A stretch of 64,000 nucleotides of DNA from Thecamonas trahens ATCC 50062 (Eukaryota > Protista > Apusomonadida): NCBI RefSeq assembly GCF_000142905.1, contig NW_013657654.1, positions 248,001-312,000 of the forward strand. Direction: 5' to 3'. Positions 1-64,000 of this stretch are shown here, in pieces. A program made the translations under genes and the position numbers. Position 1 is the stretch's first letter, and each line of letters opens with the position of its first letter. The notes under the pieces are model-generated. The model ran no database searches and was not told where the DNA came from. It was given only the letters and a program-made list of their open reading frames with translations.

Positions 1-930
1 GGCCTTGAGTCTTGCAGCGACAGCCTTGAGCTCTGTCGGCTCAAAGTTATCGAGCATGATGACGTCTGCGCCGGCGTTGATGGCCTCGGCAGCGTCGTCG
101 TAGCTCGAGGTCTCGACTTCGATCTTGACTGAGAAGCCAGCCACGCTGCGGCAGGTCTCGACGGCGGCGGTGATGGAGCCGGTAGCCCAGATGTGGTTGT
201 CCTTGAGCATGACCATCGACGAGAGATCAGTCCGGTGGGTGTCAACGCCGCCGACGAGCATGCCGTACTTTTCGACATCGCGGAAGCCCGGCGTGGTCTT
301 GCGAGTCCCGGCGACGGTGCCGCCAAAGCCGGCAGCGGCGGCCTTGTCGGCAAAAGCCCGCGCCGCAGTGGCGATGCCGGAGCACCGCGCCAGCACGTTG
401 AGCACCGTCCGCTCGGCCTGCAGCACCCGATGGGTCGGCCCGGTGACAACCGCGACCACCACCTTGCCCTCACCATCAAACATGGCGCCATCGGCGTACG
501 CCCACTCGGCCGAGCACCCCAGCCGCGCCAGTACGGCGTCAGCAAATGGCACGCCCGCCAGCACGCCCGCTGACTTGACCAGCAGGTGCGCCACCGCCGG
601 CCGCGAGCCCACCACGAAGCCGCCGTAGTCGGTGGATGGGATCTGCCGCACCACGCCACGCCCGCCACGCCCGTCGCGTCCACCGCGCCCATCATGTCCA
701 TCACGCCCATCACGCCCCGCCATGCCCGCCACGCCCGTGAGACCCTTTTCCCCCTGCCACCCTCCTCCCCAAGGGGCCGGTCATGGAACATAGCTTCCAC
801 GCCAGACCACACCACCTCATCCCCATCACACGCCCTCACAGCCACGTACATCCTCGTCAAGCCAGGCATCCACCAGCGCATCCAGTCGGGGCGGCAGGAA
901 GCACGCGTAGTCTCTGGGCTGGTTCTCCAT
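1..930 (-). CDS. QPRT: Nicotinate-nucleotide pyrophosphorylase (quinolinate phosphoribosyltransferase), 3' end runs off the window; exons 930-850 and 642-1
   Basis: Translated by hand (not in the ORF track): [27 protein letters not shown] / phase-0 intron 849-643 (GTACGT...CAG) / [12 protein letters not shown]...[18 protein letters not shown]...[15 protein letters not shown]...[15 protein letters not shown]...KIEVE...[10 protein letters not shown], which are the diagnostic NadC motifs. Confidence 0.95.
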
Positions 931-1913
931 GGTACAGGGGCTGCGGAGGGGAGGGGAGGCGAGGGGAGAGGGAGTGGGGTGACCGCCACCCGCCGCACGA
1001 CCAAAGGTCGACCACCCGCCACCCGCCACCCGCCACACGACATCTCGCCAACCAGTCACTGGCCACCCGCTACCCTCCCCCCCCCCNNNNNNNNNNNNNN
1101 NNNNNNNNNNNNNNNNNNNNNNNNNNNNNNNNNNNNNNNNNNNNNNNNNNNNNNNNNNNNNNNNNNNNNNNNNNNNNNNNNNNNNNNNNNNNNNNNNNNN
1201 NNNNNNNNNNNNNNNNNNNNNNNNNNNNNNNNNNNNNNNNNNNNNNNNNNNNNNNNNNNNNNNNNNNNNNNNNNNNNNNNNNNNNNNNNNNNNNNNNNNN
1301 NNNNNNNNNNNNNNNNNNNNNNNNNNNNNNNNNNNNNNNNNNNNNNNNNNNNNNNNNNNNNNNNNNNNNNNNNNNNNNNNNNNNNNNNNNNNNNNNNNNN
1401 NNNNNNNNNNNNNNNNNNNNNNNNNNNNNNNNNNNNNNNNNNNNNNNNNNNNNNNNNNNNNNNNNNNNNNNNNNNNNNNNNNNNNNNNNNNNNNNNNNNN
1501 NNNNNNNNNNNNNNNNNNNNNNNNNNNNNNNNNNNNNNNNNNNNNNNNNNNNNNNNNNNNNNNNNNNNNNNNNNNNNNNNNNNNNNNNNNNNNNNNNNNN
1601 NNNNNNNNNNNNNNNNNNNNNNNNNNNNNNNNNNNNNNNNNNNNNNNNNNNNNNNNNNNNNNNNNNNNNNNNNNNNNNNNNNNNNNNNNNNNNNNNNNNN
1701 NNNNNNNNNNNNNNNNNNNNNNNNNNNNNNNNNNNNNNNNNNNNNNNNNNNNNNNNNNNNNNNNNNNNNNAACCCGTAACCGACCTACGGTCCGGACCCG
1801 ACCCGTACCCCTACCCCCCCCCCCCCACCCCCACCACACACACACGCGCGCACACACACGCACCCATCGCCGCGCGCCACGGATGCGGCTACGTGGACAG
1901 ATACTATTCTACT

Positions 1914-4019
1914 CTACTGATCGTGGCTCTGCTGGAGCATCAGCAGCTGCCGGCCAAGATCAGACACGTCGTCGATGGCCGAGTCGCGCGCTTCGCACCA
2001 AGCCTCGCCAGCCCGGTCGCGAAGCTCGATGACTTCGTCGAGCGTTTTGCCGACAGCGCCATACTGGACGCGGATGTTGAGTGGTGTGCCCTTGCGGATG
2101 ACGCGGAAGATCTCAGTCTCGCCCACAAAGGCGGCGTGCTGGACGTGGAGAAAAGCAGTGCGGTCAACGACCTCAATGTTGCCGGCCTTGAGCACAATGT
2201 CACCAGCACGGAGGCCGGCAATCTCGGCCGGGCCGCCCTCGTGGACCGAGACAATCTTGACAGCCTTGGTCACGTCCTTGATGAGCTCTCCCTGCGGCCC
2301 GTGCCGCTTCTTGACATAATTGTGGTTGGTGACTGCAATACCGATCTCGACCTTGAGCTGCAGCAGTTGCTCGCGGGCATCGTCGCGCTGGACAATCTCT
2401 TCCTGGTACGCTGCCATCCGCGCCTCGATCTCCAACTTGCGCTCCTTCTCGGCTTGCATGGCAGCAGCAAGCTCGGTCGAGCGCTCCTCGGACTTTTTGC
2501 GGAGCTTGAGGTCGTCTTGGGCGAGCTTGAACACCCGACCCACTGTCCGAGTCATCGACGTCGACAGCTGGCTCTTGGCCTCGAGTTCGAGCTCAAGCTG
2601 ACGCTCCAGCTTTCTCCGCTGGACCTCGGCCCGCTTCTCGGCCTCGCGCTTCTCAGCCTCGATCCGCGCCTTCTCGGCTGCAATGCGGCGGACCTCGGCG
2701 GTCCGCTCGCGCTGCTCCTCCTTGGCGCGCGCCAGCGCCCGCTGAGCATCGGTCCGCTCCTTCAGTGCCTTCAGCTTCAACTCCATGCGCTCGCGCTCGG
2801 CGCGCTGCTTCTCCAGCGCCACAGACCGTTTCTTCTCGTCCTTGGCCTTTTCCAACAGCTCCTGATGGTGCGCAAAGGCGTCATACCACTGCTCCATCAG
2901 CTCCCGGTTGCGCTCGGCCTCGCCGGCCACTGAGCTCGACAGCTGTTCCAGATCAGAGTTGATCTTCTCGACGGCCGCCAGCCGCTGCTTGAGGTCTGCG
3001 TTCTCGCTCATCGACAGCGCCAACAACGCGTGCTCCTCGGTCGCCCGCACCAGCTCCTTCTTCTCCGACCGCGCCCGCTCAAGCTCCTTCTGGAACAGCA
3101 TCTCGCGCCGCGCTTTCTCGGCCTTCTGCTCGGCCAACAGTGCCTCGCGGAGCTCGGCCTTCCGCACCAGCTCCTCTTCTATGCTTATGTCGCCAAGCCC
3201 CTCGCTAAGCCCGCGCCCGGCAAAGGCATCGCGCTCGCGAATGCCGAGCTCGACCACAACCTTGTCAAGCCGGATCTCGCTCGCCACTGAACGCGACGAG
3301 AGCTTGGTCACAAGTTCGATGACTGCAAGCCCGACCCTGTTCTTGAGATACTCGTAGCGAGTGGCAAAGGCGTCGACGTGAGCCGGCGGCACAAACGCCA
3401 GCACCGAGTGCCCGCCCCGCCCGTGGCTCTCGAGCGCATGTCGCGACGCCGTTGCATGCGCCGCAAACGCCTCGCCGTCAAACGAGGCGCCCGTCCACAG
3501 CTCAACTGCGCCAGAGACGCCAAGTCCAGCTAGATCCAGCGCCTGCGTCGCAGAATGGACCGGGTGGTGCGCCGACTCGGCGGCCACGACAACAAGCGCG
3601 TCGTGGCCCGACGTCAGTGGCCTCCCGCCCGCACTCCTTCCCGCCACACGCGCAGCAGCTGTCGACGACGCCACAGGCTTCCCGGCGCCATCCACGAGAA
3701 CGAGCTCAAAGGCCTCGGCAAGCGCATCGAGCGCCGCGTGATCCGGCACGACCGCGTTGCCATCGCCAGGTCCAGGCTCACGGCCGGCGGCCGGAACCGG
3801 CGGCAGGACCCTTCGCGCGCCGGCGCCCAGCGGCTGCGGCGAGAGCACCAGATGCGAGCGGAGACCGCCTGGCACTCGTGACCGCGACGGCGAGCTCGCG
3901 CCGCCGTTGCGGATGTACTTGTCCTGGCTTTGACCGGAGCCCTGGCCCGGCGGGCGCAGGGAGGCCGAGCGGGAGGGCGATGAGCGTTGGCCACGACATG
4001 CGGCCGGGTGGCGGCGCGG
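1914..4019 (-). CDS. Long coiled-coil protein with C-terminal PDZ domain; 5' end lies in the gap
   Basis: E/K/R/A-rich heptads followed by VKIVSVHEGGPAEIAGLRAGDIVLKAGN (PDZ signature). The frame stays open upstream of 3875 toward the N-gap. Confidence 0.75.
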   Translation of the reverse strand, partial: PRRHPAACRGQRSSPSRSASLRPPGQGSGQSQDKYIRNGGASSPSRSRVPGGLRSHLVLSPQPLGAGARRVLPPVPAAGREPGPGDGNAVVPDHAALDALAEAFELVLVDGAGKPVASSTAAARVAGRSAGGRPLTSGHDALVVVAAESAHHPVHSATQALDLAGLGVSGAVELWTGASFDGEAFAAHATASRHALESHGRGGHSVLAFVPPAHVDAFATRYEYLKNRVGLAVIELVTKLSSRSVASEIRLDKVVVELGIRERDAFAGRGLSEGLGDISIEEELVRKAELREALLAEQKAEKARREMLFQKELERARSEKKELVRATEEHALLALSMSENADLKQRLAAVEKINSDLEQLSSSVAGEAERNRELMEQWYDAFAHHQELLEKAKDEKKRSVALEKQRAERERMELKLKALKERTDAQRALARAKEEQRERTAEVRRIAAEKARIEAEKREAEKRAEVQRRKLERQLELELEAKSQLSTSMTRTVGRVFKLAQDDLKLRKKSEERSTELAAAMQAEKERKLEIEARMAAYQEEIVQRDDAREQLLQLKVEIGIAVTNHNYVKKRHGPQGELIKDVTKAVKIVSVHEGGPAEIAGLRAGDIVLKAGNIEVVDRTAFLHVQHAAFVGETEIFRVIRKGTPLNIRVQYGAVGKTLDEVIELRDRAGEAWCEARDSAIDDVSDLGRQLLMLQQSHDQ

Positions 4020-4643
4020 NNNNNNNNNNNNNNNNNNNNNNNNNNNNNNNNNNNNNNNNNNNNNNNNNNNNNNNNNNNNNNNNNNNNNNNNNNNNNNNNN
4101 NNNNNNNNNNNNNNNNNNNNNNNNNNNNNNNNNNNNNNNNNNNNNNNNNNNNNNNNNNNNNNNNNNNNNNNNNNNNNNNNNNNNNNNNNNNNNNNNNNNN
4201 NNNNNNNNNNNNNNNNNNNNNNNNNNNNNNNNNNNNNNNNNNNNNNNNNNNNNNNNNNNNNNNNNNNNNNNNNNNNNNNNNNNNNNNNNNNNNNNNNNNN
4301 NNNNNNNNNNNNNNNNNNNNNNNNNNNNNNNNNNNNNNNNNNNNNNNNNNNNNNNNNNNNNNNNNNNNNNNNNNNNNNNNNNNNNNNNNNNNNNNNNNNN
4401 NNNNNNNNNNNNNNNNNNNNNNNNNNNNNNNNNNNNNNNNNNNNNNNNNNNNNNNNNNNNNNNNNNNNNNNNNNNNNNNNNNNNNNNNNNNNNNNNNNNN
4501 NNNNNNNNNNNNNNNNNNNNNNNNNNNNNNNNNNNNNNNNNNNNNNNNNNNNNNNNNNNNNNNNNCTCCCTCCCCCCTCCTCTCCCTCCCCGGGCGCATC
4601 AACGGGAGCGAACTCGTGAGCCGCTGGTGACAGCCACAGCGAC

Positions 4644-6883
4644 ATGACACTTGCCCTCCCTCCCCCCCCCCCCCACACTACCCACACCACCCACACCCAC
4701 ACCCACACCCACACCACCCGCACCACCCATACCCATGCAGTCCCCGTCTCACCCGCACTCATTGGCGGAGTCATCGAGGGCTTCTACGGCCGCCCCTGGA
4801 CACCCGCTCAGCGCAGCGAGCTGCTGGCCTCCCTCTCCGGCCCTGCCGAGGTCTACCTCTACGCGCCCAAGGACGACGCTAAACACCGCGCCCTGTGGTC
4901 CGTCCCCTACTCGTCCGACGAGGCTGCTGCCTTTACCGCCCTTGCTGCTGCTGCTCCTCAAAGTGCCTCCTTTGTCTACGCTCTCGCCCCGGGCCTCGCC
5001 GGCAACGCCCTCTTTGCCGACCCGGCTTCCGCTGCCGCCGCCGCCGACAAGGTCGCTGCTGTCTTTGACGCCATCGCCACCGCTCCGCATCCGCCAGCCG
5101 TCGGCCTCGCTGTCCTCTTTGACGACATCCCCGTCGATCCGTCGCCAGCTGTCGCCACTGCTCAGGCCGCCTTTGCTGCCGCTCTCATCGCCGCCGCCCG
5201 TGACGCTGCCGCCGCTGCCGGCCTCGCCTTTACCTTTGCCGCTTTCTGCCCCACTGTGTACTGCGCCCGCATGGCGGCCCCGTTTGGCGGCGTCGCCACC
5301 TGCGGCTACCTCGCGGCCCTCGCTGAGGGCCTTCCGGATGACGTCCATGTGTTTTGGACCGGAAACGAGATCGTCTCGCCCTCGATCACTGCGGCAGACC
5401 TCGCACCCGTCAACGCCATCTTTGGCCGCAAGGTCCTCCTCTGGGACAACGTTTTTGCCAACGACTACGACAACCGCCGCGCTGTCCTCGGCCCCATCGC
5501 CGGTCGCCCGCTCGACCTCCGCCAGGCCGTCGCTGGCCTGCTCATCAACCCCAACACCGAGTACGAGTTCAACTACGTCCCGCTCGTCTCGCTCCGCAAC
5601 TGGCTCGCTGCCGAGCCGGGTTCTGACGCCGCCATTGCGCCATCAGACTCAACTCACCTCGACTCTCTCGCTCGCGACTGGCTCGCTGCCCGTCTGGACG
5701 TGCCTGCCCCGTCGGACGCCACCGTAGACGCGCTTGTCCTTCTCCTGCGCATCTTTGCCGTCCCAGCCGATGCTGCCGCCTCACTCGACCCTATCCTCGC
5801 CCGTTGGTCACCTCGATTCCAGCCGCTCTCCGGGCAGACCCGACCAATGCCGCAGCCATCGCCGAGCTCAAGGCCGGTGGGCAGCGCCTTGTGGACGTGT
5901 ACGAGGCACTTCACGCCACACTTGTCTCGGACGCTGGTCGTGCCCTCCTCTACGCCCTCCACCCGTACATGTGGGAGCTCAAGGAGGCCGGTGGACTGCT
6001 CCTCGCCTACGCCGCTTACCTCTGCGCCCCGGTCAAGGCCTCGCTCGTCGAGGCCAACGCCGGCTGGCCGTTCCACACCTCTGCATCCGGCGTGTTCTTC
6101 TCGGACTCGCACGCCTTGCCAACGTACGAGGCAACGCTTGCGGCGCAGATCAAGTCTCGTCTTCTCACCCTCAACTTTGCCGACGCCTCGATTGGCCTCG
6201 CTCCGCCTGATGCCCGTGGCCGCCTTCCCCGCCCGCGCATGGACTTTGTCATTCGCACCGCTCGTCCCGCCGACGTCGACGCCTGCTACCTTGTCTGCCT
6301 CGAGACCGGCAACTACGGCGACGACGGGACCGAGTTTTACCTCGACGACCCACTCATCCTGGGCCATCGCTACACTGGACCGTACCTGGAGTTTGACGAG
6401 ACGGCGTATGTGCTCGAGGATGAGGCCGGAGTCTGCGGCTACACACTCGGCGTTCTCGACTCTAACTCCTTCTGGGCCCGCTACCTCGCCGAGTGGGTGC
6501 CCAAGATCGTGGCCTCGCTCCCGGCTGGCATCGCCGAGAGCCACGCGCCCGGCGGCGCCCTTGCCACTCCCGTCGAAGGCGAGCCGCGATCGCACGAGCT
6601 CTACCGCCACTTTCTCAACCCGCCGACAGCCTACGAGTTTGCGTCGTTTGTCGATGAGTACCCGTCGCACCTCCACATCGACATCATCGCCCGCGGCCAG
6701 TCGCAGGGCCAGGGCACCCGCCTCATCAAGACCCTGCTCTCCGACCTCCGCGCCCGGGGCTCGACAGGTGTCCATCTCGAGATGGCCATCACCAACGACG
6801 CCGCCTACGGCTTCTACCGCAAGCTTGGCTTTGTCGAGCTCTTCCGCAACACCGAAGAGATCGTCATGGGCATCAAGCTCTGA
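4644..6883 (+). CDS. OGA: O-GlcNAcase (GH84 NAGidase domain + stalk + C-terminal GNAT/HAT domain); one frame break near 5803; true start uncertain
   Basis: GGVIEGFYGRPWT, YLYAPKDDAKHRALW, VLFDDIP (catalytic Asp-Asp), FCPTVYC, VFWTGNEIVS and LLWDNVFANDYD. The second frame (5804-6883) gives GHRYTGPYL, GYTLG, YPSHLHIDII, GVHLEM and FYRKLGF. The frames join by a 20-nt GT-AG segment (5803-5822) or one missing base. Confidence 0.92.
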
Positions 6884-6894
6884 TGTCTGCCCCG

Positions 6895-7737
6895 TCACAC
6901 CACAAACAGCGTGTCAGTCACGCCGGCACTCCGCAGTGCAAGCTGGAGGCTGGCCTTGGTTGCAAGGCCCGCCAGCACCACCCCTGGCACGGTCATCCGT
7001 GCTAGCTGCGACCCTCCGCCGAGCGCGGCCTCGGCGACCACGGTCAGGCCGACGATGTTCGAGGTGAGGACAACAATGTGGACGATGCGAAAGAGGGAGA
7101 CGCCGAGATAGTTGGGAAAGACACCAAGAAAGTACGCATCATAGTCCCAGATCATGACCAATACAACCAGCGCCTTGGCCATCGATGAAACAAGTAGCGC
7201 GCGGACAACCAGGTCGAGGACCGCTCCCACGCCCAGCCGCAGTCCGCGCCACACCACCGCCAGCAGCGCCGCCGATACACCGGCAACAAAGGCAAGGTTC
7301 TCGGCAAGAACAACTGGAATGGTCCGCACTACCGTACACCGCTGGGATGGCACGTCGGCGCCGGCTGTGCCGCCCAGCACGGCGTGGTGCGAGGCGCAGC
7401 GCGAGGTGGCCACAAACACGTCGCAGGCGAGGAGGAAGAGAGCAAGCCGGGCCAGCGCCGCCGGCGAGACCAGCAGGTTCGGCAGCGACGGCAGTGCCGG
7501 CGCATTGAACAGCAGGTGCCGGTAGACCGCTGGCCGGTGGAGGACAAGGTCCAGCACATGCAGCACGTTGTCGTACTCGACGTACGGGTCGACCACCGCG
7601 TCGCACGCCTCGCACCGCGACAGCCGGATGTGCGCGTTCGACCGAAAGATGCGGTACAGCGAGCTTGCACTTGCCCCACAATGCACACACACGTTCCCTT
7701 CCCCGCCTACTATTCCCGGTGCGCCCTCGCCTGCCAT
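6895..7737 (-). CDS. ARV1: ARV1 family sterol/GPI homeostasis membrane protein
   Basis: CVHCG...LYR...IRLSRCEACDAVVDPYVEYDNVLHVLDLVLHRPAVYRHLLFN (Arv1 homology domain) followed by several TM segments; ATG at 7737. Confidence 0.92.
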   Translation of the reverse strand: MAGEGAPGIVGGEGNVCVHCGASASSLYRIFRSNAHIRLSRCEACDAVVDPYVEYDNVLHVLDLVLHRPAVYRHLLFNAPALPSLPNLLVSPAALARLALFLLACDVFVATSRCASHHAVLGGTAGADVPSQRCTVVRTIPVVLAENLAFVAGVSAALLAVVWRGLRLGVGAVLDLVVRALLVSSMAKALVVLVMIWDYDAYFLGVFPNYLGVSLFRIVHIVVLTSNIVGLTVVAEAALGGGSQLARMTVPGVVLAGLATKASLQLALRSAGVTDTLFVV

Positions 7738-7931
7738 ATGCCTGCTGCTCCCCCAAGAGTCGCGTGTGTGGAGAGGACGAGGGGCCAGCCGGGGGCGAGC
7801 GAGTGAGCGATCACTCCGTTTGATCACCAAACTTGGATGCCACGAGTGACGCCTGGTTTACGACCTTTTCCTTCCCCGTGCCCAGGCACACCTCTTCCAT
7901 CAGTGTCGCGACTGTACTACACGTCGTGGCC

Positions 7932-9064
7932 ATGGACGATCCGTTGCACCTTCTTGAGGAGATGGTACTTGATGTGCTCCGTGCGCTGCAGAGTGCTCCG
8001 TTTACACTCCCACGCAAGATGGCAGCAGCGGCTTGCGCATCACGCTGCCGGACGCACATCGCGCCGACGGACGATGGCTGGGCGAGGCAGACCGGGAGAC
8101 GGCCAGGGGGGATGCTGACGAGCTGGACAGGAGCAGCAGGAGCACGGACAGCGTTTGTGGCTGCGGCGTGTGCAGCCGTGCTGCGCGGGAGCGAGTCTGT
8201 GACGCTGCGCGATGTGTACTACTCGGCGCCGGCAGGCCTGTTTGCATCCGCCGGTGGGGTGGCGGCGGCGGCGGCGGTGCTGGAGACCGCCCTCGGGCTG
8301 CCTCGGTGGAAGCTGGGCATGACTGAGAGCGTGTCGGCGCGGCGGGTCGCGGTGGCGGTTGGCGGGTGGGTGGAGAGTATGGTGGGAACGGTGGTGGTGC
8401 CAGATCTTGCCGGCAACGGGGGGGCGGCGCGCCGCTACCGTCTTCGACCGAGGCTGCCGCGCTCGAGGCTGCGGGCGGGCTACGGCTGGTGCCTGAGACG
8501 CCTGGGATCCGGGCATGTCTTGTGGTTGTGGAGAAGCATACTGTGCTGAGCGGGCTGGTGGCGGCGGCGAGCTCAGGCACGTTCCGCGGCGTGGCGCCGT
8601 TTCTCATCCTGCTTACTGGCTCGGGCTACCCGTCGACAGGGGTGGCGCTGATGGTGCGGCTGCTTGCGCGGGCGATGGGCGCCGCCCCGCGGGTCTTTCT
8701 CGTCACTGACGCCGATCCGCACGGCGCAGACATTGCGCTGCGGTACCGGTTCGGGTCTGGCTCGGTGCCGGTCCGCAACCCGCATTTGGTGGCGCCGGCG
8801 GCGACGGTGTGGCATTGGCTTGGCCTCCATGCCGACGACCCGGTGCTAGATGAGCGCGGGTGCGGTGGCGAGCCGCTGACGCGGGCCGACACCGGCAAAC
8901 TTGCCGGCCTGCTGCGGAGCCGGCTGCTTGCCAAGCTCATGCCCGCGGCGTGGCGAGCGCGGATAGAGAGCCAGCAAGCGCTGGGCCGCAAGTACGAGCT
9001 CGAGGCACTCTCAGCCGACCGCCTGGCGTCGTGGCTGGCAGCCAAGCTTGCCGAGGCAAGTTAG
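7932..9064 (+). CDS. SPO11: SPO11 / topoisomerase VI subunit A homolog; frame break near the G7 run at 8418-8424
   Basis: TLRDVYYS (catalytic Tyr motif) in frame 1. Frame 2 has LVVVEKHTV, LLTGSGYPS, LVTDADPHGADIALRY (TOPRIM E and DxD), WLGL and KYELEAL. Confidence 0.88.
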
Positions 9065-10174
9065 GCGGTGTAGTACATGTCCGGGTTGTGGAGGACAAAG
9101 CGCCAGTTGATGTGGTGGTTGCGGTTGTCGTCCTCAAACTTGAGGGTGTACTTGCCATTTCCGGTCTGTGACGGGACGTTGAGCACACGGGCCGGGTAAA
9201 ACGATGTTGTGAGCGGGTAGAGAGCGCACACGGTGTCGCCTATGGCAAACTCGGTGTCTTCGTTGAACTTGGACGGCACCACGTACGGTAGCGGAATAAC
9301 CATGTTGGAGGGGAGGATAAGCGTTTTGCGGATGCAGTCGTAGTCATCCGAGACGTCAAGATCCTCCACCTCGTACCTGTCCTTGAGCGCAATGTACCGC
9401 ATGACGGTTCCCAAAATCCACGTCGCCGTGTCATGGCCGCGCGTGACCTTGACAACAACCATAAACCCGGGCGGGATTTCCAGGTCGGCCGGCCAGCGGA
9501 CACGTCCGCAGAGGACCGGTGGTGTGCCGGTGCCCGGCCAAACCGGCGGCTCGGTGATGCGGGTGTCGGCCATCTTGGCCCGCTTCAACTTGTTTGGCGT
9601 GTATTTGTCAAACTCGGCCGCCGTCTTGACGCCCTTGTGGTGGGTGTCGATCACACTTTGCAGCTTCTCCACCGATGCTCCGGTCAGACTGTCGCCGCAC
9701 CCAACATACCCGCGATTCCATCATCGCAGGCACAACACCCAGAACATGCTGTGAGTTGACCCCTCTCCTCTGCCTTCCCGCCCGCACACGCGCACCTTCC
9801 CTCTACCCGCAAACGACCACGTACATAACCTCGGCCTCGTGCAGCTGCGCCAGCTCTGCATACAAGTTGCGGAGCCTGTTGAGCGCCCGAGGCTCCATAG
9901 CAGCTAGCTCCGTCCGACCCCCCCCCCCCCCCCCAAACACGCACCCAAACACATCATCCATGTCCATGAGTACCTACGCCGCCTTCCCCTCCCCCCCTTC
10001 CGTCCCCCCCCCCCCCCCCCTCCCTCTCCCCCACGTACCAACCCCACCCTGCTTGTCGGCCACGGCCTGGAGCTTGTTGATCTCGCCCACCACTGTGTCG
10101 GCCTCTCGCCGCAGCCTCTCCAGCTTGCGCAGCTCCTGATACACCTCCTTGTGCAGGGGCAGTGGTGCACTCAT
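9061..10174 (-). CDS. SGF29: SAGA-associated factor 29 (coiled coil + tandem Tudor); exons 10174-10039, 9903-9825, 9688-9061
   Basis: Two GTACGT...AG introns (10038-9904 and 9824-9689) splice in frame. Tandem Tudor motifs WILGTV, RYEVEDLD, VCALYPLTTSFYPA and YTLKFEDD; N-terminal LRNLYAELAQLHEAE helix. Confidence 0.88.
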
Positions 10175-10680
10175 CCTCCTTCTGTCCTCTGCGGTTGCAA
10201 GAACAAGTGGGTGTGCACGTGAGGGTGACAGACAAGTGTGTCTGTGGCAGGGGGGAAGGGGAGAAGGGGGAGGGGGAGGGGGAAGGGGGGGGGGGGGGTG
10301 CGCGAGTGTGGGCGCGCGCGTCGCGCANNNNNNNNNNNNNNNNNNNNNNNNNNNNNNNNNNNNNNNNNNNNNNNNNNNNNNNNNNNNNNNNNNNNNNNNN
10401 NNNNNNNNNNNNNNNNNNNNNNNNNNNNNNNNNNNNNNNNNNNNNNNNNNNNNNNNNNNNNNNNNNNNNNNNNNNNNNNNNNNNNNNNNNNNNNNNNNNN
10501 NNNNNNNNNNNNNNNNNNNNNNNNNNNNNNNNNNNNNNNNNNNNNNNNNNNNNNNNNNNNNNNNNAATGGGGGGGGGGGGGCGACAGGGCGAAGGGGAAG
10601 GGCTTGGCCACCTCCCTCGGTGGCAGGTTGATGGCCACCGCTCTCCCCCTCCCCCCCCCCCCCTCCTACCTCCTACCCAG

Positions 10681-11111
10681 TGCGTGTTATGGATCCGTGC
10701 GACCTTCCGGGTTGCTGCCAAGAGCTGATCAAAGCGCCTGCGTCGTGCAAGGAGGCCGAGCTGCGTGCGGTGTATGAGACTGCTGCAGCTGCGGCGCTGG
10801 CCAAGGCTGCCGCCATGCATGCAGCGTGGGTGTCTGGCCCACGAGCGCCTGATCCGCCGCCAGAGCTGGTGGTGGAAGACGTGGGAGAGCTCGGATACGA
10901 TCAGTACCATCGCAGAGTGGCCAAGGCCTGTCCCACGTGCGGAGGATCGGTCGACCCACGTAGGGCCCGTGATGGCGAGACACCGTACACCATCGCCCAG
11001 CCGGAGCAAGTGTTCCTCGTCCAAACTGACTTCTTTGATCTCTGGCGCACCTTTATGTACTGTCCCATCTGCGGACACTGCATCACCTACATCGGCATGG
11101 ATCCCATGTGA
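10681..11111 (+). CDS. Small hypothetical protein with CxxC...CxxC zinc-ribbon-like motifs (5' end uncertain, next to a gap)
   Basis: ORF with CPTCGG and YCPICGHC and coding-like codon usage; a pyrimidine tract and CAG precede 10681, and there is an ATG at 10689. Confidence 0.55.
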
Positions 11112-11148
11112 GTGACAGTCCCCAGGCAATAGCCCAGGCCGATCCATG

Positions 11149-11232
11149 GCCGATGCGACGCCGATGCGACGCCGATGCGACGCCGATCTAACGCTGATCC
11201 GACGCCGATCCGACGCCGATCCGACGCCGATT
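11149..11232. repeat. 11-bp minisatellite (GCCGATSCGAC), about 7-8 copies, decaying downstream
   Basis: ccgatgcgacg x3 then ccgatccgacg-type copies, directly visible. Confidence 0.9.
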
Positions 11233-11572
11233 CCTGGCCGATATCCACAGGCCGATCCCCACGCCGATTCCAAGCCAACCATACCAAACCGTGCCGATCC
11301 GAGCCACTCTCTCTCCAGCCCAGCCCCGGCCCGATCCCGACCTATCAGCACTACATCAGTGATTCCATCCCCTGGTTAGCCATCATTAGCATCTGCTTTG
11401 CTCTCCTCTCCTTTCCCTTCCCTTCTCCATACCCTCGCTGCGACCATCGAACTTCTGCTGCAGTCCCCCCCCCCCCCCCCCCCTCCCCCCCTCAACCACC
11501 AGCCGCTCTGTTCGCTGCGCGAGGCGTTGCCACCTCACCCCCCCCCCCCCCCCCTCCACCTACATCCCACCT

Positions 11573-13192
11573 ATGTCTGCCACAGGTAGACCTGTGGTCC
11601 GCCGGCGGCGCAAGCACGGCCCCATTGTTCACACCCGTCGTAAGGGCAGCAACCCGTCACCGTCGCCGTCGCCTGGCTCGTCGGCTCCGCCGTCGTCGTC
11701 GTCGCGGCTGGTGGCGCTCTCGCCTGGCACGGGCAGCTCGGATTCCTCGGCGTTGCGGCCGACGGCTACCACTCCATCAGGCACCCGCTACCGCCCGCCT
11801 GTTTTTCTCTACGCTTCGTCGGCGGTGGCGGCGTCAGGCTCTCCGCTTGACCCGCAGGCGGCCAGCGTCGTCCACCCGTCAGCCACCGTTGCTGTCGCCG
11901 ACGCTCTGCCCTCACACTCGTTCTCGTACCGTGCTGCTGACGGCCTGGGCAGGGTCGAGGTCGAGATTGCCCGCGGCGGCGGTGGTGGCGGTGGCGGCGG
12001 TGGCGGAGATGGCGGCGTAAGCTACCACGGCTCCGAGCTGGATGCCGTCATCGCTGCCGCTGCTGCCGGCCACGGATCAGACTCGGGCACATCGGTGCTG
12101 GATGACTCGGAGAGTGGCAAGGCACACGTCGAGGCAGAAGGCGGGCTTGGTGCAAGCGACGGAGCCGCAACTGCTGCGCCCGTTGCTGTAGACCGCTTTG
12201 GCTTTGTCCTCGCCTCGCCCGGCGACGAGAGGTCGGTCGGAGGCCGGCCGGCGTCCCGGCCGCTGGACCAGGCGTCCAAGGATAAGGAGAGCGAGCGCGC
12301 GACTAAGTGGCTGACCATGTTCCGCGACTGGAGGCGGTGGCGAGTCAAGCCCAAGACCAAGGCCCGAGTCCGCAAGGGCATTCCCGACTGCGTGCGGGGC
12401 CAGGCGTGGCTCCTCGCGTCGGGCGGGCACGAGTGGCTCCTGCGGCAGGACCGCAGCCCTGTGGAGCGGTTCCTCCAGCGCGCCACCGATGCATGGGCCC
12501 AAACCATCCGACTCGACATCAACCGCACATTCCCGGATCACCTGCTGTTCATGCAGGCTGATGGCCTTGGTCAATCGACGCTCCACCGCGTCCTGCTCGC
12601 CTTTTCGGCCTACGATCCCGCGGTCGGCTACTGCCAGGGCATGGCCTTTGTTGCCGCGCTCCTGCTGATGTACATGGCTGAGGAAGAGGCCTTTGCCGTC
12701 CTTGTCTCTATAGCCCAAGACCGTCCACGCTTTGGTTTTGCCGGCTTCTGGGCACCGGGCTTCCCGCTCCTCAACAAGTACTTTACCGTCTTCTCGGCGC
12801 TCCTTGCCGACGTCGAGCCCAAGCTCGCACAACACTTGATCGAGACCGACGTCCACCCGTCACTGTACACTACCGGCTGGTTCATGACTCTGTTTACCAA
12901 CTCGGACCTCCCGTTTGCGTACTCGTTGCGGGTCATGGACATGGTGCTGTACGAGGGTGAGAAGGCGCTCCTCCGCTGGGCTCTTGCCTTTATGGTCTAC
13001 TACAAGGAGGAGCTGCTCAAGGGCGGCAACGAAGTAGTTTTTCCGGTCCTCAAGGGTCTCCAGGGCCTGCCGGCCAACCCCAACGTGTTTGTCAAAGGCT
13101 GGGTCCTCAAGGTCGACATCACTCACGCCCAGATTGACGCGCACGCTGGCGCCTACGACGCTGCTGCTGCTGCCGCTGACGGTGAGACCTAG
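11573..13192 (+). CDS. TBC-domain Rab GTPase-activating protein
   Basis: DRFGF, RVRKGIPDCVRGQAW, IRLDINRTFP (R finger), VGYCQGMAFVAALLL (Q finger) and GWFMTLF. Confidence 0.95.
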   Translation: MSATGRPVVRRRRKHGPIVHTRRKGSNPSPSPSPGSSAPPSSSSRLVALSPGTGSSDSSALRPTATTPSGTRYRPPVFLYASSAVAASGSPLDPQAASVVHPSATVAVADALPSHSFSYRAADGLGRVEVEIARGGGGGGGGGGGDGGVSYHGSELDAVIAAAAAGHGSDSGTSVLDDSESGKAHVEAEGGLGASDGAATAAPVAVDRFGFVLASPGDERSVGGRPASRPLDQASKDKESERATKWLTMFRDWRRWRVKPKTKARVRKGIPDCVRGQAWLLASGGHEWLLRQDRSPVERFLQRATDAWAQTIRLDINRTFPDHLLFMQADGLGQSTLHRVLLAFSAYDPAVGYCQGMAFVAALLLMYMAEEEAFAVLVSIAQDRPRFGFAGFWAPGFPLLNKYFTVFSALLADVEPKLAQHLIETDVHPSLYTTGWFMTLFTNSDLPFAYSLRVMDMVLYEGEKALLRWALAFMVYYKEELLKGGNEVVFPVLKGLQGLPANPNVFVKGWVLKVDITHAQIDAHAGAYDAAAAAADGET

Positions 13193-14511
13193 CGTTTCTT
13201 CGAGAGCGATGCTACCGTGTGGACGTCGTGGTGCCGGAGGCGCGCCTCAAACAGCGGCGCCCGCCGGGCCCGCATCGACGTCGCGGGCGATGCCTCATTC
13301 GAGTCGTACAGCTGCATGAAGTGGTATGAGCCTGCGGCGCGTAGGCAGGTCAGCTCGCGGACGACAAGAATTGCTGGATAGAGCGACGAGACAAGGATGT
13401 ACAAGGTGAGCGAGCCAAGGAGAATGTAGACCGGAATGGCCTGAAAGGTGTCGAATGACGACCGCGACGAGACTTTCCAGATGATGGCCACCCGCGTCAT
13501 GATGCAGACAAGCGCCATGATGACCAGCTCCTTCGACTGGGTGAACTTGCGGTCGACAGACCGCAGAATGAACAGGCAGTAGCCAAAGATGGCCGTGTAC
13601 ACGACGCCGGACAAGACGCCCAGCGCGATCTTGACATCGACAAGCACCGTCTCGTTCGCGTCTATTTGCTCAACCAGATTCCATGCCCAGGCAAAGGCAA
13701 CCCAAATGCTGACGCACAGCACGTACCGCTTGAGCAGCCAGACGTTTGACAGCCGCTTGCCCGACTCGCCGCCACCGTCCATCGACGAGCCGAGCAGCGT
13801 CGATGTCAGCGACGCCGTCGAGAGCAGCCGCGTCCGCTCCGATGGACCCCACGGCAGCCGCTCGGCCGACGCAGGCTGGACCGTCGGCTGCGAGACAAAC
13901 GGCGAGGCTATAGCAGCGAGGACTTCCGAGTGGACAGACTCGGCGTTGGAGACAACCGAGCGCACCTCGTCGTCGCCGTGCGGCACGTTGTCTGACCTGG
14001 CGCTACCTGGCCCGGGCATGTCGTGTGCCATAAACGAATCCACCGCCGCCACTGAGCCGGTGTTGACTGTCTTGGGGGCACCCAGGGCTTGATTATCAAA
14101 CGGCGGCGTCTGCCGCCGCACCGCAGTGTCGGCAGTGATCATCAGCCGCGGAGGCGGCGGCGCGCTGGCCGACGCCGCCTGCTGGGCAAGGACATCAAAG
14201 ACAATGGTGAGCCGATATGATCGGAAGATGACAGCCCAAAGGAAGAGGACTTGACCCACGTCGGCGAGCATGTCGATGTATGCGTGGTAGTTGAGCTGGA
14301 CGGTGAAGACCGCCAACGTGAGCGAGTAGAACACCGCGGCGCCCACATTCTGCAATCCAAGGAAGAGGCACGATCTACGAGCCATGGCTTCAGTGGCGTA
14401 GCCAGCCGCCGCCACTCCTGCGCCTAGAACAACGACGATGACCAGGATCATCGAGAGGAAGAACAGCGCCCTCGGCTCGCTCTCGGCATCGTACAGCCAG
14501 CCCAAGCCCAT
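13189..14511 (-). CDS. Seven-TM GPCR-like membrane protein with a long loop after TM3
   Basis: Seven hydrophobic segments; FRSYRLTIVF after TM3 and LRSVDRKFTQSKEL between TM5 and TM6. Confidence 0.7.
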   Translation of the reverse strand: MGLGWLYDAESEPRALFFLSMILVIVVVLGAGVAAAGYATEAMARRSCLFLGLQNVGAAVFYSLTLAVFTVQLNYHAYIDMLADVGQVLFLWAVIFRSYRLTIVFDVLAQQAASASAPPPPRLMITADTAVRRQTPPFDNQALGAPKTVNTGSVAAVDSFMAHDMPGPGSARSDNVPHGDDEVRSVVSNAESVHSEVLAAIASPFVSQPTVQPASAERLPWGPSERTRLLSTASLTSTLLGSSMDGGGESGKRLSNVWLLKRYVLCVSIWVAFAWAWNLVEQIDANETVLVDVKIALGVLSGVVYTAIFGYCLFILRSVDRKFTQSKELVIMALVCIMTRVAIIWKVSSRSSFDTFQAIPVYILLGSLTLYILVSSLYPAILVVRELTCLRAAGSYHFMQLYDSNEASPATSMRARRAPLFEARLRHHDVHTVASLSKKR

Positions 14512-14776
14512 GCCTGTATGCTATCTGCCTACACTCCCGTTGCCACAGCTCCTGCTCTCTCTCCCTGCCACCCCTGCCACACCCCAGCCTCGAGAGAGTC
14601 AGGTGTCCTTCCCCTCCCCTCCTCCCCCCCCCCCCCCCTCCTCCCCCACGCACGACGGCACACCTGCCAACTCAATCCACCGGACAGGCACACTTCCGAG
14701 TGCCGAGTGCGTTATCCAATGTCATATTCATTGCAAGTCAAACATTTTAGTCATCAATTAGTCAGTCACAAACGTC

Positions 14777-16749
14777 ATGACTAAGACCGTGATCACGACA
14801 GAGGCACCCCTCTCACACGCACCATGCCCTGTTGTTCAGCCCTGTGGAAGCTTGTCGAACCAGAATAGAGAGGCTCCTTGCTGCAAGCTCTGCGGCAAGC
14901 AGATTAGCCTCAACAGTTCCAAGTCGACCTCAAACATCAAAAGCCACTTCCGAAACGCCCACGGTGATGTGCTGTCGGTCCTGGACGTCGACCTGTCCGC
15001 GTCTCCAGCCAGCGGATACAGGCGTACTTCCCGTCGAAAGACCGCTTGAAGGATGCAAAGCCGCGCGTTGCGGAATACGCTCTCAAGAGCATGCTGTACA
15101 AGCACCGCTCGTTTGCCTCGATCGAAGACCCGTACCTCGCCCACATGCTGAGTGGACGTCGTCTGGGACGCGCCACACCTTTCTCGGTGTGTGTGCCCAG
15201 TTCTACATGCGGGGATGCGCACAACTATCCCCATTGGGTTCAAGGCGCTCACCGCCGATCTCATGAACGCTGTTCGCTCGACGTCTGAGGGCAGCGCCGA
15301 GTATAGCACCACATATCTCACCACTAACGCCGAGAATGTTGCCAATGTGGTGAAACTCTGTGTAGCAGAGCTCGGGATTGACTGGGTCCAGGTAGTCGCC
15401 TTGTCTAGCAACACGACGGTGCTCATGCCCCGTATGGCAAAGCACTTCCTCGAACTTCAGTGGCATCCATGTCTCTCCCACCGCATTCAGCTCATCGTCG
15501 GTGACGTGCTCAAGGCGATCCAGGTTGACAGTGAGCTGGATCCTGCCTTGGTGCAGTCAGACTTGCCCTCGAGCTGTGATACGACCGTCCTCGAGATGGG
15601 CGGCATAGGCGAGGACACAGACGACGATGACGACGAAACGAGGATGTCTTCTCGGAAGTGGTATCTTTGTCGTCGTCAGAGTTGCTGACGCCGGGTGATG
15701 CCGCTGCATCCGATGACCGTGCCTCAGCTCCGCTTGTGGGAAGCACTGACGCAATTTCGAAGCTACGCTGCCTCGTCTCTTATCACCCGCTCGTCCAAGG
15801 CCAAGCGCACGATGCTTCACTTCATCAACAAGAAGAACATCAAGGGTAAGTGCGCATACAAGTCCGCGCTGAACTCATTTGAGGTGGATGTCCGACTTGG
15901 TCTCGTGACCGTGGATGACAAACCGTCTCCACCCGTCCTGACGACATATACGTCGCTGCGGCCGGACGTGAATACTCGCTGGGGCGCGACGGTGACTATG
16001 CTAGAGCGGGCGTCGAGGATGAAGAATGCCGTAGATTTCGTTTTGACTGAGATCGCGGGTTCCCGGGCTGAGTTGGCCGCCGGTGAGTGGGTCGAGGTAC
16101 ATGATGCTGTGGAAGTACTCCTCACAATCAACAACTCGTGCGTCATGTCTCAGACGTGCCGTCCTCCCTCTCGATCCTTACGATGGTGGGCATTGTAGAC
16201 GATCTAGCAGAGCTCAAGATCAACAACAATGCTATCCCCAGGATCCAACAGCTGTGCGACATCGCCAGCCAGGCAGTGTACAAACAGGTTGCGTACTTGT
16301 ACAAAGAGGATGCGTGCCTCTTTGCTCTCCTTATTGACGCGACTGTCACCAAGGACGACCTCACGTACGTCCAGGGAGTTGTCGCCGACGCCAACAACTC
16401 GCTCGGTGTGCGCAATTTGGTGACTGCTGGGGAGGTCCACCATGACATGTGGCGGCGCTTGGTAGACGTCCTCGAGCCCGAGCTCCTCGACGATCTGTCC
16501 CCGCTCCCCTCTGATATCGCGTCGTCATCGGGTGGAGCGAGCAACACGCTGCCGCAGCAATCGCGGCACCCCACGTACTTTTCCCCGAACATGTCTGCTG
16601 CCGGTGGGCCATTCAAGTCGGTGGTGTCTGGATCGGCGTCATCGCTACAGGCGCGCTCACGGATGGACGCGGAGCGCGAGGCGCGCGCTCGTAAAGTTGC
16701 CAAGCGCGAGAAGAACGCGAGGAAGCGCCTGCGCCTGCCTTGCTATTAG
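14777..16749 (+). mobile_element. Degenerate hAT-superfamily transposase (BED zinc finger + RNase H-like core), several frameshifts and a stop; termini not identified
   Basis: CKLCGKQI...STSNIKSHFRNAH (zf-BED), HRSFASIEDP, NAENVANVV..ELGID, WHPCLSHRIQL (CxxH) and DVNTRWGATVTMLER spread across five ORF fragments; lower GC than the flanks. Confidence 0.82.
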
Positions 16750-17355
16750 CTTCCTTGCTGCCGCCATGTTTTTGCTGATAGAGAGGGAAGAAGCCGTACG
16801 CAGAAGACACCATCACAACTACGCAACCAACTAGTTGTGGCCTTTGTCCAAAGGCTATCTGCCTTCCCCCTCCCCCCTCCCCTCCCCTCCCCCTCTCCCC
16901 CCCCCTCTCCATCTGCGGCTGGTGCAGTCTGCTGCGGTTGCCAAGGAGTGCCATTGCCAGTCAGCTCGGTCTTGGTCTCTTTTTGCTCACGTGCCACCAC
17001 CGCCACCGCCACCGCCATCGCCACCGCCTCTGCCATACCTCACCTGCCACCTCCATTCCTCTCTCTCTCTTCCCACCCATGTAGTACGCTTTCTCTCCTC
17101 CTCCCCCCTTCCCCAACCACCAGAAAAGAGATATCTACTTTTTGACTACAAGGTTAACAACTTTATGTTAATTTGATGTANNNNNNNNNNNNNNNNNNNN
17201 NNNNNNNNNNNNNNNNNNNNNNNNNNNNNNNNNNNNNNNNNNNNNNNNNNNNNNNNNNNNNNNNNNNNNNNNNNNNNNNNTACGCTCTCTCTCCTCCCTC
17301 CCCTCCCCTTCCCCCCTCCCCCCCCCCACCCCTCACCCCTCCTCCCTCTCTGCAG

Positions 17356-19804
17356 TCTGGTGGTCGTTGCCCTCACTGTCGCGCTCCTTGCTGGTCACAC
17401 GGCAGCCGATGTCGACTGCTCTTTCCCGGGCGCGATGGAGATTGTGCCTGGCCACTGCGTCTTTAGGCCCTTAGCTCCAAGCGCAAGCTTTGCTTCCACT
17501 GTCAGCACTTGCAACGCCCAAGGTGGCTTCCCGGCTGTCCTGCCCACCCGTGGCTTTCGGGCCATGGTCAAGTCCAAGCTCGGTATCTCCGGGACGAGGT
17601 GGACCGGCCTCAAGTACACCACCAATCGTGGCGTCGGCTTTGTCTGGGCTGATGGTACTTCGGTTGAGGGCCTCGACTTTGAAGCCGGCTCGCCCTCGCT
17701 GACGGAATCGGTCTTCGCGATGAACTGGAACCCATCGCCCCCGCTTTTGCAGACCCGGAACAGTTTGGAAAGGCTCCCCGCTCTCTGCTCTGGCCGTACC
17801 AGCTGCTCCGTTTCACGCTGCGCGCGATGCGCCATGGAGTCGTCGACGCTGTGTCATACCTGTGCACCGGGCTGGGCCCTGCCAGACTGTACCACTCCAG
17901 CGAGCCGTGGCAGATGGCTGCTGGTGACCGGGAACAACTACGAGGTCAACAACCCGCGCGGCGGCGCCAAGAACCTAGTGGCCGCGGATGTCTTTATCAT
18001 GGACTACTTGCATGCACGCAATTACTCGGTCGAGGTCGTCGGTGCTCAGTGGGTCGGCACCTACCACGCCGCCAACAAGGTCGGCATCATCCTCTCGTCC
18101 AACATCGATGCCACGGCGGCGGGTCAGTTGCAGGGCCTTTTCCGCGACTCGACGCTCCCGCTAGTTGTCTTGACCGGCGAGAGCCTCAAGTGGATGTATT
18201 GGTCGCCGACCCGCGACTGCACCGCCGACAGTCTTGCCCTCTCACCGGTCGACCCAGTCCACCCGCTGCTCCACGGCGTTGTCTTTGATGGCGGCAGCAG
18301 CACCACCGTGCTTACCGGATACTCTGGTACACGCTGCGCCCCCACAAGTGCAGGACCCGGATTTGTCGCTGTTGCCACCGACCCGATTTCCGGATCACTC
18401 CAGCTTGGGCTCTATCCGCGCGGCAGCGTCCAGCACGTCCGCAGCGACTATCCGATTACGTACACCTCGCAGGCGCGCGGCATTTTCTTTGCCATGAATC
18501 CGACGCAGGGTGCTACCTCATACACAACGTCCGGCATCAAAATCGTCGACAACCTGTTCCGGTATGCCACGGCCGCCGCTGTCGACGACTCCATGGTTGT
18601 TGCCGTCTCGCCGCGCAACGTCGGTCTTCCCAGCAGCGACGACGGCGATCGCTCAGTCAACGTCGCGCTGAGCCTCGGCGGTTCACTTGGAGGTGGCAAC
18701 ACTTACCCAGGCCTTGAGTTTGGCCTCTCGTTTGATGGCTGTACCTCGGTCGAAGGCCATCTCATTTTTGAGCTCGACGACGACGCCAGCGCTTCGATCG
18801 CCGTCAACAGCACCTGGGCAGGCCGTGTTGCCCGCATCTGCCTCCGGTCGTATGACGAACCATCGTGGCTCCGGCAGACCGCATCTGATGCCAGTATCCG
18901 GTTTGTGGCAACGTTGCCGACCGAGATCGTGGCCTTTGCGCCGACTGTCGTTCCTGGATCTGTGCCGACCACGCTCTCGGTCTCTGGCCGCGAGTTTTCG
19001 ACTTCTGACTCGCGCATCGGCATCTTTGCCAACCCTGGCTGCTACCACGGTCTGATCGCTAGTGTTCCCTACTCGAGCGGCGAGGTGTCGTTGCCTGCAC
19101 TTGGCGTCACCGGTCCCCACTACGTCTGCCTCTCCCATTCGCCCGGCTCCCCGTCGTGGGTCGCGCAGACCTCGCCCGAGAGCACCCTCGTGTTTGTGAA
19201 CGGCTCAGACGTACTGACAGGCGTCGTGCCGACAACCTTTATGGCGAGCGACTCGGTCGCACTGGATATTCAAGGTCTTGCAGCCATGCCGCGCAACTCG
19301 ATTGTGGCACTCACTGGCGCAGCCTCGACTTGTTCAGCCTCGGTAGCTTCTGTTGCCATCATTGACGCTGAGACCGCTGTGGATCTCGGCCGCGTCACCG
19401 CCGCTGGCGACTACAAGCTCTGCTTCTCACCCGACAACGGTGTTACTTTCACGCCCTTCCCATCGCTCACTGTGCAGATCAAGGCTATTTCGTCAACTTC
19501 GATTGTGTCGCTCTCACCATCATCGTTTTCTGCCGGTACCGCTCTTGCCGGCACCACCGTCGACTTTGCCACCGAGTTTGATCCGCTCGGGTCGCCTGCC
19601 CTCGGTCTCATTGCCTCTCACGACGAGTCGCTCTGCAACGCGACGCCGCTTAAGTCACCTGTTTCGGGCGGCAAGGCGTATTTTGCGTACGCCAATCTCG
19701 CGCCCATCGCCTCTGGCACCTGGTATGTTTGCCTCTCGCCACGCGGCGGCGCCGACGACACATGGTTGCTGCAGGAGGCGTCGACCACCATCAATATCCT
19801 TTAA
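17356..19804 (+). CDS. Secreted protein (gene A): C-type lectin domain, Cys-rich segment, alpha/beta region and about 4 copies of a ~95-aa two-Cys module; first exon probably in the gap
   Basis: Acceptor ctctctgcag at 17355 then the tail of a signal peptide (LVVVALTVALLAGHTAA). CTL motifs CNAQGGFPA, WTGL and FVWADG; repeated YxVCxS..W..Q motif; no TM segment. Confidence 0.8.
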
Positions 19805-20558
19805 CCCTTAACGGTACGGTCGTTCAGACGTGTTGTCGCGCGTCTCGAAGTGAACAACTCGATGATGCCTGAGTTGCCGTTGCAGTGACGGACGCCTGGG
19901 AGCACGGGCGAGGCGCGCGAGGTGCTGTATGGCGCCGATCCGGAGGAGCGGCGGGCGCGGACGGTGCGGAGCTTGTCGTTGACGACCCCGACGACCGGGA
20001 AGGAGAACATTACAGAGTTGAACACCGCGGCCAGACGGGAGAGCGCGAGGACGTCTTGCGACGGACGAGCTTGCCGGTCGGCGTGGCCGCGCAAGTGGTG
20101 GCACGCCATCCTTGTATTGGATTCTGGACGCCGCGCTCATCGACGCGGACGCGCTCTGCGCTGACGCGAGCCCACGCCCCGCCATGACTCGCGTGGCTTT
20201 TCTCTACGACATCATCGACACCCTCGCCACCAGCCCCGACGCCGTCAGCTCGGCGCTGTTGCCGCCAGCGGAAGCGTCCCTCTGCAGCGGCTGCTCGTCA
20301 TCACCACCTTCCACAACAAGCCGCCGTGCGACACGACTGCCTCGCCTGCCGGAAGCTTCATGGTAAGCGATCGCGGCCGCGGACCTTTTGCGCCGCGTGC
20401 GGCGTCCATCTCTGCATCGCCGACTGTTTTCTGTTGTGGCAGCCATTAACACATTGTACTACTCTTGTACCGCGATTGATGGACGTTGCGACGTCTGCGA
20501 AGCGTCGCGGAGCGCGGCTTGCGCGATGGACAAACTGTCCATTCCGAACCGAAAAGGT
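19805..20558 (+). mobile_element. Internally deleted piggyBac-like element with TTAA target site
   Basis: Left end TTAA|CCCTTAACGGTACGG and degenerate inverted right end CCGAACCGAAAAGGT|TTAC. Internal remnants RKWWHAIL/LYWILDAALIDA and CLACRKLHGKRSRPRTFCAACGVHLCIADCF match the piggyBac transposase C-terminus and Cys-rich domain. Confidence 0.85.
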
Positions 20559-20573
20559 TTACACACGTTTCTC

Positions 20574-23500
20574 TCACATCGACGACGACGAATCGCACGA
20601 CGATGAAGATGACGACGGGACATCTTGCGGTGGCGGTCCCGGGGGCCTCGGCGGAACCAGAGGCATCTCAGGCGGCGGCGGCATCGACAGCGGCATCGGC
20701 GGCGGCTGGGAAATTGAGGTCAGCGGCGAGACGCTCGTGTCGACCGAGTCAAAGCAGCACGATGAGAGCGAGTTGCAGGCAGAGGTCGGCGCCATCGTGC
20801 TCATTGGCATGGCCAGAAACTGCGCTGTGCTCCCATCTACCAGGCTCGACTTGGCCTCGTCATCGTCGACGACAGAGTCAAGACCGCGGTACGGCGTCAT
20901 GCCAAAGTCCACATTCGTCGAGCCGAACGAAGGATTGGTTGAGCCAAAGACCGGGTTCATCATCAACCCATTCTCACTCTCCAGCACGCCGCTGTCAAAG
21001 TCTACGGCTGCATGATGCCCGACTGTCATCATCTCGACCCCGGACTCCATGCCGGCGCCTTCGAACTCGATGTTCTCAAAGACCAGTTCGGCATCCTCTT
21101 GGTCGCGCTGCTTGATCCGCCACAGCTCGTAGACCACTCCGACGCACACAATTCCCAGCAGTGCCACCAGCGCTGCGATCACAACTCCGTCGCGCAGAAC
21201 CCGCGACGACGTGATGGTCCCGCCCCACAGCAGCACCACAGACCCGAAGAGCGTTGAGAAATCCATCATGTTGTGGTGTCGCTCAGCGTATGGATAGTGC
21301 CGTCCAAGCAGCGAGTATGCCAGTACGCACTGCAGCATCAGTGCGACCATCGTCGCCTTGACTGTTGGCGACGAGAATGCGCACACAGAGACCACAACCC
21401 CGAGCTTGCGCCCGAGAATCACGAGCTCGTACCAGAACAGGTCGCTCCGATACTTGGCCACAAGGAACGCGTACTTGGACGCAAACGTCACCTCATCCAA
21501 CGCCGCCTGCTTGCGCTTCAGGAACATGCCCAGCAGCACAGGAATGGCCGTTCCCACAATCAGCGCCACAGTCAGAATCAGTGGCAGCAGCGTGTACCAT
21601 GACGATGTGTAGCACCGCCGTTGCGGGTTGGTCGTCATCACCACGATCCCGCCGCCCACATCGGTGCAGTCCACATACCGCAGTGCCGCGTACATCAGCG
21701 GCAGATATAGCAGCAGGATCGTCTGCAGGTACCCACGCCCAGCCGCGTACACCACCGCCCACTCGAGGGAGCACAGCGAGCGCTTGTTGCCGTACACGCT
21801 GTCGGCATCGCGCGAGGCCTGCCACCTCCGCATCACGTTTCGCAGTCCGATGTACCCGAGGGTGACCACGGCAAACGGAAACAACAGGATCGGCAGCGCC
21901 ATCGTCATGCCCCACTTGAACATCCACACGTCGCCGACGTCCACTCCGCACTCGGGTGACGCCAGGTCGAGGTTGAGGTTCACCAGCGAGACAACGTCAA
22001 ACACCCCGCGCACCAGCGGGTGCCACTCCAGCCGGATCGTCCCGTAGATCGCCACAGCCTGCAGCGTGTTGAGCGCAATGACAAACGCCGCATACCCGTA
22101 CACCTTGGAGTTGCGCATGTTGATCCATACCACGGCCGCCACAAATCCAAACACCGCCAGCACCAGGCACACAATGATCAGCGCGTTCGATCCCTTGCAC
22201 TTGCGGCATCCGTCGCCAAACTGGTACCAGCCCTTGGTGCACTCGGCGCACAGCCGCCCGCGGTAGCCCTCGGTACAGACTCCGTTGCCGGCACACGACG
22301 CCGGACGCGGACATGCCACAAACGAGCTGCCGTCGTCCGAGAGCTCAAAGCCGGGGCCCGGCCGTGGCGGCTCGTGGCCGCCGGCGCAAACCGCACCAAA
22401 CGGACACGGAACACAGCCCTGGCCCTCGACCTGGCCGTTCGGCCCGAACCAGTATGTGGTGAGGCAGGTGCAGTTGATCCACGACGCCGATCCCTCGGGC
22501 GCGCGCATAAACTCGGGACATGCCGTGCAAAACGCAGCGTTGCGCGTCTCCGAGTAGGTGCCGACCCCGCACGGAACACATGCCCCAGTAGTGCCGGACC
22601 CGACACTTCGCGTTCCGGGAAGACACGTCGTTGAGACCTGCGCCACATACGGCGAGCCGAGAATGTCCTCGCCGCCGACCTGGATCCGCAGCGTGTACGT
22701 TCCACCCTCGGCCACAAGCACGCTGAACGAGAGCTTGGAGCCGGCAAGGCTAAACGATGTCACCGGCGTCGTCTTGACGCCGAGCCGCATCGCAATCGAC
22801 ACAGCTGACGCCAGCGGTGGTGTTGTCACCTCGTTGTCGTACGCATCGCGGAGCGTGACACTGTATGTCACCACCGTCGCCGTCTCGAGTGAGAGCGTGC
22901 CCGTATCGGGCAGATCGTCGAGAGTTGACGCTGCTGCTGACACTGGGCCGGGCACGACCTCGGCGTCGACGGCAGTAGTTCCGAGCACAAAGTCGACGTT
23001 GTTGACAGCGAGCTGGAGCGTGTACGTAAAGCCCGCAACCGTCGGCGGCCGCATCGTCACATCGTATATACCGTTGGTAGTGTAGGTGGAGACCGTGACC
23101 AAGTTGTCGAGCGAGGCAAGCTCGGCCGGCGCCGAGACGTACGCCTGCGGCACGTCAAGCCCAGTCTCGACCGGCTGGACCAGGGAGTCGCGAATGGTCA
23201 TCTGGAATGGGCCGATGGTGTCACCGGCAACCACGGTGTATTGCGGGACGAGGCCAGCGACAAACGAGTTGGTGATGTTGAACGCCGAGCAGAACGGCGG
23301 TGTGGCGCCGGTCCACATCGATCCCAAGATGGGCGTCCACGTGCACGTCCGCGCCGTCGAGCCGAGGAGGGTGAAGCCGTCATCACAAGCAAACGAGCAC
23401 GTCTCGTCAAACGCACCGGGCGTGATCGCGTTCGACGCCCCGGTACAGGTCGTGGTCCCGTCAAGCAGCACCGGGAGCGGCGGGCACGAGACCTCGGCGC

Positions 23501-26500
23501 AGGTGGGCGGCGGCTGGCTTGTTCCGTTCCAGCCTCCGCCCATGCACGTCCGCTCCTGGAAGCCGAGGACAAAGTCAAAGCCCACATCACAGGTGTAGGA
23601 GGCGACTGAGCCGAGATAGCCAAAGTTGGAGAAGGAGACGGTACCGTTGGCCGGATCCGAGAGCAAGTTGCAGGCGTACGGCGGCGGCGGCGATGGCGGC
23701 GGCGGCGACGGAGGCGGAGGAGGCGGCGGCGACGGCGGCGGCGGCGGCGATGGCGGCGGCGGAGGAGGTGAGGGAGGAGGAGGAGGAGAAGGAGGAGGAG
23801 GAGAAGGTGGTGGTGGAGAAGGTGGCGGAGGAGGCGAAGGAGGAGGAGGGGAAGGCGGCGGCGGCGGCGAGGGCGGCGGCGGCGGCGGCGAGGGCGGCGG
23901 CGGCGAGGGAGGTGGCGGCGGCGATGGAGGAGGAGGGGCGGTGGCGATGGGGGCGGGGGTGGCGAGGGCGGCGGCGGCGGTGGCGATGGCGGCGGCGGCG
24001 GTGATGGCGGCGGCGGCGGTGGCGAGGGAGGCGGCGGCGGCGGCGGTGGATGCAACACAAATGTGACTCCGCTCTGCTCCACCCAGGCTCCGCCGTCAGT
24101 CGCCCGCTTCCGTGCACACACTCCGTAGGCTCCGGGCGTTATCTGCCCATTGACCTCGAGCCAAAACACCCCAGAAGTCCCGCTCACGCTCACATTGCTT
24201 GCGCTTGTGACGTTGTTGCATCCGTCGGTGGTGAGCCCGACTTCGTCGACGGCGCGCTCGTTGGCGGCCGTGAACCGCATCACCACCGCGATCATCCACT
24301 CTTCGGCGCTGGCTGGTGCCAGGCCGCTCACGCTTGTGCTAGTGACGTTGGCCACCGCCAACGTGGCTGTCTGCTTGGCAAAGTTGGATCCGCCATCAAC
24401 CGAGTAGCACACATCGAGATCTCCAGGTGAGGCGAGGACGCCGAGATCCACCAGCGGCCCGCCGATGACCGGAGCGTAGGCGACCCAGCCAGAGCCGGCC
24501 TCACATGCCATGCCACTCGCCACCAGCCCAACAACCGCGCCGGCACCAGAGACCGTCCGCGCGCCCACAAACCGGACTACAGCCCGAGTTCCAGCATCGA
24601 CAGCTGGAGGAGCGACGGCGGTGATGGTGCCTGCCGCGGTCACCACATCGACGGTTCGACCCATGTCTGTCCAGCCATCGCTGGCCGACGTTCGCATGCA
24701 CACTGAGTATGATCCGGCGACGGCGGGCGTTGCCAGCGTCACGTTCTCGGTTGAGGCCGTGTAGGGCGCCGAGGCCGCGACGGTAGCACAGCCGGTAGTC
24801 GAGAGGCCGATCTGGGTTGTGGGCGAATGAATGGGGTGAGCCGGGTCGACGATGAGGACAAACGAGACCGGAGTGGCGGCTGGGAGGACGGTCGGAGTGA
24901 GTCCGCGGAGCGCAGACGGAGCAGCCACGACGTAGGTGAGCGAGAGTCGCTTCTGATGGACCCATGCGTTGTTGGCGGCCGAGCGTGTGCATACCGCGAA
25001 CGTGGTAGTTCCCGACGAGGCCGCAGCGCGGAGATTGGCATCTGGAAGGACAAACGATGCCGATGCGGAGACAGCGGCGACGCGACCAAAGTCGCACATC
25101 TGTGCCGGCCCGCGGCGCATGCAGGCGTAATTTTCCATGGATGATGTGAGAGTATGCGCTCTCCACAGGCCGCCGTTGCCGACGCGCTGGATCAAATAAT
25201 TCTCGCCATCTAGTGGTTCGTCAGACGCCCAGTTGTCATAGAACCCGCGGTCCATCGAGGTGTCGCGGGTTAGCGGCGAGTAGGAGATAGCGGGACCGAC
25301 GTCAGACAAGAGAACATCAGAAGCCAGGTGGCCCAGAACACGAGTTGGGTTATCCCACAGATAGTCCTGGGTGGCAGACCAGGCGAAGTACGCGGACCAC
25401 TCGTCAGCATCGAGCGAGTCGACAAGGAAGCCACCCTGGGCCATGCACTTGGCAAGCGCGGAATTGCGGGACGAGATCCTGTAATCTGGAATCCAGAAGC
25501 AGGCATCAGTCGGGGCGTAGTAGAAGCCCGGACAGGCCGCAGGATCGTAGCTTGCTGGGTCGACAAACGAGATCTGCCCGCTTCCGTCGATGTACGCTGC
25601 ATCGGTTGCTCCAAGCGTCATCATAGTCGCCTCGCCGGCTAGCGCGCTTGCCGGCGTGAGCAAAGTGTACGACGTCGGATGCGGCCGGCCGAGCGCGATG
25701 TTGAGCGTCACAGTCTGGGATTGCCACGTCTCGCCCATGTCGTTTGAAATGCACAACGTGCGGGCGGAGCCGATCTCTGAGACGGGGATCGGGGTGTCGT
25801 ACCAAAAGTACGAGCCGCGGATGGGAACCGGCGAAGAGACTGAGTCACACGCCGCGGTCGAGTCAAAGCCGATGAGTGCCGAGAAGGAGGGGGTGATAAA
25901 CGAGTGGCGGAGGATGAGCGGATAGAAGTTGTCTGCCGGGTTGGTGTAGATTGTCCCAAGGTTGAGAGCAGTTAGGAGCTTGGTGGCATCAAGGCCAACA
26001 CATACGGTGCGATACATAGCCCCATTTCCCTTGCGTCCCACATCTGGGGACTCATGAAGTTGGTGGTGCCCCAGTCTTGTCCGCTGCTGCCGTCGTTTGG
26101 CTCTCCGGGATACCACGAAGAGTATGACGATTGCAGGCCATTGATGCCACGATACTGCCACATGAACGTGTCATCGTATCCCATGTTAGCGGGACTAGTG
26201 GGGGCGATGCTAAAGGCGGCGTTGTTGTATGCCTTTGAGGGCGTCCACAGCGGCCACTCGCCGGTTGCTCGACACTTTGACATAGCCGCTGAGGGATAGA
26301 CAGTCGAGCCATCCAACCGAAAGGTGAGGCCCCACCGATCGATCGCATGGGCGCGCGCCACTGCACGTTGAACCCGAGGTAGGCAAAGCCCAACACGAGG
26401 AAGACAAGGAGGTGGATGAGTGTATCGCAAAGAAACGCGAGTGCGGTGTGGGTGCGAGAGTGGGGGAGGGGAGGGGGAGGGGGAGCTCCCAAAGGCATTT

Positions 26501-26589
26501 TCCGCAGTGACTATTTTTTTTTTCTCCCTGCAAAGATGCGGAGGCGTACCGAAGAGAGCCACACCGAAGACGACTGCTAGCTTGACCAT
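20574..26589 (-). CDS. Large multi-TM surface receptor (gene B): signal peptide, 2 C-type lectin domains, about 5 two-Cys modules, SPn stalk, 2 Sushi/CCP, filamin/Ig-like repeats, Cys-rich (GCC2/GCC3-like) region, about 8-9 TM; frame breaks near 26030 and 23937
   Basis: Exon 1 26589-26550 and intron 26549-26361 (GTACGC...CAG) give MVKLAVVFGVALFVARAHA. Motifs WYPGEPND, NWASDEP, ASYTCDVGF, CSFACDDGFTLLG, GEDILGSPY, CVPCGVGTYS and CTEGYRGRLCAEC, then a TM block with YRSDLFWYELVILGRKL. Confidence 0.8.
21006..23645. repeat. 2.6-kb near-identical direct repeat, copy 1 (copy 2 at 27387-30029)
   Basis: Direct comparison shows an offset of 6381/6384 with a 3-nt indel near 28261, scattered SNPs and one divergent patch. 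Confidence 0.95.
23679..24048 (-). repeat. GGC/GGA/GGT-rich repeat encoding a Ser-Pro4-6 extensin-like stalk of gene B
   Basis: Translates as (SPPPP[P])n on the minus strand. Confidence 0.9.
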
Positions 26590-26748
26590 GAAGAGGGTGT
26601 GTCCAAGCATGGGGGAAGGGGTCGGGGTGGGGGTGGGGGGAAAGGAAAGTGCACGTATACGTAAGGTAGCGTATGTGTGTCACAGAGAGGAAATGGAAGT
26701 ATGCGGAGGGGATGGGGAGAGGTATTGGGGAACGGAGTGTGGTGGTAG

Positions 26749-26780
<32 letters not shown>

Positions 26781-27014
26781 CTCCACCTTGTCGCTTTGCG
26801 TGTTGCCGTCCGCGTGACGGGCGTTTTCGGCATTATGATTCAACCACATTGGGACCACGTGTATTTTGCTTGTCACCGCCCTCCCCATCCACGGCTCATA
26901 TCTCCACTGCCAAGTTGTGCGCGAGGGGAGTGAGGTAGTGCTTGGAAGACGTGTTGGGAGTGGGAGTTTTGAAGTGTTGGCTATGGCTGACCAGTGGTAG
27001 ACTACGGCATCCTG

Positions 27015-30000
27015 CTACGACGACGACGAGCACGATGACGACTGTGGAGGCGGGCCGTCAGGGCGAGATGGCATCGGCGGAGGAAGGAGGACCGACGGCT
27101 GCATTTGAGTAACAGAGCCAATCATCGGATCAACCGTTGTGGCTGAGTTGTTGAGAGAGTCGAGCCCGCACGACGACATTGAGTTGTACGCCGAGACTGG
27201 GAAGGCCATGGAGTTGCCAGGGACCATCAGGCACCCATCCTCACTTTCGTTGTCCGCCTGCCTCGCGTTGCTGTTGCCCATCCCTTCAGCACTCATCACC
27301 GAGTCAAGTCCGCCAAAGTGCATCGACTCGAACGCTGGGTTCATCATCGATCCGACATCGCTCTCATGTACGCTCTCAAAGTCCATGGCTGCATGATGCC
27401 CGACTGTCATCATCTCGACCCCGGACTCCATGCCGGCTCCTTCGAACTCGATGTTCTCAAAGACAAACTCGACCTCTTCTTGGTCGCGCTGCCTGATTCG
27501 CCACAGCTCGTAGACCACTCCGACGCACACAATTCCCAGCAGTGCCACCAGCGCTGCGATCACAACTCCGTCGCGCAGAACCCGCGACGACGTGATGGTC
27601 CCGCCCCACAGCAGCACCACAGAGCCAAGCAAGGTAGCAAAGTCCATCATGTTGTGGTGCCACTCAGCATAAGGGTAGTGTTGAGTGAGCAGCGCGTACG
27701 CTAGCACGCACTGTAGCATCAGCGCGACCATCGTCGCCTTGACTGTTGGCGACGAGAATGCGCACACAGAGACCACAACCCCGAGCTTGCGCCCGAGAAT
27801 CACGAGCTCGTACCAGAACAGGTCGCTCCGATACTTGGCCACAAGGAACGCGTACTTGGACGCAAACGTCACCTCATCCAACGCCGCCTGCTTGCGCTTC
27901 AGGAACATGCCCAGCAGCACAGGAATGGCCGTTCCCACAATCAGCGCCACAGTCAGAATCAGTGGCAGCAGCGTGTACCATGACGATGTGTAGCACCGCC
28001 GTTGCGGGTTGGTCGTCATCACCACGATCCCGCCGCCCACATCGGTGCAGTCCACATACCGCAGTGCCGCGTACATCAGCGGCAGATACAGCAGCAGGAT
28101 CGTCTGCAGGTACCCACGCCCGGCCGCGTACACCACCGCCCACTCGAGGGAGCACAGCGAGCGCTTGTTGCCGTACACGCTGTCGGCATCGCGCGAGGCC
28201 TGCCACCTCCGCATCACGTTTCGCAGTCCGATGTACCCGAGGGTGACCACGGCAAACGGAAACAGAAACAGGATCGGCAGCGCCATCGTCATGCCCCACT
28301 TGAACATCCACACGTCGCCGACGTCCACTCCGCACTCGGGTGACGCCAGGTCGAGGTTGAGGTTCACCAGCGAGACAACGTCAAACACCCCGCGCACCAG
28401 CGGGTGCCACTCCAGCCGGATCGTCCCGTAGATCGCCACAGCCTGCAGCGTGTTGAGCGCAATGACAAACGCCGCATACCCGTACACCTTGGAGTTGCGC
28501 ATGTTGATCCACACCACGGCCGCCACAAATCCAAACACTGCCAGCACCAGGCACACAATGATCAGCGCGTTCGATCCCTTGCACTTGCGGCATCCGTCGC
28601 CAAACTGGTACCAGCCCTTGGTGCACTCGGCGCACAGCCGCCCGCGGTAGCCCTCGGTACAGACTCCGTTGCCGGCACACGACGCCGGACGCGGACATGC
28701 CACAAACGAGCTGCCGTCGTCCGAGAGCTCAAAGCCGGGGCCCGGCCGTGGCGGCTCGTGGCCGCCGGCGCAAACCGCACCAAACGGACACGGAACACAG
28801 CCCTGGCCCTCGACCTGGCCGTTCGGTCCGAACCAGTATGTGGTGAGGCAGGTGCAGTTGATCCACGACGCCGATCCCTCGGGCGCGCGCATAAACTCGG
28901 GACATGCCGTGCAAAACGCAGCGTTGCGCGTCTCCGAGTAGGTGCCGACCCCGCACGGAACACATGCCCCAGTAGTGCCGGACCCGACACTTCGCGTTCC
29001 GGGAAGACACGTCGTTGAGACCTGCGCCACATACGGCGAGCCGAGAATGTCCTCGCCGCCGACCTGGATCCGCAGCGTGTACGTTCCACCCTCGGCCACA
29101 AGCACGCTGAACGAGAGCTTGGAGCCGGCAAGGCTAAACGATGTCACCGGCGTCGTCTTGACGCCGAGCCGCATCGCAATCGACACAGCTGACGCCAGCG
29201 GCGGTGTTGTCACCTCGTTGTCGTACGCATCGCGGAGCGTGACACTGTATGTCACCACCGTCGCCGTCTCGAGTGAGAGCGTGCCCGTATCGGGCAGATC
29301 GTCGAGAGTTGACGCTGCTGCCGACGCTGGGCCGGGCACGACCTCGGCGTCGACGGCAGTAGTTCCGAGCACAAAGTCGACGTTGTTGACAGCGAGCTGA
29401 AGCGTGTACGTAAAGCCCGCAACCGTCGGCGGCCGCATCGTCACATCGTATATACCGTTGGTAGTGTAGGTGGAGACCGTGACCAAGTTGTCGAGCGAGG
29501 CAAGCTCGGCCGGCGCCGAGACGTACGCCTGCGGCACGTCAAGCCCAGTCTCGACCGGCTGGACCAGGGAGTCGCGAATGGTCATCTGGAATGGGCCGAT
29601 GGTGTCACCGGCAACCACGGTGTATTGCGGGACGAGGCCAGTGACAAACGAGTTGGTGATGTTGAACGCCGAGCAGAACGGCGGTGTGGCGCCGGTCCAC
29701 ATCGATCCCAAGTCGGGCGTCCACGTGCACGTCCGCGCCGTCGAGCCGAGGAGGGTGAAGCCGTCATCACAAGCAAACGAGCAGGTCTCGTCAAACGCAC
29801 CGGGCGTGATCGCGTTCGACGCCCCGGTACAGGTCGTGGTCCCGTCAAGCAGCACCGGGAGCGGCGGGCACGAGACCTCGGCGCAGGTGGGCGGCGGCTT
29901 GCTTGTTCCGTTCCAGCCTCCGCCCATGCACGTCCGCTCCTGGAAGCCGAGGACAAAGTCAAAGCCCACATCACAGGTGTAGGAGGCGACTGAGCCGAGA

Positions 30001-31323
30001 TAGCCAAAGTTGGAGAAGGAGACGGTACCANNNNNNNNNNNNNNNNNNNNNNNNNNNNNNNNNNNNNNNNNNNNNNNNNNNNNNNNNNNNNNNNNNNNNN
30101 NNNNNNNNNNNNNNNNNNNNNNNNNNNNNNNNNNNNNNNNNNNNNNNNNNNNNNNNNNNNNNNNNNNNNNNNNNNNNNNNNGTAGAAAGCGGCTGCGCCG
30201 CTGTTGGCTGCAGCCACGGCGGAGAAGTCGGCGGCGGCGAGGGATGTGGCTCAGGCCATCGAGGAGGAGGAGGCTGTGGCGATGGGGCCGGGGGTGGCGA
30301 GTGCGGCGGCGGCGGTGGCGATGGCGGCGGCGGCGGTGATGGCGGCGGCGGCGGCGGCGAGGGAGGCGGCGGCGGCGGCGATGGTGGTGGCGGTGGAGGA
30401 GGAGATGGCGGAGGTGGTGGTGATGGCGGTGGCGGAGGTGCCGATGGGGGAGGAGGGGGTGGAGAGGGTGGCGGAGGAGGAGATGGGGAGGGTGGTGGCG
30501 GCGGAGGCGGTGATGGAGGAGGAGGAGGGGGTGGCGATGGTGGCGGCGGCGGAGGTGATGGAGGAGGAGGAGGAGGAGGAGAGGGTGGGGGTGGTGGCGA
30601 TGGCGGCGGCGGAGGCGGCGATGGAGGAGGAGGAGGCGATGGTGGCGGCGGCGGAGGCGAGGGTGGTGGAGGCGGCGATGGCGGCGGCGGAGGCGGCGAT
30701 GGCGGCGGCGGAGGTGGTGATGGTGGTGGTGGCGGCGAGGGAGGTGGTGGCGGCGGCGATGGCGGCGGCGGCGGGGATGGAGGCGGAGGTGGCGGGGATG
30801 GCGGCGGCGGTGGCGGCGGCGATGGCGGCGGCGGTGGCGGCGGCGATGGTGGAGGCGGTGGCGGAGGTGATGGAGGAGGAGGAGGAGGTGAAGGGGGAGG
30901 AGGAGGAGGAGATGGAGGAGGTGGCGGCGATGGAGGTGGCGGCGGCGGAGATGGCGGCGGAGGAGGAGATGGAGGCGGAGGAGGAGGTGAAGGAGGAGGA
31001 GGAGGAGGTGAGGGAGGAGGTGGCGGCGATGGAGGTGGCGGCGGCGGAGATGGCGGAGGAGGAGGAGATGGAGGCGGAGGAGGCGAGGGTGGCGGCGGAG
31101 GAGGAGGCGAAGGTGGCGGTGGAGGCGCCGGCCCTGCCCTTGCCACCACTCTTGGTAGCTGCGACTCGGAGGCCAAAGCTGATCGGCCACATACATTTCA
31201 GACCAAATCAAAAGAAAATGAGAGAGCGGAGAACGGGAGAGAGCGCGAAAAGGAGCGCGAGTTTGAGAGCGAGAGCGAGAGCGAGAGAGTGAGTGTATGT
31301 ATGAGTGTATGTACGTATGTGTA

Positions 31324-31364
<41 letters not shown>

Positions 31365-31516
31365 ATGTGTGTGTGCATGCCCCCCCCTTCCCCCCCCCCC
31401 CCCCCCCCCTCACCCCCTCCACGTGTACTCGGTTGACGCCACTTTGAACGAAACCTACCATGATCCGTCAGCAGGCACGTGACGACGGCAAGGGCCACAG
31501 CCGTGACCAGCACCAT
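27015..31516 (-). CDS. Paralogous multi-TM surface receptor (gene C): signal peptide, ~300-aa Ser-Pro4-6 stalk, gap, then the same Sushi/Ig/Cys-rich/TM core as gene B
   Basis: Exon 1 31516-31459 and phase-1 intron 31458-31179 (GTAGGT...CAG) give MVLVTAVALAVVTCLLTDHALASESQLPRVVARAGPAPPPPPSPPP...; the core is nearly identical to gene B. Confidence 0.82.
27387..30029. repeat. 2.6-kb near-identical direct repeat, copy 2
   Basis: Matches 21006-23645 and ends at the N-gap. Confidence 0.95.
30220..31130 (-). repeat. Extended (Ser-Pro4-7)n coding repeat, roughly 45-50 units
   Basis: ORF 29971..31176 reads SPPPPP repeatedly. Confidence 0.95.
31290..31376. repeat. (TG)n/(TATG)n microsatellite inside the first intron of gene C
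   Basis: Directly visible. Confidence 0.9.
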
Positions 31517-32358
31517 GTCTGTCGTCCGAGTGCACACCATGGTCTATGGTTGCTACCGACGTAGGGTATATAGACTTGTTGGGTGAATCGAGACGAGAAT
31601 GCCTGTCTGCCCTGCAGTAGCCCCCAAGAGGCGAGGGGAAAGGGGGAGTGGCAGAGAACGAAGGGTACTGGCGAAAAGCCCTTTGCGCGCGTGAGCAAGT
31701 TTTTTTGGGAAGAGTCCCTTCATTGCACACGTGGTTGTGTTGTGGCTCCTGCTCTTTGGTCAGCCTTTCCCCGCACCTACCTCGTCGCACACAACCTTGA
31801 AACGGGCGCGTCTTAGCTCAATCCTCACAATGTTGGATATACTACCTACAAGGGCTATCCTCTAGCTGGACGATGGTGGTGAAGGACGGCGTCGTCGTCT
31901 TCCCCGTCGGGGTTGTCCGGCCGTTGGATGGCGGGCGATTGCGGGCGGGCGGCTTTGCTGCAAGTGTACTGAACGGGGAACGCGGCGCTCCGCTCCTTTC
32001 CCTCGCCTCTCTCTCCCAAGACCATGTTGAACAAGACCGAGTGACCACAACCAGAACCTACACTACCAACCCACCCCACCCCGCCCTCTTCCCCCCTCCC
32101 CTCTACCCCACCCATACTCCGACCCGGGCTGTGGTGGCGGGACTAAGCCGCAATTTTTTCTTGTCTCACTTGTTCCCACACAGCTATGCCAACCACAGCC
32201 GGTCGTCTAACATCGCATGTCACGCGACATGTGCCACTCGCTCCCGCGGGGTGCCCTTCCCGCATACGATGCCCTTGTTGCTCTCTCTCTCACATACACT
32301 CGCGCGCTCTCTATACTTGGCGCATAGGCTTGGACCAGCAACCCACTCGTCTCCACCC

Positions 32359-33921
32359 ATGACGCCACCTGTACGACACCTCGTTGCGGCACTTGTGGTA
32401 CTTGTGCTGGTGCTGGCTGGTGCTGGTATCGATGCCGCTGGCTACGACCGCGCCGCTTGCGAGGCCGACAAGCTGGCTCATCCACCTGGGCTACCTGACG
32501 TGGCGAGTGGCATGCGGCTTGTTCGGCTGGTGACTCTGACTCGGCATGGCGATCGGACGCCTGGTGTCCCACTCTTCACCTCGCCGCCGTTCAACGTCTC
32601 GTGGTCCTGCCCGCTCGTCCGGGTGCTCGCCGACTCGCCGCCGGTGGCCACCCCGACTGCTGCCGTCTCGTTCATCCCGGGCCGCCAGGCTCTCGCCGGG
32701 GATTGTACCACATCATGGCTCACAGTGCGCGGTGCAGAGCAGCTGCGAAGCCTAGGTGCCGCTATCGGTGCGGCGTGGATGGACCCTGCGGTGCCCAACT
32801 CGCTGGCTGCCGAGATCGCCGCCGCACGCAACCGCTCCGGCCTTGTGGCCTATGCCCGCTCCACAGACGTCGCTCGCACGCTGATGTCCGGCTTGGCCTT
32901 TGTGGACGGTCTGCAGGCGCACTCGCCCGCTGGTGACCTGGGCATTTCCTCGCTCCACACCATCGCGTCGGGCCACGACAACCTCATGCCCGGCCCACAG
33001 TGCTCACGTTTCGGCTCTGTCAACCGCGGCGCACTGACCGCGACACCGGCCTCGAGCTTCATGGCCGAGCCGACCATTGCCGCCGCGGTCAAGACGCTCG
33101 ATGCCGTGTTCAATGAGCTCAACACCTCGCTACCGTTCACCGATCCGGGCTACAACTGGCAGTACCTCATGGACAACCTGCAGTGCAAAGTCTGCCACAA
33201 CAAGACCATTCCGCCGGCGGTCAGTGTGGCGCTCTTTGACGACATTGTCCGCATTGCTTCCGCCCGTTGGGCCTTCCAGATCAACGCGCCCGACGCAGTC
33301 AAGCTCGCCATGGGTACCTTGTTCTTTGAGCTGGCCGAGATGATCGGGGCCCAGGCGGCTGATCTCGACACCACCCCGGTCTTTACCTACCTCTCGGCCC
33401 ACGACTCGACGATAGCGTACATGCTGGCTGGCCTCCGCGCCGGTCTTGGCGGCTTTGATGGCGTCTGGCCACCGTACGCCTCAAACCTGCACTTTCTGAC
33501 CTATGCCGACCCGGCTCATCAACTTGTTGTCCTCCCGATTTACAACGGCGCCATTCTCGATGTCGCCTGCGCCCAGCGCGGCGACGGCCCTCTGCCGGGC
33601 GCCTGCCGCATCAATGACTTTATGGCACTCCTCAACAGCTCGGCCGTCTCGTTTGACGAGTACCCCAAGTTCTGCCGCAACCCGCCGTCGCCGCCGTCGC
33701 CCGCACCTGCGCCTGCCACCGGCCTCGCTGCCCAAACCCAGGGTGGCCTCATTGGCGGCTTCCTTGGCGGCTTCACCGGCCTTGTCGCCGGCGCGCTCAT
33801 CATGTCTCTCATTCTCCGCCACCGATCCCCACCCTCCGCTGCAACCACGGTCTCGGCCTCCCCTACCACTCCGTCCGAGTCCGCTCCGCTTGTCCCTGCC
33901 TTTCCCAGGCGCGGGCCGTAG
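32359..33921 (+). CDS. Histidine acid phosphatase (lysosomal type; signal peptide and C-terminal TM anchor)
   Basis: RHGDRTP, RSTDVART..S, YLSAHDSTI and WPPYASNLHF; signal peptide from ATG 32359; TM segment GGLIGGFLGG...ALIMSLIL. Confidence 0.93.
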   Translation: MTPPVRHLVAALVVLVLVLAGAGIDAAGYDRAACEADKLAHPPGLPDVASGMRLVRLVTLTRHGDRTPGVPLFTSPPFNVSWSCPLVRVLADSPPVATPTAAVSFIPGRQALAGDCTTSWLTVRGAEQLRSLGAAIGAAWMDPAVPNSLAAEIAAARNRSGLVAYARSTDVARTLMSGLAFVDGLQAHSPAGDLGISSLHTIASGHDNLMPGPQCSRFGSVNRGALTATPASSFMAEPTIAAAVKTLDAVFNELNTSLPFTDPGYNWQYLMDNLQCKVCHNKTIPPAVSVALFDDIVRIASARWAFQINAPDAVKLAMGTLFFELAEMIGAQAADLDTTPVFTYLSAHDSTIAYMLAGLRAGLGGFDGVWPPYASNLHFLTYADPAHQLVVLPIYNGAILDVACAQRGDGPLPGACRINDFMALLNSSAVSFDEYPKFCRNPPSPPSPAPAPATGLAAQTQGGLIGGFLGGFTGLVAGALIMSLILRHRSPPSAATTVSASPTTPSESAPLVPAFPRRGP

Positions 33922-34232
33922 CCAAGGACAGCCAGCCGTAAACTCGCTGTTGTAACATCAATCAATATCAGATCCCCCCCTGCTCTCTGCTGATCTCCAA
34001 CCAGATACCGGTTGGCTGGCAACTGGCTGGCGACCCATGGCCTCATTGACAGTCCCTTCCTCATTCGGCCCGGCAGCCGACTTGCGCCGTTTGCCAGAGT
34101 GCCAGGCGACAACCCGCTTTGCCCGCCGACACGCCACTACCCAACAGTGGCATGTACGGACAGCAGGGAACGAGTGGAATGCGGCAAGGGTGGCATGGAA
34201 GGAGTATGGGGCCTCGTCGTAGCTACCACTCC

Positions 34233-35488
34233 ATGACCCGTGGCGGAGGCCCTTCGAACCCCCGCCTCAAGCCAGTTGGACGTCCGGTCACTCCTCGCCT
34301 GTCCCCGCCGGAGCGAACAACTCCTTCGCCCGCTCCGTCGTCCGCTCCTCCTCACCGGCACTCTCTGCCCCGCCTCCTGCTCACGCATCGCTACCGCCGA
34401 CCTCATCGTCGGCCTCGGCCTCGGCCTCGTGGGCTAGGCGCACTGCTGGGCCTCCCGCTGGGGCTTTTGGAGCTGGAGCTGGAGCTGGGGCTGCTGCGGC
34501 GGGCAGCCAGTGGCAGACAGAGGCTGTGACAGAGGGCGGATCTGCGGTGGGTGGCGCATCTCTGGTTGGAGGTGGCGGTAGTGATGGGCGGCAAGGGCTT
34601 GAGTTGCAGCCGCAAGAGGCAGTGCCTGAAGAGGAGGAGATCGTGCCCGAGGAGCAGGCCTGGGTCGCCGAGTTGCGGGCGTACGAGGAGCAGAAGAAGA
34701 CGGCGCCGTTTGCCACGGGGCCGGTCGAGGTTGTGACGTATGCCAAGATGCAGGAAAAGCAGTCGTCGTACAATCCGCTGACCCAACGGTACCGCGCGCC
34801 GTCGCAGGAGCTTGCCGCGCGGAGGATGGAGCAGGAGCGGCGGTACGCCATGGAGGCCCGCTCTCGGGCCATGGCTCGCCGCTACAACATCCTCTCCAAC
34901 CTCTCGGATGACGAGCAAAAAGGGGCTCAGCTCGGCGCCGTCCGTCCGGACATCCGGCGCGATGGCTCGAGCTCGCCGTCGTTTGTCGGCATCAACGCTG
35001 CGCTCGTGGGCAAGAACAGGACCACAACGAACCACACCCACTACTCATACGACATCATTTCGGGTGCCAAGCTCCCGCCCAACCATGACTCGCTGGCGCC
35101 GTCGATCCGAGGTGGCCACGAGAAGCCCGTCGACGTCACCGAGGGCCTGCGGACCGCCAAGCGCCGCATCGAGCTGGAGGCTGCTGACCGCCGCTTTGAC
35201 ATTGTCACCGGCCGCGAGGTCGCCCACGGCCGCGCCTCGGCGCTGCAGTCTGTCCCGGTCCCAGACTATGCACGTCCGGCGGGCCGCTCGCCGACCCACT
35301 TGCCCGACCGCCCCGGCAAGCGCATCATCAACGTCATGCCGACGTACAACATCATCAACGGCAAGCAGTACGAGCCCACTCCCGCGCAGCGTCGCGCCGC
35401 CCAGCGCCCATCGTCGCGCGCAGGCGCGCCCGCCCTCGCCTCGGCCTACTATGTCCCGGGTCCCGCAAGCCCTGCTGGCAGATGGTAA
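34233..35488 (+). CDS. Hypothetical protein with five [YF][ND][IP][ILV][STN] repeats; 5' part needs a frame change near 34320
   Basis: YNPLT, YNILSN, YDIISG, FDIVTG and YNIING in ORF 34526..35488; the nearest plausible ATG (34233) is in another frame. Confidence 0.55.
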
Positions 35489-35522
35489 AAGAACTAGTGT
35501 ATTGCGCTCACGTCTTCTTGAA

Positions 35523-36971
35523 CTACACAACCACGCGCCGACGGCACCGACTCTTCATCCGCTCAATGGCGGCAAAACCCACGATGCCGATGAACACTGC
35601 GTACGAGCTGGACCACACCACAACCAGCAAACCTGCCACAAGTAGCTTGACATGCCTCATCGGAATGCGGGCGGCCCAAGGTCCGGCGTTGGAAACCACC
35701 ACGGCGCCGAGCGCCAGCATGGTGATGAAGACCTTGTTGAGGAAGCCGCTCGGAATCCAGCACGCGATCACCGCCGTCGCCAGCGCAGCGAGCAGCATCA
35801 GCGGCATTGCGTCGCAAATCTCCTTGCAAGGTCCGGCACAAGCGGTCGCGTCCTTTGGATACCGCACCGGTACCGGCCTGGCCTCGATCGACCGCAGCCG
35901 CGCTTCGAGCGTCTCAATGTGCGAGTGGAGGCGGTCGAGATGGACTGGCGCTGCTGCCGACGCGTGCCGTCCCTGCTCGCCGCGTGGGTACTCGCAGCCA
36001 TAGGGACATGTCATGGTGACGGCCGGGCAGTCGTGGGCGACGTGGTGTTCGATATCGAGCGCTCGCACCGCCTCACCGCATCCCTGTGGGCACGGCTCGT
36101 GCTGGGTGCAGATCGAGATGTGCGACGGGAGCATCATGCCATGCACAAGAGCCGCGCACGTTGGGCACCGCGGGAGCATCGGCTGCAGCGAGGACACAAT
36201 CCGAGCCGCAGACGCGTTGGCTTCAGGCCGTAACTCTTCCTCGCAAAACACACACGGACGCTTTGCGGCCTCGGCCGCGCAGTCGCGGCAGAACACCCGC
36301 TTGCACTCGCACGACGACTCCATCAGCCCCTCGGCCAGTGCGTAGCACGAGGTACAAGTCGTCAGATTGACCAGGTCTCCAAGGCCGGTGGCCGTTGGCG
36401 ACGAGAACAACGACGACGACGGTGGCTGCATTGCAAACAAGTCGTCGGCGTTGAGCGACTGCGGGGGGCATGACGGTGCCGGCGGCGGCGGCGCCGGTGC
36501 CGTCGCAAAGATATCTTCACTGTCGTCCCACTCCCATCCACCAGCCTGGTTGCCAGAGGCAGCTGCAGACGAAGCAGCAGCTTGATGGCGCTTGCGCTGC
36601 TCATCGCCCCGCTCGCCCAGGTGCTTGAACAACCCGACATAGGCGGCGCTTGACGTAGCCCGTGTTGTTGTTGGTGGTGGTGGCGGCTTCAGCAGCATCC
36701 TTGACTTGATGAGCCCATCAGAGGTGATCTTCGGAGGGAGCATCGTCTCAGTCGTCACCGGCGCTCGAAGCCAGCGAGAACACGCCTTGTCCCACACGTA
36801 CTTGAGCTCGGTCCCGTCGTTGCTCTCGTCGTCCGACTCGATGACGGCAAGCGCGTTCCGAAACATCTCCCACTTTGATGGCGGCGGCGGCGGTGGCGGC
36901 GGTGGAGCAGGGCGAAGCTTGTTACGCGAGGCTCGAAGCATGTCGCCGGTCACAACGACACTCCCTCCCAT
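35523..36971 (-). CDS. RING-like + TRAF-type zinc-finger protein with Pro-rich N-terminus and C-terminal TM helices
   Basis: CTSC...CECKRVFCRDC...CVFC; CPTC..HISIC; CPQGC..HVAHDC; CPYGC..H; coiled coil; 3-4 hydrophobic segments. Confidence 0.75.
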   Translation of the reverse strand: MGGSVVVTGDMLRASRNKLRPAPPPPPPPPPSKWEMFRNALAVIESDDESNDGTELKYVWDKACSRWLRAPVTTETMLPPKITSDGLIKSRMLLKPPPPPTTTRATSSAAYVGLFKHLGERGDEQRKRHQAAASSAAASGNQAGGWEWDDSEDIFATAPAPPPPAPSCPPQSLNADDLFAMQPPSSSLFSSPTATGLGDLVNLTTCTSCYALAEGLMESSCECKRVFCRDCAAEAAKRPCVFCEEELRPEANASAARIVSSLQPMLPRCPTCAALVHGMMLPSHISICTQHEPCPQGCGEAVRALDIEHHVAHDCPAVTMTCPYGCEYPRGEQGRHASAAAPVHLDRLHSHIETLEARLRSIEARPVPVRYPKDATACAGPCKEICDAMPLMLLAALATAVIACWIPSGFLNKVFITMLALGAVVVSNAGPWAARIPMRHVKLLVAGLLVVVWSSSYAVFIGIVGFAAIERMKSRCRRRVVV

Positions 36972-37271
36972 GTTAATGACCTGAGTTGAAGGATGCCTTC
37001 CACGTAGGGTAATCTGCGCGGGCTAAAACGTGGCGTGGTTTTGTGAAGGCTAAAAGAACAAAGAACGAAGCTTCCACTGCGACATCGAGGTCAGCGCGCA
37101 GGGCTTCCAAGACGGCGTGCAACGACAAGGCGTCCTGTGCCTTGTTATCATCTACCCGACCATCGGATGTAGATTGAAGCTGTGCCAGCGCAAAGGCCAG
37201 CAATGGCAAGAGCCAGATGCAATGACGTTGGCCCGGATATCGCAGTGTTAGTGGGGGGTACTTCACGAGCA

Positions 37272-38818
37272 TCACGCGAACAACACGTTGCGTGACGACG
37301 GGGTCCGCGGCGTGGTCTTGGTCGGAGCGTGCAGGCCACGGAGCATAAATGTGTCGGCGATGGTGTGCAGGACGCTGCTAAGTGCGTAGCGGAGGTGCCT
37401 GGCGACGAGTCGATCGGGGCAGCAGCTGCGATGTCGAGCGGCGGGTGGCGGCTTTGACTCGTGCTGTCGTGCTCGGGGTGCAGTTGCTGCTGCTGCGTCG
37501 TGGGCGGTGACTGCGACGGAGTAGGGGCGTCGTCAGCAACGATGGCGGCATCAGCATCGAGATAGGCCACAAGGGTGTAAATGAGCGAGTCGGAGATCTC
37601 GACGAGAGCAACAAGGACCGCCAGACCCGGTAGGTCATGATGCGGCGCGGTAGCGCCGATCGAGAGCGCCATGACTTCGGAGATGGCTGCCACGTGGCGC
37701 ATGGGAAGCGGGTCCGAGTCGGAGCCGGCAGCCGCAGCGTGATGCTCAGCAGGCCGCGAGCGGAGCCGGCGTGATGAGTAGCGCAAGAGGACGGCGGCCT
37801 CGTCCTCGATGGCCGCCCAGAGAAGGCCAGGTCCACGTGGACCAACCAGCGCTGCACGTGGCGTGTTTGGCCTGCGCCACTCGACCAACAGCTCGTTGTC
37901 GACCATGTCCCACAGGATGAGGCCAAGCGCGGAGCCGTGAACGTCGGCGTCGACAAACGGCGCAAAGAGCCAGACGTCGAGCGGCGCATCTACCAGTGGG
38001 TTGCCCATCAGGGCGCGGAGCCGCAGCTCGAGCGGACGCAGCAGCGGGTGGACACACTCTGAGCCGGCCACCGCCGCCGCAAGCACCCCATCGCGCACGT
38101 CGTTGGCAGCGGTGCGCTGGCGGGCATTGCCGCGGCGGCGGGCGGGTTGAGCCTTGCGCTTGGTGACTCGCGGTGACTCGCAGGCCTCGGACGATGCAGC
38201 GGTGGCCGAGACAAGCGTGCCCCAATCCGTGGCAATCGAATCGCCGTCATCATCCCCATCTTCCATCCCCACATCCAGCCTGGGATCGCTTGGCCCGGAC
38301 TCACTAGCCGCGCCACTGGTCGGCGCCAGCCGCGGACGCATCATGTCGTGGATGGTGTACGACGAGAGCATCTGCTTCGCCCGCAGCGCCTCGAGATCGA
38401 TCAGTTCCCGGAGCGAGGCTTTGGAAACGTTCTGAGCCAGAAAGTGCAGGACGGCGCGGGCGTGAAGAGCTAGACTGGCCAGAGCCGACAACGACGGCGT
38501 GAGCCACGATGCGGGTCTTGATTCCGCAGGTGAGGGAGACAATGCGTCGGCAGCCGACTCGCTGCAGAGCATGATGACGACCATGGCTGCGTCAAAGGCG
38601 ACGACTGCAGTCAGCGAGCCATGGCTGAGCGAGGTATGACCCTGTGGCCGCTGTGCGCCGGCAAAATCCGCCGCAAGTACGGCCAGTCTTACGAGGCCCT
38701 CGACGTCGACCGCGACTGGTGGCGGGCCACCGGGACCATGCAGCCGCAGCAGGAGCTTTGACCCACGGAGGGCGACAAGACAGCCCAGAACCGACATGCC
38801 TACCACGGGTGCCTCCAT
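37272..38818 (-). CDS. Hypothetical protein, possibly with longin-like domains; C-terminus inferred through a frame change near 37415
   Basis: Long ORF from ATG 38818 with beta-beta-alpha-beta-beta-beta-alpha-like patterns; the alternative frame gives an amphipathic helix RLVARHLRYALSSVLHTIADTF ending at TGA 37274-37272. Confidence 0.5.
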
Positions 38819-39208
38819 ATTGACGGGAAGAGTCGCGTTAGCGAGGTGAAGGCGCTGTCGCGCTCGTCGTGCTCGTCGTGCTCGACGCGCTTGCTGGGCT
38901 CGGTCGGTCCACTTCTTTGCCAACTCGGCCGACTGAGGACGGCGGTAGGGGGGGGGGGGCGGGTGGGGGGTGGCCCAAAGTAACCCCCCAAAAATAGCAC
39001 TGGTCACGGTGTTCCACGCACCCGAGAGTTATCCACTCCTGCTATGGCGCATAGGCTCGGCCTTGAGAAGTGCCAGCTCACAAAGGAGATGGTACTACAT
39101 GTATTAGATTGTGGGTGTGGTGTTGGATTGGGTTGGCGGAGTGGTTCGGTGGGGTCGGCGGGAGAGGTGGCAGTGGTACCGGGAGGAGGTTGAAACATCC
39201 TGATGCGG

Positions 39209-39241
39209 CTTCATGAAGATTCGCGGGTGACAGAATAAAAA
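39209..39241 (+). promoter_or_regulatory. Heat-shock element (cTTCatGAAgaTTCg) plus adjacent TATA-like AATAAAAA
   Basis: Perfect three-unit inverted nGAAn array at 39209-39223, about 175 bp upstream of the Hsp104 ATG. Confidence 0.8.
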
Positions 39242-39397
39242 GCAGCGAATTGTGGAGCTACCACACACAGTCCGTCAGCCAACTCAACGATCTCGACAGA
39301 GACAAAGACAGAGACAGAGCCAGGAAGGCAAGGAAACAAGCGCATCAACAAGCACAACAACCACTACTTTGCTCGTTTAACTACACACTAGCCAATC

Positions 39398-42229
39398 ATG
39401 GCATCGATGAACCCTAACGAGTTCACCAACTACGTCAAGGAGACAATCAACAAGGCCGGCGAACTCGCCACCAAGCATGGGAACCCATCTGTGACGCCAA
39501 TTCACATGGCTCATGTCATGTTTACGGATCCGGACTCTGTGGCGGCGCAGGCATGCAAGAAGCTGAACGTGCCATGTAACGCCAACGCGCCGCTGGTCCA
39601 CAAGCTGCGCGAGGCGGTGGAGGCAATCAACTCACAGTCGCCGGCACCAGAGAACCCTGGCCTGTCGCGGCTGGCGATCGAGGCGCTGCAGGCGGCGTCC
39701 GAGGCGATGAAGCAGCGTCGCGATTCGTTCCTCGCAGGAGACGCGCTGCTCCACGGGCTGATGACTAACTCAAAGGTGTCGTCGGTGTGGACGTCAACGA
39801 CTGGCAAGTCTGTGGACGATCTCAAGCGCACGCTGGACGAGATGCGCGGGTCGGCGCGGGCCGACTCGGCCAACGCCGAGGGCTCCATGGACGCGCTGTC
39901 CAAGTACGGCATTGATCTGACGGAGCAGGCGCGCGAGGGCAAGCTCGACCCAGTCATCGGCCGCGACGAGGAGATTCGGCGCGTGGTGCGGATTCTCGCG
40001 CGGCGGACCAAGAACAACCCGGTGCTGATTGGTGAGCCCGGAACGGGCAAGACGGCCATTGCCGAGGGCCTTGCACAGCGGATCGTCAACGGCGACGTCC
40101 CGCAGTCACTCCTCTGCACCATCATTGCGCTCGACATGGGCTCGCTTGTTGCCGGTGCCAAGTACCGTGGCGAGTTTGAGGAGCGGCTGAAGGCAGTGCT
40201 GAAGGAGGTGACCGACGCCGACGGCGAGATCATTCTCTTCATCGACGAGATCCACACGGTGATGGGCGCTGGCAAGACCGACGGGGCCATGGACGCGGCC
40301 AACTTGCTCAAGCCGCTGCTTGCGCGCGGCAAGCTGCGGTGCATCGGTGCAACGACGCTTGACGAGTACCGACAGCACATCGAGAAAGACTCGGCCTTTG
40401 AGCGCCGGTTCCAGCCAGTGTACGTCAACGAGCCATCGGTCCCGGACACCATCTCGATTCTCCGCGGCCTCCGCGAGTCGTACCAGGCGCACCACGGCGT
40501 CAAGATCCTCGACGCCGCGCTGGTGTCGGCGGCCAAGCTCTCGTCGCGGTACATCACTAACCGGTTCCTGCCCGACAAGGCCATTGACCTAGTCGACGAG
40601 GCATGCGCGGCCAAGCGCGTGGCGCTCGACTCGCAGCCGCCGGCGATCGACAGCCTCACCCGCAAGAAGCTGCAGCTGCAGGTGGAGGCGACTGCGCTCA
40701 AGTCGGAGAAGGGCAAGGACGCCAAGAAGCGGCTGGAGCGCGTGCAGGCCGAGCTGCAGGAGATCGAGACCGAGCTTGCGCCACTGATGGAGACGTACAT
40801 GCGCGAAAAGGGCCGCATTGACGAGATCCGGCGGCTCAAGGCCAAGGTCCAGGAGCTGGAGCGCAAAATTGCCATTGCGGAGCGCAACAGTGACCTGGCG
40901 ACTGCGGCAGATCTCAAGTTCTACGCCCTGCCAGACCTTGTGCAGCGGCTCAAGGTGATGGAGGGTGGCGAGGAGGGCGCCGCGTCGACGTCGCAGTCGT
41001 CGATCTCGCTCGACGATGACGAGGACGACGGGTCCAAGGGCATGCTCTCGCAGATTGTGGGCCCGCACGACATTGCGTCGGTCATCGCACGTTGGACGGA
41101 CATTCCGGCGGAGGAGCTCTCTGCCAACGAGAACGACAAGCTGGCGCGGATGCCCGAGGTGCTTGCGGAGCGGGTCGTGGGTCAGCGGCAGGCGGTCAAG
41201 GCTGTGGCGCACGCCATCCAGCGATCGCGTGTCGGGCTCTCGCGGCCATCGGCGCCGATGGGCTCGTTCCTCATGCTGGGTCCGACCGGCGTGGGCAAGA
41301 CCGAACTGGCCAAGGCACTCGCGGGCGAGCTGTTCAACGATGACAAGCACATTGTGCGGATCGACATGTCCGAGTTCTCGGAGAAGCACTCGGTGGCGCG
41401 GCTCATCGGCGCGCCGCCGGGCTACGTCGGCTACGAGTCAGGCGGCGTGCTAACCGAGGCTGTCCGCCGGCGGCCGTACAATGTGGTGCTCTTTGATGAG
41501 GTGGAGAAGGCGCATCCGTCGATCTTCAACGTCTTGCTCCAGGTCCTCGATGATGGGCGACTGACTGATGGCCAGGGCCGGACGGTCGACTTTTCCAACA
41601 CGGTCATCATCCTCACCTCGAATCTCGGCGCCGAGGCGCTGCTTCAGTGGCACGCATCTCGCGATCCGGCCGAGGAGCTGCGCGCGCTCTCATCGTCGTC
41701 GGGCAAGTCTACCAAGGCGCGCAAGAACCTGCGCGGCGGCAAGGTGGTGGTCGAGTCCGACGACGACGACATCGACGACCTTGCCGAATGCTCGTGCTCG
41801 CCCAAGATCCCCAACGAGGTCCGCGACGCCATCATGGCCAAGGTCAAGGCTCACTTCCGCCCCGAGTTCCTTAACCGGCTCGACGACATTGTCATCTTCT
41901 CGCCGCTCGACGCCGGCGATCTCTCGCACATCCTCCGCCTGCAGATGGCCAAGCTCGCTCAGCGCTTTGCCGACCGCGACATTGTGCTCCACATCGACGA
42001 GCCAGCAGCACGCTTTGTCATCGCCAAGGCATACTCTCCGGTCTACGGCGCACGTCCGCTGCGCCGCTTCCTCGAGCGGCGGATCGTCACCGCCCTCGCC
42101 AACAAGATGCTTCGCAACGAGCTCCCGAACCACTCAGCCGTCATGATCTCGCACGACGCAAGCTCGGACAACCTCAGCTTTGTCGTCCGAGCTCTTGGTG
42201 CTGATGAAGCCACTGCCATGCGCCACTGA
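39398..42229 (+). CDS. HSP104: Cytosolic Hsp100 disaggregase ClpB/Hsp104
   Basis: [31 protein letters not shown], middle coiled coil, [21 protein letters not shown] and YGARPLRR; intronless. Confidence 0.97.
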
Positions 42230-42624
42230 TGGATATAAACATTGGGAGAAGTCACGATCGCTGTGTTCAGGCTGCTATGCGCGCGGTTGGCGCAGATGTG
42301 TTGGCTGGCCGCTGCAGCCGAGGCGGAGCCGAGGAGTAGCTGACGGGCCGCCGCCGGGCAGCTGAGGCAGCGATGGTGGACACTGGCAGTGAGACTGGGA
42401 GCCACTTGACTACAGCCCCTTCCCACACACAGCCCACGCACATACACCCACACCCACACATACACACAACGGAACACACTCGGTGTGGCTGTCTGGAGTG
42501 GTGTTGGTGCTGGAGTGGCTTGTGTGACTGGTCCCGCGAGGCAGCGACAGAGATAGAGAGCGAGCCGGTAGGGACAAGAGACGGGACGGAGGCAGCAAGG
42601 GAGGTCATCGGGAACTGGCTAGAC

Positions 42625-43075
42625 AAGCTCAACTGATCGGACAGGCAAGCACAACTGATCGGACAGAGAAGCACAACTGATCGGACAGGCAAGCACAACT
42701 GATCCGACAGGCAAGCTCAACTGATCGGACAGAGAAGCACAACTGATCGGACAGGCAAGCACAACTGATCGGACAGGCAAGCACAACTGATCCGACAGGC
42801 AAGCTCAACTGATCGGACAGAGAAGCACAACTGATCGGACAGGCAAGCACAACTGATCGGACAGGCAAGCACAACTGATCGGACAGAGAAGCTCAACTGA
42901 TCGGACAGGCAAGCACAACTGATCGGACAGAGAAGCACAACTGATCGGACAGAGAAGCACAACTGATCGGACAGGCAAGCACACCTGATCGGACAGGCAA
43001 GCACAACTGATCGGACACACAAGCGCATCTGATCGGACATACAAGCGCAACTGATCAGACACGCAAGCACAACGC
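42625..43075. repeat. 22-bp minisatellite AAGC[A/T]CAACTGATC[G/C]GACAG[GC/AG], about 20 copies
   Basis: Head-to-tail units with no spacers, degenerating at the right end. Confidence 0.95.
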
Positions 43076-43235
43076 GGATATGGCATCGCATCTGATAGAG
43101 GGATGCACTTCCATGTGTGCTGCCTACGGCGGAGTCCGTGGGTGGTGTAACAAGGGCGACAGGTACGTGGTAGGAAGGGAGGGCAGAGCGTGGGTGTGGG
43201 TGTGGGCGATGACCTTCTGACTCACTCGAATATGG

Positions 43236-44912
43236 ATGGGCAGATACGGGCACAAGTCGCTGATGACCTGCTGCTGCTGCGAATACGCGCTCAAGTGCAT
43301 TCAGTGCTCAGTAGCTTGCGTGGTGTGCCACAACGTGTGCTGGCTCTGCTGTTCCAACGTGTGCTGCGAGTCGCGCGCCAACACGTATCTGGCCACAAAG
43401 CTGCCGCTGGCTGCTGTCGTCCCGCTGCTCCGCACTGGCGATATCATCCTGTTCTCGTCGGACAACATCGTGTCCAAGATCGGGACAAACTCGCGCTGGA
43501 CCCACGTCAACATGATTTACAGGCCCAATCTCCGCTCCGAGCCGTACTGCTTCGAGGTCACACTCCATCGCTGGCTGCCTACCCGTCACAAGGGCGGCGC
43601 TCAGCTGGTCCCGTTTATGGAGAAAATCGAGACCTATGATGTCGGCGGCCGCTTTGCCTGGCGCAGACTCCGCCACTTTCGCTTCACCCGCAAGCGCAAG
43701 CGCATCCTGCGCGCCTTCTTTGATGAGGTCGAGGACAAGCCGTACCAAGTCGACATGGCCGAGATGATGTACGCCGGCTTTGGCATGGGCAACGAGCACG
43801 ACACCCTCGAGTCCATGTTCTGCTCAGAGGCCATCGCGGAAGCATACAAGCGTCTCGGCCTCCTCCCGGCCGACATCCCGTCCAACCGCTACACCCCCGC
43901 AGACTTTGGCACCGAACACCGCGCCGGCCAACACCTCAATCTGCTCGGCGGCGCCCGCCTCGCCCCCGAAGTCGAAATCCTTCGCAAAGAAGACATCGAC
44001 CTCATCGAGGCCGCAGAGACCCGCCGCCACCACCTCAACGCCATGTTTATGGCTACCCCAGGCACCCGCGACCGCTTCTCAGTCTACACGGCCTCGCTCG
44101 TCATGAACCCGGCCGTCCTCATTGCCCTGCCCTTTGTCTCCTACCGCGCCATCGCCAATGGTGAGCTCTCGTCGGAGGACTTCTCCACAGGATCGTTCAT
44201 CACGGGCAAGGTTCCGGCCGGCCGTGACCACTCTCGCCGCGGCCGCAAGACGTCGCGCTCCCACTCGGCCTCGTCGCTCACTGTTCCGGGCAGAGGCAGC
44301 TCGTACATCTACGACTCGGACGCCGTCGACGCTCTCCTTGCAGCATCCTCTGACGCCGGTGACTCTTACATCTACGAGTACGGCTACTACACATCGGGCG
44401 ATGGCACGCCGCACCTCCCGCACGGCTCGTCCTCGTCGCCCGCGCCTGAAGTTCACTTTGCCCCAGAGACCCGCATGACCGCCGCCTCGTCGTCGTCGGG
44501 CCATGCCTCGCCGCTCGGCTCACACGCCTCGTCGTGGTCATCGGACTCGCATGTCACCACAAAGGTCCTCCAAGCTGGCTCGACAGGCGTGCCGGCCATC
44601 ACCACCTCTGCTGTCCGTGTCGAGTCTGACCCGCCGTCCCGCTTGGGAGAGCCCAACGTGCCCATGTACGGCCACGGCGACGACCACCTGCTCAACATGG
44701 ACAAGCCGGCCCACGCCCCGGTCAATCCCGTTCGCCGCGCCGCGGCCTCAGACCTCGTCATCGACTCGGCAAAAACCTCCATGTACATCCTCGGTGGTAC
44801 CTACTCGTACTCGGGAGCCTCGGCTGACCTTCCACATCCCGAACACAAGCTCGAGCCGTCCATGTCCATCTCGGATGAGTTTGACTTGGTCTTCGACGAC
44901 GCAGACCGTTAA
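43236..44912 (+). CDS. Permuted papain-like amidase (YiiX/YebB-like NlpC/P60) with Cys-rich N-terminus and disordered tail
   Basis: LRTGDIILFS, SRWTHVNMI (His), KPY, SMFCSEAIAEAYKRLGLL (Cys) and YTPADF. Confidence 0.85.
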   Translation: MGRYGHKSLMTCCCCEYALKCIQCSVACVVCHNVCWLCCSNVCCESRANTYLATKLPLAAVVPLLRTGDIILFSSDNIVSKIGTNSRWTHVNMIYRPNLRSEPYCFEVTLHRWLPTRHKGGAQLVPFMEKIETYDVGGRFAWRRLRHFRFTRKRKRILRAFFDEVEDKPYQVDMAEMMYAGFGMGNEHDTLESMFCSEAIAEAYKRLGLLPADIPSNRYTPADFGTEHRAGQHLNLLGGARLAPEVEILRKEDIDLIEAAETRRHHLNAMFMATPGTRDRFSVYTASLVMNPAVLIALPFVSYRAIANGELSSEDFSTGSFITGKVPAGRDHSRRGRKTSRSHSASSLTVPGRGSSYIYDSDAVDALLAASSDAGDSYIYEYGYYTSGDGTPHLPHGSSSSPAPEVHFAPETRMTAASSSSGHASPLGSHASSWSSDSHVTTKVLQAGSTGVPAITTSAVRVESDPPSRLGEPNVPMYGHGDDHLLNMDKPAHAPVNPVRRAAASDLVIDSAKTSMYILGGTYSYSGASADLPHPEHKLEPSMSISDEFDLVFDDADR

Positions 44913-44933
44913 AACCGTGTGCACCGCTGCCGC

Positions 44934-45407
44934 TCATATCTCGTCACGTATGTCATCCAATTCGGGCCGATGCCGCCCAGCTCGCGCCGCGATCGCCTCG
45001 CTCGCCACTGCCGCCGTTGCCTCGCGGACCACCAGCGGCTCAACCCCGGCCTCCCACGCTTCGATCCACCTTGCCAGGCACAGGCACCAGCGATCGCCCG
45101 GCCGGAGTCCCGGAAAGCTCGACCGGCGCCTCGGCGTGACGAGATCGTTGCCGCGCGAGCGGCTAAAATCCAGAAACTCCGCCGTCATCTCTGCGCACAC
45201 CACATGCGCTCCTCTGTCGTCAGCCTCAGCGGTGCATCGTCCGGTACGCCGCCACCCGGTCAGGGGGTCGACCGAGCACAGCACGAGCTCGCCGCCGTCA
45301 ATGTTTACCAACCACTGTTTGCTACTGCGGCGCGAGCCCGCGGCCAATCCAACCATGACTGCCATGGTGATTACGACGGACATGGCGGTCCAAGTCGCGC
45401 CTGTCAT
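44934..45407 (-). CDS. DUF2237 family protein with N-terminal signal/anchor
   Basis: LCSVDPLTGWRRTGRC...DRGAHVVCAEMTAEFLDFSRSRGNDLVTP..FPGLRPGDRWCLCLARW.EA.EAG. Confidence 0.88.
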   Translation of the reverse strand: MTGATWTAMSVVITMAVMVGLAAGSRRSSKQWLVNIDGGELVLCSVDPLTGWRRTGRCTAEADDRGAHVVCAEMTAEFLDFSRSRGNDLVTPRRRSSFPGLRPGDRWCLCLARWIEAWEAGVEPLVVREATAAVASEAIAARAGRHRPELDDIRDEI

Positions 45408-45490
45408 CGTTCCTCGCTGTGTCGGGTGTTCGTCGCGCTGACACCACCCGCAGCAACTCTCCCGCATCGGTGGCCGTGGCTCTGCTCGGC

Positions 45491-47635
45491 TCAGTCGTTC
45501 TTTGATGAAAACGCAGTCGGAGCTGCATCGCTGGGCGTCGGCTCGTCAAGGTTGTCAAAGAGAGCAAACGGATCACGAGATGAGGAGGTCGAGGGAGGCG
45601 CCGGCGAAGGGGCGGCCGTGGCCGAGGAGAGGAGCTCGAGAGCAAGAACTACGTCCTTGACCGCGCGGTTGAGCCAGAGCATCTCATGCTGAATGAGCGA
45701 GTCGAGCTTGTCGCTCATGGCTTCGGCGATGGCGTCGCCCTTCTCTTTGCCCTCGGCCTGCAGCTCGTCGAGGCTGTATCCATTGAGAGTAAACGCGTAC
45801 TGCCGCTCTGCGAGCGGGACGTGGGCCTGGTGCTCCCGGATCGAGCCGGCAATCCAGCCCGCAACCTCACGCATGAGTGTCTGCAGCGGCACCACAAGCC
45901 CGTCGACCAGTTCCGGATGCGGCGCCGTGAGCGCACTGACCACCACCGGAGACCGCAGCACCTTGCCGAGCATGCCCAGCGTCCGTCGCACCTCGCCTGT
46001 TGCGCCGAGATCCACAACCTGCCCGACCCGCATGTAGCCGACCTGGGTATGTGCGGCTGCGAGCGCAGCCGCAGCGTGCTTGTCCGGCGCAAGCAGCGCC
46101 CGACCGGTGGCCACACCCAGCGCATAATGGGGGACTGCGGCTTCCAGCCGCGCATAGACCTCGTCCGGCAGCGCAGCCGACGCGAGCAACCGCTGATGAA
46201 AGCCCGGCGTCCGCAGAGCAAGGCCCAGCATCAGTCGCCGCAGCCCGCTCGCGCACGCCTCGTGCCCGCAGCTGGCCATCAGCTGCTCGCATGCCACTAG
46301 CATCCCATACGCCGCCACCTCGTCGACGTCCAGATCGTCAGTCAGAACCTCCAGCACCGTGCAAACTTCGGGCAGCTGTGTCGCTTCCGCACGTTCGGCC
46401 GCAATGTCGCACAGTAGCGTCGCCGCCGCTGGAAGCACCGCATCGGCCACCGCACACACTGCAGACGGCCCTGATCGACTAGGCGCACTCGCCACACTTG
46501 CCATCACGCTCATCAGAGCCTTGACCCGGCTTGGGCATCGCCCGCTGGATCCAAGAAGCTTTTCAACTAGGCTTGCCAGCGCCGACCTGACCTCCAGTGT
46601 GACGACATGCGGCGACGCCACGAGCTCCGCCAGCACCAGGTCGCGGACTAGCCACACACACGCCTCGACCAGCGGCTCCAGGCAGGCATCAGCTCCGTTG
46701 AGCGGGTGGTCCATTGCAAGCCCCATCAACGCGATCACTCGGCCAGCCTCTATCTCAGTTCCGATCGCATTCGACTGCAGGAGCGCGGCCCAGCGGACCA
46801 GCTTGGCCGCCACCGCCCCGCACTCACCACCAGCCGGATGCGCTTCGTCGTCCAGCGGGAGACTATGCGCAGCGTTCGCGCCCCATCCAAGACCGGAGCT
46901 TGACCCGGACTCGAGCGGCAGCATCGGTGAGTCCGATCCGTCTGACAATGCCGCTGGCTCTTCACTGGCATCGCCAGCAGTGTCGGGCGCGCCGTCGGCT
47001 CCGGAGCCAGGTGTCGCCTCCGGATCAAAGCCACCAACAGCTGCAGTTTCGCCGGCATCTGCGGCCGCCACCGGAGCCAGTCGCAGAAACAGGGCATCAA
47101 TAGCGTCTGCAGCTGCAGTCGCCTCCATCTGTGCCGAGTGCGCCAGCGGGAGGGTCAGCAGCGTCAGGCCCATCTCCGCCGCCAGCACCTTGAGCGCCTT
47201 TGGAGGCTCAGGCACGGCTGTGGGCCCATCACCTGGTTGCGATCCATCATCGACAAGATGGATCTGACTCTCATCATCCACACCACCCTCGCTAGCACCA
47301 GTTGCCGTGCCACTGCCGTCGTTGGAGGCAGCATCGACATCTCCAGCGTGGTGCGGGTGATCAGGCATGGGCGCAAGAGCTGCTAGGATGCCACGGAGCA
47401 GTGCATCCGAAGGAGCCCAAGGAGCAGCAATCAGATCGTTCATGGAAGCCATGTTCCGAAGATAAGCACTTGCTGCCTTCAGATCATCATCCCGCAGCTG
47501 AGGATAGTCATAGCACAGGTCATGGAAGACGGCACTCGGTGAGGGACCGACCGCCTCGGCAGCCTCTACCGCCGCGGTGATCTCTGCTGACGCCGCAAGG
47601 AGCTGGGCTCGGAACTCTTCCCGCGTGCATGACAT
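45491..47635 (-). CDS. Hypothetical helical (ARM-like) protein, about 714 aa
   Basis: Long uninterrupted Ala/Leu-rich ORF from ATG 47635; no family recognised. Confidence 0.65.
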   Translation of the reverse strand: MSCTREEFRAQLLAASAEITAAVEAAEAVGPSPSAVFHDLCYDYPQLRDDDLKAASAYLRNMASMNDLIAAPWAPSDALLRGILAALAPMPDHPHHAGDVDAASNDGSGTATGASEGGVDDESQIHLVDDGSQPGDGPTAVPEPPKALKVLAAEMGLTLLTLPLAHSAQMEATAAADAIDALFLRLAPVAAADAGETAAVGGFDPEATPGSGADGAPDTAGDASEEPAALSDGSDSPMLPLESGSSSGLGWGANAAHSLPLDDEAHPAGGECGAVAAKLVRWAALLQSNAIGTEIEAGRVIALMGLAMDHPLNGADACLEPLVEACVWLVRDLVLAELVASPHVVTLEVRSALASLVEKLLGSSGRCPSRVKALMSVMASVASAPSRSGPSAVCAVADAVLPAAATLLCDIAAERAEATQLPEVCTVLEVLTDDLDVDEVAAYGMLVACEQLMASCGHEACASGLRRLMLGLALRTPGFHQRLLASAALPDEVYARLEAAVPHYALGVATGRALLAPDKHAAAALAAAHTQVGYMRVGQVVDLGATGEVRRTLGMLGKVLRSPVVVSALTAPHPELVDGLVVPLQTLMREVAGWIAGSIREHQAHVPLAERQYAFTLNGYSLDELQAEGKEKGDAIAEAMSDKLDSLIQHEMLWLNRAVKDVVLALELLSSATAAPSPAPPSTSSSRDPFALFDNLDEPTPSDAAPTAFSSKND

Positions 47636-47900
47636 GCTTCGCTTGGCTACGGGTGGTGGGTGGTGGGTGGTGGTGGTGTGTCCGTCGTTGGTGGTGGTGG
47701 GTGGCGGTGCCGGTGTGGTGGCGGTCGAAGTGAGGGATGTCTCTCGGGTTTGCTGGACCGAGTTGCGCCGCAGCGCGCATCCTGGCCTGTGACGAAGGAG
47801 AGGGCTGCCAGGATTACGGATCAGATGGATAGCAGGACGCGGTGGATAGAGTAAGAATGTTTTAGATGGCTCGGGCGGGTGAGAGCGCTGTCGCAGGTGG

Positions 47901-50710
47901 TCAGACGAGGACCATGGAGCCCAGGCCGTGGAGAAGGATGACAGGGGGAAGGCCGGACGAGAGGGTGTCGAGGTCGGCGATGTAGTTCTCGATGGGGCCG
48001 GGAGGGGGAGAGAGGCTCGGCTCGGGAAGCGATGCCGGAGGGAGTGGGAGAGTGGTAAAGACCATGCAGGCTTGGGCCGAGTGCTGGCGGAACATGGCGT
48101 TGAGGGCGGCAAAGCGAGCGCTGCCCTGACCGTGGATGGAGGCGACGACAACGTTGATGGAGGCCTTGATGCGGGCCTGGTGCAGGATGGCCCGGACGCG
48201 CGCGGTCTCGGGCTCGATGTCTACGGCGGAAGCGACAAAGGTTAGGACGCGAATGGTGGTAAACTTGGTCCAGATGTCGGTCTTGTTGAGCATGTGGGCG
48301 TAGAGAAGCATGAGCGTGAGGGTGTGGACAAAGTCGCCCTCCATGCCTGTTACCGAGACTGGCCACACATCGATGGTCATGACCTTCTTGCGGCGGAACG
48401 GCATGCCTGAGCTGGCGCGGGCTTTGGAGGCGATGAGGTCCTTGTCGAGCGCGTCAAAGTTGCGCGCGACCATGATGTTTTTGCCCATGAACGACGCCGA
48501 GTTGAGGATGGTAACCCACTCGCGCGGCTCGATCCGGCTCGAGCTCGTGTCGTCGACAAAGTTGTCTTCTACTGCGTTGACGTACTTGACGCGGTATTGC
48601 GAGACAGTGCGCTCGCCGAGGCCACCGCCGGCCTCGTCGACCTCGTCGGTCGAATCGCCGCCGTTGTTGATGCTTGCCCGAGCCGGCATAAAGTGGCTCG
48701 AGCTCGACGTGCCCAGGATGGGCGCCGGCGGCGTCGGTCGCGGGCGCAACGCTGTCAGCGCTCCCGGGGCATAGCTCGAGTACTCGGGAAAGCCGACAAT
48801 GACGGTGTTGGGCTTCATGGCACCGAGACCGGCCATCTCGATCAGGTTTTGGGCGCCAGCCGAGATGGACGGGGCGATGACAAGCTCGGAAAATGCCTTG
48901 AGGCGGGTGTCCTTGATGAACGCGTTCCACGCAGCCTCGTCGCGCTTGAACCGGTCGCCCTGCGAGTACAGGTCGCCGACGAGGACCGAGCCGATGAGAA
49001 ACATGCCGCCCTTTTTGAGGTTGTTGGCGGTGTCGATGAGCGAGACGTTGGCGCGCGCCGATCCAACGAGCAGCAGGATCTGCGGACGCCAGTACTTGAC
49101 GTGGTCCTTCCGCACATCGAGGCGCAGCATGTACTTTCGGACCTGATGAAAGTAAATGGCCTGCGAGAGGTCGCCCCACGAGGTGCGCGGCGACTGCAGA
49201 TGGATGTAGACAAAGAAGACAACAAGGCAGACAAACGAGACGGTGGCGGTGATCCATCCCACATAGAACATGGTGAAGAAGCAGAGGATGGCGCCTGCGA
49301 GCGAGGTCCACTGGTTGGAGTAGCGAAAGGTTGGCCGCCAGTTGGGCGTGCCGGAGATCTTGAGCGAGAAGCAGGCAAAGTTGACGACGCAGTACGAGGT
49401 GAGGAAGAACATGGTGGTGACGGTGGCGAGCAGGTTGAGGTTGCCAAGAATGAGCAGGATCTGGACGATAGCCCAGGAGAGCACTACGCCTAGCCGCGGC
49501 TCGTCGGTCTTACCGTAGCCGCGGCCAAATACATTGAGGAATGGAATGAGCTTGTCCTTGGCGAGTGCCTGCAGGACACGCGACGAGCCGATGAGGTTCC
49601 CGAGCGCCGACGAGACAGTCGAGCACACGATACCGATCGTCACGATCCACCATGCAAAGCACACGTTCTGCAGAATAAAGTAGTTGTTGAGCAGTGCCTC
49701 CGACTGCACAGTGTACGCGAGAGCAAAGGTGAGGATGAGATAGATGACAAGTGTGATGCCGAGCGCAAGCAGCGTGCCGCGCGGAATCGACGACGAAGGC
49801 GTACGCAGATCGCCGGACAGGTTGGCGCCGGCCATGATGCCGGTCGAGGCAGGGAAGAAAATGCCAAAGACCGTCTGGATGGTCTGCGGCTCGACGCCGA
49901 CCGGCAGCCGCTTGAGCTTGGGATACAAGTTGTGCGAGAGCGTCTCGCTCGACCACGAGGTGAACCCGATGCCCACGTTCTTGGGCGCAAAGAGGACCGA
50001 GCCCATGGCTGAAGCAATCGAGACCATCAGCACGGCAAAGATGACGAGCGAGGTCTTGGCGTACGCTGACGCGCCGACCAGGCAAACAATGGTGACCAGG
50101 AGGAGCATGGCGGACGAGTACAGGATGCCGTACCACTTGGAGGTTGGGATCCACTGTTCGAAGCCGGCCATGAACGCCTCGGAAAATCCGACCAGGTACA
50201 ACGCGCAGCCGACAACGTTGGCCAGATAGAAGATGACCCCGATGGAGCCGCCAAACTCGGGACCAAGCGCCCGCGAGATCATAAAGTACGCTCCGCCGCC
50301 CTCGATCTGCCCGTTGGAGGCGATGGCGGACATGGAGAGCGTCGTCAGCGTGACAACAAGAAAAGCAAAGATAATGACGCCAAACATGGCAAACAGCCCG
50401 GCCTGTCCAGTGCACCATGGCAAGCGTTCAAAGAGAATGACCTGCGAGCGTGATCGAGGTGAGTGTGGAGGATGCGACGACTGGAAAAAGAAGAGAGGCT
50501 CCCCCTGAAAACCCCCCTTTTGAACGGAGTGGCATGCGCTCTGACATGACAGGGAGCGACACGTACGCCGAAAATGGAGAGGACACAAGGGACGAAGACA
50601 CCCGAGAAGGTGCTCAGCTTGGAATGAGCAGCGGCAGAGTCTTGTCCATCTTCAATGGTCTCGTCTGCTTGCGCATATGTCGCCAGGAGCGGCTCAAACT
50701 GGTCCGCCAT
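47901..50710 (-). CDS. SLC12A9: Cation-chloride cotransporter family member, SLC12A9-like; exons 50710-50567 and 50441-47901
   Basis: KLSTFSGVFVPCVLSIFG / phase-0 intron GTACGT...CAG / VILFERL; GGAYFMISRALGPEFGGSIG, GTPNWRPTF, FHQVRKYMLRLDVRKDHVKYWRPQILL and GLGAMKPNT. Confidence 0.9.
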
Positions 50711-50783
50711 GGCGGGGCGAGTGGAGTGGCAGGCGTTGCCTGTCACACCGCCTCTCACACATGGCGCTGATCAGAAGAGTTGG

Positions 50784-51266
50784 CTACACGTCAGCGGCGG
50801 TCCGCTGGTAGACGACATCAGGAGTGACAAGGGCGTTGCGATGGGAGACAGCCGATCGCGGAGGGGTGAAGCCTGCGGCAGCTGAGGCCTGGATGACACG
50901 CTTGCGCTCGCTGGCGCGATTGCCTTGTGAGCGACCGAACGGATCGACGCTGACCTCGGTGGACGAAGAGAAAGGATCGTGCGTGACCGAGACCGGGCGC
51001 CGGACACCGGTGCTTCCGGGGCCAGAGTTGATTGAGCCGCCGCCGGAAACCGCGGGCGCTGTCGCGTGGTAGAAGGCTGGCTCTGACATGGTCGCCGGCC
51101 CCGATGATGAGAGCAGAGCCTGGAACGAGCGCTTCTTGGATCGTCGGCGGAAGAATGCGCCCAAACAGTAAACAGAAATGAGCAGCAGAGCCAGAACACC
51201 CAGCCCCGATGCAACCCAAGCCCACAGTGGCAAGCCAGCGTAGACCTCTTCTCCGTGCGATGCCAT
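50784..51266 (-). CDS. Small single-pass membrane protein (hypothetical)
   Basis: GLPLWAWVASGLGVLALLLISVYCLGAFF followed by the basic stop-transfer RRRSKKR. Confidence 0.6.
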   Translation of the reverse strand: MASHGEEVYAGLPLWAWVASGLGVLALLLISVYCLGAFFRRRSKKRSFQALLSSSGPATMSEPAFYHATAPAVSGGGSINSGPGSTGVRRPVSVTHDPFSSSTEVSVDPFGRSQGNRASERKRVIQASAAAGFTPPRSAVSHRNALVTPDVVYQRTAADV

Positions 51267-51590
51267 AATCACTCGATGTCTATTCTGGTGTCTTGAGGTG
51301 ATGGAAGGCAGAGGCAGAGGCAGATGCAGATGCAGGAGTAGATGAAGAGGTAGCGTCAGCCAGAGATCGAGACGGAGGCGGAGAGAGAGAGAGAGAGAGG
51401 TGTGTGTGTGTGTGGCAACTTTCCCTGATCGCCGATGATGTAGACAGTCTCTGCTCTGCCTGCTCCAGTCTGCTACGAAACCGAGCCACAGCTCCTATCA
51501 AGTCTGACCTTTGATCGGTATAGACTCCCTTTCCAGATGTGTGCGATATGTACCGAGGGCGAGTGTGTGAGCCAGTACTTCCTTCCCCGC

Positions 51591-51627
51591 CGTGTGTGTG
51601 TATGTATGTATGTATGTATGTATGTGT

Positions 51628-51680
<53 letters not shown>
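51591..51680. repeat. (TATG)n/(TG)n microsatellite
   Basis: Directly visible. Confidence 0.9.
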
Positions 51681-51683
<3 letters not shown>

Positions 51684-52164
51684 CGCACTCGGTTCGTGTG
51701 CGGGTGTGTGGGCCTGAATGTACGGCTGTAGTGCGTACGGCGTATGGTGTATAGTGTGGTGTGTGTGTGTGTGGGGGGGGATTGTGGCAGTCAGTGATGT
51801 GTGTTTGCTTATGTGGGTGTACGTGTGGGTGTGGGTGTGGGTATCTTTGTCCTTGTAGTGGTCGTGCCGTCGTCGCCGTCGTTGCTCCTGTTCGCCTCTG
51901 GTCGTGCAACTCGGTGTGTGACCTCTCCGACATCGCATGACTGACATGAAATCCCACCCTCCCCCCCCCCCCCCCCCGCCCTGCCTGCCTGGTTGCCGTC
52001 CGATCCGTCGCGGTGGCCGACCCCCTCCTCCCGCCCCCCCCCCTCCCCCCCCTCCCCCCTGTTGAACACGCTGTCCTCGTCCCGTGCTCTCTATGGCTAC
52101 AGCCGACTGTATTTGAACAAGACATAGTTGTAGCAGTGTCCATAGCTGGCGACAGACGGCAAAC

Positions 52165-52635
52165 ATGTCGACCAAGGACGTGCTTGATGGGCTTGGGAGT
52201 GGAGGCAAGGGTGAGGCGTTTCCGCGGAGGAAGGCCATGCGGCGACTGCAGAGCTCGTACAATGATGAGGTGAACAAGCTGCTGAGCGAGATGGCGAGCA
52301 ACTATCAGTCGCTACTGGAGGCTGCTGCACTGCCTGGTGACTCGACTGCTCGGGCACATGATGCAGAAACCTTTCACATCTCGGCTGCGCTTCGCGTCAA
52401 GACACACACGGAGGCTCTCGTCCGTGCAGGCCGGGAGCTCCTGCTTCTCATCGCTGCCCTCAAGAGAGATCGCTGCCTTGCCCAGTCCGCCGCCATGAAT
52501 GCTGCTGTTGATGCTGCTCGTTCGTCAGCTGCTAACGCTACCCAAGATGCCTCGGACTCGTTGGATGAGCTGGCTTCGCGTGTCGATGAGCTCCTTGCTT
52601 CGCTCGAGACCGAGTACTACGTCTCGATGGAGTAG
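52165..52635 (+). CDS. MED22: Mediator subunit 22
   Basis: MASNYQSLLEAA...VKTHTEALVRAGRELLLLIAALK...LETEYY matches the Med22/Surf5 pattern. Confidence 0.85.
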   Translation: MSTKDVLDGLGSGGKGEAFPRRKAMRRLQSSYNDEVNKLLSEMASNYQSLLEAAALPGDSTARAHDAETFHISAALRVKTHTEALVRAGRELLLLIAALKRDRCLAQSAAMNAAVDAARSSAANATQDASDSLDELASRVDELLASLETEYYVSME

Positions 52636-53360
52636 CCCCGCTCCTCCCCCTCCCCCCCCCCCCACCTCCCCATGATCACAATGGCATGCCCACCCTCTGG
52701 GCGATTGCTGATGGCGGCACTGAACCGCGAGCGGATGTCGTGTGTGGTCGTCGTGCGGGAGTTTGGCGCAAACAACATAGAGCAAGTGATCGTGCGGGAC
52801 GAATGCGTTGATGATGGGTATACATGGTAGATGCGAGTATGAGAAAGGATGCGTGTCTGTGTTGCATGGGGAGGCAAGGATGATGAGGCAGAGAAGGTGT
52901 GTAGCAATGATATTGGTATCGATTGATAGTGTGCGAGAGCAGGCAAAAAGGGCGCCAATGGGAAGACAATGACGGGTGGCGAGGACAATGACGACACAGG
53001 CAACAAGAGCCACCACCGAACACCCCTGCTACCACCACCCAGTATCACACCTCACCACCCACACTCACTCCCCCCCTCCCCCCACCCTCCCACATATATA
53101 CACCACACACACACACACATACACACACCACACATATACATAGACACATCTTCTTCCCTCCCCCCCCCCCACCTCCACCTCCACCTCGCCTATCCGTAGC
53201 TGATCACACCGGTTGGCGCCAAACGGGCAACAAGCAGGAGACGGAGACAGTAGAGACTAGGTAGAGGCTGGAAAGAGCGACAAGTCGAAAGTGGACACAG
53301 TCGGAGAACAGGTGGTGGCAGAGCTGGTCGCAAAGGCATCCATCCTGTTGAAAACTAGCC

Positions 53361-53478
53361 GTATCGATCTCGACCAATCGCATCAATCTCGACCAACCGC
53401 ATCGATTTCGTTGAGAGCCAACCGCATCGACAAACCATATCGACATCGCTGAGTTCAACATCATCGACATCAATCTCA
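53361..53478. repeat. Degenerate short repeats (ATC[GA]ATCTCGACCAA[TC]CGC / ATCGAC) directly upstream of NNF1
   Basis: Two 19-bp copies followed by decaying copies. Confidence 0.6.
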
Positions 53479-53491
53479 GTCATTGGCAAAG

Positions 53492-54115
53492 ATGTCGGGC
53501 AAAGGTCGGGCAGAACAGCTTCAGGATGCGCTGACTTTTGCTCTGGCGCAGGCGTTTAGCAAGCTGACGGCGGAGGAGTTTGTGGCCAAGTTCCCGAGAG
53601 CGCTCAAGAGTAGTTCATCGACAGTTCGCTTTCTCTCCCACTTGCATGACTCGGTCCATCCGCTCGTTGCCGCCAACTGCCAGGCCGAGTTGCGGGTGAT
53701 TCTGAAGGAGATGAAGCTGGAGGACAAGCTTGCAGAGCTGGACGACTACGCTGAAATGCCGCACAAGAGCGAGGTTGCTTCCGTCGAGTGGCAGGAGCAA
53801 GAGACCTCGCTAGCTCCGCACGAGATGGCCAGGCTCCGCCGCATCCAGGCCAAACTCCGCGAGCTCGCTGAACTGGATCGCGTCATCAGCGAGGAGTCGC
53901 GAGCCGCAGACGAGCTGGAGGTCGACCTCGCTCATGCCAAGGAGACCATGGCCAAATTGGAGCAGGCCATCGAGTCGTCCCAGGCCTTTGTCGACGACCT
54001 GGCAGCCTCAGTGGCCTCACTCGCCTCAACCAACGAGATTGCGCTCTCGATCATGGCCGACATGGAAGTCATTCCCTCGCCGCCCGCCTCTTCGCGGGCC
54101 ACCACCAGTGCATGA
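53492..54115 (+). CDS. NNF1: Nnf1/PMF1-like kinetochore MIS12-complex subunit
   Basis: RAEQLQDAL..AL...LTAEEFVAKFP...NCQAELRVILKEMKLEDKLAELD followed by a coiled coil. Confidence 0.75.
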   Translation: MSGKGRAEQLQDALTFALAQAFSKLTAEEFVAKFPRALKSSSSTVRFLSHLHDSVHPLVAANCQAELRVILKEMKLEDKLAELDDYAEMPHKSEVASVEWQEQETSLAPHEMARLRRIQAKLRELAELDRVISEESRAADELEVDLAHAKETMAKLEQAIESSQAFVDDLAASVASLASTNEIALSIMADMEVIPSPPASSRATTSA

Positions 54116-54340
54116 CCCCCTCCTCCCTCCCCCCCCCTCCCCATCCTATAAACTGTATCTCTAGGACCCATCCAAGCGTCTGTGCGTCTGGCCTGGTTGT
54201 CTCTCCGCAGCAAGCGGTCGGCGAGCCAAGCGAGTGAGCGCGCCAGGCAGCGGCAGCAGCAACAGGAGGAGAGACCACGACCAGTCACGACGACGACGAC
54301 GACCACCACCACCACTCGACGACAAGTAGAGAGCAAGGAG

Positions 54341-55657
54341 ATGCTGCAGCGAGTGCCTCATGCTATGGCACAGGCGGAGGCCCAGGACGTTCGTCTGGAA
54401 GAGCGGCGCGCGGCCGAGGTGGCTGCTCATAAGCGGTTCTTCTGGAAGCAATCTGCTGCCGAGACGCTGGAGGCTCAGCAAGCGGCTCTGGAGGCACAGC
54501 AGGAAGCGGCGGCTAATATGGGAGTGGCGGTGGATAGGCGGAGGGAGACTGGCGCTGGAATGGGGAGAGATCAAGGCCGGCACAGTGGTGATGATGGCTG
54601 GGATGGACAAGATGGGCATGAGCTCTCTGGTGATGACGGCTGGCGCGAGAGTGAGTCTGGAGATGGAGATGGCCCACAGGATGGGCTTGCCCATGAGCTG
54701 TATGGTCGCCGTCGGCCTTCAGATGGCTACCCTGGTGTTGGTGCTGCGGGCTCGGCTGGAGGCTACGGCAGCCGGAGTGGTGGTCCTCACGGCGGGCAGC
54801 AGCATGTGGCACCCAACGCGGCAGAGATGCGGGCGGCTAGGGCTCGGGCAAAACTTCGCGCTGAGAAGGAAGCTGCGGCCGAGGCCGAGGCCGAGGCCGA
54901 GCGTGTGCGTGCGGCCAAGGCCGAGAAGGTTGCACGGGCTGTCAAGGCGCAAGAGGCCGCCCGCAAGCGGATGCGGCTGTCGCAAGTGCTGGACGAGGCC
55001 GAGGAAGCCGGGGCGCTATCGTACGGCACCGCTGGCGATGACTTGGAGCCGGGCGCCCAGGCCGAAGCTGAGCTGGCGGCACAGCGCTCGTCGCAGGCGC
55101 GGGTAGCAGCCATTGCGCAGCGGGCATCGCCGCCGCCAGGCCCGCGGCGGGCTATCAGCTCGCCAGCCGCGCTGCAGCAGCTGCGCGTCCCGGTTCCCTT
55201 CCCGCACGAGCTGCTCGAGGGCACTGTGCTCTACAAGCACACCAAGGATGGCAAGGGCAAGCTGCATTCGCGGGTCTTTGTTCTCTCGCCCACCGAGCAC
55301 CACACCATCGAGATTGCGTGGTACAAGGAGGACGCGCCCGATCACTCGGCCGCCACCCTGCACCGGATCTCGTTCGGCCTTGCGCCGCGGTTCTCATGGG
55401 AAAAGGCCAAGGAGGTGACCCGGACCAAGCTCTCGGCGCTTCCGATCGACTGGCGCAAGCTCTCGCTCGTCCTTCACACTTCGGTCGGCGAAGTCTACGT
55501 CGTTGCGCCACGGCTCGAGGTCTTCTCGGCCTGGGCCGCGCTCTCGCTCGTCCTTCACACTTCGGTCGGCGAAGTCTACGTCGTTGCGCCACGGCTCGAG
55601 GTCTTCTCGGCCTGGGCCGCGCTCTCGCGGCAAAACCCCGCGCTCGACGACAGTTGA
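54341..55657 (+). CDS. Coiled-coil protein with C-terminal PH-like domain carrying an exact 27-aa duplication
   Basis: LLEGTVLYKHTKDGKGKLHSRVFVLS...IAWYK...LSLVLHTSVGEVYVVA...FSAW; the start may lie further upstream. Confidence 0.65.
   Translation: MLQRVPHAMAQAEAQDVRLEERRAAEVAAHKRFFWKQSAAETLEAQQAALEAQQEAAANMGVAVDRRRETGAGMGRDQGRHSGDDGWDGQDGHELSGDDGWRESESGDGDGPQDGLAHELYGRRRPSDGYPGVGAAGSAGGYGSRSGGPHGGQQHVAPNAAEMRAARARAKLRAEKEAAAEAEAEAERVRAAKAEKVARAVKAQEAARKRMRLSQVLDEAEEAGALSYGTAGDDLEPGAQAEAELAAQRSSQARVAAIAQRASPPPGPRRAISSPAALQQLRVPVPFPHELLEGTVLYKHTKDGKGKLHSRVFVLSPTEHHTIEIAWYKEDAPDHSAATLHRISFGLAPRFSWEKAKEVTRTKLSALPIDWRKLSLVLHTSVGEVYVVAPRLEVFSAWAALSLVLHTSVGEVYVVAPRLEVFSAWAALSRQNPALDDS
55459..55628. 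repeat. Exact 81-bp tandem duplication bounded by GCTCTCGC microhomology
   Basis: 55459-55539 equals 55540-55620, and GCTCTCGC recurs at 55621. Confidence 0.95.
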
Positions 55658-55673
55658 GCGCTCTGCCACGCGC

Positions 55674-56700
55674 TCACGAGCGGAAGAAGACCGAGAGCCG
55701 CCGCCGCTCCGATGGCGACGCTGCGGTGGCCCGTTTGTATGCCCGCTTGTTGCCGTACGCCACCGTCGGGGCCCAGAACCGCTTGTATGACGACTTGAGC
55801 AGCGCGTAGCTGCCAGCCACCGACTTGCGATACTTGCGGCGCGCCTTGGTGTGCGCTCGCAGCTCGGCGCGGTACGCCTTGACCGCCTTGCGCGACGACT
55901 TGCGGGACGGACGCTTTGGCCGCTTCGGTGGGCGAGGCAGAGCCTTGGCGGCCTTGATCTGGGCGCCGAGAAAGGTGACCAGCTGCTCTTTGTAGCGTGC
56001 AAAGCCGCAGTGGCCAAGAGAAGCGAGGATGCGTGTGATGCGGCGGTAGTTGTGTGTGTGGGTGGTAAGGTTGATCATGCGCTCGCGATGCGCCGATCGC
56101 GACTTGAGCCGGGCAACCTCACCTGTTTCCTCGTCGACGAGCCGCCACCCGTAAAACGCCAGCATGCGCTTGTAGGCTTTGACAACCCAGGCTGAAGCCG
56201 ATGCCGAGCCTGCGATGAACTCGGCCTCGGCCTTGCGCAGCCGATGCGCATACGGATTAACCAGAGCCACTGGATGTAGCTGTGGTTGGCCTCAAGCTTT
56301 GCGTCCGACCACTTGTTCACAATCCGCCTTATTGTCGCAATCCGCCTTATTGTCGCCTTGTTTGGCCTTGCTGCAGCCTTATCCAGATGGAACGCCACAT
56401 TGGGCATCTCGAGATCGACGACGAGCCGCCGCAGCTCGACGACGACGACGACCACCGCGATGCCGAAGACGACAGCAATGATGAAGACGACAGCAATGAT
56501 GATGGAGATCCCGATGATGGTGGAGATGATGATAATGATGATGATGAGAATGATGATGAAGATGAGGATGACCTTGCTGCTCTTGATGCTGATGAAGTCG
56601 ATGCCGACCGCCCCCGCTTCCGATGCCGTCCCGACTTTGGTCTCAACCTGTTGCCACTGGCAGAGCCACTCGTGTCGTCAGCTGAAGACCACCGACCCAT
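55674..56700 (-). pseudogene. Opioid growth factor receptor (OGFr) domain gene, disrupted (real pseudogene or misassembly)
   Basis: PNVAFH...LEANHSYIQWL in one frame; VNPYAHRL...KAYKRMLAFYG...NLTTHTHNYRRITRILASLG in the next. The conserved FP-containing linker is missing, and there is an 18-nt duplication (ATIRRI x2). Confidence 0.75.
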
Positions 56701-57162
56701 ATCTGCAGCCTGCTTCCTCCAGCAAATCCACACACCCGCACTCGCACTCTCTTTACACACTCCTGCTACGTGTGTCAGGTGTGTCAGCTGTTGTCGCCAC
56801 ACGGGGTGGCAGTGCCAGCGCTCTGTCAGTCGTTCGTTCCTGCCGCATGTGCCGCAATTTGCCCCAGTTTTGGTCAGGTCGATGGCCTCAGGTGGGGAAA
56901 GCCCGTCGGGATGGCCAAGTGTGGCAGATGGCTTCGATCAGTAATATGCAGGGCTAGGTATGAGGTAGATGCTGGTACGGTGATGGTGGTAGTCGATGGA
57001 TGAGTGTAGTCTTCCGCGGAGGGTGGCTGTGGCTGGCCAACCTCCACCAATTTGGGTGTGGGAGCCAGTTTTGGTGATCTCCGTCACGACAGACAGCTGT
57101 CTCTCAGGTACAGCCAATAGCTCGCGTAGCATCGACATGATATTCACATCCACGTATTTAGG

Positions 57163-59663
57163 TCACACCGGCGGCGGCATACCGGCCTTGAGGTTCTCGA
57201 TGGCCTTCTTAGTCATCGATGCCGACTTGGGATCGAGGTCGAGGGCGATGTGGTAGTTGCCGAGCGCCGCGTCGTAGTTGCCGAGTAGGGCGTGAGCCTT
57301 GCCGGTCATAAAGTAGATCGTTGCCTCCTTGGGCGCATACTCGCGGAGCTTGGCCAGCTCTTCCAGCGCGGCCTCGTAGTCGGCCATGGCCATGAGGACG
57401 CCAGCTCGCTTGAACCGGGCCAGCGGATTCTTGGTGTCGATCTGGACAGCGAGGTCGAGCATGGCCAGCGCGTCACCGAGCGCACCCGAAGCCTGATGGA
57501 CCATGCCGAGGTAGCAGTAGAGGACCGAGGAGCGGGCGTTGATGGTGATGGCCTTGCGAAAGTGGAAGGCAGCCATGGCGTGCTTTTCCTGCCGCAGCAG
57601 AATGAGTCCGATGCCGTACCACGCGTTGTAGTGCCGCGGATCAACTCGGATCGCGTTGCGGAAGCATGCCATGGCCTTGCCAAAGTCCTCGTTGGCCACC
57701 AGCTCGTGTCCGGCGAGGGTGTACCCGTACGCAAAGTTGGCGTCGAGCTGGAGCGCGCGCTTGAAGAACTTGAGCGCTGTTGTGTGCTCCTTCTGCAGTG
57801 AGAAGCAGTTGCCAAGCGCGCACCAGGCCTGCGGCGCCTCGCGCGAGACTGCAAGCAGCGACTGCGCCAGGTAAGAGAGCTCGACAGGCCGCTGGAGGTG
57901 CCACAGTGCTGTCGAGTAGTACTCCATCCCCTCCATCAGGTACGGCTCGCGCTTTCGCGCTTCCTCAAACACCCGTGCCGCCTCAGGGTAGAGCACGAGC
58001 TCAAACAGCGCACGGCCGACGAGGCCCAGAACGTACCCGGTCTCGTAATGTGCCCGTGGCAGCGCCTTGAGCACCGAAATGGCCTCGCGGGCCCGGAACG
58101 ACCGCAGCTGGCGCAGGCCCTCACCGATCACCACCAGCAGCGACCGCAGCTCGTTGTTGCCCTTGCGCGTCGCAACAGGCACTGCTGGCAGTGCGGTCGG
58201 CTCGGACGCGGGCGAGACTGCCGCCATCGGTGCTGACTCAAGCACCGCGCCTGTGCGGGTATGGGCACCACCGCGAGTGCCAGCCCGCTCTCCATTCCGA
58301 GCCGCCATCCGCAGCGGGACTGCCACCTCAGCCACCGCCCGCTGCTCGTCCTCGTCCGAGTCGGTGGTGGCAGCGACGCCGGCGCGGGTGCTCGACCGCG
58401 TCCGCATCCCAACAAGCAACGGCGCATCGTCGTCGTCTTCGTCGTCGTCGAGGCCGGCAAACCGCGCGCGCCGCCGGTACCGCGGTGCCCGCGGCGGCTT
58501 GTGCATCGGCGACAGATTCGCCGACGCCGGGGTGTAGCTCGGCGGGCGCTTGCGGCGCGGCGCGAGGCGCGGCGGTGGCACGCCGCCTCCCGACGGCGTG
58601 ATGGCCGCCCCACCAGGCGAGGGCGTCACAAACGCACCGGTGGCGCGGGCCACCGACGCCGGAAGCGCGAGCGAGCCCGCCATCGGCGTGTTGAGCGCAC
58701 CCGACGCGGGAGTCGGCATCACCCGCATCGACGACGAGACCGACGGCGTGTGCAGGCCGTACTCGGGGCCGGAAAACAGCGCCGACGAGGTCACGCCGCG
58801 GTCCATGGGCGTGAACCGGAGGTTTGACGCCAAGTCTAGCGACGGCGAGCCAACGCGCGGTCGGACCTTGTCCATTCCGGCCAGAGCCGCGTCGGCATCG
58901 CGGGCGCCCACAGCGGCTGGTGGCGGGCGCGCAAAGGCAGCCGCCACCGACGCCAAGCCCGAGTACGCCGGCTCGGGCTGCGGGGCAGGAATGGGAACCG
59001 AGGGCATGCCGTAGAACTCGGTGGGATCGACGTCGGCGCCGAGCTCCACCAGCCGCTCGTAGGCGGTAAAGAGGAAGGGATTGGCCTCAAGCGCCTTGCG
59101 GTAGTAGGCCGCAGCAAAGCCTAGCCGAGCCGAGAGGCGACACACCTCGCCGAGCAAGAACAGCGAGCCAGCATCAGGCATGGCCTGGCCGATGAGTGAT
59201 CCTCAGCTTCACCATGGGCAGTCTCCTCGTTCTCGTCCTCGCCCTCGCCCTCGCCCTCGAGGTCGGGATGCGCCTGCACACCGGATGGTGTTGTTGGAGT
59301 GGGATCAGCCCGAGAGTGAGCGGAAGCGGTGGCGGTGGCGGCGTGTGCGACAGAGGGCTGGGTGCCGGCGAGGGCGTTGGGCGGGAGACGGAGGTTGAGC
59401 AGGAGAGCCTTCTCAGCCTGGTGGAGGTCCCCAATTTTGAGACTTGCTAGAGCATAGAGATAGCGAGCTCTGTGCGAGTTGAGCGTGCTGAGCACTGTGG
59501 CAGCCGCCCGTAGTTGGCCGGCAGAGTAGAAGGCTGTGCCCAGGAGGAAGCGCGAGTCCTCGCTGGGAGCCTGGGCCACCAGTCTCTGGGCGTAAAACAC
59601 GGCATTGTCATACAGATGGGAGGCAAGCGACGCAGACACAACCTCTCGCAATGCTCCGTCCAT
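57163..59663 (-). CDS. CDC27: Anaphase-promoting complex subunit 3 (CDC27); frame break near 59183
   Basis: SLASHLYDNAVFYAQRLVA, ALEANPFLFTAYERL, EGMEYYSTALWHL, AWCALGNCFSLQKEH, YTLAGHELVANEDF and RHYNAWYGIG. Confidence 0.95.
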
Positions 59664-59768
59664 ACTCGCCTGTTTCCCCTCTTTCTCTCTATCACGCTCC
59701 TTGCCCTGACTCCCTTGCCCAGGTCCGTGCGACGGGTGTGTCGCCCACTCTGCTGGGCGCCAAAATGG

Positions 59769-59997
59769 GGGCCGACCGACCGATGGTCAGCTTGACCGAC
59801 CGCTGGGCAGCTTGACCGACCGCTGGGCAGCTTGACCGGCCGATTGGGGGCTTGACCGACCGATTGGGGGCTTGACCGACCGATTGGCGGCTTGGCCAAC
59901 AAACGGGCGGCTTGACCGGCCGATTGGGGGCTTGACCGACCGATTGGGGGCTTGACCGACCATTGGCGGCTTGATCGGCCGATTGGGGGCCGACCGA
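59769..59997. repeat. 20-bp minisatellite GCTTGACCG[A/G]CCGATTGG[G/C]GG-type, about 11 copies, carrying CCAAT boxes on the minus strand
   Basis: ATTGG at 59843, 59863, 59883, 59923, 59943, 59962 and 59982, upstream of the CDC27 ATG. Confidence 0.9.
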
Positions 59998-60150
59998 GCG
60001 AGTGGTGGCCGACTGATAATCGGCCACTCGCTGCTCCTGTTATGGGTTTAAACAGGCCAGGCGGCTGGCGATGGATCGGCTTTCGTGTACGCTTCATAGC
60101 TGCAGTCCAGCATCTTATTGGCCAGAGCATGTGGTGGACAGGACGACGGC

Positions 60151-62427
60151 TTACCCCGACGAGAGGATCCGCGCCTTCTCGGCCTCGAGCTTGTTCCACT
60201 TGGCGAGGAGCTCCTTCTTGCGCGGGCCGATGACTGACGACGGAAGATGAGAGGCGTAGACAGCTTCGAGCTTACCCATGAGCTTGACGATGTCTTCCTC
60301 GATGGTCTCGAGCCGGATCTTGGCCCGCCGCGTGCGCATGACGTCGGCGACTCGCGCGTCACCGGCCACCTGCTCGCATGCGTGGCGCACCAGCGGCGAG
60401 ACCGCGGCTACCCGCCGCGACTGCGTCGTCGGGTCGTACTGCAGGACAAATACGTCCGAATCCTTGAGCAGCTCGTCAAGCGCGCCTGACTTGCCGTCAA
60501 AAGCATCCGCCGCAATGGCGGCATACGACTCGCCGCCCACGCCGGCCCGCGCCACCATCACGATAGTGTCGTAGACTTCGAGCGACTTGCCGGGCGTCGC
60601 CGCAGACTCGGCCAGCCGCCGCACCACACGCTCGGCCTCGAGCTGCATCTTGGCCAGTGCCTCCAGCGGCGATCCAGCGCCACCAGCCGTCGCAAACGCC
60701 CGCCGCGCCACCTCGGACAAGTCTGCAATCCGCCCGCCCACAGCGTCCACCACACGAAGCAGCTCCGAGTGCACCACCGGCGGCACCGTCTCGAGCACCT
60801 CCTCGGCGCTGTCATACTGCGTGTCCGCCAGCGCCTCATGCCGCTTGTGGCTCTCCAATTCGAGTCCCACCAACTGCCACAGCAGCGAAAGCTGGCCCAC
60901 CAGCGAGTGCGATGCCTTGCCGAGCGCAGACCGCATGCTCTCGCGCTCCGCATCCTCATCGGTGCCGCCGTCGCCGCTGCCGCCTCGGCTCTGGCGCTCG
61001 CTGAGAGCAATTCGGTACCGCGCTAGGTACTGGACCGCCTCGCCCTCGCTCAGATCGTTGAGGAACAGCGCCGACGCGTCGAGCGACCGCGACCGCAGCA
61101 GTGTGTCCAGCAGCGACTGCGCATGGTCGGAATCGTCGACAAACACCACCCGCGCTGACGTTCCCACTCGGACGAGCCACCGCACAAAGGTCTCGAGCAC
61201 AGCCTCGACCGCGCCTGCATCGAGCTCCGCCAGCACGTCGCCGAGCCCGTCAATGACCACCACCGCTTGCCCACGCCCAGATCTCCCGCCAACGGCAAGT
61301 AGGTCGGTCTGCAGGTCAAGCACAGAGAGCGCGATCGCCAGCGTCGAGAGCGTGGCCTCCAGCCGCGACTCAATCGACGACGCCTGGAGTTCAGAGCCCT
61401 TGGGCAAGAACGCCTCGACGTAGCGAAAGACCGCCGAGAGGGTCGAAAACGACGGCCGGTAGCCGACCACCTCCTCCAACTCGTCCAAGAACGCGTTGGC
61501 CGTCGCCGCCCCCGACGACCGAGCCCGACACGCAATACGCAGCACCCGCTTGCGCTCGACGCCTACTGCCGCCGCCACCTGCCGGGTCTTGCACATGCCC
61601 GGCTCGCCTACAATAACAAGGACTCGATGCGTCTCCAGCGCGTCGGTCAGCGCCGCCAGCGTGCCGCACGCCACAGCCCGCGACAGAAGCTGGGCCTCGC
61701 GCTCAAACGACGCGTCGTCGTCCGAGCCTGCAATCGTAGCTGACGACACTGCTTGCGCCACATTGAACACGCGCAGCGGCTCGATGAGCAGAACTGCTGT
61801 GGCCGAGACCGTGATCGACGCTAGAATCGTCACCAGCGGCAGGAGTTTGGGCGTCGACGCGATGGCCTGCAAGCCGGCAAACCACGGCTTGCGCACATAC
61901 TCCAACAAAAGCTTACGGTCAAGCGCCTCGTGGAGGCACACTCGCGCTGCAGCCGCAGACGTGAACGTGACGTACGACGCCGACGCCGTGTCCTTGCTGA
62001 CCGTCAGCGACCGCAGAACCCCATACGGCCGCAGCAGCTTGTACACCTCAGACGCCAGCATCTCCTTTGACGGCAGGACCAGCGAGAGATGCGACGACGG
62101 CCACACATCCGCAATGTCCTCCAGCATCGGCTTGCCGCGGATTGCATGGACATCCCCGCGCGCCCGTATTGGCAGACCCGATCCCTCGCCACGCAACACC
62201 TCCGCCGCTGCCTCCACCGCCTCGCCTGTAACCTCATGCGGAAGATAGACCACCAGTCCACCTTCCTTCAGCCGCGGCACCACTCCAGCCTCACTCATTC
62301 CGGCCTGATCCAGCGCGGACTCTGCTGCCGCCGCTGTCGCCGTCGTTGCCCTCGAGATCAGTCCACCCGTCACCCGATGCAAGCCCAGCGCCGTGAACAC
62401 CGAGGTCGACGACGCCAGCGCGTGCAT
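60151..62427 (-). CDS. YME2: Yme2/RNA12-like mitochondrial inner-membrane protein (RRM - TM - P-loop NTPase)
   Basis: EVYKLLRPYGVL..ASASYVTFTSAAAARVCLH (RRM), TM ending LIEPLRVF, VIVGEPGMCKT, VVVIDG, LNDLSEGEAVQYL and VGGRIADL; S/T/A/R-rich presequence-like start at ATG 62427 (start inferred). Confidence 0.75.
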   Translation of the reverse strand: MHALASSTSVFTALGLHRVTGGLISRATTATAAAAESALDQAGMSEAGVVPRLKEGGLVVYLPHEVTGEAVEAAAEVLRGEGSGLPIRARGDVHAIRGKPMLEDIADVWPSSHLSLVLPSKEMLASEVYKLLRPYGVLRSLTVSKDTASASYVTFTSAAAARVCLHEALDRKLLLEYVRKPWFAGLQAIASTPKLLPLVTILASITVSATAVLLIEPLRVFNVAQAVSSATIAGSDDDASFEREAQLLSRAVACGTLAALTDALETHRVLVIVGEPGMCKTRQVAAAVGVERKRVLRIACRARSSGAATANAFLDELEEVVGYRPSFSTLSAVFRYVEAFLPKGSELQASSIESRLEATLSTLAIALSVLDLQTDLLAVGGRSGRGQAVVVIDGLGDVLAELDAGAVEAVLETFVRWLVRVGTSARVVFVDDSDHAQSLLDTLLRSRSLDASALFLNDLSEGEAVQYLARYRIALSERQSRGGSGDGGTDEDAERESMRSALGKASHSLVGQLSLLWQLVGLELESHKRHEALADTQYDSAEEVLETVPPVVHSELLRVVDAVGGRIADLSEVARRAFATAGGAGSPLEALAKMQLEAERVVRRLAESAATPGKSLEVYDTIVMVARAGVGGESYAAIAADAFDGKSGALDELLKDSDVFVLQYDPTTQSRRVAAVSPLVRHACEQVAGDARVADVMRTRRAKIRLETIEEDIVKLMGKLEAVYASHLPSSVIGPRKKELLAKWNKLEAEKARILSSG

Positions 62428-62975
62428 CCACTGCAGCGGCGGACCGGCGAGCGAGAAGCATGAGCCGACCCAGATTGCGGGGTGACCTGTTTGCGAGTTT
62501 GCGACAACGATGACGGCGATGACAATGATGACGATGATGCCGACGATGACGACGATGACGATGACAATGACCTTGTCCGACCTAGCCCACCCAGTCCCCG
62601 CAGGCATCCCCGAGCAAGCACCACCGCCGAGGCAGACTGAAGACGGCGACCCAGCATAAGCTCCGACACAAAGCGAGAGGTGGTGCTCTTGGCTCCCGCT
62701 CCCGCTTCTCTTCCTCTCCTTAAACTTGGCATTTGCGCCACGTCGACCTGACTCTCTGCTCCAAGGCCTTCCGTCCATTTCGCCAAAAAAAGAATGTCAT
62801 CCCCCCACCCGCCACCCAACTGCCTTCAAATTTTTTTGTCGCCCTCACCCCACCCCCCCTTCCCACGAACCAGGCGACAGGCACTTCGGCACGAGGCGAC
62901 AACGGCAGTTCCCTCACCTGCCACGCCTCGCCTAGCGCGCAACATATGCAAAGGACGGCAGACTTGTCACCAAGC

Positions 62976-63725
62976 ATGTCAAGCACAGAGACGGCAGGCG
63001 AGTTTGGGCTTTGTCCCGTGTGCGGGAGTGCCAATCCGAAGGAGTTTTACGCGTACTCGGGCCACAAGTACTGCACCACGACGTGCGCTCGTGCTGCTCG
63101 CAAGGGAGAGGATCAACCGTTTCTGGAAGCAGCAGAGGCAGCGGCAGCCGAGGCAGAAGCAGAAGCCAAGGCGAGTGCGGTGGCAAACCGCGCACCGGCG
63201 GCATCAAAGCCGAAATCGGCAGCGGCAACGTATCGGGCCGAAGCTGCAAAGAGTCCCGAGGAGAAAAAGGCTGCGGCGGCGGCCATCGCCGCCCGGCTGA
63301 AGGCGTCAAAGGCGTCAAAGTCGGCGGCTGGGTCGATGACGTCGGCGAGATTGTGCCATGGCTGTAAGAACGAGCTGGGCAACGAGTATGTCACCGCAGG
63401 CAGCCACTCTTTCCACTCGATCTGCCTCAAGTGTGCCGTCTGTCGCAAGGCCATCGACGGCGCCTTTGGTACCTCGGACTCGGGCAACATCGTGTGCGCG
63501 ACGTGCTTTGGCGCAGATGCGGCGCCGGCCGATGCGTCGTCTGCCTCTGCTGCGCCGCTCTGTGCAGGTTGCGGAAACGCTGCTGCCGGTGATGTTGTCG
63601 ACGCACTCGACGCCCTCTGGCACCCGGCGTGCTTCATTTGCTCGCTCTGCTCCTCCGAGCTCGGCACACGCTTTGCCGTCAACGCCTCGGGTAAGCCAGT
63701 GTGCAACACGTGCTGGGGCTCGTAG
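62976..63725 (+). CDS. LIM-domain protein (2 LIM domains + N-terminal CxxC...CxxxC finger)
   Basis: CHGC..FHSICLKCAVC..CATC and CAGC..WHPACFICSLC..CNTC. Confidence 0.9.
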   Translation: MSSTETAGEFGLCPVCGSANPKEFYAYSGHKYCTTTCARAARKGEDQPFLEAAEAAAAEAEAEAKASAVANRAPAASKPKSAAATYRAEAAKSPEEKKAAAAAIAARLKASKASKSAAGSMTSARLCHGCKNELGNEYVTAGSHSFHSICLKCAVCRKAIDGAFGTSDSGNIVCATCFGADAAPADASSASAAPLCAGCGNAAAGDVVDALDALWHPACFICSLCSSELGTRFAVNASGKPVCNTCWGS

Positions 63726-63791
63726 CGCGCCCATAGTCTTTGGCCGTGTAAAGGAGCCACACACACACGCCACGCTCTCCTATGTCTGATT

Positions 63792-64000
63792 TTACTTGCG
63801 GGCCTTCATCGGCTCACCTGTCGTCACCACCACTTCCATGTCCGGCTCGAGTGCGGCCATGTCTCGGATCTGCACGCCTTCGAGGGTGTAGAGAGCGCGC
63901 GCGCGGGCATGCAACGCGTGCGCCTCGGTCGCCCGCGCAAACAATTCGTCCAGGTTCGATGCCACGATCATCTTGCCCGAGTCATACCAGCCGTTCTTGT
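63792..64000 (-). CDS. 3' end of a doublecortin (DCX)-like domain protein
   Basis: Translated by hand: KNGWYDSGKMIVASNLDELFARATEAHALHARARALYTLEGVQIRDMAALEPDMEVVVTTGEPMKARK*. Confidence 0.7.
   Translation of the reverse strand, partial: KNGWYDSGKMIVASNLDELFARATEAHALHARARALYTLEGVQIRDMAALEPDMEVVVTTGEPMKARK

Follow-up and report, generated by a model that had tools for sequence, protein, structure and literature searches.

We consider here three adjacent genes (A, B and C) that code for surface proteins with shared domains in a 64,000-nucleotide stretch of DNA, referred to as the window, from the gliding protist Thecamonas trahens. Homologues are the T. trahens proteins AMSG_12410, AMSG_10681 and AMSG_12368 (55-61% identity). 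A preliminary description of this DNA had read the locus as an ectodomain-swapping system; its anatomy of the locus largely holds, while its interpretation does so only in part. The features are collected in Table 1.

Table 1. Features of the A-B-C locus (positions in the window)
Feature	Position	Strand	Remarks
Degenerate multi-copy element, hAT-like	14800-16735	+	Upstream of gene A; broken frames; DUF659
Assembly gap	17181-17280		Upstream of gene A's visible exon; followed by pyrimidine tract and CAG acceptor (17353-17355)
Gene A main exon	17356-19804	+	ORF; hydrophobic signal-like stretch, then CTLD, Cys-rich piece, ~230-aa domain, four Ig-like modules, stop
Gene A C-type-lectin-like domain (CTLD)	about 17408-17790	+	Matches PLA2R/FcRY lectin domains
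Gene A four Ig-like modules	about 18620-19801	+	By alignment to gene B modules
~750-bp high-copy repeat	19810-20565		Takes up the interval separating the 3' ends of A and B
Gene B core	20574-23654	-	2 Sushi, 2 filamin-type Ig, Cys-rich, DUF7630, membrane domain, tail (Pfam and AF2)
Gene B SPn stalk	23655-24049	-	About 130 aa; frame broken by 1 nt within a C-run (about 23936)
Gene B head	24050-26017	-	~130-aa domain (YTNPADN...), divergent lectin-like domain 2, four Ig-like modules
Gene B lectin-like domain 2	about 25076-25558	-	Marginal profile match
Gene B exon 2 start, C-type lectin domain 1	26018-26360	-	EPN motif; frame break near 26020-26040
Gene B intron 1	26361-26549	-	189 nt, phase 1, GT..AG; read by hand; acceptor AG ends at 26361
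Gene B exon 1	26550-26610	-	ATG at 26610 and 20-residue signal peptide
Gene C core	27015-30030	-	Architecture as B; last helices and tail diverged
Assembly gap, gene C stalk/Sushi junction	30031-30181		Flanks collinear with B
Gene C SPn stalk	30182-31178	-	About 330 aa; short non-repeat segment beside the gap
Gene C intron 1	31179-31458	-	280 nt, phase 1, GT..AG; contains CA microsatellite; acceptor AG ends at 31179
Gene C exon 1	31459-31516	-	ATG at 31516 and signal peptide

Layout of the three genes

The reading frame of gene A opens at the acceptor 17355/17356, 75 nt past the gap, and its ATG exon may lie inside that gap or beyond it. The N-terminus matches the solved C-type lectin domains of PLA2R and FcRY (E 1e-4); the EPN/QPD motif is absent from this domain, and a search of gene A with Pfam Lectin_C gives nothing at E<=0.1. 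Domain searches gave no assignment for the ~230-aa domain in the middle, and no transmembrane segment is found besides the N-terminal hydrophobic stretch. Gene A comes close to the form earlier ascribed to it, having a C-type-lectin-like domain with modules and no membrane anchor. Its C-terminal residues 493-809 are collinear with residues 390-700 of the gene B head at 25% identity (E 6e-19), an alignment that covers the four homologous modules of ~95 aa in each gene, which are modelled as tandem Ig-like beta-sandwiches. As had also been observed, the stop codon of A aligns to the place at which B passes into its PPPP stalk. A is not a soluble copy of the B head: only the modules align, and the closest relative of A, at 43% identity, is a gene on another scaffold. 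The further proposal that A acts as a decoy or opsonin therefore finds no support. Gene A probably encodes a secreted protein of its own that has no more than domain types in common with B.

Copies of mobile elements flank gene A; hAT and piggyBac remnants in or beside the cluster had been reported before. The upstream one may be hAT-like, with a match to DUF659, a domain typical of hAT elements (E 3.2e-5, below the Pfam cut-off). This element has five near-full copies elsewhere in the genome at about 89% identity, plus fragments, and no dimerisation or catalytic transposase domain is detected in it. The repeat downstream has 64 genome matches at 79-93% identity, drawn from 129 first-look candidates. 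Its suggested piggyBac identity is not upheld: the sole piggyBac-type signal, zf-Tnp_2 on 20326-20580, is weak (E 0.066, 14 bits versus a cut-off of 24), and what is left is a high-copy repeat.

Genes B and C each start, in agreement with the preliminary description, with a short signal-peptide exon and a phase-1 intron. The two lectin domains ascribed to B differ in how well they can be recognised. The first has 38 PDB matches, all of them C-type lectins (best E 5.9e-4, mannose-binding protein A), and its EPND aligns with that of mannose-binding protein A, while WDA replaces WND and the frame break follows. Given the kept EPN, glycan recognition by this domain is plausible. The second is marginal: a profile of four paralogues reaches the mannose receptor, FcRY and DEC-205 at E 0.005-0.04, a single-sequence search against solved structures gives no C-type lectin match, the EPN/QPD motif is absent, and the region (residues 220-296 of the AF2 model of the head) has a pLDDT below 50. 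Pfam Lectin_C finds nothing at E<=0.1 in either the B head or the first lectin ORF. Paralogues of the head, on C35, C12 and C46, are 33-40% identical to it.

As assembled, gene B is not one open frame, and two 1-nt corrections are required; its two long frames, of about 700 and 1,030 codons, are otherwise open. The break near 26020-26040 is placed at the end of lectin domain 1, before a conserved ...YRTVC, because of the continuous homology to the uninterrupted paralogues on C35 and C12. The break at about 23936 is seen in the three-frame translation, and B is one base shorter than C in the alignment there.

Gene C consists of a signal peptide, a long SPn stalk and the core of B, the composition first proposed for it, with the stalk-core join crossing an assembly gap. 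To either side of the gap the sequence follows B without rearrangement, position 30029 of C corresponding to 23645 of B and C 30217-30384 aligning to B 23883-24049 with 91% identity, which makes the join credible. With the 151 N as written the stalk and core frames are one apart; they agree only when the gap is in truth a multiple of 3 in length, and a B-like length would be 201 nt. Pro-rich repeats also lie at the flanks of other gaps of the window.

The repeat units of the stalk are Ser-Pro(4-7), present in B, C and the close paralogues L004-L010. In the 11-gene subfamily nearest B they always lie between the head and the first Sushi domain, with a conserved PPPP-YAC junction. By these repeats the stalk may be called extensin-like: long Ser-Pro(4-7) repeats also serve as extracellular spacers in plant and green-algal extensins, whereas the host here is an apusomonad and the repeat forms an internal stalk of a membrane protein, not a wall polymer.

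The membrane core and its family

We turn to the core that B and C have in common. The two are 97.9% identical over 2,662 bp (B 20990-23645, C 27371-30029), with C at ~99% identity to B between the gap and about 27730, so the claim that both carry the same core stands. DUF7630 (PF24633) is matched at 42.5 bits in B and 42.6 bits in C (cut-off 27) and Sushi/CCP at 26.3 and 23.7 bits (cut-off 20.7; two stretches in each); the Cys-rich domain is TNFR/ephrin-receptor-like, with Pfam matches to Ephrin_rec_like/NCD3G-like families. The AF2 model of the core (pLDDT 83.8) has a multi-helix membrane domain, after which gene B ends in a Pro/Ser-rich cytoplasmic tail.

Searched genome-wide, DUF7630 occurs at no fewer than 144 sites, some 125 of which exceed the Pfam cut-off, and a protein search with the core returns 45 or more paralogous cores; every one of 25 aligned paralogues has a DUF7630 match. 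In the paralogues that were sampled, the sequence upstream of the core codes for Sushi arrays, filamin Ig, right-handed beta-helix/PMP repeats or FG-GAP (most of the distant ones being read to about 1.5 kb from the core). Varied ectodomains on a constant membrane core, as had been suggested, are found both in the locus and family-wide, and most family members have a varied ectodomain without any SPn. Five SPn-bearing paralogues, L004-L008, have all retained a single, homologous type of head; with heads 24-41% and cores 50-59% identical, they diverged without swapping. The head of L010, which also has SPn, has no Pfam match of its own. The B/C family is a real set of more than 100 uncharacterised multi-pass membrane proteins with many outer domains.

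The membrane domain was compared with the Pfam TRP family PF06011, which includes fission-yeast Pkd2 and budding-yeast Flc1-3. B and C themselves give no match at E<=0.1. The family is matched, however, by 5 of the 25 aligned paralogous cores, and a genome search yields 47 sites. Of these, 14 exceed the cut-off, and several share an open frame with a core match; one of the 14 (C9:446098) is L008, and the matching paralogues are 34-47% identical to B, L008 having the highest value. The matches fall mainly at positions 230-410 of the 426 in the model. Through this transitive homology the B/C membrane domain is probably distantly related to PF06011. Neither Foldseek nor VIA places TRP or PKD2 channels among the structure matches of the membrane domain, and against solved folds the best helical matches have Z 8.5 or less, within the helical-bundle background. 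With no solved TRP channel or other fold above background, a channel function is conjecture.

Recent history of the cores and alternative explanations

A tract of 98-99% identity is common to B, C and a third copy, which is located on another scaffold (C36). Its 5' edge lies inside the SPn repeat, where in the C36 copy it meets a gap. At its 3' end the B-C tract stops in unique membrane-domain sequence with no repeat: the synonymous divergence between B and C amounts to 0.015 over the ectodomain and membrane part versus 0.18 directly 3' of 21400. B matches the C36 copy at 98.6% identity as far as the stop codon. The dN/dS among the three cores is 0.06-0.2. In C and C36 the signal peptide stands alone on the stalk, so that the stalks are seemingly bare. 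The analysis shows the anatomy and the evolutionary history of the locus, and the tract looks like the product of recent duplication and/or gene conversion.

We hold it probable that B and C are a tandem within a lineage-expanded mosaic family whose cores were recently homogenised, that A is separate, and that the proteins are surface sensors. The constant unit of the family would comprise the Cys-rich TNFR/ephrin-receptor-like domain, DUF7630 and the multi-helix membrane domain; in the B subfamily it would be preceded by two Sushi and two filamin-type Ig domains and by the extensin-like stalk with a variable head. The three cores would have been homogenised lately by duplication and/or gene conversion, with the 5' limit in SPn. 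We infer for the B/C family a role as cell-surface sensors of contact, ligand or force, in which the stalk would keep the binding head off the membrane domain and the membrane domain may gate ion flux or signalling.

Several other explanations can be weighed against this reading. Because gene B needs two 1-nt corrections, it may be a recently dead pseudogene, with C and/or C36 working and no lectin-tipped receptor made from the locus. The two breaks are independent relative to the intact paralogues, and the B core ORF has no in-frame upstream ATG or signal peptide of its own. Both breaks, however, fall in short homopolymer runs, where draft assemblies presumably err, both long frames are otherwise open, and most of the changes that separate B from the other two cores are synonymous (9-16 versus 5 non-synonymous). 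We consider a dead gene B unlikely, yet a possibility to be taken seriously. The gaps within SPn in C and in the C36 copy, the independent contig L031 that likewise ends in SPn, the frame break of B within SPn and the Pro-rich repeats at the other gaps of the window could instead point to wrong joins or collapses, by which the stalk and signal exon of C, or the head of B, came from another copy. Such an artefact is improbable: the head-stalk-core junction of B is gap-free and continuous, both gap flanks of C are collinear with B, head-SPn-core is the normal layout in single-ORF paralogues, and about 2% of sites differ between B and C, with diverged tails, so that the two are distinct loci.

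The preliminary description had also argued for dedicated diversifying recognition, in which heads are repeatedly swapped by recombination through the GGC-rich SPn and soluble A is a decoy or opsonin. For a recombination joint in SPn there is the 5' tract edge, together with the C36 tract that reaches a gap there; at least three head states occur on SPn cores (lectin and modules in B, the headless C/C36, and L010), with L004-L008 as a fourth, and divergence is quicker in heads than in cores. Yet near-identical cores under different N-termini are found in just one recent event, whose 3' edge lies in unique sequence, and what A and B have in common is the 25%-identical modules, A having its own 43% paralogue elsewhere. 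Heads do vary family-wide, but L004-L008 retain a single head type, and most family members vary theirs without SPn. Repeated swapping through SPn is accordingly given little credence here; there is no sign at the locus of a dedicated ectodomain-swapping machine, nor does it reveal a diversification system of a new kind.

Likeness to known surface systems

Under membrane stretch, Pkd2 turns Ca2+-permeable (PMC9727806). Like Pkd2, the B/C-type proteins are of plasma-membrane type, in which a large N-terminal part outside the cell precedes a multi-pass domain and a long tail on the cytoplasmic side, and close paralogues have PF06011 matches in their membrane domains; the B/C ectodomain, on the other hand, is wholly different. 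The core fold is also common to ESM Atlas clusters of Chlorophyta, Cnidaria, Haptophyta and Porifera (TM about 0.7), whose DUF7630 proteins have the same succession of Cys-rich domain, DUF7630 and membrane fold (TM 0.62-0.73). Their ectodomains vary too (LRR, PMP, Ephrin_rec_like), whereas Sushi and C-type lectin are missing among the common Pfam families of the listed clusters. DUF7630 is mentioned in no paper of the literature searched.

Animal polycystin-1 bears a C-type lectin and Ig-like repeats on a multi-pass TRP-related membrane domain and is thought to be a contact or force sensor. B likewise has a lectin domain and an Ig-like run on a multi-pass membrane domain; on the other hand, no GPS/REJ, PLAT or LRR is found and the B modules do not match Pfam PKD domains. 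We regard this as a resemblance of design, not shown homology.

In Chlamydomonas, Mst1 forms a hydroxyproline-rich polyproline helix and is held at the membrane by the TRP-type channel PKD2 (PMC11015965, PMC7265326). Among solved structures, the core Cys-rich domain is best matched by Mst1 (8tx1, E 1e-8), and the Ig-like module array has mastigoneme chains among its structure matches. In B/C, by contrast, the extracellular array and the membrane domain are in a single polypeptide, the membrane domain is not PKD2-like in any test run, and nothing here points to filament formation or flagellar location. It is conceivable, and in our view quite doubtful, that the SPn subfamily is a one-polypeptide, Ca2+-gating counterpart of mastigoneme and PKD2 and that its GC-rich SPn-coding repeat is a recurrent hotspot where ectopic recombination pairs heads and cores anew. 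A glycosylated polyproline rod would then bear the lectin/Ig head and be fused to the PF06011-type membrane domain, and Ca2+ entry would be gated on the head being pulled or bound. If true, this would be a contact or prey sense for a gliding cell.

The DUF7630/PF06011-type core is widespread in eukaryotes, with many different ectodomains and without a described function, and Thecamonas has well over a hundred copies of it. Apusomonads are close kin of animals and fungi, and their surface-receptor repertoire therefore informs the origin of adhesion and sensing machinery. The locus is a natural comparison, with three near-identical cores of which one is lectin-tipped and two carry apparently bare stalks, and for this reason it is a good start for studies on the role of the core and on the way in which heads are exchanged.

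Genes A, B and C and their reading frames

The genome searched is a GC-rich assembly of 28.7 Mb in 131 scaffolds, in which the window is C26:248001-312000. The features discussed are collected in the table.

Features of the A, B and C genes, their surroundings and related loci (positions without a scaffold name are window coordinates; SPn is the Ser-Pro(n) extensin-like repeat)
Feature	Position	Strand	Description
Gene A	17356-19804	+	single 814-codon frame from a CAG acceptor
Gene B	20574-26610	-	signal exon, lectin-bearing head, SPn stalk, core
B exon 1	26610-26550	-	20-residue signal peptide
B intron 1		-	after exon 1; 189 nt, phase 1, GT..AG
B SPn stalk	24049-23655	-	second 1-nt break at about 23936
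Gene C	27015-31516	-	signal exon, SPn stalk, core
C signal exon	31516-31459	-	followed by a 280-nt phase-1 intron
C36 core copy	C36:139943-143254		98.6% identity with B, extending from the stop codon to within the SPn
A-paralogue and single-TM frame	C8:206864-215318	-	L037-L039, L047
Giants with B-type heads			C35: L041/L049; C12: L042/L044/L048; C46: L043/L045/L046/L050
RabGAP-TBC gene	11573-13192	+	E 3e-55; ordinary neighbour
Branch-2 histidine phosphatase with C-terminal TM	31873-33921	+	E 1e-9; ordinary neighbour
Multi-copy element	14800-16735		one copy; DUF659 signal typical of hAT
High-copy repeat of about 750 bp	19810-20565		64 genome matches at 79-93% identity
Tandem array	42621-43073		self-matches at offsets of 22, 44, 66 ... 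bp, about 90% identity

Pfam Lectin_C gives no match to A or B, after which the lectin domains were sought against the sequences of solved structures. For the first lectin domain in exon 2 of B, all 38 matches are to C-type lectins; mannose-binding protein A ranks first (E 5.9e-4), with EPND aligned on EPND. The head (the domains N-terminal of the stalk) continues with a conserved domain of about 130 aa, a divergent lectin-like domain and four modules of about 95 aa. The divergent domain has a profile match only (E 0.005, the top five matches all being lectin-domain proteins) and its region is modeled by AF2 with pLDDT below 50; the modules are modeled with pLDDT of 70-85 and match, among others, the tandem Ig-like arrays of titin, contactin, cadherins and mastigoneme.

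The frame of B shifts by one base at about 26020-26040, where the C35 and C12 paralogues are uninterrupted: lectin domain 1 ends as EPN...WND...IFC in C35, and as EPN...WDA, then the break, then ...YRTVC in B. With no room for an intron here, we take this break as a 1-nt one; a candidate 83-nt intron (26015..25933) that could link lectin domain 1 with the next frame was rejected, since it would remove residues kept in all paralogues, e.g., YTNPADN. The second break falls in a C-run where gene C has one extra base, and an intron within the SPn of B is rejected since the repeat has no AG on that strand. B has two 1-nt breaks, and upstream of its core frame there is neither an ATG nor a signal peptide belonging to that frame; it is therefore either a single gene with two errors of assembly or a recent pseudogene. 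Its frames were searched and folded as separate pieces, never joined into one protein. An independent contig considered as arbiter of the frameshift (L031, ENA ACIN21-1_SAMN05421913_METAG-scaffold_3264) was set aside, since it terminates in SPn and carries the 3' flank of the C36 locus. This contig, from a sample labelled metagenome, holds the C36 copy and its 3' flank at 98.8% identity, which indicates that the data set includes a Thecamonas differing slightly in strain or allele.

Gene C runs, after its intron, through about 330 SPn residues, a short non-repeat piece, a gap and a B-type core. Over 2,662 bp, the segments 20990-23645 of B and 27371-30029 of C show 97.9% identity, a match that reaches the gap edge, and on the far side C 30217-30384 is 91% identical to B 23883-24049. 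Because both flanks are collinear with the unbroken sequence of B, the scaffold join is credible. From anchor to anchor B spans 237 nt, against 36 sequenced bases and the gap in C. If the gap is taken as 151 N, the SPn and core frames are off by one, while any true length divisible by 3 (201 nt for a B-like gap) puts them in frame. Continuity of the C stalk with its core is likely, as judged from these alignments. Two of the five assembly gaps in the window (17181-17280 and 30031-30181) touch the A/C locus, and both of these, together with 10328-10565 of the window and 9256-9355 of the locus L032, fall within coding repeats rich in Pro and GC or next to them. Since gaps recur at such repeats, every SPn-bearing gene model here is suspect at the stalk.

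The pyrimidine tract before the acceptor of A starts at the gap 17181-17280, and because the readable sequence has no ATG upstream of its hydrophobic stretch, the first exon of A is unseen. A Pfam scan of A gives zero matches and a check for TM segments finds none. Its N-terminal 180 residues match the lectin domains of PLA2R, the IgY receptor FcRY and the mannose receptor (E 1e-4 and upward), its residues 493-809 are collinear with 390-700 of the B head (25% identity, E 6e-19), and its stop falls exactly at the point where B passes from module to PPPP. The suggestion in the preliminary description that A serves as a decoy is unsupported, for at this identity A and B share the module type only and their lectin domains are unrelated. 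The one clear paralogue of A, on scaffold C8, has the same layout (43% and 30% identity over two frames). The domain of about 230 aa in the middle of A (17900-18650, residues 180-430), 43% conserved in that paralogue, remained without assignment in Pfam, PDB-sequence and Atlas searches; the ESM Atlas returns for it unnamed bacterial clusters only (at most 0.90), from which none was made. The C8 paralogue likewise ends just behind a module. Immediately downstream of it, in the same orientation, comes a module-bearing frame of about 2,086 aa with one TM; the two could be a second soluble-gene/receptor-gene pair, or a single gene with an intron.

The membrane core and the heads attached to it

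In B and C alike, Pfam finds two Sushi domains, an Ephrin_rec_like/NCD3G-like domain and DUF7630, and the paralogues show Filamin and Invasin_D3-type Ig domains, placed after the Sushi pair and ahead of the Cys-rich domain. The AF2 model of the B core (residues 340-900, with 25 paralogues; pLDDT 83.8, pTM 0.77) shows small beta-rich Cys-knots and, after them, some ten helices. Searched with Foldseek and VIA against the PDB, only its Cys-rich part is matched, as TNFR-like, and the membrane part has no match above the helical background. The core profile matches the Cys-rich regions of Chlamydomonas Mst1 (E 1e-8), Eph receptors, TNF receptors and the calcium-sensing receptor. Pfam TRP (PF06011) is matched by 5 of the 25 paralogue cores; a genome scan for it gives 47 sites, 14 over the cut-off, several of which share open frames with core matches, including L008, a paralogue 47% identical to B. 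The ESM Atlas, searched with both sequence and model, returns clusters (TM 0.62-0.73) from green algae, haptophytes, cnidarians and sponges that carry Ephrin_rec_like, DUF7630 and sometimes TRP, with LRR, PMP or other heads. Given this spread across eukaryotic groups, the core is a widespread eukaryotic membrane module without described function: no paper in a literature search for DUF7630 mentions the name, and nothing specific was found on the B/C core family in Thecamonas. The protein matches of the core family are T. trahens AMSG_12410, AMSG_10681 and AMSG_12368.

A six-frame protein search yields at least 45 cores from 313 first-look candidates, and a DUF7630 scan of the genome gives 144 sites (about 125 over the cut-off). 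Architectures were read in 30 loci, the heads of distant paralogues for about 500 residues only. In all 11 of the closest members (B, C, the C36 copy and the paralogues L004-L011) the first Sushi is immediately preceded by a Pro/Ser-rich run, which in C and L011 was followed across gaps, and the junction PPPP-Y/F-A-C is conserved in every one readable across it (B, C36 and L004-L010). L004-L008 are single open frames of signal, head, SPn and core with one common head type, a domain of about 200 aa plus a Sushi. The head of L010 is different and larger, with Gly/Ala-rich repeats that by eye resemble beta-helix heads; Pfam finds no match of its own in it. SPn is absent from more distant members, whose heads are made of right-handed beta-helix/PMP repeats, of FG-GAP repeats, or of long Sushi arrays combined with filamin Ig. 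Heads of the B type also stand on other anchors, in giant multi-module proteins on C35, C12 and C46 and in one protein with a single TM on C8. The three giants are very similar, with many Ig-like modules and then, by eye, a Cys-rich PSI-like/IPT-like end; those on C12 and C46 have frame breaks at points that are continuous in C35. The view that variable heads are carried on a constant core is thus borne out, as a property of the whole family.

Mosaic identity among the B, C and C36 cores

Between the SPn and about position 21400 (B coordinates), 150-nt windows are 97-100% identical across the three copies, and each of the three pairings has variants in common. Past that point C drops to 82%, to 78% and then can no longer be aligned, whereas B and C36 stay at 96-99%; the synonymous divergence of B and C is 9/586 in the upstream part vs 19/103 just downstream, and dN/dS among the three cores is about 0.06-0.2. 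Their differing flanks and tails rule out B and C as alleles or haplotigs. Gene conversion or partial duplication among older paralogues, with ongoing purifying selection, would account for this mosaic of identity. In the C36 copy a 100-N gap follows within the SPn, and upstream of it only about 690 bp, with a short hydrophobic ATG-start running straight into poly-Pro, separate it from a divergent RasGEF-like gene.

Does the SPn repeat serve as the recombination joint by which heads are exchanged, as was proposed? The 5' limit of the homogenised tract inside the SPn is one recent event in favour, and the constant position of the repeat is suggestive. Against it, five paralogues have fixed heads, those of L004-L008 being 24-41% identical vs 50-59% for their cores, i.e., one head type that has only diverged; family members vary their heads without SPn; and the 3' limit of the tract between B and C is repeat-free, lying in unique membrane-domain sequence. 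Between B and C36 the 3' limit is at the stop codon beside a repeat element.

This element, the repeat of about 750 bp at whose edge the B/C36 homology stops, takes up nearly all of the sequence between the A and B stop codons and is probably a non-autonomous mobile element; its piggyBac-type zinc-finger signal is faint, and there is no other. Mobile elements are thus present at the locus as had been remarked, although the names hAT and piggyBac are weakly backed.

A possible relay from head to membrane

The stalk may present a binding head (in B, the EPN lectin and the Ig array) far from the membrane, and any binding or traction at that head would be relayed to the Sushi/Ig/Cys-rich base and the multi-helix domain. 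We take fission-yeast Pkd2 to be a PF06011 member. The proposed relay is supported by three analogies: stretch makes fission-yeast Pkd2 Ca2+-permeable (PMC9727806), PKD2 holds the mastigonemes of Chlamydomonas (PMC7265326), and Mst1 is a hydroxyproline-rich rod (PMC11015965). The locus is real; it does not amount to a categorically new system but adds a new architectural variant to a large, so far uncharacterised family.
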